Positions 1 to 64,000 of a stretch of DNA of 64,000 nucleotides are shown piece by piece. The position numbers and the translations under genes were made by a program. This DNA is from Takakia lepidozioides. Taxonomy: Eukaryota > Plantae > Bryophyta. Positions within the stretch are counted from its first letter, which is position 1. The number at the start of each line of letters is the position of its first letter. A model generated the notes under the pieces. It was not told the DNA's origin. It searched no databases and was given only the letters and a program-made list of their open reading frames with translations. Where the stretch lies: the NCBI GenBank assembly GCA_030704615.1, contig CM060733.1, positions 48,112,001 to 48,176,000 of the forward strand. The letters run 5' to 3'.

Positions 1-318
1 TGCCTTTCTAAGTGCTCATGTATGTCTTTATGTAATTGTTTTCTAGTATAGTCAAACCATAGGAACCATTTGGGAATCAGATATGGAACACTAACTGTCT
101 CCAGTGTCAAGTTGGACCACTTATCTCTCTAGAAACCTGTGGATTCTGACAGACTTGGTATCGGGTTCTAAAGGCTTACCAGCCTTTGTAACCGGCTGAA
201 ATTCTGGCAATCGGTATTGGAAGAAGATTCTTGTCACTCTCCCATTAGAAAAGCACGTAGTTGTAGATTCTGAAAGATGAAAGGATATTCATGACAAAAC
301 ATGTTTCTTCAAATGCAG

Positions 319-2690
319 CACGCATGTCAGGGGAGAGGGTGAAAGAATTGGAAGACTTGACAAGCCCAGAAGAAAACGGGGGTAGCGGCTTGTTTGATCG
401 CTTGAAGCGCTGGACCCTTACACATTTTCGACAATTTGGCTTTTTCACAATCCTCCTCTTTGCATCGGTATTCTCCTCACTTCATCCATTGGTTTTGGGA
501 AACCAAGTGCATGTGTGTAGGGATTTTAAAGGCCCTGGAAATTGTCGTCTGGATTGGATAGTCTACTGGCATACATCTCTCTTTTCACCGGTCTGGAAGG
601 CTAGAACTTTCCATTGTGAAGCTTAGTGGCAGCTCTGAAGATCAACCCTGTCAACTTTCTGCTTGCGTGCCTTCAACCACAAAATGGACCATAGACAAGA
701 GTGTTCTTGCCTGATGGAACATCCGATTTTTCTGCCCCTTCATGCCGCTCTGCTGGCGATATGTGATGCCTGAAGGGCTCTCTATCTCTCTTATAACACT
801 CACACGAGCAAATGGTTGTCACTTTACTTACTTTATTGCCCTACCATAGTAATTTCCTCAGCAGATGAAGGCTGGCGGGGAATACAATGCAGGTGCCAAA
901 TCCATTGTTTGATCTGGCCGGCATTATGTGTGGCCAGTTTCTGGTGCCCTTTTGGAAGTTTTTCCTGGCCACTTTGATTGGCAAGGCTTTGATCAAGACA
1001 CATATTCAGGTGAACCCCACTTTCCCCCCTCTGGTTTTCATTTTCTTAACAGACTGTCATGCAACCACAACACTATTTTCTTCCAGCTACTGGGAGCAGG
1101 AGTGCTGAAATTTCTGCTAATGATGTCTATGGCAACACAAGCACTACCACAATTCTGTCTATATGCCGACAGCCACAAGGAACAGTCTGAGTGACAGTCT
1201 CTTCTTGGGTTTCCCAGTCATATGCTCAGATTGATTCGTCTGTGTTTGAATGGGAGTTTTGTTTCTGTTTGTGTGAATTGACCTGCATTTACCGGTTCTG
1301 GCATCTTCAAGTCCACTTAGCCTTTGCTAACCACCGTTTGGATGTGTGAGAACGCTGAGCTTGACAGAGGTGTGGGGTGTGGGGGGCCAGACGGTGTTCA
1401 TAATACTGGTGTGCAATGCACATCTTTTGGAGATTATTGAGACTGGCCTGGGCTGGGTCATCATCCATGTCCCTGCCCTTGCCCACTGGTCTCCATCCAT
1501 CATGGCTGCCCTGGCAAATGCCAAAGATATATTCCATGGCAAGTCGACTGTTTCCAAGGTACTGCAGTCTCTCTCTCACACATGCAGGAACCCTTCAAAT
1601 GAACGCCTTAGTTAATGTAACATGTCTGCCTTTCACCTATTACTACCCTTCACCTGCTATCAATCATTCGTTCCCCTCATCTTTTTGCGTCTAATGCTCT
1701 GTTGAACTACGTGGATAATATCATACATATGCTCTAGGGTTTCAGTGCCCTCCAAGCACCCCCTGCTGCTCCATCTGAAGCATCTCTCTCTCTGGGTCTT
1801 CAGCAGATGTAATAAAGCTTGTTCATCTCTCTCTCATCTCTTTCTCTCTCTCTCTCTCTCGCAAAATCTTGAGGCTGAGCCTAAGGCCGTGGCCCTCTTG
1901 GGGTCTAATTTCTGGGCAGCTCACACACTGCAAGTTTGTATTAAGGGCTTTCTAGAGGATATTTGCAAAACCCAAACTAATTGTCTGCATCAAGTTAAGT
2001 CAGCAGAGTGAGCCCCTCACAAAGGTTGTTTCTGCTCCCCTTTGTTCCGCACAAGGCTATGGCAAACAACGTAGTACATCCATATATTCTCTCTCTCTCT
2101 CTCTCTCTCTCAAACCACAAGGCTACGACAAACAACATCTTATGAGTACAATCTCTCTCTTTCAAAACCTTGGTGGGGCGAACCCCACAGAAGGCTCCCG
2201 GAGGGTTAGTTTCCCACGGGGTCAATGGTCGTAAGGCGATGGCAAGCCAACGTTGCAGAGAACGGCAAGAGTACATGCTCTCTCTTTCACTTCCATTGTG
2301 TTTTACTACTTTGAGGTGTGCAAGGCATGGCCTGTTTTACAAAGATTATTCTACAATGATTAGTGGCACTGCTGAACCTAGCCTCTAGTGATGGTGCTGG
2401 CTTCCACCACCCCATCCTTCTGCTTTGTCAGTGTGGGGTGCAGGGTCCAAAATCTAATGGTACATCTTTCACTGATGTGGCAGCAAGAGCAAGGCAACTT
2501 CTCGATTGCATTTGTCTGGAACACAGTAGTTTTACTCATGATGGGTGGCTTTCTGGCATCGATCATCACGTCAACGGCCCAGGGCTTCTTGATGGAGAGA
2601 CAAAAGCACGAACTAGAGGCGCTTACAAAGGCAGCAAGCAACAACGAGCAGAGAAGGCTGTCCATGAGAGATGGTCCGAAACAATGTTAG
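319..2690 (+). CDS. VMP1: Vacuole membrane protein 1 / KMS1 homologue, 3' exons (gene starts upstream of the window). Exons about 319-467, 893-1009, 1391-1558, 2484-2690
   Basis: The peptide [39 protein letters not shown] and flanking exons ([11 protein letters not shown]; TVFIILVCN; [10 protein letters not shown]...TAQ) match the VMP1/KMS1 family. All four exons have AG/GT borders that join in frame, ending at TAG 2688-2690. Confidence 0.9.
1870..2290. repeat. Dispersed repeat (probable TE/LTR relic) in the last VMP1 intron
   Basis: 1871-2160 aligns by eye with 21887-22105 (ggctgagcctaa...aagggctttctagagga...gtgagcccctcacaaagg...aaacaa.gtct.atgagtac). Shorter pieces occur at about 4262-4297 (inverted) and about 27660-27690. 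Confidence 0.7.
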
Positions 2691-4822
2691 GGACTGGCTG
2701 GCAGCCCTCCTGAGCCAATTGCTTACTAGAGTAGCTAGAAGCCATACAGATTTTAGCCAACAATTGTTTCTGGTACATGTCTGACAGCTCACAAGGAAAT
2801 TTTAGTAGGGAGTTGCTAGGAGTATTTGTTAGGGAGTCAGTGGAAAAACGCCTTACTAACATGGTCACAGTAGGTGCGCAGGGGTTTCCCCCTTCTCCAA
2901 TTATCTAACCCATTGCTTTGCCCAATTGCGGGGCTAGTTGTTTTTTAAAGTTAGACCCACCGCAGGGCACTGTTGAATTCTTTCCATATATTGAGACTGG
3001 GAACAAAGGCTCCTTGAACAGAATGATTACACAAATTTTTTGTCTTGAAGCACGGATCTGCTCTCTCAAAGTCGTTGCTAAGTGTGCGGGGAGAGATTCC
3101 TCAAAACCAGCTGACATACCCATGAAACAAAATCCCCGCGGGATACCAATCGTCCCATGTCACTGAAAACATTGTACAACTCAACCTGATTGAAGTTGGA
3201 GCTGTCTTGTGCAGAAAATGACAATCCAACTGCAGTTGATCAGAGGCCAGCTTGCTACTGTGTCCAGTACAATTTGGATCGGTGGAGTGACTGGCCAGAA
3301 ACTATGCAGCTGATGGTGGCAATACCAGGACACTGATAGGATGACTCTGTTGACTGCATGGGGGAGCCTTCTCTCAGTAGTTTTGCTCAGTTCTCCTCAA
3401 TCTCTGGATTGCTCTTGTTGGCCCAACCAGGAATGTGTCTATGCTCCCACAGTCTGGGTTTGTCACTCTGCAATAACGATTTGTTGTCTCCTCAAAGTGG
3501 CCAGCAAGTGTAGAATTGAGGGAGATGAACTCATCTAGCACATGCCGGTCCATGATCATTTCATATCCAAAAGCTTTACAAAAGCTGTAGGTACTGAGTG
3601 TGATCGTAGACAATGTTGTGCAGGTTGAGGCTCTGCTCCATCAGTACAATCTCCAACTCTTACATTACTTTCTGCACTACACACTTTCATGGAGGACCCA
3701 TCCTCTCCTCTCTCTACAGTTCAAGCTTCATACAACTGAGTTGCCAGTTTGATTTCTCATGCATCTCTCAGCTCTCCCTCTCCATCATCAGTAAAACCTC
3801 ACCAGCAACAAATGTCAAAAATATTAACTGGCCAGCACCAAAGTCTATAACCCACCTAGTCTGCAGCATAACCCACTAGTGTCACAACAACAAACAAGGT
3901 ACTGCATACACAGTTGTGTCGTAAGGCGGTAGCCCTTCTGGGGTGGATACACCATAATTTACGCTTCCTTCAGGAAGCATTGGCGCAATTTTCTTTCATT
4001 ACACCTGGAAGCAAATCACCGAACATGAACATTAGTCAGTGGGGATGCCATGGACGCCATTTTCGTTATACACATGGGCAACAATTTTTATTTCCCAACA
4101 CTTATACGAAACAGTAATACAAATACTCATAATAACAATGAACTTCATCATACCTTTTTTTTTTTCCCCCCACTTGCACCTCGGCCAGGAATAGTCAGTT
4201 TTCACCAAATGTCAAGAATATGGGAGAATATTCTTGAAAGTAGATCAAATTGCAAGAGAATATACTCATAAGACGTTGTTTGCCGTAGCCTTGTGGCCAT
4301 TGACCCCAAATTGCAAGAGAGTGGTCTATGAAAAGAGGAGACTGGGTGTGGGTGAAGGAGGTGCGCAAGCTGCGAGGCAAGATGCGAGGCAAGATGGATG
4401 CACCAACTATTGGCCCATTGAGGGTGGTCAAATTTGTGAATGCAAGTAAGTCCCTCGTCTTGTTGCAAACACTACAATGCAGAGGCACTCAGGGTGTTGC
4501 CAAAAGGTATAGGGACGTCCCTGAGGAGATATAGACTATCGGAGGCACTAGAGTAATCATAAGTATCGTCTCTCTCTCCTCTCTCTACATACGTGTGTGT
4601 ATATATAGATCTAGGGATGAGGGCAAGCTATGATTAGGCCAATTTGGAAATAATGGGGATGGTTTAGACAATCTCATCTAGAATAGAGGTACATTTTATT
4701 TTATTTATTTATTTTTAAACACAAGAGGGACGGAGGCCTCATGAACTTTATATAAATAGGACTTAAAATGTACATGAGATACAAAGAGGAAAAAATAACC
4801 TCTATGAAAAGTGCCATGCAGG

Positions 4823-5111
4823 CACTGTTTTTTTTCTTGAATTTGAAAAAAAATGCAAGTGGCTACAGAGTTTGGCAAAAAATAGCCATACATTCTGTTC
4901 ATCCATTGAAATTAGGACAGAATCATCCATGTCCGTACATAAATCCATTTATATCATCCATATTTGGCAAATTCATCCATACTTTATTTTTCATTTGGAG
5001 AAATTTGGCATTTCATCCATGAAAAAACAGGGAATTTGCGACAGAAATATATATATATATTTTTTTCTGAGGTCGAAATTTGGTGAAAATTCGCCAACAA
5101 AAAAAACGCTA
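4823..5111. mobile_element. hAT-type MITE (289 bp) in the LINE 3' UTR
   Basis: 8-bp TSD CATGCAGG at 4815-4822 and 5112-5119. Imperfect TIRs CACTGTTTTTTT / AAAAAAACGCTA. No ORF. Confidence 0.75.
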
Positions 5112-7306
5112 CATGCAGGCTGATTCAGGAAGACACTGCTTCGGGACAGGGAAGAAGAGAAAGAAAGGCTGTAGAAGCTAGCCCAAGAGGGGCAGACTTA
5201 GCCATAAGCAAAAAGGTAGCGAGAAGCTACATCTAGATAGCGCAAAAAACCAAGAGCCAGCCTAAAAAGCCCAAAGGAGCTTAAGGTACATGTTTCTCGA
5301 GGCCCTGGGATCTATAGTCAGCTGATACTACCATAAGAGAGTTGGGCCCGAGTCTTGTCCGACTTAGAAGACCTTTTATGCCTCCAATTTACCTCCGAGT
5401 CTTCACTAGTACCTACTGGAGATCGCATAGTGCTGAGGGAGCTACCAGCCTTGTGGGAGAGCGTCGCACCAGGTAATTCTGGAATCAGATTCCCTTGTAC
5501 AAAGCCGTCCACCTCTGCCCCATGTTCCATCAAAATCTTCAAGCAATTGGGCTTTTCTCCTGTCGCCGCATCTGCAAAGCCAAGCCTTGCGAGCTTCAGA
5601 CATCAATTCTAAGTGAGACTTACAAAGGATTGTGCGCACACAAACAGGCTTACCAGAGAAAATGACAGCGCATCTGGCTTTCCAAATATTCCACAGGAGG
5701 TGGGCTCTAAGCGTGGCCCACACAGGGCAAGTGGTTCAGATTGAACCATCAGCAGAAAGAGGATTAAAGACAAATCAGAAGCAAGAAATCCTTCCCACAA
5801 GACGTAGAAAGATAAGGCCTTACCCCAAACCTGCCTGGCAACCTAACATTCCACAAAGCAGTGCTCTAAGGTTTCGGAAGCATTAAGATTGCAGATCCTG
5901 CAAGGGGGGGGAGTATCCGGAAGGTGGCTAAGAATAGGTAACACCCGATTGACAAGCTTCCAGAGAAAGCCAGAGATCTTGGCTGCCCTATCTTTGCGCC
6001 AAACATCCTTCCAAATAGGTTTCCACGTGGTGGGGTAGCCAGGCAAATGCAACCATTTTGTAGTCCACTTAGCATCTAGAGAGATGACTGGATTCAGCAA
6101 AGAGTAGCCCATCTTGACAGTGTAAGCAAAAAAAGGAGAGCGGCTATTATCAGCCCAAACCCATTCCCCCGGATCAAATTGCAGTAAGGAGAGGGGAGCT
6201 ATTAAAAACCATAGCAGCCTAGGGTTGGTGTGACCCCCATTGTCAGCAGAAGGGTTCACAACACCTGAAGCCATACAGAAAACACGGATGGCAAAAGGGG
6301 GGGCCTCCAACACACAATCCATTTGCGGGGAATGCAGGAAACCAGATGAGAAAACTTGAAACTTCCAGCCACGCAGGAATCATCCTCTCTTAACAAGGCA
6401 AAAAAGACAAAACGATTACCAGCATCCCCCACCCCCCCCAAGCCAGACAGAGAGAGCACGTCTATTAGCTGGAAAAGATGCAAGGGAGATCCACGAAACA
6501 TGAATGTCGCCAGTAACCACATCTCATCCAGCTCTTAACCTTCTGGTGGAGAGAGCAGCCCCTGCCTCCGTCGGAGGGAGAAGGCCTCCGTCCTCCCAAA
6601 TATGAAGGAAACTGGAAACCCCAGCAGCTTCCCAATGGGCCCATCTGGCCGAGCATGTAATCAACAGCAGTGAGTCTCAGATAGTATTACCAAAAAGAGG
6701 TTGTCTTAAGACCTCCTCCATAGAGGTAGGGGGTCTTTTGGGACAGCTTGGAGCGAATGGTGATCCATGCCCGCCAAATAGAGTTCCACGCTACAGAGCC
6801 GCCGGTGAAAGAATGATTGGAAGAACCACCTTGCACAATCCAACGGAGCGAAGGAGACCAACCTAAGGCGGAAGTAGGGCATGCCTGAAGAAGATGATGC
6901 CTGACAATCAGACTCCACGGGGCCGTAAGATGCTTAAAAACCCTAGGGACCCATTTAGCGAGAAGAGCAGAGATCTGGGATTGAGGGTCAATAATTCCCA
7001 AACCTTCGTTGCCTTTCTTTTGAGTAATCTGTTCCCAACTTACCAGCGCCTTTCTAGACTGATCCGGAGATGAGGCACCCCAAATGAAGTTCCTAACGAG
7101 GGCTTTGATCTTCTTTACTGTGATCGGGCCAGGATGCCAGACAGATGAATTAAACCATCCGGAAGCCAGCAGGACCTGATTGACCACCAAAGCTTTACCC
7201 GCAATAGAGAGAAATAAGGAGCACCAGTATGAAAGCTTCTTTCTAAGATTTTTAACAATCACCTCCGCCCTTTGCTCTTCGCACAACCCATGACCAATAA
7301 GATGGC

Positions 7307-8915
7307 GAGGGAAGCTAGCGTGTGAGCGCGCTCACGCTTAGCGCACTAAGCGTGAGCAGACTTCGTTAAGCGTGAGCAGATCTCTTAAGTGTGAGCAGAT
7401 CTCTTAAGTGTGAGCAGATTTCTTAAGCGTGATCACATAAGGGAAGTGGAGCCTATAGCCGTGGGAAAAGCAGGACCTATTGTCGTGGGGGCGATGTTGA
7501 GTGGAACGGAGGGTAACATACGATGCCTAGGACCTAAGACGTCGAGTTCCATGCATGAAAATTTGAGAGGAATGTGTGGCGAAATTCGTAAGGATTAATG
7601 GCTATGTTGAATGGATGAATGTAGGATGAATGCAGGATGAAAAAAGATAGATGAATGAACCATGGATGACAGCAACACGAGGTTAATTTCGGAGAACTTG
7701 AAATCAACCTTGTGCCAACACGAGGTTGATTTCCGAGTGGACACAGAACGCAAGGTTGATTTGCATCCTACTACTCTTTTTTTTGCGATTTTTTTGCGTT
7801 TATTTTGCATTTTGTTTTGTTTTTTTTTCAACACAAGGTTGATTTGAGAAATGAAAGCATCTTTTTTCCAAATAAAAAATAAAAAATAAAAAATAAAAAA
7901 TCGCAGGATGCAAATCAACTTTGCGTTGACGCAAGGTTGATTTGAGGAATGAAAGCATCCTTTTTCTCAAAAATATAAATAAAAATGAAGTCTCAGGATG
8001 GAAATCAACCTTGCGTTGATGCAACCTTGATTTGAGAAATGAAAGCATCTTTTTTGCATTGTTTTTTGCATTTTGTATTGGCAAATCAACCTTGATTTGA
8101 GAAATGAAAGCATCTTTTTATCCAAAAAAAGTTAAGAGAAAAAAAAAAAATTGAGTCGTAGGATGCAACGTTGACGCAACCTTGATTTGAAAAATGAAAG
8201 ATATTTTTTTCCAAAAAACAAATTGAAGTCGCAGGATGCAAATCAACCTTGCGTTGACGCAACCTTGATTTGAGAAATGAAAACATCTTTTTTGCACTGT
8301 TTTTTGCATTTTGTATGGGACACAATCAAGGTTGCGTTAACACAACCTTGATTATGCTATGGATTTCAATCACCTCTTTCGGGAAATAAATCTTCGTCTT
8401 GCTTAGTATTTCGTGTCTTCTAGTCTTTTGGGAAGTTCAGGGATCAACCTTGCATCAACACGACATTGATTACAAGGGGATTTAATGGGAATTAACAAGC
8501 ATTTGCTGCATCTGTGTTTTCTGAATGTATAGTTCAGGTACATCTACCATATCCTCATTCCGGGGAAGTATCTGAGCGATGACCGTCGATAATACATCTA
8601 GTCTTTAACCATCCACTCATCCATTGTTCATGCATTGCGAAGCGTATGTCTATCCATCAGCCATCTCGCATTCAACCATTCATGAATTATTCATCCATCA
8701 TTCATCCAACATTCATCCAACATTCATCCAGCAGTCATCCAAGTACGCATGATATGTACACTCATTCCCGCGGAAATATGTCTCTGGTGGCTTCCTCATC
8801 CGCGATTGTAGGCCCATGCACCCTATTACGTGAGCATCTTTCCGCTCACAGATTGACATCTTCCCGCTCACGCATCTTTCCGCTCACGGGAGCCGCTCAC
8901 GGACTAGCAATCCCC
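7307..8915. mobile_element. Non-autonomous Mutator-like (MULE) element inserted in the LINE RT
   Basis: 9-bp TSD TAAGATGGC at 7298-7306 and 8916-8924. G-starting imperfect TIRs (GAGGGAAGCTAGCGTGTGAGCG vs GGGGATTGCTAGTCCGTGAGCG on the opposite strand). Subterminal GTGAGC/GCTCAC repeats. No coding capacity. Confidence 0.8.
7680..8360. repeat. Internal tandem repeats of the MULE-like element with a palindromic core
   Basis: Repeated unit ggatgcaaatcaaccttgcgttgacgcaa(cc/gg)ttgatttgagaaatgaaagcatcttttt. The core CAACCTTGCGTTGACGCAAGGTTG is a near-perfect inverted repeat. Confidence 0.8.
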
Positions 8916-9746
8916 TAAGATGGCCAAGAAGGACATGGGATCGACCATCCTGAAGCCAATCAAGGCCTATGTTCTCCCCCCATGGAAGACAATGCGATGC
9001 AGAAACAGGGTCTCTAATCTTGGAGAGAAGCCCCTTGGATTTATTCCAATTAATTCTGAGGCCTGATGCATCACAGAAGGAGGAAATAGCATCTAGTGTA
9101 CGTTGAACGTTGGAGAAGCTGTTGTTGTCAACCAGAAGAGAAGTATCATCCGTATATAAGAAGGATTTAATGTTGTAATCAGATATGCAGGGATGCGGGA
9201 CTCTGAGACCTATGATGTCAGAGTTCTTATTGAGGAGATGGGTAAGACCATCCGCTGCAATTAGAAACAGAAAAGGAGATAGATGACATCCTTGACGAAC
9301 AGAGCGGAAAATTGGAAAAGCACTAGATGATGTGACCATTTACGATGACCTTGTTGGAGGCAGATTGAAGGAGGATCCGAATCCAGCTAAGGAAGTTTCC
9401 ATGAATACCACATTTTTGTATGGCACCCAGAAGATAGTCCCATTCAATGTTGTCGAAAGCTTTCTCGAAGTCAAGCATTAGAAGAGCTAAAGGCTGGTTC
9501 GAAAATGGGCAGTATTAAGGGCCTCACTGGCTAGAAGAATGCTATCGAGAATCATGCGATCTTTCATAAAGCCAGTTTGCTCAGGACTGATCATCTTGCA
9601 TAGCAACGGCTGAAGTCTGGAGGCCAAGGCTTTCACTATAATCTCATAGACAACATTTAGCAAAGTGATTGGCCTATAATTAGCCAAGGAGTCTCTATCC
9701 CCTTTTTTGAAGATCAAAGTGATTATTCCCTGGGATAATTGCGATG

Positions 9747-9935
9747 TGTCGTGCGCATACATATCGCTACACAACTACATCGCTGTCCAAAACCACACAA
9801 CACATGTGCACACCACACACTAGTATACCACTAGTCCACCACTAGTCCAGCCACTAATCCAACCACTAGGCTACAACTAGTCAGTCACTAGGCTGCCACT
9901 ATGCTGCCCACTATGGCAGTCATTAGTCCACACAA
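9747..9935. repeat. Split repeat A, copy 1 (189 bp; element 3' terminus)
   Basis: Near-identical to 10255-10432. It has one extra CCACTAGT-type unit, a 1-bp indel and two substitutions. Confidence 0.95.
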
Positions 9936-10252
9936 TGATAAAGAAGAAGAATACAAGCACGAGCTCACAAATCTGAAGCATAAACTCATGCATATATAAC
10001 CTCATCAGTCAAATACAAGTCAAGCCAAGTGCACCCCACGCCATGGGGAATCCACACTACGGCGCCATAGCTAGGCGCGGTGAGGCTCAACTCGAGAAAG
10101 ATGAGCCTCCCGCGCTTGCCGTGAAGATAACCACTCCAAGGCCTAAATCTGCCTTGACCCCTGGATTGACACTTGGGCCAATCCCAAATGTCAATATGTA
10201 AAAGCTAGCTATTTCCTAGCTAGTTTCACACTAGTGGTAAAATAACTTGACA
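9936..10252. repeat. Split repeat B, copy 1 (317 bp)
   Basis: Matches 20396-20712 with two substitutions seen (catcagtc/catcactc; ccaaggcc/ccagggcc). Confidence 0.95.
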
Positions 10253-10254
10253 GC

Positions 10255-10432
10255 TGTCGTGCGCATACATATCGCTACACAACTACATCGCTGTCCAAAA
10301 CCACACAACACATGTGCACACCACACACTAGTATACCACTAGTCCAGCCACTAGTCCAACCACTAGGCTACAACTAGTCAGTCACTAGGCTGCCACTATG
10401 CTGCCCACTATGGCAGTCACTAGTCCACACAA
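10255..10432. repeat. Split repeat A, copy 2 (178 bp)
   Basis: Direct repeat of 9747-9935, separated from B1 only by GC (10253-10254). Confidence 0.95.
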
Positions 10433-10443
10433 TCGCCCCCCTA
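10433..10443 (-). promoter_or_regulatory. Putative polypurine tract (PPT)
   Basis: Minus strand reads TAGGGGGGCGA immediately before repeat A2, the position expected for plus-strand priming. Confidence 0.6.
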
Positions 10444-10691
10444 GCTGGTGCTTAGGTCCCTCTAAGTCCAGGTAGCCACAAGATGTGATAGTGACCATAG
10501 CCTCACTAAGTCCTCCACCACTATCCCTACTACACTCAAACTCGATAGATCAAGAGGCCGGGTGCAAGAGTTGCCCCATCATTAGTCGCCGTCTTGCAAC
10601 CTGTGAACTTGAGCTTGAGATCTCATGTATTGACTCCTATGAGCTTGGCCTCCCATGTCTTGTTAGCTGCCTCCAGTCATGTCCACTGCCA

Positions 10692-10979
10692 CTATCCCAA
10701 GCAGTGTGGACACAACCAATCTCCGTCAGGAACCTTCTCAAGAGGTGGTGTCAAGCATCCCATATGCCAACCCCTTGAGCATCGATCACACACCAGCATG
10801 GTGGCTGCCCCTTTGGCAGACCCACAGAGCATGCATCTCAAACCTGCAGGTACCACTGCCAAGTTTGGGTCAACTCTGCCATCGACATTGGGAAGGTGAC
10901 ATGGCGCACAATTACGCACATGGTCCTTCCAAGTCATGCCATCCCGACCCTCCAAGATCAGGACCCCTGAGGGCAACAC
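10692..10979 (-). CDS. Integrase C-terminal PHD finger (frameshifted from the integrase ORF)
   Basis: C4HC3 pattern: CMLC...MLVCDRC..GWHMGC LTPPLEKVPDGDWLCPHC. Confidence 0.92.
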   Translation of the reverse strand: MLPSGVLILEGRDGMTWKDHVRNCAPCHLPNVDGRVDPNLAVVPAGLRCMLCGSAKGAATMLVCDRCSRGWHMGCLTPPLEKVPDGDWLCPHCLG

Positions 10980-10990
10980 CTCTCGAACCC

Positions 10991-12358
10991 TCAGAATAAC
11001 ACGCCCTGCAGTAACGTAGGAGCAGTCTGCTGCAAATAAACATAGTCACTAGGGCTAAACCTCCAAACCCCAGGACGATATCCTCCACCACGTATAGTGG
11101 CATACCTCAACGTATCACGGTGTTGTGCAATGGCAAGGTTCTCAAAAGCCATGGGCATGACTTTCTTGAACAACTCTGCACGCTGATCACATGCACGTAC
11201 CCACACGTCCGGGTCGTCAAGGTTAAGGACTTGAGCAGTGTCCCTACGAATGGCTGCAGGCAAATCCGGCTCTCGGCCAAAGAGAAGGAAATATGGTGAG
11301 AAGGAGGCAAGTGATGCTTGTTTGCTGAACCTGTAGCCCATGGCTAACCAAGGAACCTGAAGATCCCAATCTCCTAGGTGTCCCTTCTGCAAGCCATACT
11401 TGCGCAAACCCCTCTTCACCGTCTGAACAACTCTCTCTGCTAAGCCATCGGCCTCAGGATGATCCCGAGAAGTGGTGCGGTGGTCTATCAAGGCTTTATC
11501 ACACAAAGCCTGAAACTCCCCCAAGAACTCTCTCCCTTGGTCTGTGAGTACCTCAGCTGGAGCACCAAATCGGCTAAGCACACGATCCAAGAATGCATAC
11601 GCAGCCCCCTCACTAGCCTTGTCAGGCAACGGAACCAACTCAATCCACTTGGAGAAGTGCTCCACCATCACCAACACATATCTGTGGTGGCGCATAGTCA
11701 GTGGCAACGGTCCTGCGAAGTCAAGACTCCACCTGTAGCCCAATCCCATGATTGGTAAAGGATGCAACTGTGGTGTAGGGGCGTGGAATGAAGCACGCAC
11801 CCTGTCACACACCATGCACCTAGCCACGAACTGTTGCACCTCTGTATGCATACCACGCCACCAATACTGCCCCTGCAGTAAACTGTGAGTGCGTCGCACT
11901 CCAAAATGCCCCAACTCCTCATGGGCATGCCGCACTAACCGTGCACGCTGTGTGGGGTGAGGCACAATCCTCACCCGACCATCCTCCCACACTCGAAGTA
12001 GGTGTATCCCCTCCCACTTGAACCTCTTGGCTCGTTGCAGGATCCGATCCCTCTCCCTGGCAGTCACAATGGCTGCCGTGTCTCCCGTGCGGAGGTAGTC
12101 CAACACAGCCGAATCCTCATGTATATCTCTGGCACCACCTAGCTCATCACTAGCCTCAGGGTCCTCAGACACTCCGTCTACAGTCATCCCTGTTGTAGGT
12201 CCAATTTGACCTCCCGATGCCAAGATACACAAAAATGCAGATGCGTGCCATCCCGGCACCATCTCCTCGTCCGTCTCACCATGCCACCGAGCTCCAGTGT
12301 CATCCTGCTGGCTCATGCATGGATTGCGACTCAATCCATCCGCATCCCGATTGACCAA
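10991..12358 (-). CDS. Gypsy-type DDE integrase (pol segment)
   Basis: HHCC zinc domain (HEELGHFG...CMVC) and catalytic D,D35E (WSLDFAGP, LTDQGREF, LAERVVQTVK). Confidence 0.95.
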   Translation of the reverse strand: MVNRDADGLSRNPCMSQQDDTGARWHGETDEEMVPGWHASAFLCILASGGQIGPTTGMTVDGVSEDPEASDELGGARDIHEDSAVLDYLRTGDTAAIVTARERDRILQRAKRFKWEGIHLLRVWEDGRVRIVPHPTQRARLVRHAHEELGHFGVRRTHSLLQGQYWWRGMHTEVQQFVARCMVCDRVRASFHAPTPQLHPLPIMGLGYRWSLDFAGPLPLTMRHHRYVLVMVEHFSKWIELVPLPDKASEGAAYAFLDRVLSRFGAPAEVLTDQGREFLGEFQALCDKALIDHRTTSRDHPEADGLAERVVQTVKRGLRKYGLQKGHLGDWDLQVPWLAMGYRFSKQASLASFSPYFLLFGREPDLPAAIRRDTAQVLNLDDPDVWVRACDQRAELFKKVMPMAFENLAIAQHRDTLRYATIRGGGYRPGVWRFSPSDYVYLQQTAPTLLQGVLF

Positions 12359-13700
12359 ACCGGTCGATGCACAACCTGAAAGTCATACTCCTGGAGTATA
12401 AGTGCCCACCGTGCAAGCTTCCCCGTAAGCTTGTCTGACTCCATCAACCACTTGAGTGGCTGGTGATCCGTGACAAGGGTGAAAAGATTGCCGTATAGAT
12501 AGCACCTGAAGTGTGCCACGGCCCACACTGCAGCTAAGCACTCTCCCTCATATGAGCTGTACTTAGCCTCTGCAGCGTTGTTCGAGCGGCTAGCGTAAGC
12601 CACTACGAACTCTCTTCCCTCATCATCCACCTGTGTGAGCACCGCTCCAAGCCCCAGCATGCTCCAATCCGTATGCAGCTGAAAGGGACGCCCCCTGATA
12701 GGTCGTCTCAAGATAGGCGCCGAGGTCAACCTCGCCTTGAGCTCTTGAAAAGCTCGTTCCTGCTCATCTTCCCACTGCCACTCCTGGTCCACCTTGGTCA
12801 GCTTGGTTAGAGCCTTTGCAATGGTACTAAATCCCTTGACAAACCGTCTATAATAGTTTGCCAACCCCATGAAAGCTCGAACTCGGCTCACATCCGTGGG
12901 GCGTGGAATTTGTGCAATGGCCTCTACCTTAGTCTGCTGTACCCCAATCCTCCAGGATATATCATGTGACCCAGATACTCAATCTGGTTGTGGAAAAACT
13001 TGCACTTCCCCGGATGCAACTTCAATCCGTGCGCTCTCAAGCGCTCCAATACCACCTGAAGGTGTCTCTCATGCTCCTCCATCGTAACACTAAAGATGAT
13101 GATGTCATCTATGTAGCACCGAGCAAAGTCCACCCCTGCTAGAATCCTATCCATGACTCTCTGAAACTCTGCAGGAGCATTCTTAAGCCCAAATGGTAAG
13201 AACCGCCACTGATATAGGCAATCCTTGCCGTGCTCATTGATCCCCCAGAATGCCGTCTTTGCTTGTCCGCCTCCTTGATTGGCAACTGGTGATATCCGGA
13301 TCGTAAATCCAAAGTGCTAAAGGCCTTAGCATGCCCGATGGCATCAAAGATCTCCTCTGGTGTTGGCATGGCATACTTATCGGACTTGGTCTGACGATTT
13401 ACAGGCCGGTAATCACCGCACATACGTCTCTCCGTCCAATTGCCATAGACATCCTTCTTGGCTGGCATCACTGTGGCTGAAGCATACTCTCCACCAGAGA
13501 GCTCCACCAAACCTGCCTCCCAGAGATCTTGAGTCCTCATCTGAATCAAAGACCTCTCCATGTCACTGTATCTATAGGGTCTCCGAAAGATTGGCGTGTC
13601 AGTGGCCAACTCAATACGGATCTCTTGACCCTTCAGTGCTCCCAAGTCCTTCAAACTGAAGGCAAAGCAATTCCTGTAAGCCCTCAGGAACCGCCGTATA
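12331..13700 (-). CDS. Reverse transcriptase and RNase H (pol segments, several frameshifts)
   Basis: RT: RMCGDYRPVN, STLDLRSGYHQL, MPF-type FLPFGLKNAP, CYIDDIII, KCKFF..YLGH. RNase H: LHTDWSMLGLGAVL, YSSYEGECLA, TDHQPL. Confidence 0.95.
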
Positions 13701-14109
13701 CGTCGTCTCTCTCCTCCGGTGACAATGGGTCCAATGTCAGGCTCCCAATTGTCCTCCGTAACTGCAACCTTAAGTCCAGTGGGCTTAGAGGTAGAGGACG
13801 CGTCCAGTGGTTGCTATGTTGCAACCTCTTGAGCAGTACTCCCTGCCTGCTCAGTCAATGACAAGGCCTCATCCTGCCCCATCATCTCATCCTTGAGGAC
13901 CTCCTCAACCCGAGAAGAATCCCCAACCTCATCCATCACACCGCCTTGGCTGCCAACTCCCTCTGAACCTCGAGCACCTCCCACGTGTGCCATGGATGCA
14001 TGCACCCCGTGGTCCTCACATGCTCGCCCCCACTCACTGCCTGTACCGTCTCGGTAGGCAGAGAGACCATTGAGGGAAGTGTACTCCGCACTCTGCGTTG
14101 CTCAGCCAG

Positions 14110-15060
14110 AGCCAAGCTGATAATCCAGGTCAAGCAATTGAGATCCATTGCTTGCCCCAACACTTGACGACGTGATGCCTCAGAAAGAGACGACACCGCC
14201 GTGGTACCAGTGGTAAAACCCATTGCCCGCTCACGCTCGTCAGCATTAGGCTCCACTAACTGCTGCAACTGAGCATCCCACAGGAGGCCAGGTCCACTAT
14301 CCCGGAAAGCATGCGATCCTGGGAAGCTGAGCAGTGTAGGTAATGCTGCTCGTGGTTGACCCACCTTGTTGACCACTGCCAAAGGCAAACGGTCATCGTG
14401 TCTCACACGCTGAGACTGCCTCCCTGTGTCCAGAATGCTATCCACTGTGAGATGTGCTGGCCGCTGCACCCCATCAAATGCACGCTTGAGCAGTGCGGGT
14501 GGCATCAAGTTAGTCCACCATAGCCGTGGACGATGAGCCCGTGACCCCACTGTAGCTGCATCTAGCAACACTGCTGACCCAAGCCACGACCGGACTTGAT
14601 GCACACTGGCCATCACCCTGGCCCGAGAATCGCCCATCAGTGGCACATTCTCCAAGATGTATGCTGGAGATACAGCTTGATGAAGCTGCAAGTGGCGCAA
14701 AACCCGCACCATCTCCCAAAACAGACCCGACCTCGAGTCTCGCAATCCATTGCCATGCCCGGCTGATGAATGCCCTTGGCAGGGCCAACCTGCCACTACC
14801 AGATCAATGGAGCCAACCCGCTCCAAATCCTGCGCCCCCAGCAACGAAATGTCTGCTGGCAAGGCCTGCTGATATCCACGAATTGCAGACACCGACAACA
14901 ACTCAGGGTACCGCTGCACCAACTGAGCAACATGGCGAAGTGAAACGCGTCGTGCAGTCTCATCCCTCTCCACATACAGGTAACGCCGAACTCGTACACC
15001 TGCCTGTAACACAGCAGCCAATCCGGTGCTGATCCCGCCAAACAAGTCCAGAAGACAAAT
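14110..15060 (-). CDS. DNMT3-like C5 cytosine DNA methyltransferase domain inside the pol polyprotein (within ORF 13936-15231)
   Basis: Canonical motifs in order, uninterrupted: I LDLFGGISTG; II YVERD; III DI; IV DLVVAGWPCQ (catalytic PC); GLRDSRSGLFWE; VI YILENV; VIII DAATVGSRAHRPRLWWTNL; IX ERERAMGF; X RRQVLGQAM. These parallel DNMT3A motifs LSLFDGIATG, GGSPCN, LFENV, AAHRARYFWGNL, EMERVFGF and RQRLLGRSW. Confidence 0.95.
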
Positions 15061-15199
15061 GCCTTCATCCGGATACTGCCACACAATAGGTGTGGTGTCC
15101 AATGGAGACAACTGAGGTGGTCCTGGTGCAATCCCCGCACTCTCCTCCTCTCCTGACGGTACAAAAGCCTCCACCCAGGCTTGTTGCACCCGTCGATCA

Positions 15200-17982
15200 G
15201 CATCCGCTGCAAATCCTTGCTCGTGCCCCACAATGGAGTCTGAGCAACCATGGTAGGCAACTCCGCCATACCATACATGTCATCCTGCTCTCCCGGAGGT
15301 GGTACATCCTCTGAATGAGCATTGCCCTCAAGCAACTCTCTAGGCCAACTCACTGCCGCTGTGAATGCTGCTAGTGTCGGCATCTTGCCTCGCTGGGCAA
15401 CCGCAACTCCTCCTATGAACGTCACAGGGAGCTGCACACGCCGGCCCTCCCCTGACTGCCATGCAGGCCTATAGGAAGCTGACTCCTCCCAAAAATCCAG
15501 GGTGAAGCCCATGGGGTACAACACTGCCCCACCAACCAGGACATCGTATGAGACTGCGTCTGTCACAATGGCCTTGGCTCGCATCACTGAGCCATCTGTA
15601 GGGTGATCCGGCCGTAGTCTGATAGCCAACTCACGCCGTGTCATGCCCCGAGCCTGCTCCGATCCTCCCAGAGACGTCTGTATCTGGAAAGGACAAGGCT
15701 CCATATCCGCCTCCGTGAGGCCCAAGCCTGCAATAGCAGCTCTGCCCAGCATCAGTGGCTGAGCTCCCGAGTCCAACAAGACCCGCAGTGGCCGGTACCT
15801 CTTGCCTGCCGGTCCACTCAAACAGAAAATGCCATCCTGGTTGTCTAACATGACAACTCCAGGTGTCACCATGGCGCGCTCAATGGCTGGCCTAGCTGGC
15901 AGCTCCATCAACCTGGCAGCTGCAGCTTGCCATGGCGCCGCCGTGGCAGTCTTGACCCTCAAATCCGAGGATCCCTCCGGCACTACACCTCCCACTATCT
16001 CCGCAGAAGATGAAGTAACCTCCCCACTCTCACAGAGTGTAGCTGCCAGCCTGAACACCTCAGCTGGTCTTACCCCCGGCGTCGCAATCATGGTAGCCGA
16101 GAACAATGGAGCCTGGCACACAGATGTGGCCGCTCCTAGCAGCACACTAGCTGCCGTAGCCTTGGCAACACTAGGTAGTGGTGCTACCCGTGTAGCTCTC
16201 CCCAATGGCATAGTAACCTCCGCCTCGGTAACAGTCGAGCGAGAACTAGGTGCCATGGATGGCGTCGACACTGTCTCCGCCAATGTGAATGACTGAGGAA
16301 GCCTAGCCTGACGGCTTGCCTCCCCACGCTGTGGATCCAACTCCACCTCTGCACCTCGTGGCTCAGGAACTCGTGCTGCTCCTCGAGTCACGGCTGCAGC
16401 AGACTCCACCTGCACTAGTGGTAGTGCTGCTCCACACATGAATCCCATGCCTCCCATATCTCCTCCCTCAGGAGCAGGAGGTGGACCATCCGGCCTTAGA
16501 GCCGGTACCACCTGAGCTGTAGCCATGGCAGCGAGCCTCTGCTCTAGCTGCTGAAGCCGGTTGGCCATGCCTTGGTCAACACCCTGACCTCCGCGTCCTT
16601 GGCCACGTTGAGCTTGCCCTTGGCCTCGTGGCTGGCCACCTCGTCCTCTCTGGGCTGCTCCACCTCGCCCCCGGCCACCATTGTTCCCTTGGAACTGGCC
16701 TGGGCGCAACTCAGGATGCAAACCATAACAGGCCTCTTCATGCCCGTGCTTGCCACAATGCCCACACTGCAACTGTGCAGGCTGTGCATGTGCCGACCCT
16801 TTGCCTCCCTCTGGGCAATCCTTCTTGACATGGGGTCCTCCACATGTCCAGCACACACCACATCCGCCCGTTGTTGGCCAGCAAATGAAGGGAGAGACCC
16901 CTGCATCTGAGGTCCTCTCTGCCCTTCCCTGAGCTTCACCTGAGCCCCCTTGTTGCCTTGAGCACGTTGAGGTAGTGGTTGGCTAGGATCACCACTACCC
17001 CGTGGTGTCTCCTTAGCAAATCCACCATGACCACTCGTTCCTCCACCATGTTGAGCTCTATCCGCTCTGCCAGCAAAAACACATTTGCTAAGGTGGGTTG
17101 GGCCGCTTGTAGAGAGTTGCATCCCGCACCCTTCTCCTCAGCTCCTTGTCCAATATCCCATACCAGAATTGGACTGCCTGAGCTTCCGTAACCCCTTGGG
17201 TTACATTTATCAGCGCCTCATGCGAGTGAAAGCCTCCCTCCAAGCTCTCGGTCGGCTTCCGTTGGAACTCTTGCAAGCTCCGCAACTTCTCTGTCCTCAC
17301 CCCCTTGGTAGTTCCCTCTCAACTCTTCGAAGAACTCCACAAACAGGGTTGAAGGCAGGCACGGTGCTAGTGTTGGTGCGGTAGTGGCTTGGGTGGACTT
17401 CGTAGCTACTGTACCACCAGTCCCACTAGTCCCCTGCTACTTGCTGAAGCTGCCGGTGCAGCGGCAGGTGCAGCCACTGCCCTCGTGGCTCTAGTGCCCC
17501 TAGTGATGGAGACATAGTCGGGTGACCAGTACATCCTCCACTCCTCGATCTCAACCTCATGCCCCCGCCTGAACTCATGGTAATCATCCATAGGCGGCCC
17601 CTCAAGGTGCTGAAACAGCCCCTTCCATGCCATGAAAGGTGTAAATAGTTGTGGATTGCGCATTTGCTGCAAATCACACCAACTATCAACTCTTGGATAA
17701 AATCATCCAACTCGATGGTGCCCACCGCCCAGAGTACCTTCGTGGCCTTTTGGTAGCTCCATACATCTCCTCCATTGTGTCCCACAACAATGGCAAAGAA
17801 ACAACTTGCACTGCCGGTATGAGTCCTCCTGATTCACAATCCGAATCAGAACCTTCCGTGGAAGACACAGGAGGTGAAGGTGGCCTAAACCGCACACCTC
17901 GTCTCGTGTACCCACTAGTATCGCTAGTGCTCGAACCGGCACTGTCCCCAGCAACTAGTGGCACCTCCGTGTTGACACTCAA
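15200..17982 (-). CDS. Gag with two zinc knuckles and aspartic protease (frameshifted)
   Basis: CWTCGGPHVKKDC and CGHCGKHGH knuckles, RGG-rich linker, protease VLLDSGAQ...DVLVG. Upstream gag-like pieces (LQEFQRKPTES..., QAVQFWYGILD). Confidence 0.85.
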
Positions 17983-18699
17983 CCGGTCATGAACATGTCC
18001 CTAACCCCTCTCCACAAGGTAACCGGGTAGAGAACCTGTTACGGTTTATGGTTTGGAATACTAAGTTCCTAACATAGCCTACATCTGTACCTGCATCCAC
18101 CGCAAGCACTCCTATGGTTGGCTGGTCATCACCTCCAACCTCACCACAGGAGAAACAATGATGGTCTGGCTGGTCATCACCCCAGCCTCACCATCGACAG
18201 CATGCTCTAGGACTGGCCGGTGATCAAATCCGGACCAATCACCTATAAAAACAAGCGCCCACACAAAACTAGCATGGCGCAAAGTCAAGCATGCAGGTAT
18301 GGAGGGGATCCAAACACAAGAAATCAGAACGATAACTCCCCCACACCAAAAACAACTCCACGGTGTTGCTCCTGCAAGGACACCCCAGCCCAAACCCGGA
18401 CTGACTCTTGCCTCCACCTACGGAAAGGTCTTGGCCTAATGAGAGGGTGGAAACTACGAGGAAGAGAAGCTAAAGCAATGCCTAACCCCAGCATGCCCTC
18501 ATCCCAACACTCTTCCTCTCCTCTCTTCCCTCACTTGCATGACCATGGGAATATCATGAAGATACTCCTCAAACCGCCCTCTACGAGCTTCAAAATTCGG
18601 CCTTCCAGACCACATGCCAGTCCTTAGGCAGTCCACCAGTGCCTCCACGAGTCAGCACAGGCCGTCCACAGGTCAACACGGGCCACCACAGACCAACAC

Positions 18700-18965
18700 A
18701 GGCCCACACAGCTCACTGGTCACAGCCATCACAGTCCCACAGGCCATCAGGCACAACCCGTCACAGCCCCAAAGGCCATAGGCACAACCTGTCACAGCCC
18801 CGCACAGCCCGTCACATCCCCAAAGGCCACGGCACAGCTTGTCACAGCCCGTCACAGCCCAAAGGCCACGGGCACGGCCTGTCACAGCCCCTCACAGCCC
18901 GTCATAGCCCCACAGGCCTCAGGCACGGCCTGTCACAGCCCCTCACAGCCCATCACAGCCCCATC
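18700..18965. repeat. CACAGCCC-based tandem repeat in the retroelement 5' leader
   Basis: Many copies of (gt)cacagccc interspersed with aaaggccac.gcac. Confidence 0.85.
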
Positions 18966-20379
18966 CATGGCCGCTCTGGCAGTTTAGCCATTTCTCCAAG
19001 GGGTTTAGCCACGCCAAGCTAGGGTTTGTGTCTCTTGGACTCTAGGCTTCTTTCCACTGAGCTATGGCGGTTGTGAGGAAATCAGCAAGGTATTCTTGCT
19101 CTTTCGGCTCCCACACACCACCATAGTAGCCCTAAGCCATGAGGTGGTTGCCACAAACCAACCCTTCTTTCTCACTTAGCCTCCCCAAACACGCCACTAA
19201 ACTCAATGGCAAACAACCAAGCCCTGCTGGTTCCCAGCCCTTGTGAGCACTCATTCAAGCCCTCTCCTTGGCCATAACATCTGTCTTAGAGCCTATTCCA
19301 GCCCCCTACACCTGCTGCTTCAAGAGTTGCGCTCCCTTCAAGCTTGAAGTTGAAACCCCAACTCACATAGGCCCTACAAGTGCTTTTCTTTCACTCCAAG
19401 TGGAAACCAGCCCTAGACCTTCCATTCTAGCTCTCTAAAGCTTGAAAACAATAGCCTCAATGGGCTGAAGGCATGCTCCACACATGCCCCACTCTCACCA
19501 TAAGAGAATCAGCTCCTTTGCTTCATTTCTTGCACCCACAAACCTGAAAATACAAGCTTCAGCAGGCTGAAAGCATGCTCCACATGCCCTACAGGGAAAC
19601 CAGCCCCTTCCTTCCTTTCTTGCACTCCCACACCTGAAAGTGCAAGCCTTCACCAGGCTGATAGCATGCTCCACACATGCAACCTCTTCACACAAGAGAT
19701 ATCGGCCCCCTATCTTGGCTCCTTGGTTCCTTGATGCTCTCTAAGACAAGACTAAGCACTCCACAGCCTTTGCCAAGCTCCTGAAACCCTAAGGCTTACA
19801 TTTCCAGCCACAAGACACTTCTCTTGTGGTGCAAGAACTCTTCTTCCAAGCTCTGAAACCCTAGGTGCACATTCCATGGCCTTGCCGCACCTCTTAGCTC
19901 ATGTTCCAGCCCTGCTCTCGCCATGACAAGAGCCCTCTCAATGCTGAAGCTCGAGATTGAAACCCAATCTCACCATACTCCACAAAGTGCACTGATTTGC
20001 CCCAAGCCAAATCAGCCCTTTCGCTTGGTCTTGCAATCCTTCACACAATGAAAGCTCGCATTCCCAAGTCCAGTTCTCAGCTTTGCCACCAAAGCCACTA
20101 TAACCTGCTCTTGACTGGTCCTCTTCCCAATCGTGCTTGCTCATGCATGTACACAATCTGAAACCATCAAGGTGCTCTGGAATTACCTGCAGTATGGTGC
20201 TTTCATCTCTGAAGCTGAAGATCGAACGCCAAGGTTTACCACCTCGTAACCCACATCGCCTCCGCTTCTAACAACCAAGAGCTCCATGGTGCTCCTTGCA
20301 TAACAACTTGGTTTCCCTCATTCTCAAGCAAAAACTACAAGTGCTACAACTAACTCGTATCTAGCACTCATAGATACGA

Positions 20380-20395
20380 GCTGATCTTTCTCGAG
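20380..20395 (-). promoter_or_regulatory. Candidate self-priming primer-binding site
   Basis: Directly downstream of repeat B on the element strand. CTCGAGAAAGATCAGC is 15/16 complementary to 20551-20566 inside B. No TGG-starting tRNA PBS is present. Confidence 0.55.
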
Positions 20396-20712
20396 TGATA
20401 AAGAAGAAGAATACAAGCACGAGCTCACAAATCTGAAGCATAAACTCATGCATATATAACCTCATCACTCAAATACAAGTCAAGCCAAGTGCACCCCACG
20501 CCATGGGGAATCCACACTACGGCGCCATAGCTAGGCGCGGTGAGGCTCAACTCGAGAAAGATGAGCCTCCCGCGCTTGCCGTGAAGATAACCACTCCAGG
20601 GCCTAAATCTGCCTTGACCCCTGGATTGACACTTGGGCCAATCCCAAATGTCAATATGTAAAAGCTAGCTATTTCCTAGCTAGTTTCACACTAGTGGTAA
20701 AATAACTTGACA
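20396..20712. repeat. Split repeat B, copy 2 (317 bp; element 5' terminus)
   Basis: Direct repeat of 9936-10252, followed by TSD GATG. Confidence 0.95.
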
Positions 20713-21430
20713 GATGGCATAATGCCCTTGATGAGGATGTCGTTAGTTAAGTTAACAAAATCCTCACCACAAACAGGCCAAATTGCTTTGAAAAGCTCAA
20801 CAGGCAGCCCATCTAAACCAGGGGACTTTAAAAAAGCAAGAGATGAGAGAGCTTCCCCAAGCTCTATTTCATAAAATGGGGCAGAGAGCTTTTCCAGTCA
20901 GCAGGCAGAATGACTGAGGGGAAAACAGACAGTCCACTTCCTATCTGGATAAGATCATATCCTCAGAGGAGGTTCTCCTGTTGAACAAAGATGAGAAGTG
21001 GGAAGCAGCTAAGGAAGACAACTTCTTAGGACGAGAAATATGAAGAACTGACTCATTCTTCAGAGAGACAATAGTGGTTGCTGCCTGACGTTGCCTAGCC
21101 TTAAGGAAGAAATATGTAGACATTTTTTCTCCCTTAAGAGAGCAGCTGATACCCGCTTTACATCTCAAATTATCATCTTTTATCTTGAGCAGCTCAGCTA
21201 AGTTTCTTTTGGCCAAGAAATAAGAATCCCAAGTAGCAGGGGAGGCCCAATCCTTCTCAATGACTTGCTGACAGTGAGACAAACACTTAAAGAAATCTAT
21301 GAAGCTCTTTTACATCCGCAGTATGTACTGCTCGGCTGTAATGATGGTTCCCACGCCAGACCCATTGAGCTCATTCCCTGCACAAATGCATTGTAAGTTC
21401 ATCGACACACTACCTCCATGTGTTTTTACA

Positions 21431-21670
21431 GGGATCTCCATAATAATGAGCTGGAAGGACCATTTCCAGCCTTCAATAAAAGCGAGAACCTCCTCCCTTC
21501 GTCCAATGCTTTCCACCAAGGTCCATACATAGGGCCTGCATGTTTAGTGCCTCCCTGGCCTGGGTACCGTGTAGGGCCTCCCTGGCCTGGTTACAGTCAG
21601 AGTCCATACCCCTCTACCTCCTACCCTACTCCTTATTTGAATGGTGCACCAGCACAGGCTCCGGCCCAAC
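21431..21670 (+). pseudogene. LRR plus Pro-rich gene fragment
   Basis: After a ttttacag acceptor: DLHNNELEGPFP (plant LRR consensus), then a Pro/Tyr-rich stretch. Confidence 0.35.
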
Positions 21671-21671
21671 C

Positions 21672-21885
21672 CTCTCCACTGCTCTTCAATGTTTTCATTA
21701 ATGAGCTCTTTGGAGATGTGGAAAGCGAGGGATTTCGGTTTAAGATGGGTGACAGCTCTTATGTTTGTGAATGACTTTGTGGGACTAGGGGATACCCCCA
21801 TCCAATCTTCAGGAGTTGATTGAGTGTTCAAAGAGGTACTTTGACTTGTGGAGGCTAGAAGCCAATGTCAGTAAATGTGCAGTGG
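21672..21885 (+). mobile_element. Short LINE RT relic
   Basis: SPLLFNVFINEL, LMFVNDFVGL (LLFADD-like) and WRLEANVSKCAVV across frameshifts. Confidence 0.6.
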
Positions 21886-22234
21886 TGGCTGAGCCTAAAG
21901 CCCTGGCCTGTTTGGGTCTAATCGCTGGGCATCAATGTGAAGGGCTTTCTAGAGGAAATCTGGAAAACCTAAACCAATTGTTTATACCAAGTATGGGAGT
22001 GAGCCCCTCACAAAGGTAGTGTCTGTTCCCTCTTGTTCCGCCCAAACTGGGCACAAAGTCTATGCACTAGGCTACAACAAACAATGTCTCATGAGTACCT
22101 TCTATCACAATCTTATTAGGATTTGGTATGGCAGGAGAAGCACAAGCCCAGAAAAATCTTTTGAATGACACAGACCAACACACGAAGGGATTCTACATCA
22201 ACTTTCAGACATGGGAAGTGCAAACACGCACCAC

Positions 22235-22385
22235 CGTGCTACATCAAAATGAGGTTGCATGTCCGACCATGAGCCCCAGTCATCACTTGTGACACTGTGC
22301 ATGTGGGCAAAATTTCCCACCTTCATAGCCATAGCTGGTGTGGCTCGTATTCCAGGGGAGAGAGAATACACAATGAGCCTTCCTG
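22235..22385 (-). pseudogene. Isolated exon of a GH27 (alpha-galactosidase/melibiase family) gene
   Basis: GRLIVYSLSPGIRATPAMAMKVGNFAHMHSVTSDDWGSWSDMQPHFDVAR resembles the plant GH27 segment RPIVYSLSPG...YRITGDDWDTW..HFD. It ends at a GT donor. Confidence 0.55.
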
Positions 22386-22529
22386 TGTAATTGCTTGTCA
22401 AGCAGCCTCTTGCAAATAAGTTTTCAAAAAATACTTGATCATGCAACCAACCAGAACGTGTATCCAAGATGCCTACTACCTATTTAACATGTAGGTGTTC
22501 ATTACTGCAAAATAATCAAGAGAGAAGAT

Positions 22530-23055
22530 CAACACCTCGGACACAGTAGAGGGGTCTGACTTTTGGGCTGCTCAGACACAGCAGATTGAGAGATTGCCGG
22601 CGAGGATACTGCAGTTATAACGTTGCAATCCTTAGTCAATTTCTTGACCTCTTTCACTGGGAATAGGGTACAGCCAAGCATACAGAGCGTGTACTCCTTC
22701 TCTGTTTCTGTAGAGACGCCCACCAATTCGATGCTCATTTGCGAGAAACCAGGGGTCATCTCAAAGCGGGGGTGAATTCCCCCTCCATAGAAGATGCTGC
22801 TCTGGGATGTAATTGCCAGCTGAAGTACACCCGAGACGTTAAAAATGTTCTTCGAACCTCCTGCATTCTTATTCAACTGCACATCTGTAAGCGAGACTGT
22901 TGCCAGCTGCACCGGTGTCGTTGCATCCGATTCATTCAAAAAGTGGGTATATGGGGAATTGAATCTCTCCTTGACGAATTTGCTTCTGGGAGTGGATTGC
23001 ATAGCATAATGGGCTTGGAATCCTTAGACTACAGCCAATTCCCATTTTGAAATGA
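22530..23055 (-). pseudogene. Fragment of a DUF2921-type plant protein gene
   Basis: SFQNGNW..., FNVSGVLQLAIT, RFEMTPGFSQMSIELVGVSTE...LCMLGC resemble the N-terminal part of DUF2921 proteins. Contains a stop/frameshift. Confidence 0.45.
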
Positions 23056-25190
23056 AAAAAGATTGTGCATCATCCACCACTGAGATGAGATCGGTGGTGG
23101 ATGGCATCGTCGTCCCTTCCCCGCGCTGCAACACACCTTCCCCCCCGGTTATTTTCGGGCATTTCGGGCAGGTTCCAAAGAGATTGACGACGACGTGGCT
23201 ACGACAACCTAGCTACTATGATGTGGCCACGATGACCTGGTTACGATGACGTGGCGGAGATGACGTGACAATATGGCACCCTATTCCTGCTCTACGCTAA
23301 ACTAGTCTCGGACCTTCCGTCGTCGCTAGAACTACTGCTACACGTCTGCATGAAAAGTTTCAAACCCATACATTCTTTTGTTTCACACTGGAATCATATG
23401 ACTCATGCGCCACCTTCTAAGCTCTATTTAGAGTGATGGTGGAAAGATATGAGACTGCAGTTCTGATTCTGGTGTGGATGGTGGAGCTCCTCCCAAGCTT
23501 GAAGATGAAAGTGAACATGACTTGCAGTGAGCCTGATTCGAGGACCAGCCTTGACATGCACAAGCCTGTGGAGAATCTGTGAGTCTGGACATGTTGCTAT
23601 GTTCGTCATTGTGTTACATGCACTAGAGCCCAGAGCGACTTGCGTGGATGTTATTGAAGGCTCAACACTTGCACTTCATGAAGAAACTTATCAAACTGTT
23701 GATGCTCTTTGAGGTTCTGCACGACGGTCAACCATGGAGCATGGAATAGCACTAACAGGAGTTGTGTAAAGATCCATCACAATGGTGGGACAACCACATC
23801 GGCAAGGAGTAGCTTTCTTCTTCCAGGATGTGAAGAAGTTCGTCTGTTCTGCAAAAGTGGCTGTTCCTGTCTACCTTACAGGTTGCTGTTCCTATCCAGC
23901 CCTTGGAATAGTGTTGCAAGTTACAAGGTCAGGTGTATTACTAGATAGCTTTGTGGCCTGGTCCAACCCTTTCCTCTCCCCCAAATGGAAGCTGTTATGG
24001 GGTTGGGTGCTGCTAATCAGTTTCTGACTTTTTGTGGAAAGGGTCCTCCCCAATTGCAATATGTTTCTTTAAACTTGGTAGAAAGGGCCTTATGCATCTG
24101 TTTGAATCTATTGATTCTGAATCCAACCATGAATCCATCAATATATTAGTGAAACAATTTCAACAAAAAACTAACATCTGGGGTGATTCAAAAGTTAGTT
24201 CTGCCACCGAGATGCAAAATATGTACAAGTGTTTACTTTAGTCCTTCTCGAAAAGAGATATAAACAATAAATATAGGTTTGAGTCTTCCACCGCCCGACG
24301 GTTTCCAGTGCAATCCTTACCTTTTTAATCCTGGTTAGGTAGTGTCCTGCATACCATAATGAGGTATTTGAAGAAAATCACTATGACGCTTGTGCACAGC
24401 TGACAACAATCTCATGACAGGCAAATGAAGGGTTACAAATGAAAAGATTCCCAAAGTCCCTTGACCTTGCAATGGAAACCACAAGCACACAAAAAGCCTT
24501 GTTCCCCTCCACACACAAGCTGAAGGAACTGTGGCAACTAAGGTAATCCTGATATTGCTGTTGCTCTTGCTCTTCCGGTCACTTCCATAACAGCTGTCCA
24601 CTAGTTATGATACCCAACTTAAGTAACTATCCCAAGCAAGCAAGAGCTTCAGGATAGAAAAATGTATATTTCATTCCTCAGGGCAAAATTGTCACAGCAC
24701 GCAAGCAGTCAGCGTCTCTGGATGACTCTACATGTCTAACGAGTCTCACTATTGACCCAATTATTCTAGTCTCTCTTACTACAACTTTGTCTTGTCTACT
24801 TCTTGAACTCTTCTGCATGAGAATTGGATGCAGTAAATATGCCCCTCTCAACATCTCTGCCTAGTAGCAACAGCCGTCCTGTGCATAAACCGAAGGAGCT
24901 ACTATCATGAGTACTTACAATTTTAGAAGGTCTTTGTTTGCCTTTGTGTGGTCTCTACAAGTACACTTCAAAAATCTCTCTCTCTCGCTCTCTCTCGCTG
25001 TCTCTCTCTCTCACGTCCGCAGTGTCAGTTGCTCGATCAGACAAAGGTACGCACTTAAGCCTCTTATGTCCGACATATGCACCCCCGACCTCGAAAACAG
25101 AGCAGGGATGTCCTTGAGAGTCTGCCAACATAGGCTGCCACAGCCACCCCTTGCAGCGCGAGCTGTAAACCACCCACTCACTGGCTAGAA

Positions 25191-28100
25191 TTAAGTTAAG
25201 CGAGCAACCCACCATTCTGAGGGTGCTGGGCACAGCGGCTCCAAGGAGTCAAAGACATCAGCAGCAAAACCTGTGATCACACTGTCAGGGCTACAGGAAT
25301 CCGTGTCCTTGCTGGTGCACTCATGTATGCCAGAATCCTCAGAATACAGCATAGGTAGCTTCTCCCATTGATGACTATTGGTCAGAAAGGTGGGGAGCTC
25401 AGGGCTAAATACCTGGCTACTTTGCATACCCGATCCCTCCGAGTGCAGCAGAAAATCCAAGTAGTTGTTACTCGGCTGTGCCTCCGTGAGCGGCACTCCA
25501 AACGCATCGCCCCCTCGCCCCCCGCCGTTCTGCATCAGCGCCACCCCCAACTCCGCCGGGCCGCTCTCCCCGCCCTCGCTGCCCCCCTGCTCAAAACACG
25601 CCCGCCCGTCGCGCCGTGACCGCGGTCGCCGCTTCACCGACCGCGACGTCCGCGGCGTGACCGTCATGCAGGGCGCCCCCTGCGGGTACCCGCCCCGCCC
25701 GTCGTCCAGCATCCCCCTCCCCGCCCCTCCGAACTCTCCCTCCCCGTAGTGTGCCTCTCCTGCCACCCCGCATTTTGCACTCTCTTACACAAGTTCCACT
25801 CTTTCTCTCTCCATCTCTCAGACATTCCATCGACTTCGCAGGAGACAAAGCTTTGCCTATCTAGAAAGCAGGTGGATTCATTCTCGACCAGGCCAAACTT
25901 CCATGCAGGACCTACACATTTAGTTGGAAGACCGTTTCGTTTCCCTGGAGCATGTTGAAGACGTGTATGAAACTGTAGATTGGGCAAATAGCAAGGTGGG
26001 AGACATAAGAGAAGGAGGATTAGTATGTCCAGGAAGCCATTCTGCTTGGCTTGAGTTGGAATTAGTGAATTAGACTAGACTGATCACATAAATGGCACAT
26101 GCACTGAAAGTTCTGTGGAAATATTAGGATCTTATGGGCTTGGGTCAAGCTCCTTGTGAACTACCAGACATCAAAGTAGCTGAAATGATCAATAGAAGAT
26201 TGGAGGAAACTACACAAGCATCTCACAAAGTTTTTGGGGTTATGGGAGGTGTAGAATCGCTTGTGACTAGCAAGGTGCTACAGCTGATGCATGACCTTGA
26301 ACAGAACACTAGTGTGAGTGAAAGATACAGGAAAACAAACCCACTAAGACTAAATAAATTTTCTTCCACGGTGGGTTTACCTCTAGCTTGTGTCTATGGG
26401 AAGGTGAAGGAGGTAGCTTCGTCCCTTTCTGTGGAGATAAGAATTTCCACATGCATGGGCGATTTTGCTATAGAGGGTACTGAAGTATTTGCGCTCTTGC
26501 AATTTGGGGGTTCAACAGACGTAGACTCGACATCCGAGTACGAATGGGGGATACAAGTTGAGGGCAAGACTAAGTTAGTCTGTATGATGCGTGGCCCATG
26601 GCATTTGCCTTGGGCTTGGGGTTGTGATGAGAGTTATGTTGAAGGGGCAGCTCGCCCACGGTTATCTATGTATAATGCACCAGGTGGGCATTGCAACGCC
26701 TAGAACAGGGAGAAAAAATTACAAAGATGAGGATAGTACCTAAACGCTGTGGTGAAGAGTAGTGAGGCAAAGCTTGCACTGTTGCCAAGGCCGAGTTTGG
26801 GATATGAATTAGGCTTGGAAGCGTTGCCAAGGCCTAGGTACTTTACCTTGAGAGTGGGGTGCCTTGAGTGGGGATGTGCGACACTTGGTATCAGAGCTTA
26901 TAGTGAGCGGTCAGCGTGATTTCCCCTGCATGCGAATGCACGGATGGAACCGTCAAAGGTGATCCAAACTTGCAAGGCTGTGAACAGATAGCTTGGTCCT
27001 AGTAATGACCAACTAGACAGCGCGCACGGGGATGTCATGGCAAATACAACCAGGAAGCACTTGAATTCCAGGATCTGAACCGGACCTGTTCAACCACCAG
27101 TAGGGGTCTTACCAGGAGTGGCCATTCTCTAGGAGCCTCTCTCTCTTAAAAAAACTGTGATGTGAGAAGATGGCAGAAGAGGTGTCCCTCCAGGGGAGAG
27201 AGAGGGGGGGGGGGGGGAGGGGAAATGGAGGACTTCCAAAAGTTCCTTTGTGAACGAACTCGGCCCTTTTTTTCACTTCTATTGACTTTAGCAGTGTGGC
27301 ACAAAGCTACTTCGTGTACAAGTACAAGCGTAGAAAGAGAAGAAGAACGTGCCTGCCACCATATGCTCAAGCTTGATGCTCAAAACATCGTCGACGTCCA
27401 TGGAGTTGAAAGTCTGGACGTTGTGTCGCAGTCGACGGATGTCGCTGGCGTCCCTGAAGGCGCTTTCTTCCTCCGCAAAGATGAATGGGGGCACAAAACC
27501 CCCTCCTACGAGCGATGCCGCCCCCGTTGGACTGTGCACCTGTTCCAAAGTTCCCGCCCACCACCATCTTTTGCCCCGTTATCGAGCGCGCAAATTTGTG
27601 CATGAGGAAGGTTGAGATCACTTGAACGGTCCGTGTTCTCTCTCTCTCTCTCTCCCACCTTCAAACGATGTCTTATGAGTACATTCTCTCTATATAGTAC
27701 ACTCTACCTCCTACATTAGTTGATGCTCATGCAGATTATGAATCTATCTGTAAGCCGTGTGCCTTACTTACTTCATTGGACCATAAGTCGCAAACTAATT
27801 CCTCCCTGTGCAGTAACTGATACTGGCAATGGAGTTGGCTTCTCACCGCCTCACACGAGCATGGTTATTTTCTGAGTATATACTATGACTACTTACATTG
27901 GTGCCCGAAAAGTTGAACCTCGTGCATCTAAGCCGGTGTACCCTGCTGTACACCTAGACCATAACTTGCCAACTAGTCAGTTCATGTGCAGCAACTGATA
28001 CAGGCAAACGGTGGAGTTGTAACCACAGACAGAGACAGACAGAGACAGGCGAAACAGACTACATTCCTTTAGGTAATAGACAATAAGGAGCAGGTATCCC

Positions 28101-30544
28101 AGGGATATCTGCCTGTTGCCTGACCTTGCCAGATCTGCTTGTCTGGCATAGCTGGAGATCGCAAGAATGAAGAGAGAAGACACAATCCAGTCGGGTCAGG
28201 GGATACCTGAAAACCAGCAAAGTCAGACAATGAAGGGTCTTTGCTCAGGTCTGATGTGTCTGCAGATGCATCTGTACTTCCTGATGGCATCTTGGGGCGC
28301 TGCAACGCACGGAGAATACGCTTCTGTCTTGTACTCCAAAAATTTTTAACATCATTGTCTGTTCGTCCTGGCAGACAACTGGCTATCTTGGCCCACTTGT
28401 TACCCAGCTTTGCTTGCATCTCTACCACTAACTTCTCCTCTTCAGGAGAGAACTTACATCCACTCCTGCATGAGAGACAAATGATTTCAGTTCAATTTCT
28501 AAAATTGCTGGAGCAATAATGTACTTCAACTTACTACGTATATGCAGTCATATCAATACCACACACATTGAAGATGCAGATGCACTTCTAGCAATACTCT
28601 TGTGAATGGTCTCAAAATATGATGTATAGGAGCACCAAGTATGGAGCTTAAGCCCCTAACCGTGTAATGATGGAAAAGGTTAAGATACTGTTGATACTAT
28701 TGATACTGTAAGATACTGTTGTCATTTCCAGTTGGACCATGCTGTGAGAGCAATGCATAGAGGGAAGAGAGTGCGAGGTCAAGAGACCTTAACACTGTAG
28801 CAACATCTCTCTAGGGGGTTGTTGCTACTTTCTAGCAGAAGTGCCATAGCCCTCTTGTGGTCATGGGCACTCTCTGTTCAAGAGTACGAATGTGTAGCTG
28901 GTGATGTAGAGCTGCAAAACAGACTGCTGCAACCAGAATGAGAGATGTAGTGACTCAGACACAAAGGGATTGCTCTACAACCACAAGCAGGTGATGGCAC
29001 CAAGGACAACCAATGTGTAGAGAAATACATGAAGATACCAACATAAGACTTGGTTTGTCTGCAGAGCTCGTCAACCCCATGTGCTGTAGGATGAGATATT
29101 CTAGCATCACTGAACAGCATGAGCTTATGAAAGTCATCTCTGGTGCTCAAAGTCGTCTGGTTGAGCAATCAATATGTAATGTGTATTTGTTGACTAAATG
29201 GATTGAATCTCCAGTACCACAGGAGCAATTTTGATGGTGCACAGATATCCTGTGATTTACACTGTGTCATCATTCTGCCAAGAACTAGTGTACTTTTCTC
29301 GAGCAGATGTCTGTTGGAAGCATTGCAAAAAGTCTTATTTTCTCTCCTCTCTCCTGTTTTGAGGAGGAAAGGATGGTAGGGGCTAGGGTTTCTCAGCCTT
29401 TAGTAATCAAAGAAAAGCAGTTCATAAGATCCTGTAAAGCATCTGGTTCAAGACACCCTCATTTAATGGAACAGTTCAACTGTGCTGTTGGTAACCCCTG
29501 CTTGAGCTTGTCAGTTAATCTTCACTAGTTTGTCGGTTATAACTGCAAGGCTACACCATCTCATGATTTCTGTGAGTATTGAATGGCTGTGGGTCTTCTG
29601 ACTGAAGAGCTTTGCAGTCTATGGAGTTTATTTGTCCATATCTGTGTATATTACATGTGCCTATAGTGCCTGTCTGTCTTCCTCTTAGTTGATTCACCTG
29701 AAATCCTTTAAGCTTGGGCGATTAAGGCAGAAATTGAGGTCCATATGATGCTGGTGTGAGATATTATATGTCCCTGCTCTTGTATTCCGGATATATTAAT
29801 AAGCTTTACTCCACAACAAGATTGTAAGTATTTCTTCGCATGGTACAAAACCAATGCATGGCATTAAAACATGTGCAGTCAGAAGGTGGGTTTTCCTGGA
29901 CTTCTCATATAGCAAAAATATGGTGAGAGGCTTCTGTCTTACTCCTATATCGCAAGTGAGAAGAATGTTTGATCTCCTCTGATTGGTTGGAACATTTTAA
30001 TCTCTGATCGGTGCAATTTCTAAGACCAGGATGGTAGTAAAGACAAGAAATAAGGAGAACACATGGAAAGAGATGCCTTTTGCCACCAGGCGGACGTCTC
30101 TGTCCAGTCCAGAGGGTGTTTCAGTGAAATAGCAAAAAGGGGTGACTCTCGGCTGTAAGTTTGGAGATGTAGGCAAAGGGAGCGAGGAGGTTGTGTTAAG
30201 AAAGAGGGATTCTATCTCAGAAGAGAGAAAGAGAACATGCAGAGAAGAAACACTGGAGGTATCCACCAGCATCATATATACGTAGCTAAGAATGTACTTT
30301 GTAGTTGCTAAAAGGATTGCAAGAGGAAAGGAAGAGGGAACCTCTTGAGGTCAGGCTTGAGCTTGTTGACCCATCGCAGGCGACATGATTTGCCTGTACG
30401 TGGTAGCAAACCTTTGGATCGAATAGAGCTCCAATCGCGCGCACCAAATTGGCGTACATATTCCACCAGAATTTCATCTTCTTCGGGCATCCATGGCCCT
30501 TTCCTCAACACCTCATCCCCATTTTGAATTGGCTTCATACTCAT
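25191..30544 (-). CDS. DUO1: DUO POLLEN 1-type R2R3-MYB transcription factor. Exon1 30342-30544, exon2 28207-28462/28465, last exon(s) about 25191-25970 with the junction unresolved
   Basis: KGPWMPEEDEILVEYVRQFGARDWSSIRSKGLLPRTGKSCRLRWVNKLKPDLK|SGCKFSPEEEKLVVEMQAKLGNKWAKIASCLPGRTDNDVKNFWSTRQKR matches the DUO1 clade (DWSSIRSKG, GCKF, NFWSxRQKR). The C-terminal SPDSVITGFAADVFDSLEPLCPAPSEW resembles the conserved DUO1 tail. GT/AG borders are present. Confidence 0.88.
26130..27100 (+). mobile_element. LTR-retrotransposon relic (LTR end plus tRNA-iMet PBS) in DUO1 intron 2
   Basis: ...GACA CT TGGTATCAGAGC at 26880-26897. Boundaries are approximate. Confidence 0.5.
30413..30433 (-). promoter_or_regulatory. 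miR159/miR319-family complementary site in DUO1 exon 1
   Basis: mRNA TGGAGCTCTATTCGATCCAAA (encoding WSSIRSK) versus the miR159 complement TAGAGCTCCCTTCAATCCAAA: 3 G:U pairs and 1 mismatch. Same position as the angiosperm DUO1 site. Confidence 0.6.
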
Positions 30545-33500
30545 CCTGACCTCTCCCCCCCCTATTGTCTACTCTTTTAATTCCCCCTGTAGACCTGTCC
30601 TTCTCTCCTGTGGCTTGTTAGACTCTTAAGTATATATAGAGTGCTGCGTCGATGTTTATTAGAGTCTGCAGTGATGTCTTTGTGTTCCTCCTCCAATCAG
30701 GGATGAAGAAGAGAATCGTTCTTGGTAAGAAAAAGGTGTCTCTGAGTAAGCTGCGTGTGGTATTAGCTTCACATGTAAGAATGCTTGATTGCAGTGTTTG
30801 CCACTTGTTCAACAGGTTCCCTGTACATTCCTGTGTGTTTTGATCTGCATCCCCGACCTCAGCCACTCTCCTACAGGTCTGTGGTGCAGGTAAGATGCAC
30901 TTTTGTTCTCTTTCTAAACCTATCTTCAGAAGAAAGCTCTTCCATGCACCTGGCTAAGAGGCTCTGCTGTTTCCTTTATTTTCCAAGAGAATCACTAAGA
31001 TTTGTGGAAGGTCCGTTTGAAAGGATTATATACGTTTTTGCTGTGTTCTCAGGCCATACAATGAAGCCTTGTCAGTATAAAAACCTAGAAGCTCAGAAGA
31101 ATGTCTTCAGAGAAGACTTCAGGACTATATTCGGAGGAAGTTCTACTCTCATATGAATCCCTTCTGAAGCAGATACTGGAGCACATTTATTCACTGTAAA
31201 TGATTGGGATACCGCAGATTGTCAAACACCATAAGATTTGGTGCTGTTGTCTTGGTCAGACCCAAGGATGAATTCAGAGATTGATGAGTGTCTCGTGAAA
31301 AGGATGGAGTAATGATGTGATCTGGGGAGGAAAACTGAGTAAATTGGACAGTAGGGAATGCTATAACTCCAATAGATCTTGGAGGAATCCTGAAGAAACC
31401 AGTGAGCTCAGATGTCCTCAGTATAGCCAGTCCTTGTCGCTCTTCAGATGTCGCAAATGAATTGCTGCCCGCCACACAATGTTGCCCAAACTCAACCAGT
31501 TCAGCACACCTTCAATTGCTCTGGGATGTTTTATTGTATTGTAAGGAGAACTTAGCTTTAATGTGAAGAGTTTTAGTTTCTAAATATTCCTCCATTGAGA
31601 AATGTACTTCTTCGGCTCAAATATTGTCAGGTCTTAAAAGGAAAATAACTTAACCCAGCCAAGCAGTTTTATTTTTATTGAAAGCAGAACTGGACCAAGG
31701 CAGGAAGTGATGTCGACAATCGTCATTAGCTTATGGAGCCATTATAGAGCTTATAGCATAGGAGTGGTTGAATAGATAGTGATTGAATCAAATGGAACAA
31801 TAGGAATGTTATGTGATTTGTCAGGCTGAATGGTACATTGCATCCAATGCACATTGTAGTGATGATTATGGTGTATGAAGAAATTTAAAGTGGCATCAAC
31901 GAACTTTTGAAGCAGATCACAGCTGAAGGCTCCTCCCCATGTTTACGAGATTCTGATTCAAGGCGACATGGTAAAGGTGCTTTTGAAAGACCACAGTTTT
32001 GCTCCAGAATGGTCTACTACTGGAGGAAACAATTAGGTGACGATCAAGGCGAACAAGCGAGTATTGTAAGGTTGAAACAATGTAGTGCTTGTACAATGCA
32101 ACTTGACAGTAAATCATACATCCCCAAAATGATCTGAGACGCGGAGTGGGGGAAGCTGATGGAGGAAAACTGATAGCCACAACAACAGACAGTTGCCGAA
32201 TAATCGAAGCTATGGCACGAGTACCAGAGATAGAGAGAGAGCGGACAGGGGGGATGGCTAATATAAGCCACAGGGAGAGAAGTAAGAGGCCCTAGACACG
32301 AAGGAAATTCCCAGAACAGGTCAAGACAGGACAAACGGCACAGGACAAATGAGGAGCAAGAATATGTCTCTTAGAGCGAAAGAGAAGAAGAGACGGCGAG
32401 ACAATAAATCACTTCGGTGGAGGCAGTGTAGGCCAGAGCGGGAAAGCGCGAAGATACAAAGGACGTCTCAATCGAGGACCGAACTAAAAAAAATCCAAAG
32501 AAGAGAGCGAAAACAGACAGAAGAGGATGAACTGGCACGTGATAGAGAAAGAGAGAGGGAAAGAAAGGGAGAGCGAGAGCGAGTGTTACGGCCAAGAGGA
32601 AGGGTAGAAAAATGTATGGGAGATACTACTTAGTCTCGGAGCGGAAATTAGCAACAAAGGAGGAGACCAAAAGAGACGATGAATTGCGATAGAGGAAAAC
32701 AATTTCTATCTAGAGACAAAAGCGCTGGAGACAAGAACCTGCAGACATTGAAACACGGTAAGACAGCACCGCAGCAAACATAAGAGAAAGACCGAGAAAA
32801 AAGAGCGAGAGAGAAGAGAGGGACTGAGAGAGAAACGTGGAGGGGGCAGTTACGCAGGCCCGTCATTGGCCCTTACCCTGCTCTCACCGGCAGTTACGTG
32901 CCGGTCACCCCCATAAACCACCGGTTACTCCCTCCTGCGCAACCAGTCGCCCTCCGTTTGCACCGCCCCTACCCGGTCTCCAAGGTGAAACCGGCAAGAC
33001 TTCTTTCACCGGCAGGCATCATTCCGGGCCGTGAAAAGAATACCGCGCCGGTCCTTGACCGAAGCGGCGTCCTTGGATCACGACACTCGAGCACCCTCAT
33101 TCTCTCTTTCTCCCTCTCTCTCCCTCCCTCTCGCACTTTCTCTGTCGTGGATTTGTGTTACGAAGCTGTGGTGTTCATCGCGCACTGAGCCCTGGCGATG
33201 CTGTGCGGGCTCGTGATGTGTGAGTAAGAGCGAGCGAGAAGCAGTTACGAGATAGGAGATGGGAGAAGAAAGGCTGGAACGGAAACTTGCGAGGGAACGT
33301 TCCAGAAGGTTCCGGAGCGTTGCCTGCGTCCGTGATCGGAAGCGGCAGCCGGATTCCGGCACCACGGAAACTGCCACGTCGACTAGCCGTTTGGAGGTGG
33401 GGCCCTGCCTATCTCGGGCCATGAATACCCTCCGCCACCTGGCTTCTGTGGATTGGTGACAAACTGTTGGACTGGGGTAACAACGTGCGCTGCTGTCTCT

Positions 33501-34249
33501 AGATTTGCTGTCGTACTCTTCTTGGATTCTTTAACTTGCGACCACCAGTTCTCCGGGTTTGGACCAGCGGTCGGTCTGGAAGTTTCATTCGTCGGTGAAA
33601 TGCTTACATCCACTAAGTAGATGTCATCGACTTTGTTGACGACAGAATCCATGGTCTCTCTGCCCACCCGAGACACTCATGGGATAGTGCTGGGCTGCCC
33701 CGCCTCCCACCGATCCCAAACAGCCCTTTTTTTTCATTTTTTCCTAGGCGTGGACGTGGCGAAATTTTTTTGGGACTAAGGGGAGAGGTGGCAGCTAGTA
33801 CATGGCCCACATGGATCTTACTTGGCTATAGGTATGCTATAATATAGTGTGCAATATAGCGATCTCTTCAGAACTTATATATATTACCTAGGCGACACAT
33901 CTCCACTGATGATACTTTTTACACAAGGTTCCACGAGGCCAGTTTTTATGAAAGGAACCTGCATGGGGTTACATACCCTTTCTCATTTTTCAAATACCAA
34001 CCATGGGGAAGGTTCATGTCTCTTATATAACAAACCCCAAGTCAATGCAAGGCTTTGCCAAATATTATGGAGTACAAATAGCTGTTGATGTCAATCCTGT
34101 AAAGTTACAAATCAAACCGAGGGAATCTCACTATAATTGCAGAAATGATGGAAACAATGATAGAGCTGTGGTGTAGCAAATAAAAGTTCTCAGCTGCACT
34201 ACAAGACATCAGTTTCTAATTCTACGCAGAGATTCCATAACGCGCACAT

Positions 34250-35285
34250 ACAGCTCCGCTCCACTTGTCAAAACAGTCATCATAGGGAAAATCGTCCAAG
34301 TCAAATTAGAACTTTTGGCCATACATTCCTACGACCACTAGCAGATGCGGATCCAAAGCGGACCGTAGCTTGTTCTTCAAAAATGACAGAGAGTAAAAGC
34401 ACCGCTTGTCCTCAACGCTACCCAACACATGCACCCATGGCAATTTCTGCAAGCTTCACATACTCCGGGAACGCATGAGTTAGTACTCTAAATGCATCAA
34501 TAGTTCTCCAAATCTTGGTGAGAGAATTGATGTCAAAGGGGGGCTCACGGTAGCCAATACATTGCTTTTTATACACAATTTAAACCTACCTTGTTGGGAT
34601 TCAAGGTCCCGGCGATTCTGCAAGCCCAACATTATCTTCTTCTCTGCGCCCGTGCCAAACACACGTGCTTCACCATACCAATTCTTCAACACATCAAGGT
34701 GGTTTGGAAAACTCTCATCACCGCCTACTTGCAACCAATATTGTGGGCATACTATACCCATGGCATCAAGCACAAAATGTTGGGGAATTTCAGGTTGAGC
34801 TCCCCCACTGCAAGCTGCTTCGCTGCAGCTGCATACCCAAATAAATATATGTTAGTATAGAGAAAGCGATAAAATTCAAAGCATTAAGTCCCCCCCCAAT
34901 GCTGCAGCCCCCCCTCATTTTTTGAGTAAGCTATTACAAGATTACATGAATGACAATAGAAAGGTGAACCTGAAGGGGCAAGTTAATATCACCTGAACAA
35001 TCGATCTTAACTTGCGTCACGAAGATGTTCCATGCATCCTTCTTAAACATAGTTCTTCAGAGCCTATGGGGCTACATCATCTGCCGCATTGTCAGCTTCA
35101 GCCTCCACATTGTCATTGGCCCCAATAGCATTCACATTGGCATTGGGCACGGTTGCACCACTCACCTAGTCAACCCAAATGTGCTCACTGTTCACAATGA
35201 AAGCCAATTGGTGTGAGTTGTCATTCAGGTCAGCCACCCACTTGAGGTGAATCTGCTCATGGCTACCCGAGTCCTCTATTTAGAG
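34250..35285 (-). mobile_element. hAT transposase, C-terminal part (degenerate)
   Basis: EQIHLKWVADLN..., LDAMGIVCPQYW, and hATC dimerisation-like EYVKLAEIAMV.VLGSVED.RCF..LSFLKNKLR. Confidence 0.75.
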
Positions 35286-35369
35286 AGGGTCCTATTGTCG
35301 TGGAAGCAGTTATAGCGCTTAAAAAAAGAGGTATAGAAAGAATGGAATGGTCAATGTGAAACTTACTGA

Positions 35370-36720
35370 GGTTTTCTTATTGAAGAAGAGGTGAAAAAAA
35401 AAGGTTGGGTGAGTCATCATGAATCTTACTTAGGGATTCTTGCATGAACAAGAGGCAAGAAAAGTTTGGATGCTCATTGTCAAGCTAGCTGACGTTTCCA
35501 GTATTTCATCCATGGTGGATGGATGATGGATGGATGAAATATTTAAGGAGAGGTTAAAAATAATAAGGATGGGCAAGAACAGGCCCCAAAATTGACCCCT
35601 CATTGTGAAACAGGCAATGGTTTTTGTTAATATAGATGAGGTGAAAATTAAACAGATGGTCATCTTCAAGCTTATTTAGGCTTTGTTTGTGAAGATGTGT
35701 AACAAAATGAGCGGTTTATTGTGGAACTTGTTCAAGTTTGTGTTATTGAAGATGAGGTGAAAAAAAAACACATGGTCATTGTGATTGCTTATTTAGGGTG
35801 TCTTTGTGAAGAAGAGGTAAAAAAAAACATTGAGCTATCCTTGTGAAACTTGTTTAGGATTCTGTTATTGAAGAAGAGGTGAAAAAAAATCAGATGGTCA
35901 TCATGAATGTTTATATAGGGTTTGTTTGTGAAGAAGAGGTGAAAAAAACAGTTAAGCTCTATCATTGCCAAACTTGTTCAGGTTTCTGTTATTGAAGAAG
36001 AGGTGAAAACAGAAATCAGATGGTCATTATGAATGTTTTTAGGGTTTGTTTGTGAAGAAGAGGTGAAAAAATTGAGCTCTCATTCTCAAACTTGTTAAGG
36101 TTTCTGTTATTGAAGAAGAGGTGAAAAAAATATTAGATGGTCATCATGAATGCTTATTTACGGTTTGTTTGTGAAGAAGAGGTGAAAAAAAAAGTTGAGC
36201 TCTATCATTGTCAAACTTCTTCAGGTTTCTGTTATTGAAGAAGAGGTGAAAAAAAAACTTGAGCTCTACCATTGTCAAACTTCTTCAGGTTTCTGTTATT
36301 GAAAAAGAGGTGAAAAAAAACCAGATGGTCATCATGAATGCTTATTTAGGGTTTGTTTGTGAAGAAGAGGTGAAAAAAATTGAGCTCTATCATTGTCAAT
36401 CTTGTTCAGGTTTCTGTTGATGAAAAAGAGGTGAATAAAAAATCAGATGTCATCATGAATAAATTAGGGTTTGTTTGTGAAGAAGAGGTGAAAAAAAACT
36501 TGAGCTCTATCATTGTCAAACTTCTTCAAGTTTCTGTTATTGAAGAAGAGGTGAAAAAAAAATCATATGGTCATCATGAATGCTTATTTAGGGTTTGTTT
36601 GTATAGAGGACGTGGAAAACAAATGAGCTATCATTGTGAAACTTGTTCAGATGCCTGTTATTCAAGAAGAAGTGGAAAAAAAAACAGATGGTCATCATGA
36701 AGCTCATTTACGCAATGCTT
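35370..36720. repeat. Minisatellite of about 55-60-bp units anchored on GAAGAAGAGGTGAAAAAA, with two alternating subunit types
   Basis: Alternating 'cagatggtcatcatgaatgcttatttagggtttgtttgt' and 'ttgagctctatcattgtcaaacttgttcaggtttctgttatt' spacers. Confidence 0.9.
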
Positions 36721-36949
36721 CTGTAGAGGCCGTGAAAAAATAAAATGAGCTTTCATACTGACACTTGTCCATGTTTGGCAGGCCCTCGAACAAAAAATAA
36801 ATTTATTTTTATTTTTATTTTTTATTTTATTTTGGGCCCGAAGCAATATTGGGGGTGGGGGCAGAAGTGGTGTGCGTTGACGCACTCAATTTTAAAGGCT
36901 CGTTAACCAAACCCGATGAAAAAATAAACTACCTTTCATGACGAGACAT

Positions 36950-37590
36950 CGCCTGCTTGTCTAGATTTAAGAACTGTGTATACATGTTCTACACACAAGG
37001 CAACCCTTTCCGACATTGTGAAAAATCGTAACATATGCAACACTACTCGATATTGCCAATGTCTCGCTGCAAAAGTGTCCGTACCTCACCAGGACCTAGT
37101 GTCGCCTGGTGAATGATTTGGTCTCTTTTGGGATCACAATACATCCTGCGCAAAAAGATGTAGTAAAGATGCTTGCAGGGAACCCATTTTCCCTCTCTTT
37201 CCTAGACTTTCCTCACGCATGCACACGAAGTCGGGACAGGTACACCTCGGAAAATTTCCCACCGTCACCTAATAGGCCCTGTCGTGCAAAACAAACCCAG
37301 ATGTGGCCAAAGTATAAATCCGTTCATACCCAGGTGAAGGTACTTCCATAGTTCCTGTTACCCGAGCCTGAAGTAGTCTAGCCGATTCCACCTTCGCAAC
37401 GTGATCAGGCCCCGAAGCCACCCGATGCACTGTTTTGTCATTCCTTCTCATGGGATACGAAGTATCGTCTGGAGGAGGCACCATAGCAGCAAAGCCACCA
37501 AGAGTCGACGCCACATATCGGTACAGACAAAAGTCGGCGTCCTCCAACTTGCCAATCTCCAGTTCATCAATGATCATCCTGAAATCATGA
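36950..37590 (-). pseudogene. Spliced remnant ending in a SWIM-type zinc finger (MULE-associated)
   Basis: Exon-like blocks with GT/AG borders. The last reads CCICYDFSQCRKGLPCVEHVYTVL (C-x-C-xn-C-x-H-like). Confidence 0.45.
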
Positions 37591-37689
37591 TCATGAAGAA
37601 ATTGAGTGCGTTGACGCACTCAGTTCTCCCGGGGGGGAGAGGAGAGAGAACCAAAAATAAAAATAAAAATAAAAATTGGGTATCATACA

Positions 37690-38607
37690 ATCTGTCACGA
37701 TAAGATGTCGTCGGGAGCTGGCTAGCTACTTGAAAGCCTCGGGGATGCGGATTATCAAGACTTGGAACTGTGTCAACAGCCTATATCTGATGAAGGGGGA
37801 TTGCCCAGGGCTGAAGGTGGGTTTCAAATACTTTGTTTTTATGTCTTCTCTGTTGAAGTTCCACTGTAAACAATGTTATGAAGTCATGTTGTTCGCACTG
37901 CCTGAATTGAGTGCTTCAGCGCACTCAGTTATGGCGGTGCATGAGGAATGACTCTGAACCAGTTCCATCTAGAATGGGTCTGTACTCCCACCCAAATGTG
38001 CTATAAAACATTCCTCACTAATTATTGTCATCTTCATCGCAGACCCGTCTATTTGAGGCCGTGTGTCTCGTGAGGGTACATCCACTGTTGACTCCCACCA
38101 CAGTGGTGGAGTTCGAGCTTCATGGGGGAGGATGTTTCATAAACGAGAGGTTCGATCCTGTCGTCGACGACATGCACTACAACTATGTTGACTCCAACGT
38201 ATGTTTGCGAAAGCCAAATGGAACTCCTTGGAGAAGGGCCCGTGAAAAAAGCCCGGCTTTTATCCAAACGATCGTTGAGAGTTGTTCTCAGCCAGGGGCC
38301 CGCATCATAGATCTCACTCTTGACACAGGTTTCTCTTCTTGCCTTTGTCATCGATTTCTTTTCTTCTGCACCTTCTTTACTCAATATTCTAAAACTCTAA
38401 TCCTTCAATCTGTCTCTTGCAGGCGCTTCTTACCATGCTTGCAAGGCAGGTGGCAGACACTTGCTTGGTATGGAAGGAGATGCAGATATTTTCACTGGCC
38501 TCCTTGCCGAGTTGCAAGGGGGCGCGTCTACCTCCAATGTCAAGGATGTCACTGCGCAAATTGATATCCTCGACGGAGACGACAAGGACCTGGACAATGA
38601 CTTTCAT
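37690..38607 (+). pseudogene. Spliced fragment of a beta-class N4-cytosine/N6-adenine DNA methyltransferase
   Basis: Removing intron 38329-38422 (GT...CAG) gives REKSPAFIQTIVESCSQPGARIIDLTLDTG|ASYHACKAGGRHLLGMEGD. This follows the N6_N4_Mtase C-terminus pattern (xKPxxLxxxLIxxxSxPGDxVLDPFxGSGTTxxAAxxLGRxxIGxExD). No DPPY/SPPY motif is seen. Confidence 0.65.
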
Positions 38608-39629
38608 GTGAGTAAGTTCATTTTCTGTCTATTTGATCCCTGTATATATGCTCTGTCGCGTCCCCTTCTGTTGTCTGATTGCAAGAATGTGAACGCACTC
38701 CCGTGGCCCCTGTCTTCCATATACTTGAGGGACTTGTGCTGGAGCCCACCTCCTAATTATGTCCTTCCCGATTACGCGGAAGGCATTGCTCGTGTGCAAG
38801 CAGCTGTGCTTTCTCCCCTACCCTTGCGTTGGAGTTCCAGGAAGACGCTTAGGCACCTCCGCGCAAAGGTCTTCATAGATAATAGTGCAGCAGTTTCAGG
38901 TTGTAGCAATACTTCTAGCAGTTCATCAGATTTAGGTGGTAGCAGTAGCAGTGTTGACACCACCTATGGATGTACTTGAGGGCATTCATTTATGGAACAT
39001 GAGGGGACACACTCTCCGTTTTCCGTTACACCACCATTTCTCTTCCCACCATCCGTTGTAATGAGCACGGACTACAATGAAATTCACATCCCTGAATTGA
39101 AACATTCTCTCCCCCGCGTCCTGCGAATTTGAAAGTGTTTTCCTTCTAAACATTGCTCTCCAATTCAACCGTGTGCATTCAATAAAAGTTTTTCAACAGA
39201 GATGAATATATGCATAGTCCAGTAGACAGTCATTCGACATATACCATCACACCAATATTTGGTTGGATGGATGGAGGATGAATGTTTTTGGATGGATAAA
39301 CCCCGATTGGATGTACACTGTGGATGAATGTTGCATGCATGGATGGTCCCATAGATGTTGTCAGTGCGCAGTATCATGCACAGGGGCGGGATGGCGAGGT
39401 TCACTGTCGGGGTTGAGGTGGGTCCCTAAGGCTGACAAGGGTTAGGGTTTTTGTTTGGGGTTGCAGGGTTAATATGGATGAAGAGTGTTTCTGCGGTAAT
39501 GGATCCTCTTCCATGGAAATAGAAGCCGCATCTTTCCCAAATTCATGCCACGTGTCATGGGCTCACGCCAGGCTCCTGGGCTCACAGGCTCTTGGGCTCA
39601 CGTGGCTAGGCTCACACTCTAGCATCCCC

Positions 39630-41231
39630 CGCAGCCACATGCCACAACAACAAACCACATTGGAAAGTGCAAATGCCACAGAACATCTAGAAAAAGACAT
39701 ATATATAAAGCATATTGTACGTCAGGTTCAGCTGTACTGCTCACCGTAGCCGACTTCTTTTCAGCACTGTCAATCTTCATTTTGGCCAATAGGGGTATGT
39801 ATTCAGCCAAAATCCTCTTCAGCGGCTCAATGATCGAAATCCATCGTGTTTTCATGTTCTTCAGCATTTTCAGACCATTTGTTTCCATTATGTCTGCAAG
39901 TTTAGTGAACTCCATGTATCTCTCGGGGCTGTGGGCAAAGTAAGTATGGTTGGTATGAAGCAAAGCTTCAATACTGCTTATAACAATTCCCAATTGAGAT
40001 AGTGTCTTGAGGGCCAAATTGCACCTATGAGCCATGCAATGGCCTCCTATACATAATGTAACATGCTTTGAAGTAATCTGTTTCGTAAATCCATTCCTCA
40101 CATCTTGAAATGTGCTCACCCCATCAGCCCCAAACCACAACAATTTCTAAGCTATACCACTATCTGAAAGTTCTTCACATTTCCTCAAAGCATCCATGAT
40201 AACAACTCATATCAAATTATCAACCCTTGACCCATCCACAATTTTCTGAAGGGATCAGATCATCATGGGGACTCTTACCCAATTTTGTATAATGTAAGCA
40301 TGTATACTAATCCAAGATCCATTATGCACAGATATTACATCATCATAGGTCAGTGCTATATATTTGGCAGCCTTCACACATGACAGCATAGCATCCTTCA
40401 CTTCATAATTGTATATGAACTCATCTGTAATCCACCCTGATGTGTCACTCCAATGCACCTTTGGGTTGTTGTGGACCTCAAGAAACACAAACAAACTCTG
40501 CATTCTCTCATACTCAGTCATTGGACGTCCACCATAAAGCACATGGAGTATAATGGCAAACTAAACCCTCTTTCTATCCTTCTCAGCTCTGTTTATCACA
40601 CTACCTGCTCTAACCAGTGGTCCCACGAGCAGGAAAATATACAAAGCAACATTCATTTTATGTTTGCCATCAGTAGTAATGTACCACCCCCATTTCCTTA
40701 CCTTATACTTGGGTATATCATTCTATGCCCTCATCTTCCCCTCATGCTTGAGTAGGGTGTCCCACGTGCAGGGGGCCATGACTTTGGGAGACTTTTGATA
40801 GTGGAGCACACCTTGCACCTCACAAGATGAAGATTGTCATCTGCTGCAAGCCTTCCCTCAGCCCATTGCAACTTTAATGCCCACTCCAACTGAAACTTTT
40901 TGATCAAGTCATAGGTAGCTTTGAACTTCTTCAAAGGTACACAGTCCTGCAAATCATCATCTTCCTCACTATCATGTGTATCAGAAGATACGACCACCAC
41001 AGTTTCATGTGAACTTTGAGAAGAATTTGACACTAATACCCCTAGTGGTGGGGGTGAGGGAACTAACAAATGAGAGTGGGTAGCATTGTGAGGATTAGCC
41101 CTAACCTGTCTATTCAGGGGTAGGGAGGACGGTTCTAAAGTACCCTCAACATCAGTCTTCATAAAGTAGAGACATGGAATCACAAACAAACCGCAGGGGC
41201 CAGCATTGCCCATATTCCTGGAGCTCACCAA
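39630..41231 (-). mobile_element. hAT transposase (ZNF862-like), N-terminal and catalytic part (degenerate)
   Basis: BED-like W...W...RCKVCS, IALTYDDV, FGADGVSTFQ, HCMAHRCNLA, YFAHSPER and MKTRWIS. Confidence 0.8.
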
Positions 41232-44200
41232 TTGTATTTGTCAAGGAAAAAATGTGTGGACATATGTTTAGCTATAGTTTGCGACATTGCCCTAAGACTC
41301 ATGAAGAACAGGTTCCCCACAGAAAACCAAATTCACTACACTACAACAAGCATGAGTATATGACAACCTTAAATGCAGCATCCAAGCAAGTATAACACGG
41401 TGAACAGAAAGCACGCAACACAATGGGCAGTGTCAGTACTTACTACTGAGTAGAAGCCACCCTATGCAATGCTTTATCTAGAATCCAACATCCACACTGT
41501 CTCCCTCTGAGTCCCTAGTCATTTCCTTATAAGCATGCATCATGCAGCTATGGCCACTGCTAGTCTATCGACCTGCAGAATCTGCTTTACAAAATCCAAA
41601 ACTCAAGCACCAAACCACATAAAGAAAATGGGACACGTGGAGGGTAAAGGCTGTACCTTGCCTACCGGGTGGGTGCAGCATTAGGTGGCTCAGTTTGGAC
41701 GTCACACTACTGTTTTTCAATGAGTGTTTTTCATATTATCTGTAACATTGTGCAAATAAGTTTATCCTCATCCCAAATGAGATTGAATGTTACTAGCCAT
41801 ATACCATATCTGCATGTTGATATGATTATTTTGCAAGTTAGATGATTTTTCATGGAACATTGGATTTTTCAGGACTTACACTTTGTGCTATCACATTCCC
41901 AGTTTATATACAATTTGGACTCTCAAACACTAACTTGCACTTAGTCATTTTAAATCTGAACTCCAAATATAGATTGTCGTGAGGAATAAGAGATATGGAT
42001 GAATTTGTAGATAATTTCTTTCATTTAATAGTGTGTTACGGATTTTTATGTATCTCCCAACGTACCCAAAATTTCAAAAATCCATGGTGTTTAATTTATT
42101 TATTTATTTGGGTAACACTCTTCAATGACAATATAAAGATTGTCGTTATCTATAGGTTTGTATAACTAGATGGACAAATATCATTTATAATTGGGGACCT
42201 ACAAATTAGCTATATTTTAAATTTATGGAATAATATCTCAAAGAAACATAGATTAATTTTTTCCCATGGACTTTCGTGGAGGTTACATTTTCCATTTTTG
42301 AGCCACCTGATCTTGCACTCACCCTGCCGTATCCCTTCACGTCTCCTTCATCGCACCGCCACTCCTCCTCCGCAATAGCAACACAACATCAGCCTGCCGC
42401 CCCACATTGAAGCTCCCTTGAAGGTCCGCTCCAAAGAAAACTAATAGCACCCTGAAAGCTGGGCGACATGCCACAGCACGCAGCGACCAAATGAGGCAAC
42501 ACTAGCACTTCAGGGGACGGGGCGCTCTGACAAGGAGCTACCCCTCCACCCCTGCTACTTGGTGGCGATCGGATGACCGTGACAGTTACGTCATGTGGCG
42601 AGATCAACCAGTGTCTTCTCTTTTTATGGGTTGCCGTCATATCACGATCATATGGGATTTGTTTGTATGTAAGGGAGTTTTGTTGCTTTGTGGTAGTTAT
42701 GAGATGAAAATTTTAAATGTAGGACGTAAGCCTCAAATGGATGTTTTGCAAGAAGTTCTCTCCACTAATATAGACATCAATTGTACAAGCGACTACCATG
42801 TCCTCTTAAGAACTGCAATCTAGTGGGTTATCATGTTAGTTATTTGCCATGGGACAAAAAATTCTCAAAGATCTCAACGGTAGATTAAGTGAAAATTGTA
42901 GATCACTTAGTCATAGGAATAATAACAGTAGACTAAACGATTGAGGCATCATGCATGAGAAGTACCCCTAAGTTTAACAATTTAGGCAAGCGCTTTTCGC
43001 TAGATGGCCATAGCCAAGAACCATAAACATATTCTATAGGACCAAGTTAGGGTTATAAATCAAAATCTTACCACAGGGAAGTTAGATCATGTAACTTTTA
43101 TCTTGACACTTGTTTTAACAATGGGGAGGAGTTGCAAAGAATTGTAACAACCGGTATGGTGGCGGTTAATGGTCTGATGGGTACTTGTTGGGATCTATGT
43201 ATTGATCTATCTTTATCATAGGGACCGGGGGATTCGGAGTGGAAGATGTGCACAAGAGATGATGTGGAACCTTGTCACTTTGGATTTATAAAAAAAATGA
43301 GGTTTATGTTGGAAACAATATGTCTTGCATGTGTAATATGGATGCTTATGAATTGGAATGCATAGGAAACATTAGCAGAAGCCAATAACTCAATCTCAAC
43401 ATTACTATGTTGAGATATAGACACCAAAACTTATAACATGAACAACATTATACATAGACTTCATAGAGATGAGGAGGTTACAAGAGTATGCACTAAGTAA
43501 GTTTAAACAATTCCACGAAGTCTGTCAAGACACTTACACTAGAAATGACAATGTCTACTATGATAAGAATCACCGTGTATAGCCGAAAGGATACCCCTAA
43601 AACCTCCAAGATGTCATGTGATCCAAGGGTTGCTTATGATCAAAATGATTATTGTGAATCATGATTCTATCTTAATTAAGTCATGTCTATCAAGCGTGTT
43701 CCAAGTGTGTGACTACTTAGTTGAGTATTATAGGGCCTCCAGCCTAAAGATATTGGCCTAGTTTGGCTAAGGTTGGTTGTGAAAAATCCGTTCAACTAAC
43801 TGACCTCTAATGGATTGGAGATTAAGTCAAAGCAATATTTAACCAAGTTGTTGATGTTTACTTGTTGTGATCAACGAGAAATGGCGATGTGGTTGTGATG
43901 CAAATGGTCTGTTATGGTTGTGTTTCTTTTCAAAATTGAAGGCAAAGACTGACATTAAGTTTTCCATGAATAAGACATGTTTCAAATCCAAATCAAAGAA
44001 GAATACACAAACCCCCTGCCTGCTCAACATGGATTTCTTATCTTTTGGTGGACATCAGGTTTCATGGGTACTCCATGTTGACAAACTCTTTTTTTACTTG
44101 CTTCACTATTGTAATTTTTGTAGGTTTGACAATTGTAATTGTTTGTCTTTGACCCAACAAGATCCAAGGGCCCAAAGAAACTCATATTATGAACAATTGT

Positions 44201-47200
44201 TTTCTTCTTTGAAGCTTGACTAACTTGATCAACCATGGTCCATTTATACTTATAAAATAAATTTGATGGAGAACTTGCTATGGCTACACAATAAATTCAA
44301 TTCAATTCAATTATTACATAGTAATTTTTACTGAGAATATGTTTGATTGTAGGTTCATACTTCATACCAGTTTCAACCACCTTTTTAATGCTTCTATGTT
44401 TATGGCAACCTCAGAACAAGATAGAGACCTACGACCTACTGCTGAGTGGTCAATCAATGAAAGGTATTTTGATTTGTTTTTAAAAATATGTAATGTATTG
44501 ATTTAATCATCCAATGGATTGTAATGGAAATAAAAAAATATACAACATTCTTATTCTTAAAAGTAGATGACATTGTAGGTCATATCTCACTTAAATGTTT
44601 TATCTCCGTGCTTTTTTTTAAAGTTAAAAATCTCACAATGTTTCTAAGTCCTTGCTACGTTGTTAATTTTACTTATAAATTATGTTATTTTTAAGAAAAA
44701 AAATAGAAATACAATCTCAATCTCAATCAATTAATTCTCAAATTTGAGTAGCTTATAAACCCCACACAACATATGACATACCTCATCCACATGTGTGTGT
44801 GTGTTCAAAGAGATCATTTCCAATCTTCATGTCATGTCAGATTATAATTTACATAAAACTAGAGCCAAGAAGAAATGATTTTGAAATGAAGAACTATATG
44901 AGCTCTTTCTTTCACTCAATATTTTTGTCTTTTTCATGTGTATGTTACCTTTGATTTGACATTGATTGTTTTCAAAGTTGTTGTAATAAATCCAATTCAA
45001 AATAATTTGTCATGAAGTAAAATTTACGGTATTTAAAAGAAAAAAATCAATGTCATATAATCAATAGTGTTTTTGTGTCTAATGACGTACTTTTTATCTC
45101 TTAGATGCGTGTACCAACCACCAACCTGAAAGGCACTAAATTTGCTTTATTGGAGAAAGAGGATGGAGAACCTCAAATTTCATTGATAAACATGATCTTG
45201 GAGAAAGCCATATGACGACATGTCAAAGCCAAGGAAATGAGCTTATCATCATACAAGCTCAAAAAACATCCATTGGGCTGGTCTCATGTTTTCCCTAAGA
45301 ATCATGGACCCTTATTCATGCAAAATACCAATCATTTATATCAATATTAGCTACTAATTATGTCTGACTCGATAGGGCCCCATATATAGAATCTCCACTT
45401 TTTGAATGCAACCAAGAAATTATGTATGTCCAACAAATATGGCTAAGGTCATTTGGTGTTGTCCTGAAACATGTAACTTAGCCAACTCAAATATACTAGA
45501 TTCTCCATAAGAAGAATCCAAAAGTTATGCACTATTAGAGGAGTATGTAGAGGGCATAAATAATCCCAGGAAGAAAAATCAAACATGTTAAGATAAGGTC
45601 GATCCAAAAATCATTCTGCAACATGTAATGAACATGAAATTCACAGTTTCAGTTCTGTTGCATAGTAAAATTCGGGAGATACAATATCTAGTGTGTATGT
45701 AATATTGGAAACATAATATAATTTTGGTAATTGTGTCAACTCATTGGACATACAAAAGAGATATCCACAAGTTATAACTATCTTAACTTAACTGATTAAT
45801 ATTCCAAACATTTTCACTACGTCACATTCAAATTTGAAGATCTTAGCAGCGTTGCAAATAGCAATAGATATTTAAAAATATATAGACAATTGATAGTGTA
45901 ATGTATTTTTCAGTTTATGTTTGATTATGCGTATTTTAATTATTTAAAAAAAAATTCCACCATAACATAAAGATAAAGGCTAAAGCTTCCAACTTTGATG
46001 AAGTCAATATAGCAAATTTATTTATCTCATGAATTAGTAGAAAACTTAGAACACTATGGATATATCACAAGACTTAAATAATGGGCTACAATCAACAAAA
46101 TGTTGGACGATCATATCCACAATGCATTTTCAAATCATAATATATTACTTCATAACATAATTATCGATTTGTACTACCGTACATGACGTGTTTCCCTATT
46201 AATCAAAAAATCAAAAGTAGAAGATAAAAAGGGAGTATGTGATCACCGATATGCCTTGTGCCATATAGACTGCCAATGGCGGGAGGAAGATTGCTATTAT
46301 AACTTGTACAAATTTATCACCCCCTCTCGATCCTTTGGCCATCTTATTACTTTTTTTTCGTCAACTAGCTCAAACAATGTTGCTTCCTTTGATGAACAAA
46401 TTCAAAGAAACAATAAACGTTATTGTGTACTCTCCAGCCTCCTAATAGTTGTCTCACTAGTGAGATGCAAAAAGATGCAAAAAATGACTCACTGCATATG
46501 AAGAGTGAGATTTAGAAAGATGCAAGATGTCATGACACTTTAGATAAGGATACATAAGAAAAGACATAAAATATTTATCTTGGACCTGGTGGAGGATAAA
46601 TATGCAATTGTGATTAGTACCCGATTAGTAATTGCAATATATTAGCTTCCACAATTTTTTGATGCAATGAGGTCATAAATCATTTTTTAGGATGTTTTAT
46701 ATGACAATTATCATATATTATCGGTTATATACATAGACAAGAAATTAGAATTTATTTTTAAAATAAAAGAAAAATTGAATTCCTGATCATTGTTAGTCAT
46801 CTGCAACTTTATTAATAAAACAACAATGGTTTTAGATATAGGGATTGAATTTCATACACAATTTAGATTGGATGATGCCACAACAAACATTTTTAATGCG
46901 GCCACGTCAATTTCATTTAGCATAGGAGGCTAACATATCCAGACATTGTATAGTAAATTCCTTATTGAAATATATTCTATTTAAAGCAAATATGATTCTT
47001 ACTTAAATTTAACCTCTAAATGCCCACTCGACCACATTGTGGCCAACTTTAATATAGATGGGGCGCCTGAACCAATTTTATTAGGATTTCAGTCTGGTAC
47101 ATCTTATTTTCCATTATTTATTAATTAACTTTTTTTGGGGAAACTTCCAGATTTCCTTTCCTGATTATTTAATATAGCCATTCCTAAATGGCCAAAATGA

Positions 47201-47829
47201 AGGGCCCCGCCCGCCTATCCCTAACCCCACATAGAGCTCTCAAAGGGTCCACAAGGCAGCTATGGAATATGAAGGCCAGCGAGTCCCAGAATGTCCATAC
47301 GTAACCACTGATTTAGGCCTTTAGACCTTAAATAGACCTTTTGTTGCTTCTGGTTTAGAGAAGAATCCTAGGCAAGGGAGATCAGCAAAACCTATCAGGT
47401 TTCAGCTCATTTAGAAACGAACACATGAAATTCCTCACATCATACCCCACCTCCATTGCAAATTTGTAGATTCCATGGATTTAGCCTGTAGCAAAATTGC
47501 AAATTTGCAAGTGAATTCTTGGGCTGGACTCACATTTGGTGCCCTCTCCCCTCCCCCCCAAAATGGCAATGACAAAAGAGCTGAAGGGGGGGAGAAAGGG
47601 AAAAAAAGAAGAGAAAAAAAGGCAAAAAGAAAAAGAAAGAACTAAATTAAACCCTAATCTCGTGTGTGGAAAGGTGGGTCAATAGTAGGAATCATGTCCG
47701 TTTGAACCGACTAGCTGTGCAAAAGCACTCATCCTACGACTGCAAGTCGCAATGGACAATTTTCTGCCACGGTGGCATTGAAGGAAGTCACGTGCACCGC
47801 TCGGGGTTGGGCGCTGATTTTGTGGCCGT

Positions 47830-47862
<33 letters not shown>
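47830..47862. repeat. (AAT)n microsatellite
   Basis: About 10 TAA copies. Confidence 0.9.
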
Positions 47863-47865
<3 letters not shown>

Positions 47866-48139
47866 TCTGAAAATGATGAGTTGTTTAAAGTACTTGAGTT
47901 GCAACTAAAAATATGCAATTTTAAGTTTAATAAATTGTTGTTGTATATTTCATGATGTGGCAAAAATGGACGTTGTTTAAGTGAACCCGTCCCAATACCT
48001 CCGCTGCTTGGAAAACCTGCAAATTGGCTCAATAGAAAAGTTGGAGAGGAGATGGAGCACACTCGCGATGGAACAAAAGAGAAGAAGAAGAAGAATACGA
48101 GTAGAATAAGTGAAGGTTGCAAGAGGGACATGTGGTACT

Positions 48140-49370
48140 ATTGACCCGTTATCTTATCCAACTCGTGATCCTCAGCCTTAATGGGCTCGCTCCTCCTGGC
48201 TTTTCTGGTACTGGAAATCTCATCTTGTGGAGCTCCCTTCAATCCTGGTGAATGGAAATGGCCTGGTGGTATTTCATTTCTTAACTTATACGTAGCCAAG
48301 CTAGGATACTCCCTAACTTTGGGCCTTCCTATTCCTATCTCCAAGTGGGCTGCTAAATGGGTTCACATCATGCCCTTCACGGTTAATTGGGAAGCAATGT
48401 GGAGGCATATCTGGGCTCCTCATAGAGCTGCCAAAATCTCTGCTTTTCTTTGGAGGATTGGAAACAAGATTATGTCAGTTGGTTCATCACTGGACCCTCC
48501 ATCTGCATGTAACGTTTGCAATTTAGGACTGACTGAATCGGCCCTGGAGCATTGTCTTTTTAGTTGCAGGTTTGCTGCTTGCATCTGGACTAAGGTCAGG
48601 GCTTCTATCTCATCTGGAAACCTGTGGAGGCATCCAGTGTTTCCATCCAATATCTTCTCAACCTTCACCAGGGGCATCTTTGGTCTAATTGTGCTATTTG
48701 GGCTTGCCTTCGTTTTCTCTCTCTCTGGCAAATTTGGAAGTCACGCTGTGCAAAGTTCTATTTAGGCTGCATAGCCCCTTCCACTTCTACGAACTTGCAG
48801 ATTATTTATTTCAATCTTCTAATTGAGAGGCATAAGGCTTGGGAGGTTTTGATTGTAGCTTTACTCAAATGTTCTCAAGCTAATCGCTCCAAGCTCATCA
48901 AAGCTCTTGACTCCACGTGGGGATGGCGTGGGATTATCTGCTCCGGCTATTTCGACGAGGGCACAATCTGGTACTCCGACATTCCCAGGGCATGGTGCTT
49001 CTCCTAGTTAGTGACCATCTCCATCCGACCGGGACGAGGAAATCAACTGGCGCCATCGAAAGCTCAGAAATTCCAAGTTTCAAGCTCAGCTTGATTTCGA
49101 GTCCGTTGGAGCTGAGTGCTAATTCTGCTTTTCTCTTGGTTGCTTGATATGCTCATTTCTTCCCTTGTCAGTTCTCCTGCTAGCGTGCTTCATGTTTCAT
49201 CTGATGGTTTAGATCTAGCTTCCTGTTTAGCTGGATATTTTGAACTGGCGGCCTTGAAGTGGCCTCGCTTTGTATTCCTTATGGCCTACGAGGTTATTTT
49301 TTCCTCGATTTAATTTGAGTAAAATGGGCTCCGTCCCTTTCCTTTTAAAGAAATAAAAAAGAATAAAAAT
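48140..49370 (+). mobile_element. 5'-truncated LINE (zf-RVT region plus 3' tail), same family as the large LINE
   Basis: FNPGEWKW, RAAKISAFLWR, CNVCNLG..ESALEHCLFSC and LWQIWKSRC parallel 5442-6322. The 3' end ggctccgtccct...A-rich matches the tail at about 4694-4740. Confidence 0.85.
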
Positions 49371-49780
49371 TATTTTTCCACATTTTCCCTGCCCGGTTTT
49401 GGTATGTACTCCTGAGATACCTTTAGGGATGTACGAAGCAACGAAAAAAAACCTAAAAGCACCAAAAAATGTTGCCCCACGACACCTCTATGCGAAAAAC
49501 AGGGCCAAAAACAAAAAACTTCGTCAGAAAGTGGCAGTTCCCTGGGCAGCTAGTGTCGGAAAGCACCAGGGGAACCCACCCTTTTTGCCTGGGAACTGGG
49601 GAGCATTGTGCAGTAAATCCAAAGGCTGGCGCCCCATCGCACCAAGAATTAGCACGATTTCACCACCTGCACCTATTGCCTCCATCCGATTTCCAGCCAG
49701 TAGCCATATTGCAGCCATATATAATAGCCATACTGCCATATTGCACCGTCGGATCGCCATATTGCATTACCTGTACCAGG

Positions 49781-52090
49781 TGTTGGAATTCAAGTCCTTA
49801 CCAAGTTACTGCTACTCAAAGTTACTGTGATGACAAGTAGGACTTCAATAATAGTAGTGCTGACAAGTCACAGTTAAAAATAGAGATAAGCCTCAGTTAG
49901 CTAAAAGTTAGCTAAAGTTATTAGTGACTTAAGTCAGTGTACCAGAATAGCAGGTGGAGATAACTTGAGTAAAAACATGGAATTATGCTATAGTTATCTC
50001 AACTATTCCTGGATTAGACTTTGAGTAAATAGGGAGAGCTCGGAGGGTGGACACACAACTTGTTGTGGTCCTATGGTTGGGTGGAGAGTTATCAGTAATC
50101 AATTCATCTTTTATCTCTATTCTCTGTCGAATTCCAACATGGTATCAGAGCGAGGTTTTGTCTAAGAGATAGAGGGACATGGGTATTTGATTTACAACCT
50201 ATAGGCTTGAGTGCTAACACGGTATCAGAGCGATGTTTTGTCTAAGAGATAGAGGGAGATGAGTATTTGATTTACAACCTATAGGCTTCAGTGCTTGGTG
50301 TTAGATTTGGTAATTTGAGGGTGTTTTGTACTTGGCAAAACATCAAATTATCATCATGGCATCTAGTTCTGCTGATCATACATGAATGGAGAAGTGAGAT
50401 GGTCACAATTTTCATACATGGAAAATTAAGATGGATTCATTCTTCATGAGAAAGATCTGTGGGAGATCACATCAGGAGAAGCGGTTGCACCAGTTCTAGC
50501 ACAGCCTGATGATAGAGAGATCATAACGCATAAATCACTCCTGAGCAACGATTTTTTGAGAAAAAAGATAATTAACTTGAGGGACTATGTTGTTGAATGT
50601 GGCTGATTCAATACTTCATCATGTTGCATATGCTAAAACTGCTAGAGAAGCATGGACCAATCTATGTGTCAATTTTGAAAGAAAGCATGTCGTCAATCAG
50701 CTCTATCTTAACCAAGAGTTGAAAGATGGAGAAAAGAAGTTCATTTCACGAAGAAGAAACACAGAGTCTGTTTTCTTTTGTGGCATAAGAGGTCATTATG
50801 CATGTGAATGCTTCAACAAAAAGCTAGACGATGAGAAGAAGAAGAAGTTACATAGTGAAGTTGCAACGGCAATCATGGCTGATAGAACTGAACTTTTTGT
50901 TGTAGCTTTGTCAATCTCTCCTAGTTGTAGAGATGTGTGGTGAATCATTGATTCAGGAGCATCTCAACATATGACGTTCCAAAGGGAAGCATTCTCAACC
51001 TTCAAAAAACTCTTTGTGGGACATAAGGTGTCTCTTGGAGACAACAGTACTAGTCTTGATATCCATGGAAAATGTACTGTTGTGTTTCAATTATCATCTA
51101 GAGTTTTTGTGACGGATGTGAGTATGGTAAACACCATCGCAACTCATTTCCAAAAAATAGAGGTTCTCGAACAAAGAAGGTTCTTGAGCTGATGCATGCA
51201 GATCTATGCGGTCATATGTCGTCTGAATCTCATGGAGGTGCAAAATATTTCTTGACCTTCATTGATGATTTTTCTAGGAAAGCATTTCTTTACACGATGC
51301 AAAACAAATTTGGAGTTCTCATAGATTCAAAGCATTCAAAGCTTTGGTGGAGAATCAAACTGGGAAAAAGATCAAAACACTTCGGTGTGATGGCGGTGGT
51401 GAATACGTTTCAAAGAATTATAATCAATTATGTAAGGAGAATGGTATTGTGAAACAATCAATCACACCATATACGCCAGAACAGAATGGAGTTGTAGAGA
51501 GGAAGAATCGAACACATGTTGAAAGTGTCATGAGGTGTATGTTGCAACACATGAGGTTGGACCTCCGTTTCTTGGCAGAAGCAGTGGTGACTGCAACATA
51601 TATCTATAATCGACTTCCTAATAAGACAATATCTGCAAAGACATCTAAAGAGGTTTGGAAGGGTGAGAAACCTTCAAGTGATCATTTGCGAGTCTTTGGT
51701 TGTATTGCTTTTGCTCATATTCCAAAAGAGATAAGGAAGAAATTGGATGCAAAAGCAATCAAGTGTATCTTCATTGCTTATTATGAAGAGACCAAAGGGT
51801 ATAAGTTGTATAACCCCGAGAGCAAATATATAATCATCAGTCGTGGTGTTATATTCAATGAGTCCATGAACTTTCATTATGAAACAGTAGTTCCAAGTTT
51901 GGACCATGAAAAAAAGAACTTGGCTCTAACTTATGAAAATAAAATGGAAGAGGAGATTGTTGAGGAGATTGTTGAGGATCATATGGAGGAGATACAATCT
52001 ACTATGTTTGAGAAACCCTCAAAGGTATCTTCTGCCTATTTCATTGATAGTGATGAACCGTAAAGTGTCTCAGATGCACTTAGTAGTGAG
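49781..52090 (+). mobile_element. Ty1/Copia retrotransposon, 5' half: LTR 49781-50139, PBS 50140-50151, gag, protease, integrase; truncated
   Basis: LTR ends TGTTGGAATTC...GAATTCCAACA followed by TGGTATCAGAGC. Motifs FHTWKIKM, CGIRGHYACEC, IDSGASQHMT, HADLCG, FIDDFSR, RCDGGGEY, QNGVVERKNRT and LRVFGC. Several stops and frameshifts. Confidence 0.9.
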
Positions 52091-52094
52091 AGGT

Positions 52095-52990
52095 GGGTTG
52101 TGAACCCCCAATCCCAACTCCGAAAGGGAGAAGAGAGAAAACTAGGGTTGCGAGGCCTCCATCCAAGGGTGGACGAAACATCCTCCGAAAGGGAGAGAAG
52201 AAACTAGGGCTGGCAAGCCCCTATGCAGGGCCATCCTCTTAGGGGGTTCAAGAGGACATGGCAAGAACTCCTGGAACTGTAGACACCACTGCCAAATCGG
52301 AGTCAGTTGAACATGTAGCGTCGTGGAAAGGCGGACGTCATGAAATCTAGCGAAACTGCAGTTTGGCTGCTGATTTGATATGTCGCCAAGTGATATATCT
52401 GTCAAATTCTAGTGAGACCACCATGGAGGGCCGCACCGAGGTTCCTCCATCCGAGTGGGGGAGGGGTGTCCAAATGGAGATTGACGGCATGGAGGTGGTC
52501 TAGGGGTGGCCATTTGTAGCCCAGGTGTTCCTGGTGGCAGCTTGCATTGCTGCAGAGCTTTGGGGGGCTCTTTCAATATCTGCACACAGTTTTGACCACG
52601 CCTTCCTTGCCTCAATCTGCAGGTCCCAAAACATTCTAGAGAGCAATACAGATAGAGAACATGTACCTGAGAGAGTCCAGGCACATCGAGCCTTCTAGAG
52701 GTGCCACAGTGTGGAACTACGGAGGCATTCATAGACCGGACAGTTGTAAAGTTGATGTCATAGTTGAGAAGCAGGTTAATGGCAAATAAGCTTTGGGTGT
52801 TCCAGTCCTTATAGAAGGCTCTGATTAGGGGCCAAATTTTGGCTGGGGCATAACAACTGAGAAGGCAACGCTCCAAAGTTTCCAGCAAGCCAGAAGATCA
52901 GCAAGAGCAAAGTAAAACATCTTGGCACTGAAGCCACTCTCCCACCTTGAACACTCTATCTGCTATAGGAATGCCGAGATTTTTGCATGC
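52095..52990 (-). mobile_element. Degenerate LINE 3' fragment interrupting the Copia element
   Basis: ETLERCLLSC..AKIW (zf-RVT-like). The Copia coding sequence stops abruptly at about 52090. Confidence 0.45.
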
Positions 52991-53654
52991 CTAGTTTTAG
53001 GGAGTTCCCAGGTCGGGTTTGCAGTCACCCATCAAAACAAAAATGAAATATTCCTAGTCAAACGGTAGCAGTTTTATCAGTTTTTACACACTCCATCAAA
53101 CATTATAATGTCAACGGATTTACGGTGGATGAGGCTCAAAATTTTTCGTGGTGGTAAGTGGAGTAGTAATTACCTTTTCTACAAGGCGCATTTTCCAGGG
53201 TCAACTAACTCCAATAGTTACTCCAATTCTAGTGGAAGAAGGTGTAGAAAAGGCTTCAGGCATTTAGGGGTTAATGTCTGTATGGAGTTGCTACTCTGTA
53301 TTTACATGGATGATCCTCAAAAGGATCGCATGACCCCATGAGTTTTATTCGTATGAGACCAACAACATCAGTTGCAGGTGTAGATAATATGCTCAGATTT
53401 AAAGTCATACTATTATACAAATTTCTGTACTGAGTTTCTGCCAACTTTTCCGGAAAGAACAGGATGATATCTGCTAAGTAGCATTTAGCAAGTGAAGCTA
53501 ATCAAAATAACTAGCATCTTCTTGTGAGAGAGGACCTGAATTCACTTAAGCTTGTACTAAGAAAGCAAGAGATTGAGCAGCATAGCTTCTCAAAGAGATT
53601 TGCTTGAAGGGTAGTTGGATAACCGATGTCAAACTGCATTCTTTGTAGCATGAA

Positions 53655-53960
53655 TCATTGTCGTGTACTTGATCTCAGTAGTGGAGACTGTTTCTTTCTG
53701 TTCCAGCAGATGCAGCCATTGAACAAGATGAATATGTAGCCCACTGTAGAGCAATGACTATCAATGTATCTATCCAATCTATCATAATATCCAACCACCT
53801 TGGGACACATTTCTTCAATTGGTCCAACCATAGTTATGCCTTTCAAAGATTGGAAGATCCTCTGAACCGCAGCTGGTCCAGGATCATCCATGTAATGACT
53901 AACCACATCTCCCACTGCAACAGCAATCTCAGATGTATAAGTCCCAAACATGGCAAGCAT
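53655..53960 (-). mobile_element. Copia RT/RNase H relic
   Basis: SEIAVAVGDVVSHYMDDP...RIFQSLKG and STVGYIFILFNGCICWNRKKQ. Confidence 0.65.
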
Positions 53961-54123
53961 GAGACTGCCAACTGCCCTTGGTAAGGGATAGACTGCGTGG
54001 CGTTCAAACGTGCATGATTGTCAGAGTCAATGATACCGCAACTTGCTTACAAAATCCAACAAATAAAGAGCTTTCCACCCTCACATTCAATGTGCCACAC
54101 CGTCTTCTTGCATGATTCTTGTT

Positions 54124-56655
54124 TCACCAATAATCCCCACAAGAACAGGCCCCATCTTGGAAGTGGTGAAAGCGATTGGGATCCCGTACAACAACTACCC
54201 GCGCAACAATCTTTGATATGAACTTAGTGACCGTGTGACAGTCATTACATACACGAAGGTTCTTGGTAATTCTGATAGGCGTCCCAGGGGACGTGCTGAT
54301 GAGCCCAAAAGCAATGGCCAGCTTCTCGCTGTGGTGGCCAAGAGAAATTTCCTTTTGCTCCTCCTCCACATCATGGAATACAAAGCGCGTGTCAGGCACA
54401 TATCCAAACTCCTTCATCTGCTCGGACAATCTCTTCAGCTCGTTATGGATTTCCTCAATGTGTGGATGCAATTTGTCTTCTACAACAAATGTATGCACAC
54501 GGTTGTCAACCTCTATGCAGCTGCGCCCTGGCTCCTTTCTGACGCCTACCTCCTCCATCATTTTCCTCACGTTTGCTTGATCGTCCACCCTCCCAGCCGC
54601 AGAATAGATGTTTGATAACAGCACGTATGCTGCAGCATGCTGTGGATCCGTCTCGAGAATGCGTTTGGCTGCACGTTCAGCTACCTCCACATTGCCAAGA
54701 TTTCTGCAGGCACCCAGCAAGGCTCTCCACACCCCAGCATCCGGTTTCATTGGAATTTTGCTGATGAAGTCCTCTGCCTCATCCAATCGCCTTGCACGAC
54801 CAAGAAGGTCTACCATGCAGCCAAAGTGCTCCATTGTAGGAGTAAGGCCATGAGCTTGACTCATAGAATCAAAGTAGCGACAGCCTTCATTCACTAGGCC
54901 CCCATGGCTACATGCAAAGAGAAGAGATATAAAGGTGATACCATTCGGCTTCAAGCCTTCCTCTTGCATTTGCTCAAATAGTCGCACAGCCTCCTTACCA
55001 CAACCATGTTGCGCACATCCTGCAATCATTGCAGTCCATGAGACAACATCACGTTCAGCCATTTTGTCAAATACTTGACGAGCATCCTTCATGCTCCCGC
55101 ATTTGGCATACATGTCAACAAGGGCAGTCTCCAGAATGATATCTGGCACAATTCCAGCTTTGCTGATGTCAATATGAACCTCTTTGCCCTTTTTCAGGGC
55201 TCCCAAGTTGGCACAGGCATTGACAGCGCAATTGAAAGTGACCTTGTCAGGCCTAACCCCTTCCCGTATCATTTGCTCATAGATCTCAAAGGCCTCCTTA
55301 CCACACCCATGCTGAGCATATCCTGCAATCATGGTGTTCCATGAGACCACATCTTGTTGAGTCATGTTGTTGAACACTACACGCGCATCCTTCATGCTCC
55401 CACATTTGGCATACATATTTACAAGGGTGTTTTCTAAATTTATTTGTGGTGGAATTCCAATTTTGCTGATGTGAGCATGGACCTCTTTGCCCATTTCCAG
55501 GGCTCCTAGGGTGGCACACGCGTTGAGGACGCAAATGAAGGTGACCCTATTGGGCCTCACCCCTTTTCGGATCATTTGATTATAGATCTCAAGAGCCTCC
55601 CTACCATACCCGAGCTGAGCGTAGCCTGCGAGCATGGCATTCCATGAGACCACATCTTGTCGAGCCATGTTGTCAAACACTTGGCGTGCTTCCTTGATAC
55701 TTCCACACTTGGCATACATGACAGCAAGGGCAGTCTCCAGAATGATATCTGACCCAATCCCAGCTTTGAGGATGTCAGCATGTAACTCTTTGCCCTTTTC
55801 AAGGGCTTGTATGCTGGAACATGCATTAAGAACACAAATGAACGTTACATTGGTCGGTGTCACCCCTTGGCGTTGCATTTGCTCATAGAGTCCAATAGCC
55901 TCCATACCATTCCCATGCTTGGCATATCCTGCAATCATCGCACTCCATGACACCACACTTCGTTCAGCCATATTGTCAAACACTTCACGTGCATCCTCCA
56001 AGCTCCCACATTTGGCATACATGCTAACCAGGGTGTTTTGCAGATTTATCCCCGGAACAATTCCACTCTTGATGATGTCAGCATGCAACTTTTTTCCCTT
56101 TTCCAGACCTCCTAAGCTGGCACACGCATTGAGAATGCAAATGAACGTCACCTTGTTCGGCGTTATCCCTTCTCTTTGCATTTGTTCATAGATGTCGAAA
56201 GCCTCCTTACCACACCCATGCTGGGCATATCCTCCTATCATTATAGTCCATGTGAACAAATTCCGCTGAGGCATTTTGTCAAACACTTGGCGTGCATCAA
56301 CCACACTCCCGCATTTGGCATACATATTGACAAGGGTGTTCAGTAGAAAGATGTTTGGCTTGAATCTACTTTGGATAATGTGGCCGTGAACTAGTTTTCC
56401 TGCTGCTAGGTCTTTCATGTTCATGCACTCCTGCAAGACACAAACGTAAGTATCGGAGTCTGCTCGAATGACCTCTTGGCACAAAATGTGGAGCGCTTCT
56501 TTCACTTGTCCTTTCTTACATAGTGTTCTCACTTTCTCACAAGTGCCCAAAGAGTGCTCGCTGACTCCCTCTCTTGGTTCAAAATCAGTGGCAATGGTGG
56601 ACGTGTTACCCTTGATACCAGTGTGATGTCCATAACACAACTGTGCCTGATTCAT
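54124..56655 (-). CDS. PLS-class pentatricopeptide repeat protein with E and DYW deaminase domains (organellar C-to-U editing factor type)
   Basis: 843-aa single-exon ORF with five MYAKCG-containing PLS triplets, PG box (KEPGRSCIEV), HSEKLA, CNDCH and terminal DYW. Confidence 0.97.
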   Translation of the reverse strand: MNQAQLCYGHHTGIKGNTSTIATDFEPREGVSEHSLGTCEKVRTLCKKGQVKEALHILCQEVIRADSDTYVCVLQECMNMKDLAAGKLVHGHIIQSRFKPNIFLLNTLVNMYAKCGSVVDARQVFDKMPQRNLFTWTIMIGGYAQHGCGKEAFDIYEQMQREGITPNKVTFICILNACASLGGLEKGKKLHADIIKSGIVPGINLQNTLVSMYAKCGSLEDAREVFDNMAERSVVSWSAMIAGYAKHGNGMEAIGLYEQMQRQGVTPTNVTFICVLNACSSIQALEKGKELHADILKAGIGSDIILETALAVMYAKCGSIKEARQVFDNMARQDVVSWNAMLAGYAQLGYGREALEIYNQMIRKGVRPNRVTFICVLNACATLGALEMGKEVHAHISKIGIPPQINLENTLVNMYAKCGSMKDARVVFNNMTQQDVVSWNTMIAGYAQHGCGKEAFEIYEQMIREGVRPDKVTFNCAVNACANLGALKKGKEVHIDISKAGIVPDIILETALVDMYAKCGSMKDARQVFDKMAERDVVSWTAMIAGCAQHGCGKEAVRLFEQMQEEGLKPNGITFISLLFACSHGGLVNEGCRYFDSMSQAHGLTPTMEHFGCMVDLLGRARRLDEAEDFISKIPMKPDAGVWRALLGACRNLGNVEVAERAAKRILETDPQHAAAYVLLSNIYSAAGRVDDQANVRKMMEEVGVRKEPGRSCIEVDNRVHTFVVEDKLHPHIEEIHNELKRLSEQMKEFGYVPDTRFVFHDVEEEQKEISLGHHSEKLAIAFGLISTSPGTPIRITKNLRVCNDCHTVTKFISKIVARVVVVRDPNRFHHFQDGACSCGDYW

Positions 56656-59600
56656 GCCTGCAATTCTGCACCATTAAAGACTATTAGCAATAAATCTTTT
56701 AACACCACATTCACATGGTATTCATCACAGCTGCTGGATACTTCAAAGAAAACTCTCTTCCTGAGGACAGGCTCCTGGCTACAAAGGGTACCAAAGTACT
56801 GCAAGAATAAACAGACCAATCCTTCTATATGAATTGAAACCCTTAAGCCATCACCAAAAACACTACCCATTGTATTCTTGGCCTGGAGCTCCATGCTGTA
56901 CATCCACATTAGAATCATCACCGGATTGTGCTCGACCTTGTAACATGGCACCTAGCTCTGCTTTCACCCAAGGAGGGTTCAATGCATTAGCAATCCAAAG
57001 GACCTCTTTTGTGTGCTTATGTCTGAAGTTTGGATATCTTGGACTTTCCTGTGGCAACCACCGGTAGGCAGCTCAGCAGCCTAGCTTTAACCAGGACCTT
57101 ACATTGGCCATGCTACAACCAACAAACTTCCAAGCATTTTTGAGATAAATAGGGAACAACTCTGAACAACGTACTGATAGCAACATTTAGAACCGCTCTT
57201 GCCGCTTTTCTGTCGCAAAGAGGAAAAATGTGGTTGATGTAAGCAACTGGAGATCCATCGAATCCTCACAACATCTTCATGACAACTTCGGTCCAAAACC
57301 CCCATAACAAACTCTTTTGTGTCCTAAAAAACGCCACACCTTTTCAAAATTGTTGTCGCACCATTGGGAAGGATCTGAGAAGAACTCCTTCCAGAGCTGC
57401 TCTATGCCTCTTGCTTGACCTGCCCACAAGAACTACAAGAATATGAGCAGTTGGCCAACTTTCTAAACCCTCAGTCTGTACTGAGGAGTGCCAGGGCTCA
57501 AACATACAGCTTCAGAAGTCCTTCTCGATGTGGGTCAAGTGAGGATTGAGGAATGCTACTTTGTAGGCCATTAAATTCATCTCTCTCTTTCTCCTACGGC
57601 CGCGGATCGACAAAGGGAAAGGCTGCCTCCCTCCGTCTTCAAGGGAAATGCAAACATATCCATTTGCATCACCCTCCTATGCAAAAGTTGCTTTCCAACT
57701 CGCTCGTCACCCCTGCTACTATCTATAGCTGTGAGCTTTTGGCCCCTCGGTTTTTTGGTGGGAGACAAATCTGGAATCTCTACAAGCATCTTTCCTCCAA
57801 GGTGTACTTGGGGCTAGAGGTACAACATCATCTCAGATTTCAGACACTGCGTACCACTTGAACTCGAAGCATATTTCGACTCTCAATCTTCTTCTCAAGG
57901 CTGTGGTCTCTCCCCAAAAGTAGCTGCCAGTCCGTCCCCTCACAACCTCTAAGAGACTCAAGCAGCTGGTTTGAAGACCTCTCGGCCTGCTTGGACCTCC
58001 AATTTCTTTGACGGACAAGGCCTGTCCATTGCGTCCGCCTGGAAACCAAGAATCTTAGTCGTGACACCTTTCTAGTCCCCTGCGATGATAAACTCCTGTT
58101 ATCTCCATCTCTTCTACTGGCATTGGGTGGGCTCACACACCCTGCCGGTAGATGGGGGTGTGCTGGCCGCTTGTCCCGACTTGCACTAGAGATGACAGAT
58201 GGGGGATTGAGACTGAAGAACATTTTTTCGTTCATTCTCCTCTCTACTATGAGATCCAGAGATGATACTATTTCCAATTCCGGGACAGCCAATCCCTTGC
58301 TGAGGTCTTTTATGAGGGCGAGAAATGCTTGGCAGCATATCTGCATTGTTGTTCTGGCTGCTTGTTAAGGGCCCCACTTTCTTTCTTTCTTCATGCTGCT
58401 TTCTTTTGTCCCATAAGCTATTTGAGTTTCCAGTGGACGTTATACAGTCTCTCTATGTTTTCCAATGCTCTTTTTCCATCTCTCCAAGACACATATGCTA
58501 AAAACGGAAAGGAGAGAAAAGTGCCAATCAGAAGATACCGAGGAGCTGATGGGAGGAGGAGGAGGGTGTCAATAACCTCGCCTTCCTCTACAGCCCTTGT
58601 GCAACCATATTGTGAGCTTCTTCGACGACGGGTAGCTCTGAGGGATGGGTCCATGACAATATGCAGCCCGACCCACACAATCTGGAGCGCAAAAGCACAC
58701 GCAATAATTACATGTCTATACCTTTCTTCCGTTTTCTTGCAAGCCGGGGCGTCACCGCTATCCCTTGCGACTCTCTCGGGCCCCGCATTGCCCAGGTGGA
58801 TGCACATTTCAGTTCCACAGCCTGGCCCTGTAATCTGCTGCATGATGTGAGGCCTCCCGCCCCTTCAAGACACGACGAAGTCGGGGCCTTGGGTACAGCC
58901 TCTGCCTGCGTGCTCAGGAAAGCAGCGGAGCAAGCTGCCATCACCGCGCCTTTTAGACAAAGCTCACCGAGACGACAGTGTGTCACCTTCAACTTCCCTT
59001 CCCTCCGAAATCATACGCTACAACACACGGTATACTGTAAGACGGGTGCCAATTCCAAATTCCAAAGGGCATCGCAGAAAGATGGTCATGGCCTCTTCAC
59101 GAGTATCAGAATTTTATTGCCACTGCCATCAGCGTTCCAGCGTCCCTGCATCTGCAAGCTTCATGCAAATGTGATCCTGAAAAGAGTGCAACCTTCTTCA
59201 TCTTCTTCGTCTTCCTTCATAAACATGATGACGCACGGAAGGCCTGTCGGTAACACACCAGTGCTGCATGCAGGGTCTATGCATGCACACATAGAATCCA
59301 CGTTGAGCTACATATCACCATCCATCCATCCAGAATTTTCCTGAGGAGTTTTGTCAGGCTGCAGATTAGGTCCTCACAGTCTATGTAAGTGATGCTCTGT
59401 CTCCAATCCCATCATCCTCTACACTTACGAGGATTGATCGACAGCTACAAGGAGCTGCTGGAGATTCCAGCGAGCATCATCAACTCCGCTTCTCTCACTC
59501 CTCTCATCAGTCCCCATTTCTGAACAGCCCATGATCTCCCCGGGACGCAATCCGTGGGACCTCATCAGGAACAACACTTCCCTGCAGGTTGAGCTGGATC

Positions 59601-60451
59601 CGGTGGAGCCCACTCTGAACTCGTATGAGTCCAGTCATCATCTTAAATGCAGAGTGGCACAGGCTCAAGAAGAAGTAACATCTGGCCACACCTCGGCAGG
59701 AGGATGATGATGATGACTGGGATTTTTCTCTGGTCTTGGGTGGGGGCACACATGGATGGCTGGGCTACATGTGAGCAGGTTGCTCATCAGTCTAGTAAGA
59801 AGCTCTTGCAAATTGCATGATGGGCGTGGCAATTTCCTCTTCTTTTCGTGGGTCTTCCCTCGCAGCAGATGTGCTTTCCCTGTGTAACAATCTGTTTCCA
59901 AATTGAGAACAATAGAAACTTTGACATACACAAGCACACCTATATCATGCCGGATGCCACATAGCAGGAAGCATTTGTAAGATGATGGTGCTTGGAAGCT
60001 GGAATGCATGCATGTCTCCACACGCATTACATACGTACAGTGAACCCGTCACTGGACTTTGTCTGCAGGAAAGACAGCCAGAGAGCAAGGAGGAGAATTT
60101 GTGACGCCCACATAATTAGAGAGACAGGAAGAGAGAGGGAGAGGAAAGGGATTGTTTTGGGACAAGGAGGCGGGATAGAGAGTAAGGTGAAAGCTAGTTT
60201 GAAACTTTGAGGTGCTGAGAAAGGCAAAGTGGCTAATAGGGACAGAATCGAGGGAAGGATCTTCACAGTGGCCAGAGATTGAATGCACCGAGCAACTTTA
60301 AGCCGTCTCGCATACAGACAGCTTTGCCTCCGTGAACAATTAGTAGAGTACACAATGCTCTGGCTTTGCTAGCATCAATCAATTCATAAATATAAGTTGA
60401 CAATTGCTGACTGAATTGCAGCAAGAGTAGGGAGGAGACGAGAAGGAAAAA

Positions 60452-61375
60452 ATGGGAGGGGAAGTGGTCAAGGATTTGACTGCGGGGACAATAGCAGGGG
60501 CGGCACAAATCGTGGTAGGCCATCCCTTTGATACGATCAAGGTGAAGCTACAAAGCCAGCCCCCTGGCCAGCCTCCCAAATATGCCGGTGCAATAGATGC
60601 TGTCAAACAAACGTTGGCATCTGAAGGTGTTAGGGGTTTGTACAAAGGCATGGGAGCTCCCCTGGCTACCGTGGCGTTGATAAACGCTATTCTCTTCGCT
60701 GCAAGAGGAGAAATGGAGAGATTGCTTCGCGAGGCACCTGGAGCACCCCTGTCTGTCTCACAACAAATGGTGGCCGGTGCAGGAGCCGGAGTGGCAGTGT
60801 CATTTGTAGTTTGTCCCACTGAGCTTGTGAAATGCAGGCTGCAAGCCCAGAGTGCATTGGCAACAACAGGAGAAACCCCTGTTCTGGCCAGGGTTGGTGC
60901 AGGGACAGCGACGATGAAGCCTGCAGCTCGATACAGTGGCCCTGTGGATGTTGTTCGCCATGTTTTGCGGGAGGGAGGAACTGTCGGGTTGTTCAAAGGA
61001 TTCACTCCAACGCTACTGCGAGAGGTTCCTGGTTGTGCTGCCATGTTTGGTGCCTATGAGGCCACCAAGCAGTTTCTTGCAGGAGGCAAGGACACTTCAC
61101 AGCTGGGGAGGGGTTCGCAGCTTTTGGCTGGTGGAGTTGCAGGAGCAACGTATTGGGTGCGTGTGTATCCAGCAGATGCGATCAAGAGTCTGATTCAGGT
61201 CGATGACTACAGGAATCCCAAGTACAAAGGCACCATGGACGCATCTAGGAAGGTGCTTGCGGCGGAAGGGGTGAAGGGACTCTACAGAGGGTTTGGTCCT
61301 GCCATGGCCCGCAGTGTCCCTGCCAACGCTGCCTGTTTCCTGGCTTATGAATTTGTGAGGGAGAGACTGGGCTAG
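60452..61375 (+). CDS. BOU: Mitochondrial carrier family protein, A BOUT DE SOUFFLE / carnitine-acylcarnitine-carrier-like
   Basis: Three carrier repeats (PFDTIKVKLQ, PTELVKCRLQ, PADAIKSLIQ). KDLTAGTIAGAAQIVVGHPFDTIKVKLQSQP and GLYKGMGAPLATVA match Arabidopsis BOU. Single exon. Confidence 0.9.
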   Translation: MGGEVVKDLTAGTIAGAAQIVVGHPFDTIKVKLQSQPPGQPPKYAGAIDAVKQTLASEGVRGLYKGMGAPLATVALINAILFAARGEMERLLREAPGAPLSVSQQMVAGAGAGVAVSFVVCPTELVKCRLQAQSALATTGETPVLARVGAGTATMKPAARYSGPVDVVRHVLREGGTVGLFKGFTPTLLREVPGCAAMFGAYEATKQFLAGGKDTSQLGRGSQLLAGGVAGATYWVRVYPADAIKSLIQVDDYRNPKYKGTMDASRKVLAAEGVKGLYRGFGPAMARSVPANAACFLAYEFVRERLG

Positions 61376-61992
61376 TCTGCCATCCCCTTCCCAACACTGG
61401 GCTGCTTGCTCTGCACTGCCCTACTTACATACCACAAAATGCACTGTACCACCACCAAAACATGCAGCAAATATTGCACCAAGGCTGTGAATAACAGGAC
61501 CCACTTAAACATTTTGACGTAGTCTTTTTTTAAATGTTATAAAGAAGGATCGAAGAAGGAAGAAGGATGGAGGGTCTCCTGTTCTATAAATCAGGGGTGT
61601 GATGCAGGGAGTCCTGGGGTCATCTTGTGTGTCCAACTGTGAGCACCCTGTGAGGGCAGGCCGCGGGAATATCTGTGCTTGAGACAAACTTTCGCAATTG
61701 GGTTGCTGGCAAGCTGGTTTGGATTGGAGGGACCGTGAGCGTTCTTGGAGGGCTAAATGGGCAACGGCGCTTGTTTAGAGTCAGTCAGCGAGCTCTTACA
61801 CAATATAGTAGCAGATCAATAGGTTTAAAGTTTAAACTCCACGATGAGAGGGCTGTCCATCTCGTCGCCAATACGAACTGGCCCACTCCAATCCTTCCCG
61901 AGGGAATCAGAAGCTGGAAGTTCTTATGTTCTTGCATGTCTTGCAAATATTTGGGTTCGTCTGGATAGTTTGTAACGGAGAGTCTTTAAGTC

Positions 61993-64000
61993 ATGCTGGA
62001 GTTCAGGGTTGACTCAGGTGCGGTGTTTCATGGACAGAACAGGGGTAGCACCTCCACCATCACTACTGCTTTTGAAAGAAGACCAAGAGAGCTAGTCAAT
62101 AGGAACCCTTCGAGCGCCTGTGAGGATGTGAGGGCACTGTGTAAGGAAGGACGACTGAAAAAGGCGCTGCAAATTTTGAACCAACGAGGCGATTGGGCAC
62201 ACTCTAGTTATGGTTTTGTCTTGCAGGAGTGCATCAACAAGAGAGACCTAGCAGAGGGTAGACAGGTTCATGCCCAGATTATTCAAAGTGGATTTCAGCC
62301 AAACATCTTTCTACTCAACAATCTTGTTACCATGTATGCCAAATGTGGGAGCTTGAAGGATGCACGTCAAGTGTTTGACAAAATGCCTGATCGCAATGTG
62401 GTCTCATGGAGTGCAATGATCGCAGGATATGCAAAGTATGGCAGTCCTAGGGAGGCTTTTGGCCTCTATGAGCAAATGAAACACCAAGGGCTCACCCCAA
62501 ACAAGGTGACATTCATCTGCGTTCTTGGGGCGTGTGGGAGCCTCCAAGCTCTTGAAAAGGGCACAGAGGTACATGCTGACATCATCAAAGCTGGAATTGG
62601 GTCAGATACCATTCTGGAGACAGCCCTTGCTGTCATGTATGCTAAATGTAGAAGCGTTAAGGAAGCGCGCAAAGTGTTTGACAATATGACTCAACAAGAT
62701 GTGGTCTCTTGGAACGCCATGATCACGGGATATGCTCAGCATGGGTATGGTAGGGAGGCTCTGGAGATCTATGAGCAAATGATAGTGGAAGAGGTGATAC
62801 CCAACAAGGTCACATTCATCTGTGTCCTGAATGCTTGTGCCACCCTAGGAGCCGTGGACAAGGGCAAAGAGGTCCATGCCGACATTGAGAAAACTGGAAT
62901 TGCACCAGGGATGAAGTTGGAAAATTCTCTTGTCGACATGTATGCCAAATGCGGGAGCATGGAGGATGCACGTCAAGTGTTTGACAATATGACTAAAAAA
63001 GATGTGGTGGCATGGAACACCATGATTGCAGGATATGCTCAGCATGGTTGTGGCAGGGAGGCTCTTCAGATCTATGAGCAAATGATGGGGGAAAGGGTGA
63101 TGCCAGACAATGTCACGTTCAATTGTGTTCTCAATGCCTGTGCAAGCCTGGGTGCCCTGGAAACAGGTAAAGAGCTCCATGCTGCCATCAGCGAAACTGG
63201 AGTTGCAACAGATATCATTCTGGAGACTGCCCTTATTGACATGTATGCCAAATGTGGGAGCATGAAGAATGCGTCTCAAGTGTTTTGTAATATGGCTGAA
63301 CGGGATGTGATCTCATGGAGTGCAATGATCGCAGGCTGTGCCCAGCATGGCTATGCTAGGGAGGCTGTGCGACTATTTGAGGAGATGCAACAGGAAGGCT
63401 TGAAGCCGAACAGTATCACCTTTGTATCTCTTCTGATAGCATGTAGCCATGGGGGCCTTGTGGATGAAGGCCATCACTACTTTGATTCCATGAGTGAAGC
63501 TCATGGCCTCACGCCTACAGTCGAGCATTTTGGCTGCATGGTAGACCTTTTTGGCCGTGCAGGGCAATTGGATGAGGCAGAGGACCTCATCACTAAAATG
63601 CCAATCCAACCAGATGTTGGGGTGTGGAGGGCCTTGCTTGGTGCCTGCAGAGTTCATGGCTATGTGGAGGTAGCAGAACGTGCAGCAAAAAGCATTCTCA
63701 AGATAGATCCACAAAACTCTGCAGCTTATGTGCTTCTATCGAACATCTATGCTGCGGCTGGCAGGTTGGATGATAAAGCAAATGTGAGGAGAATGATGGA
63801 GGAGAGAGGTGTAAGAAAAGAGCCAGGGCGCAGCTGGATTGAGGTCAACAACCAAGTGCATACATTTGTTGTAGAAGACCAAATGCATCCACAAATTGAG
63901 GAAATCTATGCCAAGCTGCAGAGATTGTCTGGGCAGATGAAGGCATTGGGGTATGTACCCGACACTCGCTTTGTATTGCATGATGTGGAGGAGGAGCAGA
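61993..64000 (+). CDS. Second PLS-E-DYW PPR protein, running off the window end
   Basis: Open frame from ATG 61993 (MLEFRVDSG...EDVRALCKEGRLKKAL) with four MYAKC triplets, E domain, KEPGRSWIEV and GYVPDTRFVLHDVEEEQ. Absent from the ORF track because its stop lies outside the window. Confidence 0.93.
   Translation, partial: MLEFRVDSGAVFHGQNRGSTSTITTAFERRPRELVNRNPSSACEDVRALCKEGRLKKALQILNQRGDWAHSSYGFVLQECINKRDLAEGRQVHAQIIQSGFQPNIFLLNNLVTMYAKCGSLKDARQVFDKMPDRNVVSWSAMIAGYAKYGSPREAFGLYEQMKHQGLTPNKVTFICVLGACGSLQALEKGTEVHADIIKAGIGSDTILETALAVMYAKCRSVKEARKVFDNMTQQDVVSWNAMITGYAQHGYGREALEIYEQMIVEEVIPNKVTFICVLNACATLGAVDKGKEVHADIEKTGIAPGMKLENSLVDMYAKCGSMEDARQVFDNMTKKDVVAWNTMIAGYAQHGCGREALQIYEQMMGERVMPDNVTFNCVLNACASLGALETGKELHAAISETGVATDIILETALIDMYAKCGSMKNASQVFCNMAERDVISWSAMIAGCAQHGYAREAVRLFEEMQQEGLKPNSITFVSLLIACSHGGLVDEGHHYFDSMSEAHGLTPTVEHFGCMVDLFGRAGQLDEAEDLITKMPIQPDVGVWRALLGACRVHGYVEVAERAAKSILKIDPQNSAAYVLLSNIYAAAGRLDDKANVRRMMEERGVRKEPGRSWIEVNNQVHTFVVEDQMHPQIEEIYAKLQRLSGQMKALGYVPDTRFVLHDVEEEQ

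Follow-up and report, generated by a model that had tools for sequence, protein, structure and literature searches.

A PHD finger at the integrase C-terminus of a Gypsy-DNMT3-type retrotransposon with split terminal repeats in Takakia lepidozioides

Introduction

The closest described relatives of the element reported here are the KnitGypsy-Dnmt3 or Gypsy-DNMT3 elements of streptophytes (the second name is used in preprint 10.64898/2026.05.21.726589), which share with it a Gypsy pol combined with a DNMT3-type domain, DIRS-like repeats in the order A-coding-B-A-B, and a green-plant host (PMC5890265). KnitGypsy-Dnmt3 is described there from Klebsormidium only, with the DNMT said to lie in the ORF of the RT, whereas a conserved stop intervenes in the clade of the present element; a search of that paper's text and of three supplement files, figures aside, gave 0 occurrences of the term PHD, and no mechanism for the repeats was found in its text (PMC5890265). 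KnitGypsy-Dnmt3 gave no methylation in yeast, a result that the authors call inconclusive, and methylation of cDNA has been suggested for the DNMTs of DIRS elements (PMC5890265).

PHD fingers have been reported in Gypsy and other elements (PMC9940879; PMC8557442; PMC6673714; preprint 10.1101/2021.11.30.470311), and Supplementary Table 6 of the last of these may list an INT-PHD DNMT3 fusion. REM1 of Chlamydomonas is a PHD-bearing Gypsy (as cited in PMC9940879), and Chlamydomonas Gypsy-7a_cRei, which is similar to the present element in its PHD within a Gypsy polyprotein and in a proposed insertion bias, inserts between genes 2.6 times above chance; its legend places the PHD before INT and mentions no DNMT, whereas the PHD follows INT here (PMC9940879). 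Chromoviruses (Tcn1, Tf1-Sushi) likewise have a histone-reader-type integrase tail and self-priming, with a leaky stop in Tj1, but they carry a chromodomain and ordinary full LTRs and have no DNMT (PMC6317226; PMC4600332). EpiLTRs also unite a reader and a DNMT in one LTR element, but with a chromodomain, DAM and a DNMT4-related enzyme, and they are stated to be distinct from Gypsy-DNMT3 (preprint 10.64898/2026.05.21.726589). Literature covered mostly as titles and abstracts yielded no land-plant clade of INT-PHD DNMT3 elements and no account of its stop, priming or circle join.

Architecture and state of the element

The stretch of DNA analysed (the window, 64,000 bp of contig CM060733.1) contains a minus-strand element of 10,966 bp (9747-20712) that begins with TG, ends with CA and is flanked by a 4-bp target duplication; it encodes, in this order, Gag, protease, C5 methylase, RT, RNase H, integrase and PHD finger. 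The Gag-PR-RT-RH-INT order, DDE integrase, TG/CA termini, 4-bp duplication and polypurine tract (PPT) identify it as Ty3/Gypsy; its long frames gave no tyrosine recombinase match, and the rve integrase present is not of the DIRS/Ngaro type. The coding features are as follows.

15804-18000, minus: Gag region, upstream part broken, 5' limit approximate (relatives match zf-CCHC)
15402-15803, minus: aspartic protease (relatives match PF13650/PF13975)
14095-15069, minus: DNMT3-like C5 cytosine methyltransferase, open frame, catalytic Cys motif present (Pfam, PDB matches)
13808-13816, minus: amber stop conserved in the family (13814-13816) with a CAR-YYA hexamer after it, predicted to be leaky (relatives, published consensus)
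12927-13813, minus: reverse transcriptase, split over two frames (Pfam)
12334-12978, minus: RT thumb/connection and RNase H (Pfam)
10994-12382, minus: integrase frame, with H2C2 zinc domain (about 11792-11956) and rve core (about 11456-11737) (Pfam)
10836-11015, minus: distal part of the integrase C-terminal beta domain, and linker (beta strands in the model of relative P0001)
10701-10835, minus: PHD finger (C4HC3), final pol domain (translation, Pfam, PDB matches, selection)

The methylase has DNMT3A as its best PDB match (E 9e-12), ahead of DRM2 and HhaI, and Gag includes two zinc-knuckle-like Cys/His clusters near 16740-16850. Short tandem repeats occupy 18737-18963, within a leader of roughly 2.3 kb between the primer site and Gag. 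The window copy is broken: the integrase core frame stops at 10991-10993, with a frame break near 11015, and the C-terminal beta domain and linker share the frame of the PHD, so that core and C-terminal domain plus PHD lie in different frames and this copy makes no integrase-PHD fusion. Further pol breaks lie near 12360, 12940, 13260 and 13940. Sequencing-run contigs with the same DNA differ from the window at several pol breaks and cover the element far deeper than its flanks (a depth that is not a copy number), from which it follows that the host genome carries the family in highly repeated form and that the breaks are not common to all copies. No RNA run was among the listed sequencing runs that contain this DNA. 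CpG depletion showed no difference between the element (0.53), the window (0.47) and a PPR gene (0.49).

Insertion site and surrounding sequence

The element interrupts a LINE, with the following features at its borders.

5846-9746, minus: 3' part of the host LINE (RT, zf-RVT), decayed (Pfam, frames)
9743-9746: left copy of the target-site duplication (repeat comparison)
20713-20716: right copy of the target-site duplication (repeat comparison)
20713-22300, minus: decayed 5' part of the host LINE, reaching as far as the RT N-terminus; outer limit approximate (frames)

The RT frame of the LINE runs to 20713 and resumes at 9746, and many stops and frame changes occur elsewhere in it, in agreement with the preliminary description, which had placed the insertion in a dead LINE. 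A single LINE insertion cannot show target preference. Pfam domains of transposable elements were found in 2/22 near flanks (1.5 kb) versus 1/15 control stretches 6 kb off, in an insensitive test based on hand-picked ends (four of them approximate) and AT-rich short-read contigs of relatives. The NCGN target preference of Phygy in REXdb (definition from PMC6317226) was matched by 0/6 duplications.

Several other sequences were observed in and around the host LINE. Non-coding repeats with imperfect inverted units at 7700-8470, inside the LINE, are probably a second, small insertion, and a dispersed repeat (1873-2300, 21887-22107 and 27662-27691, 72-88% alike) has one copy in the 5' part of the LINE. 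Elsewhere, two intronless PPR genes of the RNA-editing class lie at 54127-56673 (minus strand, with E, E+ and DYW) and 61990-64000 (plus strand, cut by the window end after E+); they are 84% alike, inverted, and flank a mitochondrial carrier frame (60431-61372). An AT-rich tandem array with a period of about 60/119 bp and copies 70-80% alike fills 35300-36780, and the stretches 22532-23023, 28072-28491, 48169-48762 and 50581-52060 contain a fragment of DUF2921, a Myb domain, another zf-RVT piece of LINE origin, and gag/integrase fragments of the Copia type.

Identity and fold of the PHD finger

Minus-strand translation of 10692-10850 gives a complete C4HC3 finger, with Cys1 to Cys7 encoded at 10835-10701 and the stop codon (10692-10694) two residues beyond the finger. 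The preliminary description had read a full PHD finger downstream of the integrase with the sequence Gly-Trp-His, and had named a PF00628 search as a check. That search gave E 1.1e-11 and 45 bits against a cut-off of 24, covering positions 1-47 of the 47-position profile; the rve core precedes the finger, and Trp stands immediately before the His with Gly before it, all as first read. The cage Trp of H3K4me3 readers of the ING/BPTF type is thus absent, Gly occupying its position two residues before the His. The best single-domain PDB sequence matches are PHD1 of KDM5B and KDM5A, PHF12, ATXR5, DPF2/3, BHC80, CHD4, WSTF, BAZ2A/B and UHRF1. The proposed likeness to KDM5-PHD1, BAZ and UHRF1 fingers holds for the nearest PDB sequences and for membership of the class without the cage Trp, but not for the second Asp of the UHRF1/BAZ type, which is missing.

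A fold model was made for P0001, a 91%-identical relative with an intact integrase tail. The finger was modelled with pLDDT 82-90 and superposes on the fingers of ATXR5, BAZ2A, DPF2/3 and BHC80 at 0.6-1.7 A over 47-53 columns, so the modelled structure indicates a PHD fold. Matches of the whole model to PHF1 and UHRF1 were set aside (rmsd 13-19 A), since the finger alone superposes. The first reading of a true PHD finger without the cage Trp at the C-terminal end of the integrase is supported.

Residues relevant to histone binding

The finger pattern was found in 49 proteins, 33 of which end at most 25 residues past the finger (close clade) and 16 of which have long tails (distant relatives); in addition, 37 of 80 loci gave an indel-free finger and were used for residue counts and pN/pS. 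With the window set against these 37 loci, median pN was 0.23 versus a median pS of 0.64, and the finger is maintained under purifying selection. Gly two residues before the His is found in 32/33 close proteins and 37/37 loci. Reading of K4me3 requires the cage Trp (PMC3214078), and by its sequence the finger is not a K4me3 reader.

In BHC80 and AIRE, acids ahead of the first Cys hold unmodified K4, whereas UHRF1 has no such acid at K4 and uses two Asp for R2, K4me3 costing it just 3-fold; binding is gone when the first Asp is lost and 9-fold weaker when the second is lost (PMC3214078). Fingers of the UHRF1 and DPF3 type have been named the PHD-nW-DD subtype (PMC10570056). In the present family, the first Asp, after Cys3, is retained in 31/33 close proteins, 15/16 distant proteins and 33/37 loci, and conservation extends to the Pro/Trp loop and to the Met-Leu strand that precedes Cys3. 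The second Asp of nW-DD, after Cys4, occurs in 0/33 close proteins and 0/37 loci, and 26/33 close proteins have an Arg two residues after Cys4. An acid two to four residues before Cys1 is absent in the window copy and found in 4/33 close proteins and 11/37 loci; among the distant long-tailed proteins 12/16 have an acid before Cys1. The median net charge of the finger is +2 in the close clade versus -4 in the distant relatives. The finger is thus like other no-Trp PHDs (UHRF1, BAZ2A/B, KDM5 PHD1, DPF3, ATXR5, BHC80 and AIRE) in fold, spacing, absence of the cage Trp and presence of the Asp after Cys3, and unlike them in being neutral to basic and in lacking both the second Asp and the acid before Cys1.

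Since the acid before Cys1 and the second Asp are both missing, the strict reading of H3K4me0 that had been proposed for the finger is unsupported. The most economical reading of the residues is a weak grip on A1 and R2 of H3 with loose discrimination at K4, while the neutral-to-basic charge in the close clade argues toward weak or no H3 binding. A finger of this kind in land plants might no longer read histones at all, and instead bind nucleic acid or a host protein, or aid integrase assembly on the internal attachment site described below. The joint loss of the acid before Cys1 and the second Asp, the Arg after Cys4 and the net positive charge would fit such a change of function, and PHD fingers have been reported to bind non-histone proteins and DNA (PMC10570056); the retained Asp after Cys3, Met-Leu strand and Pro/Trp loop, and a modelled fold like that of H3-bound fingers, speak against it, and we regard it as unlikely. 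The explanation to which we would give about an even chance is that the finger is the C-terminal integrase PHD of a broken plant element of the Gypsy-DNMT3 type and, in active copies, likely anchors the integration complex at the N-terminus of H3 while discriminating loosely at K4, the methylase likely acting apart.

Stop codon and position of the methyltransferase

Gag-PR-DNMT proteins of the close clade end about 60-180 residues past the DNMT and RT-RH-INT-PHD proteins start just before the RT, and in the DNA of relatives the DNMT and RT frames are continuous save for one stop; the DNMT-RT frame is uninterrupted in more distant relatives, unlike in the close clade. A stop survey of 30 anchored sequences, one of which ran off its contig (n=29), found the first in-frame stop upstream of the RT to be followed by CAR-YY in 17/29 copies (TAG in 14 of these), with another, nearer stop in 12/29 and an open frame in 0/29. 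The full CAR-YYA is present in the window, L036, L037 and L075. Two open-framed relatives have exactly one TAG at the DNMT/RT junction, in frame and followed by 1,047 codons; in L037, this single TAG divides frames of 1,369 and 1,047 codons, and the next 71 codons are without Met. The readthrough signal of TMV consists of UAG and CAR-YYA (PMC2754532), and the gag stop of Tj1 is leaky (PMC4600332). The stop between Gag-PR-DNMT and RT-RH-INT-PHD is predicted to be leaky as well. Copies of the Sphagnum-type subfamily carry CAR-YYC as the hexamer and have an ATG two codons further along, which makes reinitiation possible there; this and the nearer stops in 12/29 copies count against a leaky stop. 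An ATG that overlaps the end of the DNMT was considered as the start of RT-RH-INT-PHD and rejected, as relatives have DNMT and RT in frame with one stop.

DNMT was found in 21/23 loci spanning its slot. A FastTree phylogeny of 152 RT-RH segments aligning over at least 340 residues (midpoint root, no named references) contains a 75-member clade with support 0.99, in which any PHD comes after INT. The DNMT lies before the RT in 8 members and between RH and INT, together with a PHD, in 39 (a count of tree labels), and in P0181 and P0228 the family HMM detected no DNMT despite 825 and 1,197 residues before the RT. The PHD stays on INT while the DNMT moves or is missing, and it therefore belongs to the integrase.

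These arrangements bear on the proposal of the preliminary description that the element recreates ADD-DNMT3 logic within one polyprotein, a strict H3K4me0 reader steering it to K4-unmethylated chromatin and being coupled to its own DNMT. ADD acts on DNMT3 by direct allosteric contact with the catalytic domain. In the close clade, the conserved stop and some 1,050 RT-RH-INT residues lie between writer and reader, the PHD tracks the integrase and persists where DNMT is undetectable, the acid before Cys1 is lacking in the window copy and in 29/33 close proteins, and the flank counts given above do not favour such steering. The absence of the cage Trp, the closest solved fingers being readers of unmodified H3, the frequent presence of DNMT across its slot, the insertion into a decayed LINE, and the distant clade, where the DNMT directly precedes INT-PHD and the fingers are acidic and mostly have the acid before Cys1, are points on its side. 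An ADD-DNMT3 coupling here is unlikely from this arrangement, and the proposal as a whole seems to us improbable; coupling is possible in the 39 distant relatives in which DNMT adjoins INT-PHD in one frame. For the close clade we keep to an integrase tether separate from the methylase.

The same description had the PHD replacing a chromodomain. No chromodomain was detected in the 37 relatives scanned, all hand-chosen (0/11 at E 0.01 and 0/26 at E 1e-5), and a replacement is unsupported; that the finger occupies the place of a chromodomain is a fair description. Named relatives include Marchantia polymorpha, Calypogeia fissa and Sphagnum and, more distantly, Closterium; no match named Klebsormidium was among the relatives found by homology search, and the viral contigs searched contained no relative. 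Together with the intronless PPR genes of the DYW kind in the window, these relatives suggest a host among the non-seed land plants. Further variation was observed among the wider set of proteins. DNMTs of the distant clade (P0105-P0112 and others) often have Glu in place of the Pro that precedes the catalytic Cys, and 47/100 DNMT domains are without the Pro-Cys pair, most of them retaining the Cys. P0053 and other long-tailed relatives have 120-490 residues past the PHD that gave no Pfam match and by eye form a beta-rich module, the tail of P0053 presumably resembling an amino-methyltransferase motif. PHD precedes INT in P0234, P0248 and P0261, outside the 75-member clade, and P0234 joins Dam, RT, RH, PHD and INT.

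Split repeats, priming and the A-B join

The ends of the element are built from two kinds of repeat, A and B, as listed below.

20396-20712, minus: 5' repeat A1, 317 bp, starts with TG (repeat comparison)
20550-20562, minus: predicted self-primer segment in A1
20384-20396, minus: primer-binding site, 13-nt perfect complement of 20550-20562 within A1, predicted self-priming
10434-10442, minus: polypurine tract immediately before B1
10255-10433, minus: repeat B1, 179 bp
10249-10258: internal 10-bp palindrome formed by the B end, a 2-nt spacer and the A start, with integrase-type termini head to head
9936-10252, minus: repeat A2, 2 substitutions relative to A1
9747-9935, minus: terminal repeat B2, with CA as its end; differs from B1 by 2 substitutions and an 11-bp indel

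The layout A-internal-B-A-B occurs in the window, L013 and L030, each with its own 4-bp duplication, and a B..B pair after the PHD was found in 23/59 sequences with 950 bases there (the window included, some sharing a site). The functional LTR is B-A, between the PPT and the primer site, and has the integrase-type ends inside it; the element is not bounded by a pair of full LTRs, its ends falling within the B-A unit.

No tRNA genes were found in the window, and the primer site is predicted to pair with A itself. L013 has a 17-nt self-complement with other letters at the same position, and 0/2,000 random internal 36-mers exceeded a 10-nt complement. The pattern is that of self-priming in Tf1/Tj1 and Tcn1 (PMC4600332; PMC6317226). 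Counting against it, seven further 5' ends reach only 9-13 Watson-Crick pairs, at the same position in five, and in L030 and L031 the best partner of the primer site lies elsewhere in A. Immediately after the primer site, a 10-bp perfect inverted repeat with a 7-nt loop (20354-20380, seen by eye) may join the priming fold.

The primer site and the PPT together predict the ends of the linear cDNA, and the A2|B2 join corresponds to these predicted ends fused (the A end and the PPT-adjacent B start). It is free of indels in 11/11 cases, with single substitutions in five, and holds in two subfamilies with different letters; the ends share one base. Integration may thus proceed from an end-joined two-LTR circle that is cut at the palindrome in the 5' LTR. 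A freely cut two-LTR circle should also give the mirror form A-B-A-internal-B, and the finding of this form in 0/8 distinct 5' ends counts against the circle. A short form, A-internal-B, was found in a survey of 17 hand-picked short 3' ends, and three such copies have 4-bp duplications, matching in the first two and with one mismatch in the third.

L010:59-6641, short A-internal-B copy
L031:1969-10608, short A-internal-B copy
L023:7631-10608, short A-internal-B copy

The short form fits a one-LTR circle or a double cut, and also B-B recombination or assembly collapse. The layout could also arise with no circle: reverse transcriptase might switch templates while copying a longer RNA, a route proposed for DIRS-like elements with split repeats, or the inserted copy might later be rearranged. 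The missing mirror form would suit this origin, as would the short copies in so far as recombination or collapse can produce them, and a published relative has been called DIRS-like in its repeats (PMC5890265); set against this, the join falls exactly at the predicted cDNA ends in two subfamilies, and a later rearrangement would neither recur in every case nor leave TG/CA ends and 4-bp duplications. We consider an origin of this kind rather doubtful, and retain the two-LTR circle as the working explanation.

Proposed life cycle and implications

In the proposed cycle, most ribosomes would stop after Gag-PR-DNMT, placing DNMT at the level of Gag and probably packing it in the particle, where it would methylate new cDNA. 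Readthrough by a minority would give RT-RH-INT-PHD, from which the protease would free INT-PHD. Self-primed reverse transcription would produce B-A-internal-B-A, the two cDNA ends would be joined, and integrase would open the circle at the palindrome in the 5' LTR to give A-internal-B-A-B. The PHD would grip A1 and R2 of H3 through its one conserved Asp and, having no cage Trp, would not be attracted by promoters that carry H3K4me3. Taken together, a large and old green-plant Ty3/Gypsy clade would integrate as two-LTR circles by a DDE cut at an LTR palindrome, prime itself without tRNA, make a DNMT3-type enzyme at Gag level by a leaky stop and methylate its own cDNA, and aim its integrase by a PHD; we propose this combination tentatively, at somewhat less than an even chance.

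Taken alone, the finger varies a theme already known, and it is the end structure and the expression signals that stand out. Beyond retroviruses too, integration is generally taken to start from linear cDNA, with LTR circles as by-products. In retroviruses this is the described state of affairs (PMC3148978). The sequence of the present element leads to the prediction, exact to the nucleotide, that its DDE integrase starts from a circle. Finders that demand two full LTRs would miss or mis-cut such elements. The pairing of PHD and DNMT carries a known element type into land plants and offers a tractable integrase tether other than the chromodomain. A DNMT made at Gag level would be in a position to mark cDNA and not the site of insertion, and its production at the level of the capsid suggests a possible role for retrotransposon DNMTs, a question left open by de Mendoza (2018).

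Follow-up and report, generated by a model that had tools for sequence, protein, structure and literature searches.

A Ty3/Gypsy retrotransposon carrying a DNMT3-type cytosine methyltransferase in Takakia lepidozioides

The window analysed here is a stretch of 64,000 nucleotides from Takakia lepidozioides. It holds, at 9747..20712 on the reverse strand, a decayed copy of an abundant, young Ty3/Gypsy retrotransposon that encodes its own DNMT3-type cytosine methyltransferase (MTase). The element runs from TGTC to GACA in the order A1-internal-B1-GC-A2-B2, A and B being repeats, and comparison of its flanks reveals a 4-bp target-site duplication, GATG (20713..20716 upstream, 9743..9746 downstream). 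The host sequence of the insertion is a LINE, whose reverse transcriptase (RT) frame runs on across both flanks. The initial annotation had correctly seen a gag-pol with an MTase in it, but missed an in-frame TAG codon, the split repeats, the self-primer and a PHD finger.

The MTase lies within a stop-free open reading frame (13936-15279, reverse strand) that matches PF00145 at 49.5 bits (cut-off 22). Six motifs follow each other in unpermuted order: I (FGGISTG, 15042), IV (WPCQG, 14787), VI (LENV, 14655), VIII (AHRPRLWW, 14538), IX (ERERAMGF, 14238) and X (LGQAMD, 14160). This bears out the earlier claim of a complete C5-MTase domain; of the extent then given, 13936-15231, the domain is present, but its catalytic part, with motifs I-X intact, is narrower, at about 14086..15108. 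The domain sits, as had been proposed, between a DSG-type aspartic protease (15417..15911, LLDSG at 15779) and an RT (12945..13678, YIDD at 13115), both also on the reverse strand.

Profile comparison of the MTase with solved structures gave DNMT3A at E 5e-24, DRM at 1e-10 and HhaI at 2e-7. The predicted fold (pLDDT 80, pTM 0.80) matches DNMT3A with E 3e-20 and a TM of 0.82 by target length. By sequence, profile and fold, the best solved relatives are DNMT3A and DNMT3B, with DRM and HhaI lower, and none of DNMT1, MET1 and CMT is among the matches listed in these three comparisons, in agreement with the earlier assignment to DNMT3 and not to MET1/CMT or DRM. Throughout the MTase alignment, the catalytic Cys is retained, as are ENV, R-x-R and the SAM-binding motif. 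The domain is a C5 MTase of DNMT3 type, and its catalysis is predicted. In a tree with one insect DNMT3 and four viral MTases, the element MTases are sister, on a long branch, to the insect DNMT3 as against the viral enzymes (100/98). Host DNMT3 of non-flowering plants has a C-terminal DUF3444 (PMC6453930, available text). The domain scan of the element found no DUF3444, PF00145 being the only domain of the MTase, and the protein atlas held nothing on the MTase beyond PF00145.

The MTase is under purifying selection. When computed on stop-free copies only, which number 10 among the 46 near-complete MTases, dN/dS is 0.07-0.23 in seven of the 20 pairs listed, with dS saturated in the other pairs; a ratio below one had been put forward as a check in the initial annotation. 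Among the listed differences between host copies, 11 of 16 are synonymous. The observed/expected ratio of CpG is 0.48 in the element and 0.47 in the rest of the window, which amounts to no extra depletion.

The other coding domains, all on the reverse strand, are arranged as in Ty3/Gypsy elements. The gag with its zinc knuckles (16701..17800) has several frame changes and stops in the window copy. The protease is recognised by its motif and by Pfam protease matches in relatives, while the RT has frame breaks near 13257-13259 and 12941. The RT thumb and RNase H (12361..12939; PF17917, PF17919) have a break near 12359, and a DDE integrase with an H2C2 zinc finger (11027..12139) was identified by domain search. 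The C-terminal PHD finger (10695..10997) is nearest to the fingers of CHD4, PHF12, KDM5-PHD1 and PHF21A, and is in a single frame with the integrase in 29 of 30 relatives. The pol frame of one relative, L036, has Ty3 as its best solved relative (E 4e-98). The Ty3/Gypsy traits present are the PR-RT-RH-IN order, the Ty3-like RT, the DDE integrase, TG..CA ends, the 4-bp target duplication and a polypurine tract. Instead of two full LTRs around the internal region, there is an A-internal-B-A-B arrangement, in which the element departs from a standard Gypsy with two LTRs.

Single-base frame slips were originally thought to link the MTase to its neighbours. The slips exist in the window copy, at about 15203-15205 and 13940-13942, but not as a linking mechanism: in each of the four sequencing runs compared, other copies from the host organism stay in frame through both sites, and relatives have a single frame from protease to MTase in 42 of 50 testable loci and from MTase to RT in 38 of 51. 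This unbroken frame rules out programmed frameshifting at either MTase junction, and the slips are damage to the window copy, not a translation signal. At least 12 length differences are listed for the element, while A1 and A2 differ at two of 317 sites, and eight of 16 sites checked touch a run of at least three equal bases. Mutation and assembly error are both possible origins of these breaks.

The suggested check for one continuous pol open reading frame had a mixed outcome, since most loci have one frame but 44 of 51 have a stop in it, 38-48 codons ahead of the RT. In the window element, this is a TAG (13816-13814) followed by CAA CCA, which fits CAR-YYA and forms a predicted readthrough signal at the ORF1/RT boundary (13808..13816, reverse strand). 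CAR-YY follows the stop in 43 of the 51 loci, compared with 11 of 745 decay stops within domains, and several different hexamers fit the pattern (CAACCA, CAACTA, CAATCA, CAGTTA, CAACCY). Thirty-five of the 43 contexts are CAA-CC(C/T), one base short of the full signal, and these are mostly near copies from one peat-moss-type family. In L036, this stop alone parts two open frames, one 1369 and the other 1047 codons long. The boundary has no stop in seven of the 51 loci (L038, L043, L053, L066, L067, L074 and L075), and in P0363, P0362 and P0032 the MTase runs into the RT without one. CAR-YYA promotes stop readthrough in plants (PMC2754532, available text), and the conserved stop is likely to be leaky and read through for Pol. 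The MTase closes ORF1 (Gag-PR-MTase) and is not part of one continuous Pol, so with such readthrough the enzyme would be made at the Gag level. TMV, SIRE1, MuLV and Tca2 also read through an in-frame UAG, with CAR-YYA as the TMV context (PMC2754532, PMC2194720, available text). They differ in that the stop of the window element comes after protease and MTase, and therefore both would be made with Gag.

The ends of the element, on the same strand, are unusual. Repeat A1 (20396..20712, 317 nt) pairs with A2 (9936..10252), the two having two differences, and B2 (9747..9935) is 93% identical to B1 (10255..10432) with an 11-nt length difference counted in. B1 lies directly 3' of the polypurine tract GCTAGGGGGGCGA (10433..10445). 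The B1/A2 junction forms a palindrome, GACA-GC-TGTC (10249..10258), which equals both element ends joined via a 2-nt spacer. Directly 3' of A1 is a primer-binding site that is not of tRNA type (20384..20396), and a 13-nt stretch in A complementary to it (20550..20562) is a predicted self-primer. For the window element, none of 300 shuffles matches this complementarity, and neither a tRNA gene nor a tRNA-type primer site was found. Tf1 is a retrotransposon that primes itself without a tRNA. The self-complement covaries, its sequences differing among the window element, L055, L093 and L036; it is weak in L067/L074 and missing at the A end in four of 16 peat-moss-type loci. A long 5' non-coding region (17800..20383) includes short tandem repeats at 18720-18963 and 19402-19709, and comparison with Rfam gave no match.

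Split repeats are also found in L055, L076 and L067/L074, and the A/B junction is exact in the window element, L055 and L076. The palindromic B/A junction was found again in 10 loci, including one that has the other architecture described below, and exact 4-bp target duplications occur in five of seven distinct full-length cases. Twelve loci stop at B1, without A2-B2. The mirror arrangement (A-B-A-internal-B) was not encountered, B being upstream of none of 18 5' ends.

Relatives are present in Marchantia (including named proteins of Marchantia polymorpha), Calypogeia, Riccia and Sphagnum, which supports the persistence of the lineage in land plants, and also in Closterium and chlorophytes. 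For the named Marchantia, Calypogeia and Klebsormidium proteins, the stop context and repeats are judged from protein ends and metagenome loci. Chlorophyte-type members carry the MTase between RNase H and integrase; it comes after RNase H and/or before the integrase in 86 of 139 new representatives. EC replaces PC in 54 of the 139 by a crude motif count, with the Cys kept in both forms. The integrase and MTase trees show the same split of the two architectures (100/99 and 99). The Klebsormidium nitens protein P0436 (GAQ93235.1) has the order zinc knuckle-protease-MTase and is 38% identical (E 9e-61), and its MTase falls in one clade with the window MTase (96/94). Judged by this similarity, the element is of the same lineage as KnitGypsy-Dnmt3 of Klebsormidium, to which the initial annotation had pointed. 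Viral contigs contain distant partial MTases only (12 loci, 29-47%). Of four matches in prokaryote genomes, three are whole elements, which are probably algal contigs in metagenome bins.

A literature search, made mostly without subscription papers, retrieved no account of Gypsy-DNMT3 from either land plants or chlorophytes, and none of its readthrough or end structure. The available text of two later papers gives the occurrence of such elements as 'streptophytes' only. The supplement of PMC12344493 lists Klebsormidium, with Marchantia, Sphagnum, Closterium and Chromochloris absent, and the available parts of PMC10952607 and bioRxiv 2024.09.22.614159 contain nothing bearing on the Gypsy-DNMT3 question.

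KnitGypsy-Dnmt3 (de Mendoza et al. 2018, PMC5890265) shares with the window element an unpermuted Dnmt3 in a Gypsy polyprotein, DIRS-like repeats and purifying selection. The available text treats it as having been acquired in the K. nitens lineage, with DNMT and RT in one ORF, whereas the kind found here is present in many copies in land plants, occurs across green algae as well, and has a stop within the same frame in 44 of 51 loci. Neither readthrough nor self-priming is described in that text, and the junction palindrome, the target duplication and the PHD finger are likewise absent from it. SymbioDIRS-Dnmt3 and DIRS/Ngaro elements, as presented there, have the A-coding-B-A-B layout, with Dnmt3 in the polyprotein of the former. 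SymbioDIRS-Dnmt3 was shown to methylate CG de novo; these elements integrate by a tyrosine recombinase, unlike the window element with its DDE integrase, TG..CA ends and 4-bp duplication. Membership of DIRS/Ngaro is ruled out by the lack of a tyrosine recombinase and the presence of the DDE integrase. Tf1/Sushi and plant Tcn1 chromoviruses likewise combine tRNA-free self-priming with a chromatin reader at the integrase end, but have an ordinary two-LTR structure, a chromodomain in place of the PHD finger and no MTase (PMC6317226, available text). The chromodomain of chromoviruses (Chlamyvir/Tcn1) is absent from the integrase end of the window element, where the PHD finger is present. EpiLTR and DAM-LTR are also LTR elements of green algae that encode DNA methyltransferases along with a chromatin reader; their enzymes are an adenine MTase and a DNMT4-like enzyme, and the accessible part of the source sets both apart from Gypsy-DNMT3 (bioRxiv 10.64898/2026.05.21.726589). 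Troyka, another unusual LTR lineage, has CG..CG ends, a 3-bp duplication and ordinary LTRs and is confined to animals (PMC12440569, available text). The window element lacks CG..CG ends and a 3-bp duplication, which rules out membership.

The reading to which we incline, with slightly better than even confidence, is that ORF1 yields Gag, protease and MTase, that readthrough adds RT, RNase H, integrase and PHD finger, and that the MTase in the particle would methylate the element's own cDNA before integration. What the sequences show, and what this reading starts from, is the way the domains are ordered, motifs that are intact, a stop conserved together with its context, the repeats, the target duplication, the signs of selection and the distribution of the lineage. 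The RNA would start inside A, and its 5' end would pair with the site after A1, thereby priming itself. Reverse transcription from the primer site and the polypurine tract would give B-GC-A-internal-B-GC-A, and therefore the replicative LTR would be B-GC-A. The ends might then join into a two-LTR circle, whose internal palindrome, GACA-GC-TGTC, would be cut by the integrase to give A-internal-B-GC-A-B with a 4-bp duplication. The integrase of HIV-1 is known to cleave a palindromic junction in a circle (PMC1905944, available text). The readthrough stop after ORF1 would place the MTase in the particle at Gag-like amounts, where the protease would free it and it would methylate the cDNA. Such cDNA would arrive bearing marks like those of host heterochromatin, and the PHD finger, of the type that reads unmethylated H3K4, might steer integration to silent chromatin. 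It is plausible that the protease releases the MTase and that the enzyme methylates the cDNA, the circle or the target; we infer that the element methylates its own cDNA and that a circle is what integrates. Since the circle model predicts a mirror product that is seen at none of 18 ends, it has to invoke a bias or recombination at a later stage. The 12 loci ending at B1, the seven of 51 loci and the three proteins without a stop, the 35 stop contexts one base short of the full signal, the weak or missing self-complement in some loci, the small share of stop-free MTase copies and the CpG ratios of 0.48 and 0.47 also count against the model. Related retrotransposon DNMT3s from Symbiodinium perform de novo CG methylation in yeast, while the Klebsormidium enzyme gave no methylation there, an outcome its authors call inconclusive (PMC5890265, available text).

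A wider proposal, which we hold tentatively and consider rather doubtful, is that of a Ty3/Gypsy clade that spans the green plants and predates the divergence of chlorophytes and streptophytes. Its members would follow a cycle not reported for DDE-integrase retroelements, in which they are self-primed, pass through a two-LTR circle and are cut by integrase at a palindrome within the LTR; in the streptophyte branch, a leaky stop would provide DNMT3 at the Gag level and methylated copies would enter PHD-read, H3K4-unmethylated chromatin.

With the same anatomy, the MTase might act on host DNA, either at the target site via the integration complex or in trans on other transposons or genes. This is unlikely, as is its corollary that the integrase PHD finger substitutes for the ADD domain, which plant DNMT3 lacks. 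The chlorophyte-type MTase does adjoin the integrase-PHD, chromatin-binding end (86 of 139 representatives), and Gag-level production would leave spare enzyme; however, the link of the window-type MTase to Gag-protease suggests a place in the particle, and the Klebsormidium methylome is ordinary (PMC5890265, available text). The ends might instead be rebuilt in a DIRS/Ngaro-like manner, with a transcript running into B2, an inherited A/B junction and the internal B/A junction templating both ends, the role of the MTase being unchanged. The lack of the mirror product at 18 5' ends and the exact A/B junctions favour this, and the repeat structure is termed DIRS-like in the available text of PMC5890265. 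It is nevertheless distinctly improbable: the primer site after A1 and the polypurine tract before B1 fit an ordinary LTR cycle with B-GC-A as LTR, a tyrosine recombinase is absent, and a target duplication is present. Slightly less probable still is a domain that binds without catalysis and coats or protects cDNA or RNA, or decoys host DNMT3. The inactivity of the Klebsormidium domain in yeast (PMC5890265, available text), the absence of extra CpG loss and, by crude count, EC for PC in 54 of 139 representatives would suit it, but the catalytic Cys, kept in PC and EC forms alike, ENV, R-x-R and the SAM-binding motif are retained. A one-off host DNMT3 capture, a nested insertion, a neutral passenger or an assembly chimera, to which the many frame breaks of the window copy might point, is scarcely credible in view of the hundreds of relatives with the same domain order, independent runs that cover the MTase as evenly as the remainder of the element, the missing DUF3444 of host DNMT3 and dN/dS far below one.

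The question of what retrotransposon-borne DNMTs do dates from 2018, the sole Gypsy case being that of an alga whose enzyme gave no signal in yeast (PMC5890265, available text). To this known occurrence in Klebsormidium are added here a moss, liverworts and other green algae, as well as the stop, the end anatomy and the PHD finger. Finders that demand two full LTRs would miss or mis-bound such elements (criteria in the available text of PMC6317226). Existing annotation lists several copies as hypothetical genes of the host, and therefore DNMT counts in bryophyte genomes can be inflated. The readthrough stop yields a prediction of stoichiometry and the repeat anatomy a testable route of circle integration. 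The occurrence in Marchantia polymorpha, together with methylation mutants and long-read methylation calls, makes the question of function testable.

The Ty3/Gypsy element lies on the minus strand at 9747-20712. Upstream of its methyltransferase (MTase) it encodes gag, zinc knuckles and an LLDSG protease, and downstream RT, RNase H, an H2C2-DDE integrase and a PHD finger. The MTase is carried by an ORF of 447 codons without a stop (13936-15279, minus strand), which scores 49.5 bits against PF00145 (cut-off 22) and retains undamaged C5-MTase motifs I, IV, VI, VIII, IX and X in their usual order. When the sequence alone is compared with solved structures, DNMT3A (E 4e-11) comes ahead of DNMT3B (6e-8), DRM (9e-6 to 2e-4) and HhaI (7e-4); a 21-sequence profile gives 5e-24, 3e-22, 1e-10 and 2e-7, respectively, and DNMT1, MET1 and CMT are absent from its 53 matches. 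DNMT3A is also the best fold match (E 3e-20) of the AlphaFold model of the domain (pLDDT 80.2, pTM 0.80). The initial annotation was thus right in describing a complete, unpermuted DNMT3-type C5-MTase. Host DNMT3s of non-flowering plants carry DUF3444 (PMC6453930), whereas a Pfam search found none in the window MTase. The MTase dN/dS is below 1, at 0.07-0.23 in the seven of 20 pairs that were not saturated (10 stop-free copies out of 46 used), and 11 of 16 listed differences between copies of the MTase element in the host are synonymous.

The single-base frame slips initially taken to link the MTase to protease and RT are damage in the window copy, by mutation or assembly error. Other copies, in four sequencing runs containing the element, keep the frame at ~15203-15205, 13940-13942 and 13257-13259, and likewise at the remaining listed breaks. 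In a set of 83 related loci drawn from collections of metagenomes and genomes (L numbers; related proteins have P numbers), a common frame is found for protease-MTase in 42 of 50 testable loci and for MTase-RT in 38 of 51. The family is clearly abundant in its host: in one run 124,230 contig records match the element, with a summed depth, which is no copy number, of about one million versus 121 and 82 for flank contigs.

Protease-MTase stops in relatives are read as decay, because they are scattered over 25 positions. In the MTase-RT interval, a stop stands 38-48 codons ahead of RT in 44 of 51 loci (in the window, TAG-CAA-CCA at 13816). CAR-YY follows it directly in 43 of the 51 (eight exact CAR-YYA, 35 CAA-CCY), as against 11 of 745 decay stops, though the loci are not independent: most CAA-CCY cases are one peat-moss-type family, and some loci were assembled twice. 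The hexamer differs by subfamily while the pattern is kept: CAACCA in the window and L011, CAACTA in L068, CAATCA in L050 and L093, and CAGTTA in L036. In L036, this single stop parts open frames of 1369 and 1047 codons, and many annotated relatives terminate just past the MTase. In plant reporters, readthrough of UAG followed by CAR-YYA was 11-32% (PMC2754532). It is likely, from these sequence patterns, that the true ORF1/RT boundary is a conserved, leaky stop between MTase and RT. Gag, protease and MTase would then be made 1:1, with RT and integrase a minority product of readthrough. Seven of the 51 loci have no such stop, and in P0363, P0362 and P0032 the MTase runs on into RT. Of the proposed continuous pol ORF, the shared frame stands in most loci, but a stop usually intervenes.

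Gypsy-DNMT3 elements are already known from Klebsormidium nitens (PMC5890265); the literature covered (few subscription papers, and PMC5890265 without its figures) holds no report of them in land plants or chlorophytes, and no description of the readthrough stop or of the self-primer, palindromic junction and duplication discussed below. At E 1e-30 or better, there are 573 matching clusters (50% identity); hundreds of relatives with the same domain order speak against a one-off capture. Relatives named come from Marchantia (at most 71% identity), Calypogeia, Riccia, Sphagnum, Closterium and Chromochloris and, among 20 proteins looked up, from Scenedesmus, Cymbomonas and K. nitens. Vascular-plant names are absent from the matches; transposon proteins are, however, often masked. 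The order protease-MTase-RT is found in the window, Closterium and Klebsormidium P0436, and RT-RNase H-MTase-integrase-PHD in Scenedesmus. Of 139 new representatives, 86 carry the MTase behind RNase H, ahead of integrase or both; 11 show the window order, 41 contain only the MTase and one is unclear. A crude pattern for motif IV in these (P0306-P0444) gave W-E-C in 54, W-P-C in 27 and no match in 28, the EC form occurring in members placed with the chlorophyte-type architecture.

In a tree limited to 44 retroelement MTases, one insect DNMT3 and four viral enzymes, the retroelement MTases all fall together (96/94), with the insect DNMT3 rather than the viral enzymes as their sister, and the window MTase clusters with liverwort and Sphagnum copies (100/99). 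The suggestion that the Klebsormidium lineage persists in land plants is upheld. For 27 elements, the integrase tree and the MTase tree alike set the two architectures apart (100/99, and 99 in a quick tree), consistent with a single ancient capture and one relocation inside the element. Moss and liverwort MTase copies (P0001-P0013, P0067, P0083) are 60-77% identical, high for a retrotransposon across this split, which may reflect strong constraint or horizontal transfer. Whole eukaryotic Gypsy-DNMT3 elements also occur in records titled bacterial genomes (L093:1-9285, L094:1-10362, L095:1-13480), where they are probably algal contigs that were binned with metagenome data; P0091, too, carries a bacterial MTase label.

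The element ends in split direct repeats, all on the minus strand: A1 (20712-20396), then, beyond the internal region, B1 (10432-10255), a GC spacer, A2 (10252-9936) and B2 (9935-9747). Its first bases are TGTC and its last GACA, and a GATG copy adjoins each end. The flanks (5843-9746 and 20713-21309), translated apart, continue one open LINE RT frame and thereby define the element's limits and its 4-nt duplication. The insertion is young, as A1 and A2 differ at two of 317 sites. L055, L076 and the distant L067/L074 share the A-internal-B-A-B layout, and the B-A junction CACGACA-GC-TGTCA, exact or slightly decayed, is found in 10 loci. Target duplications are exactly 4 bp in five of seven distinct full-length cases (L038 matches at 3/4; L067/L074 have 3 bp).

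The window copy and 15 loci have a G-rich polypurine tract immediately 5' of B1. No tRNA primer site was found directly 3' of A1; the 13 nt there are complementary to A positions 151-163 (0/300 shuffles). Such complements, each different in sequence, span 17 nt in L055, 16 nt in L036 and 13 nt in L093, and 12 of another 16 peat-moss-type loci have one of at least 10 nt that begins at the A end. Tf1/Sushi and plant Tcn1 elements are known to prime themselves (PMC6317226); here the self-primer is predicted from sequence. Primer site and polypurine tract would delimit a replicative LTR, B-GC-A, with the integration ends forming a palindrome inside it; a two-LTR circle cut at the upstream palindrome would yield exactly the A-internal-B-A-B permutation. 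HIV-1 integrase can cleave a palindromic circle junction (PMC1905944); here, the same step is proposed from repeat layout. Against the circle model, the mirror product is missing, since none of 18 5' ends has B in front, and 12 loci stop at B1, either because both palindromes were cut or through later recombination. L025, L032 and L038 are A-internal-B forms with target duplications and without A2-B2, predicted to be dead ends lacking a 3' repeat.

Elsewhere in the window, two short plus-strand exons at 38200-38510 (GT-AG intron ~38329-38423) encode EKSP...IVESCSQPGARIIDL, then ACKAGGRHLLGME; they resemble the final portion of an N4/N6-type DNA methyltransferase, a reading for which Pfam and PDB gave no support. 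Transposase-like remnants (39619-41240) adjoin them. An intact PLS-type DYW PPR gene of 849 codons (54124-56673, minus strand) has an inverted, apparently broken paralogue, 83% identical (62243-63998, plus strand). Between them lies an intronless mitochondrial carrier gene (60431-61375), possibly a retrocopy; its identity is 77% to Ceratodon, at most 72% to lycophytes and angiosperms and 66-67% to liverworts, and its tree places it with mosses on a long branch with support of only 88/81. The DYW-PPR marks the host as a land plant, and the carrier gene makes a moss likely. The window also holds LINE pieces (48169-49007), a Copia integrase (51278-52063) with tRNA-Met-type primer sites (50129-50288), and degenerate tandem arrays of ~60-nt and ~90-nt units (35362-36744 and 7747-8319).

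The PHD finger is nearest to those of CHD4, PHF12, KDM5 (PHD1) and PHF21A, which are readers of unmethylated H3K4. As to the MTase, the best reading is that it would methylate the element's own cDNA. Two results count against this: CpG depletion in the element does not exceed that of the rest of the window, and the Klebsormidium domain showed no activity in yeast, a result its authors call inconclusive (PMC5890265). Self-methylation of cDNA is nevertheless preferred because related DIRS-type retrotransposon DNMT3s methylate CG in yeast (PMC5890265), catalytic residues are conserved and the enzyme would be supplied at Gag level. Such a supply would suit a slow MTase working on 11 kb within the particle.

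Follow-up and report, generated by a model that had tools for sequence, protein, structure and literature searches.

The window, a stretch of 64,000 nucleotides of Takakia lepidozioides DNA, contains a fragment of a gene resembling the beta-class amino-methyltransferases (MTases). On balance, we read this fragment as a dead, 5'-truncated and spliced piece of a beta-MTase-like gene that resides in what is likely a non-autonomous derivative of a plant DNA transposon, the intact gene being likely to encode an impaired pseudo-enzyme. The preliminary description had presented it as cargo of a MULE-like transposon and as the remnant of a 4mC/6mA writer. The window otherwise has the character of plant nuclear DNA, including retroelement remnants, a MYB exon, a mitochondrial carrier gene and PPR-like genes.

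The MTase-like gene in the window consists of exons a to d (Table 1), which are homologous to the last four exons of a relative on the contig L001; the gene therefore spans approximately 37700-38979, further than first described. Intron 2, which had been proposed to split motif I (DLTLDT-G-ASY, within the Gly), was confirmed by its length, phase, T-rich composition (47% T and 36% GC, compared with approximately 24% T and 51% GC in the exons beside it) and site shared with L001; it begins with GT and ends in CAG. The proposed end of an upstream exon at 37816 was likewise confirmed, with a GT at 37817 and homology to the relative P0038 from 37700 onward. The phase-0 join of exon a to the acceptor at 38042 was the sole frame aligning to the relative's motif IV exon: its score was reached by 1 of 5000 shuffles, and the scores of the other two frames by 3894 and 263. 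Exon c was 49% identical to its counterpart in L001 (E 2e-9). Other copies of the repeat have one additional T after 38601, so the window copy is likely frameshifted at the end of this exon. The intron preceding exon d is 26 nt longer in other copies, and none of 5000 shuffles equaled the score of exon d against the last exon of L001. Two runs that we guessed to contain RNA yielded short pieces only, with no joint across either intron.

Table 1. Coordinates of the element and of the gene fragments within it (positions in the window).
Feature	Position	Strand	Remarks
Dispersed high-copy element	35264..39630		probably a non-autonomous deletion derivative; left end cut off in the window copy
Degenerate ~60/121-bp repeat array	35323..36780		near the left end
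Imperfect palindrome, three occurrences	~36870, ~37604, ~37909 (within 36870..37930)		core TGCGTTGACGCA or a variant; all in predicted introns
SWIM-pattern (CxC-x17-CxH) exon	36934..37579	-	probable end at 36934, where a donor-like site lies
Predicted intron of the SWIM gene	37580..37688	-	GTATGA...TTTCAG; T-rich; one palindrome inside
Inferred breakpoint	37689..37706		5'-truncated SWIM gene (-) meets 5'-truncated MTase-like gene (+)
MTase-like exon a	37700..37816	+	3' third of the relatives' motif IV exon; motif IV gone
Intron 1	37817..38042	+	226 nt; GT-AG; phase 0; identical site in L001
MTase-like exon b	38043..38328	+	95 open codons; finishes in the first half of motif I; 40% identical to L001
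Intron 2	38329..38422	+	94 nt; GT-AG; phase 1; inside motif I; identical site in L001
MTase-like exon c	38423..38611	+	second half of motif I, acidic residue of motif II, acidic tail
Last exon d	~38686-38979 (start approximate)	+	C-terminal region outside known families; homolog of the final L001 exon
Right end	39560..39630		six GCTC words in 85 nt, then terminus ...AGCATCCCCC

The relationship to known MTases was examined with a local HMM of five phage or plasmid beta-class enzymes, which were chosen for likeness to the C-terminal half of the intronless relative P0017, so that matches to that half are favored. The spliced window peptide scored 30.4 bits against this model, compared with 5.7 for the unspliced and -3.0 for the reversed sequence and 4.5 for the best of 1000 shuffles, as expected if the MTase half becomes visible only after splicing, as had been claimed. 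A profile of the family aligned over its C-terminal half to beta-class MTases with a profile-profile probability of 97.3% (hhalign, E 3e-11), and this SAM half, with motifs X, I and II, did so free of gaps. The motif IV exon, which had no part in the choice of these MTases, also matched them (hhalign 34.8%, E 4e-4) and reached 0.92 to PF01555 clusters in the Atlas; the window fragment reached such clusters at 0.87, which we treat as a lead only. When P0017 was compared by tblastn with a phage collection, all 28 matched records were annotated as DNA methyltransferases. A cluster mate of P0017 is called a 'DNA modification methylase' by its source, and a further relative, P0065, matched a PHROG DNA methyltransferase at E 1e-4. 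In L001, motif IV lies N-terminal to motif I, which is the permuted order of the beta class.

Several other searches returned little. Single exons of the window gene had no Pfam match, exon b alone drew only noise from the phage collection by tblastn (20 records, E 3-10), and PDB sequence searches gave nothing below E 0.07, with M1.HpyAVI at E 0.54. AlphaFold models of two half-proteins were of low confidence (pLDDT 44.7 and 49.2); the second of these, from P0065, returned no Foldseek row at E 0.001, and eight of its first ten rows were beta-class MTases with weak values of E 0.06-0.1. The profile check proposed earlier was thus positive with the HMM and hhalign, but the PF01555 gathering score of 26.7 was missed in scans of exon-sized fragments, in which the best relative scored 15.6 bits. 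The bacterial-type ancestry put forward in the preliminary description is nonetheless upheld by the splice-dependent HMM match, the profile-profile alignment and the phage records, and, as judged from sequence, the window fragment is almost certainly a homolog of beta-class amino-MTases.

A phmmer search with exon b returned 17 matches, of which P0004 and P0016 were left out as repeat artefacts. The 15 homologs that we count are genes predicted on contigs from ENA, JGI and Logan, at 32-50% identity. Similarity ends directly after the D-x-T-x-x-T of motif I in 12 of them, whereas two run straight into exon c sequence with no intron there and one departs from the frame earlier; the matching part starts at Q-T in nine, corresponding to the phase-0 acceptor of the window. 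The relatives P0015 (on a 1.19-Mb contig), P0017 and P0063-P0066 represent a subfamily lacking the motif I intron. The L001 contig (3711 nt) carries nearly the whole gene in at least seven exons, is 39% identical to window exons a-c over 188 residues, and has introns at the same two sites, one ahead of exon b and one within motif I. Its three upstream exons (L001 296-1601) encode approximately 200 additional ordered residues and a low-complexity linker; they had no match in Pfam, PHROGs or NCBIfam and are a possible targeting domain. A metagenome scan reduced 79 pattern matches to one locus. Word-based protein searches among six candidates, and among 7995 candidates of 388-2000 aa, revealed no longer relative, which is weak evidence, and pattern scans sensitive to close relatives only revealed none in viral contigs or GTDB genomes. 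The family is real and, apparently, not yet described: a literature search of openly available main texts found no paper on it, and the supplements of PMC4738411 and PMC8885841 could list members.

The catalytic region (DPPY/SPPY) was reported as missing from the window copy, and we agree, as no [DNS][PILM]P[YFWE] string occurs in the six frames of 35200-39700 and tblastn of the motif IV part of P0038 against the window gave no match. Motif IV of L001, located in an upstream exon, reads D-I-P-E, where phage enzymes have D-P-P-Y/F, D-I-P-Y or D-L-P-Y; the strand preceding it aligns with the corresponding phage MTase strand. A word-based search with this exon gave six clusters with 25 listed members, 24 of which could be read at motif IV; these belong to a single subfamily, with identities of at least 71% to L001 and of 39% to the window gene. 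All 24 are non-aromatic (D-I-P-E in 22, D-M-P-E in one and D-I-H-E in one), and the first position is Asp in every case and Ser in none. A further departure precedes motif I: all five phage MTases have His in their HPTQKP-type motif, and the family has other residues in its place. Distant relatives still share the Lys that precedes motif I, the motif II acid and the motif IV Asp. Motif I itself follows D-[LWMCI]-[TSI]-x-x-T-G in the family, with G, S, N, E or L at the first Gly position, at which the window has D. The 'degeneracy' of motif I in the window copy, which is odd as had been observed, is therefore mostly the family's normal form rather than decay.

The aromatic residue of motif IV holds the target base by stacking (PMC4738411); in a model of the bdelloid enzyme N4CMT, the Tyr stacks on the target base (PMC10406627), and a Ser/Tyr double change of its SPPY to APPA abolishes activity (PMC8885841). 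Accordingly the proposed search for copies with a catalytic motif IV, which found only non-aromatic forms in the one subfamily that covers it, speaks against the description of the gene as a 4mC/6mA writer. From these residues, the family is quite probably catalytically impaired on DNA, while an active sister subfamily may exist beyond the one read at motif IV. A parent element that encodes a working 4mC or 6mA enzyme marking its own copies, with only the window derivative dead, would fit the conserved fold order and the Asp, Lys and motif II acid kept in distant relatives, as well as the open frames of most motif IV clusters. Phage MTases with D-I-P-Y and D-L-P-Y exist, so that a single position departs, and retrotransposons with conserved C5-MTases have been described (PMC5890265). 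We nevertheless consider it improbable given the lack of any aromatic or Ser-first motif IV among the 24, the replaced His and a motif I whose first Gly may also be S, N, E, L or D. In its widest form, it would picture an old DNA transposon lineage of non-seed plants with a seven-exon beta-MTase gene, whose D-I-P-E form, or at least certain subfamilies, would write 4mC/6mA on their own copies and so escape 5mC silencing; this we regard as equally improbable, though the D-I-P-E form might act by another catalytic route.

Another substrate appears more doubtful still. A divergent active MTase acting on RNA, protein or a small molecule could have Glu in place of the base-stacking aromatic, and it would retain the SAM-side acid seen here; eukaryotic recruits of bacterial amino-MTases have often shifted to RNA, and some clades have unusual strand-4 motifs (PMC4738411). 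However, the L001 exons contain no RNA-binding or other known domain, motif I is loose and our searches turned up no such D-x-P-E enzyme, which makes this explanation very unlikely.

The gene fragment is embedded in a dispersed repeat. In the DNA runs, contig depth increases at the bin 35223-35393 and drops at the bin 39539-39705, and in the public contig set X3 it is 30-108 times that of the unique flank (median 75), a depth in contigs that does not equal copy number. The element was aligned by 663 contigs in X1 and 593 in X3; X1-X3 are one sample, which may be the window's own source. At 39630, 12 X3 contigs exit into unlike flanks (agreement 0.43), and contigs in X5 and X6 likewise stop at 39629-39630. 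A second study contributed X5, a plant metagenome, in which a 1928-nt contig covers 37684-39502, has 58 differences, contains both introns and crosses the breakpoint described below. A Helitron was rejected since the alignments stop 8-9 nt beyond the nearest CTAG. Other copies extend at least 57 nt to the left of 35264, so the window copy has lost its left end. The adjoining segment (33700-35266) is another, moderately repeated sequence that is cut at 35266, where the element starts; as five X3 contigs extend it differently, a deletion appears to have taken both its continuation and the element's left end. We tabulated 45 differences, taking the best-supported among several hundred rows; in 30 of them the window copy shows C>T or G>A, which is what a methylated copy in decay should show.

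We are highly confident that 35264-39630 is a mobile element. Its assignment to the MULEs is another matter. MULE hallmarks are TIRs and a target-site duplication of 8-11 bp (PMC6446971), and we found neither an inverted match of the right end nor an 8-10 bp duplication in 33000-36900, the left end being missing in this copy. No domain of a DDE transposase was found from 35264 to 39630, though the deletion may have removed one, and Rfam gave no match in 35000-40000. Carriage in a DNA transposon is consistent with a dispersed, high-copy repeat with a sharp right end, as proposed, but the element is no more than a candidate MULE, a SWIM-pattern fragment being all that was seen. The SWIM zinc finger is not confined to MULEs, and the helices following the pattern presumably resemble more the MEKK1/ZSWIM2 type. 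Adjacent to the right end, decayed transposase-like frames of lower depth (39700-41240, minus strand) have no Pfam match; from their motifs we take them to be probably of the hAT type. As a separate, lower-depth repeat, they were rejected as the transposase of the element.

The SWIM-pattern exon lies on the opposite strand to the MTase-like gene. In the window copy it contains a stop (37269-37271) and a frameshift near 37187, both absent from other copies, which have at least 93 extra nt near 37563-37570; the CxC-x17-CxH pattern spans the frameshift, and the split halves of the exon gave no Pfam SWIM match. The minus-strand intron donor at 37688 and the start of MTase homology at 37700 suggest that both genes were cut at one point. 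A single breakpoint near 37700 would have removed the 5' halves of both, motif IV included, and the window MTase copy, already described as likely dead, is dead with near certainty. Of the three palindromes, two lie in introns of the SWIM gene and one in an intron of the MTase-like gene, which suggests one parent. A/T-rich inverted arms at 36790-36890 and 37600-37680 were rejected as TIRs of a small element, as there is no break in depth across them and their positions match predicted introns. A 70-nt palindrome-bearing piece (36855-36924) was also seen in contigs of X6 and X7, two runs guessed to be RNA that come from separate studies. Its foreign flanks are shared by both, which places the palindrome in a further sequence context. 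Elsewhere in the window, a cluster of palindromic repeats with the same core (7700-8470) may be a related non-autonomous element or a set of shared binding sites.

These junctions bear on how the gene came to lie in the element. In a Pack-type capture, a non-autonomous element would have joined, as DNA and with their introns, pieces of two host genes, one for a SWIM finger and one MTase-like; the MTase-like family would then belong to the host. Two gene pieces joined at one point with their introns, an element devoid of transposase and the lack of one in the 3.7 kb of L001 agree with such an event, and MULEs often acquire foreign DNA (PMC6446971). The shared intron palindrome argues instead for one parent, L001 has a comparable GCTC-rich end, and the many subfamilies at 32-50%, several of them with broken frames, look more like transposon cargo than a single host gene; we therefore regard capture as unlikely. 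The GCTC-rich stretch of L001 lies approximately 600 nt downstream of the gene and has seven GCTC words in the final 85 nt, where the window background would give 0.36, with no alignable DNA similarity to the right end in the window. It hints, weakly, at carriage by a transposon outside the Takakia genome. The intron palindromes of both genes, together with the GCTC-rich ends of the window element and L001, provide a hint that the gene belongs to the element and not to the host, and the MTase-like gene is probably an accessory gene of the parent element.

We propose the following history for such an accessory gene. A bacterial or phage beta-class MTase would long ago have passed into a lineage of non-seed plants, acquired introns along with N- and C-terminal extensions, and been recruited by an element that also bore a divergent SWIM-finger gene, the parent holding the two as a divergent pair. 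One internal deletion near 37700 would then have taken both 5' halves and both promoters, and the deletion derivative would have been amplified in trans to tens of copies. The intact protein would keep the fold together with the acidic residues of motifs IV (Asp) and II (and with them part of the SAM site). As the aromatic that stacks on a flipped base is absent, we suggest, by analogy with the MTase domain of DIRS1-type elements, a helper that binds DNA or chromatin for the element and not a 4mC/6mA writer.

Bacterial and phage beta-class MTases (PF01555; YhdJ-like, M1.HpyAVI, M.RsrI and CcrM) share the order of motif IV before motif I with this family, which differs from them in its spliceosomal introns, its long N- and C-terminal extensions, a motif IV ending in Glu and the loss of the His before motif I. 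In the sources available to us, eukaryotic beta-class amino-MTases outside MT-A70 appear rare and comprise DN4MT1, N4CMT and two small permuted clades. MpDN4MT1a/b of Marchantia is likewise a prokaryotic-type beta-class amino-MTase in a non-seed land plant; it is described as a tandem pair with TSPPY, sperm-expressed and active (bioRxiv 10.1101/2021.02.12.428880), and by that description it is set apart from our family, which has D-I-P-E and sits in a dispersed repeat. N4CMT of bdelloids, also a horizontally acquired, permuted beta-class MTase in a eukaryote, is described as a host gene with SPPY and a chromodomain that marks transposable elements (PMC8885841, PMC10406627); compared by description, our family has neither the chromodomain nor SPPY. 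N4CMT was the top, non-significant Foldseek row for the P0065 model (E 0.06). Among the permuted clades with unusual motifs of Iyer et al., the two described have Ser or are found only in Naegleria (PMC4738411).

The closest functional analog is the MTase domain of DIRS1-type elements, a transposon-borne amino-MTase fold with substituted catalytic residues that was judged likely inactive (PMC4738411). That domain is reported to be PCIF1-derived, unpermuted and part of a retroelement's intronless polyprotein (PMC4738411), whereas the window gene is permuted, intron-rich and separate, and lies in a DNA-type repeat. Methyltransferase genes are also carried by Dnmt3-containing Gypsy and DIRS elements and by a Dnmt5-type LINE of green lineages; unlike the window gene, these retroelement genes encode C5 enzymes whose catalytic residues are conserved (PMC5890265). 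One element of the window belongs with this second group: a Ty3/Gypsy element at 9936-20695, the LTR segments of which are 99% identical (9936/20396), includes a C5 DNA methylase domain on the minus strand (13936-15279; PF00145, E 5e-13) with the P-C-Q motif kept. It resembles KnitGypsy-Dnmt3 (PMC5890265) but occurs in a land plant. The earlier statement that two classes of transposable element carry two methylation chemistries is thus borne out for the Ty3 C5-MTase domain but not for the beta-MTase-like gene, activity of which is not in evidence. Two PPR-like genes toward the end of the window (54124-56673, minus strand, and 62243-64000) are 83% alike in inverted comparison, and an intronless mitochondrial carrier ORF (60431-61375, PF00153) lies between them.

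Together, these observations would add a further intron-rich eukaryotic family of the beta-class fold, with many distant subfamilies. If its protein is an accessory pseudo-enzyme, it would parallel the inactive MTase of DIRS elements as a case in which mobile elements retain the fold after the chemistry is lost, perhaps as an aid in binding DNA or countering silencing. Should any subfamily prove active, plants would have in it a source of genomic 4mC/6mA.
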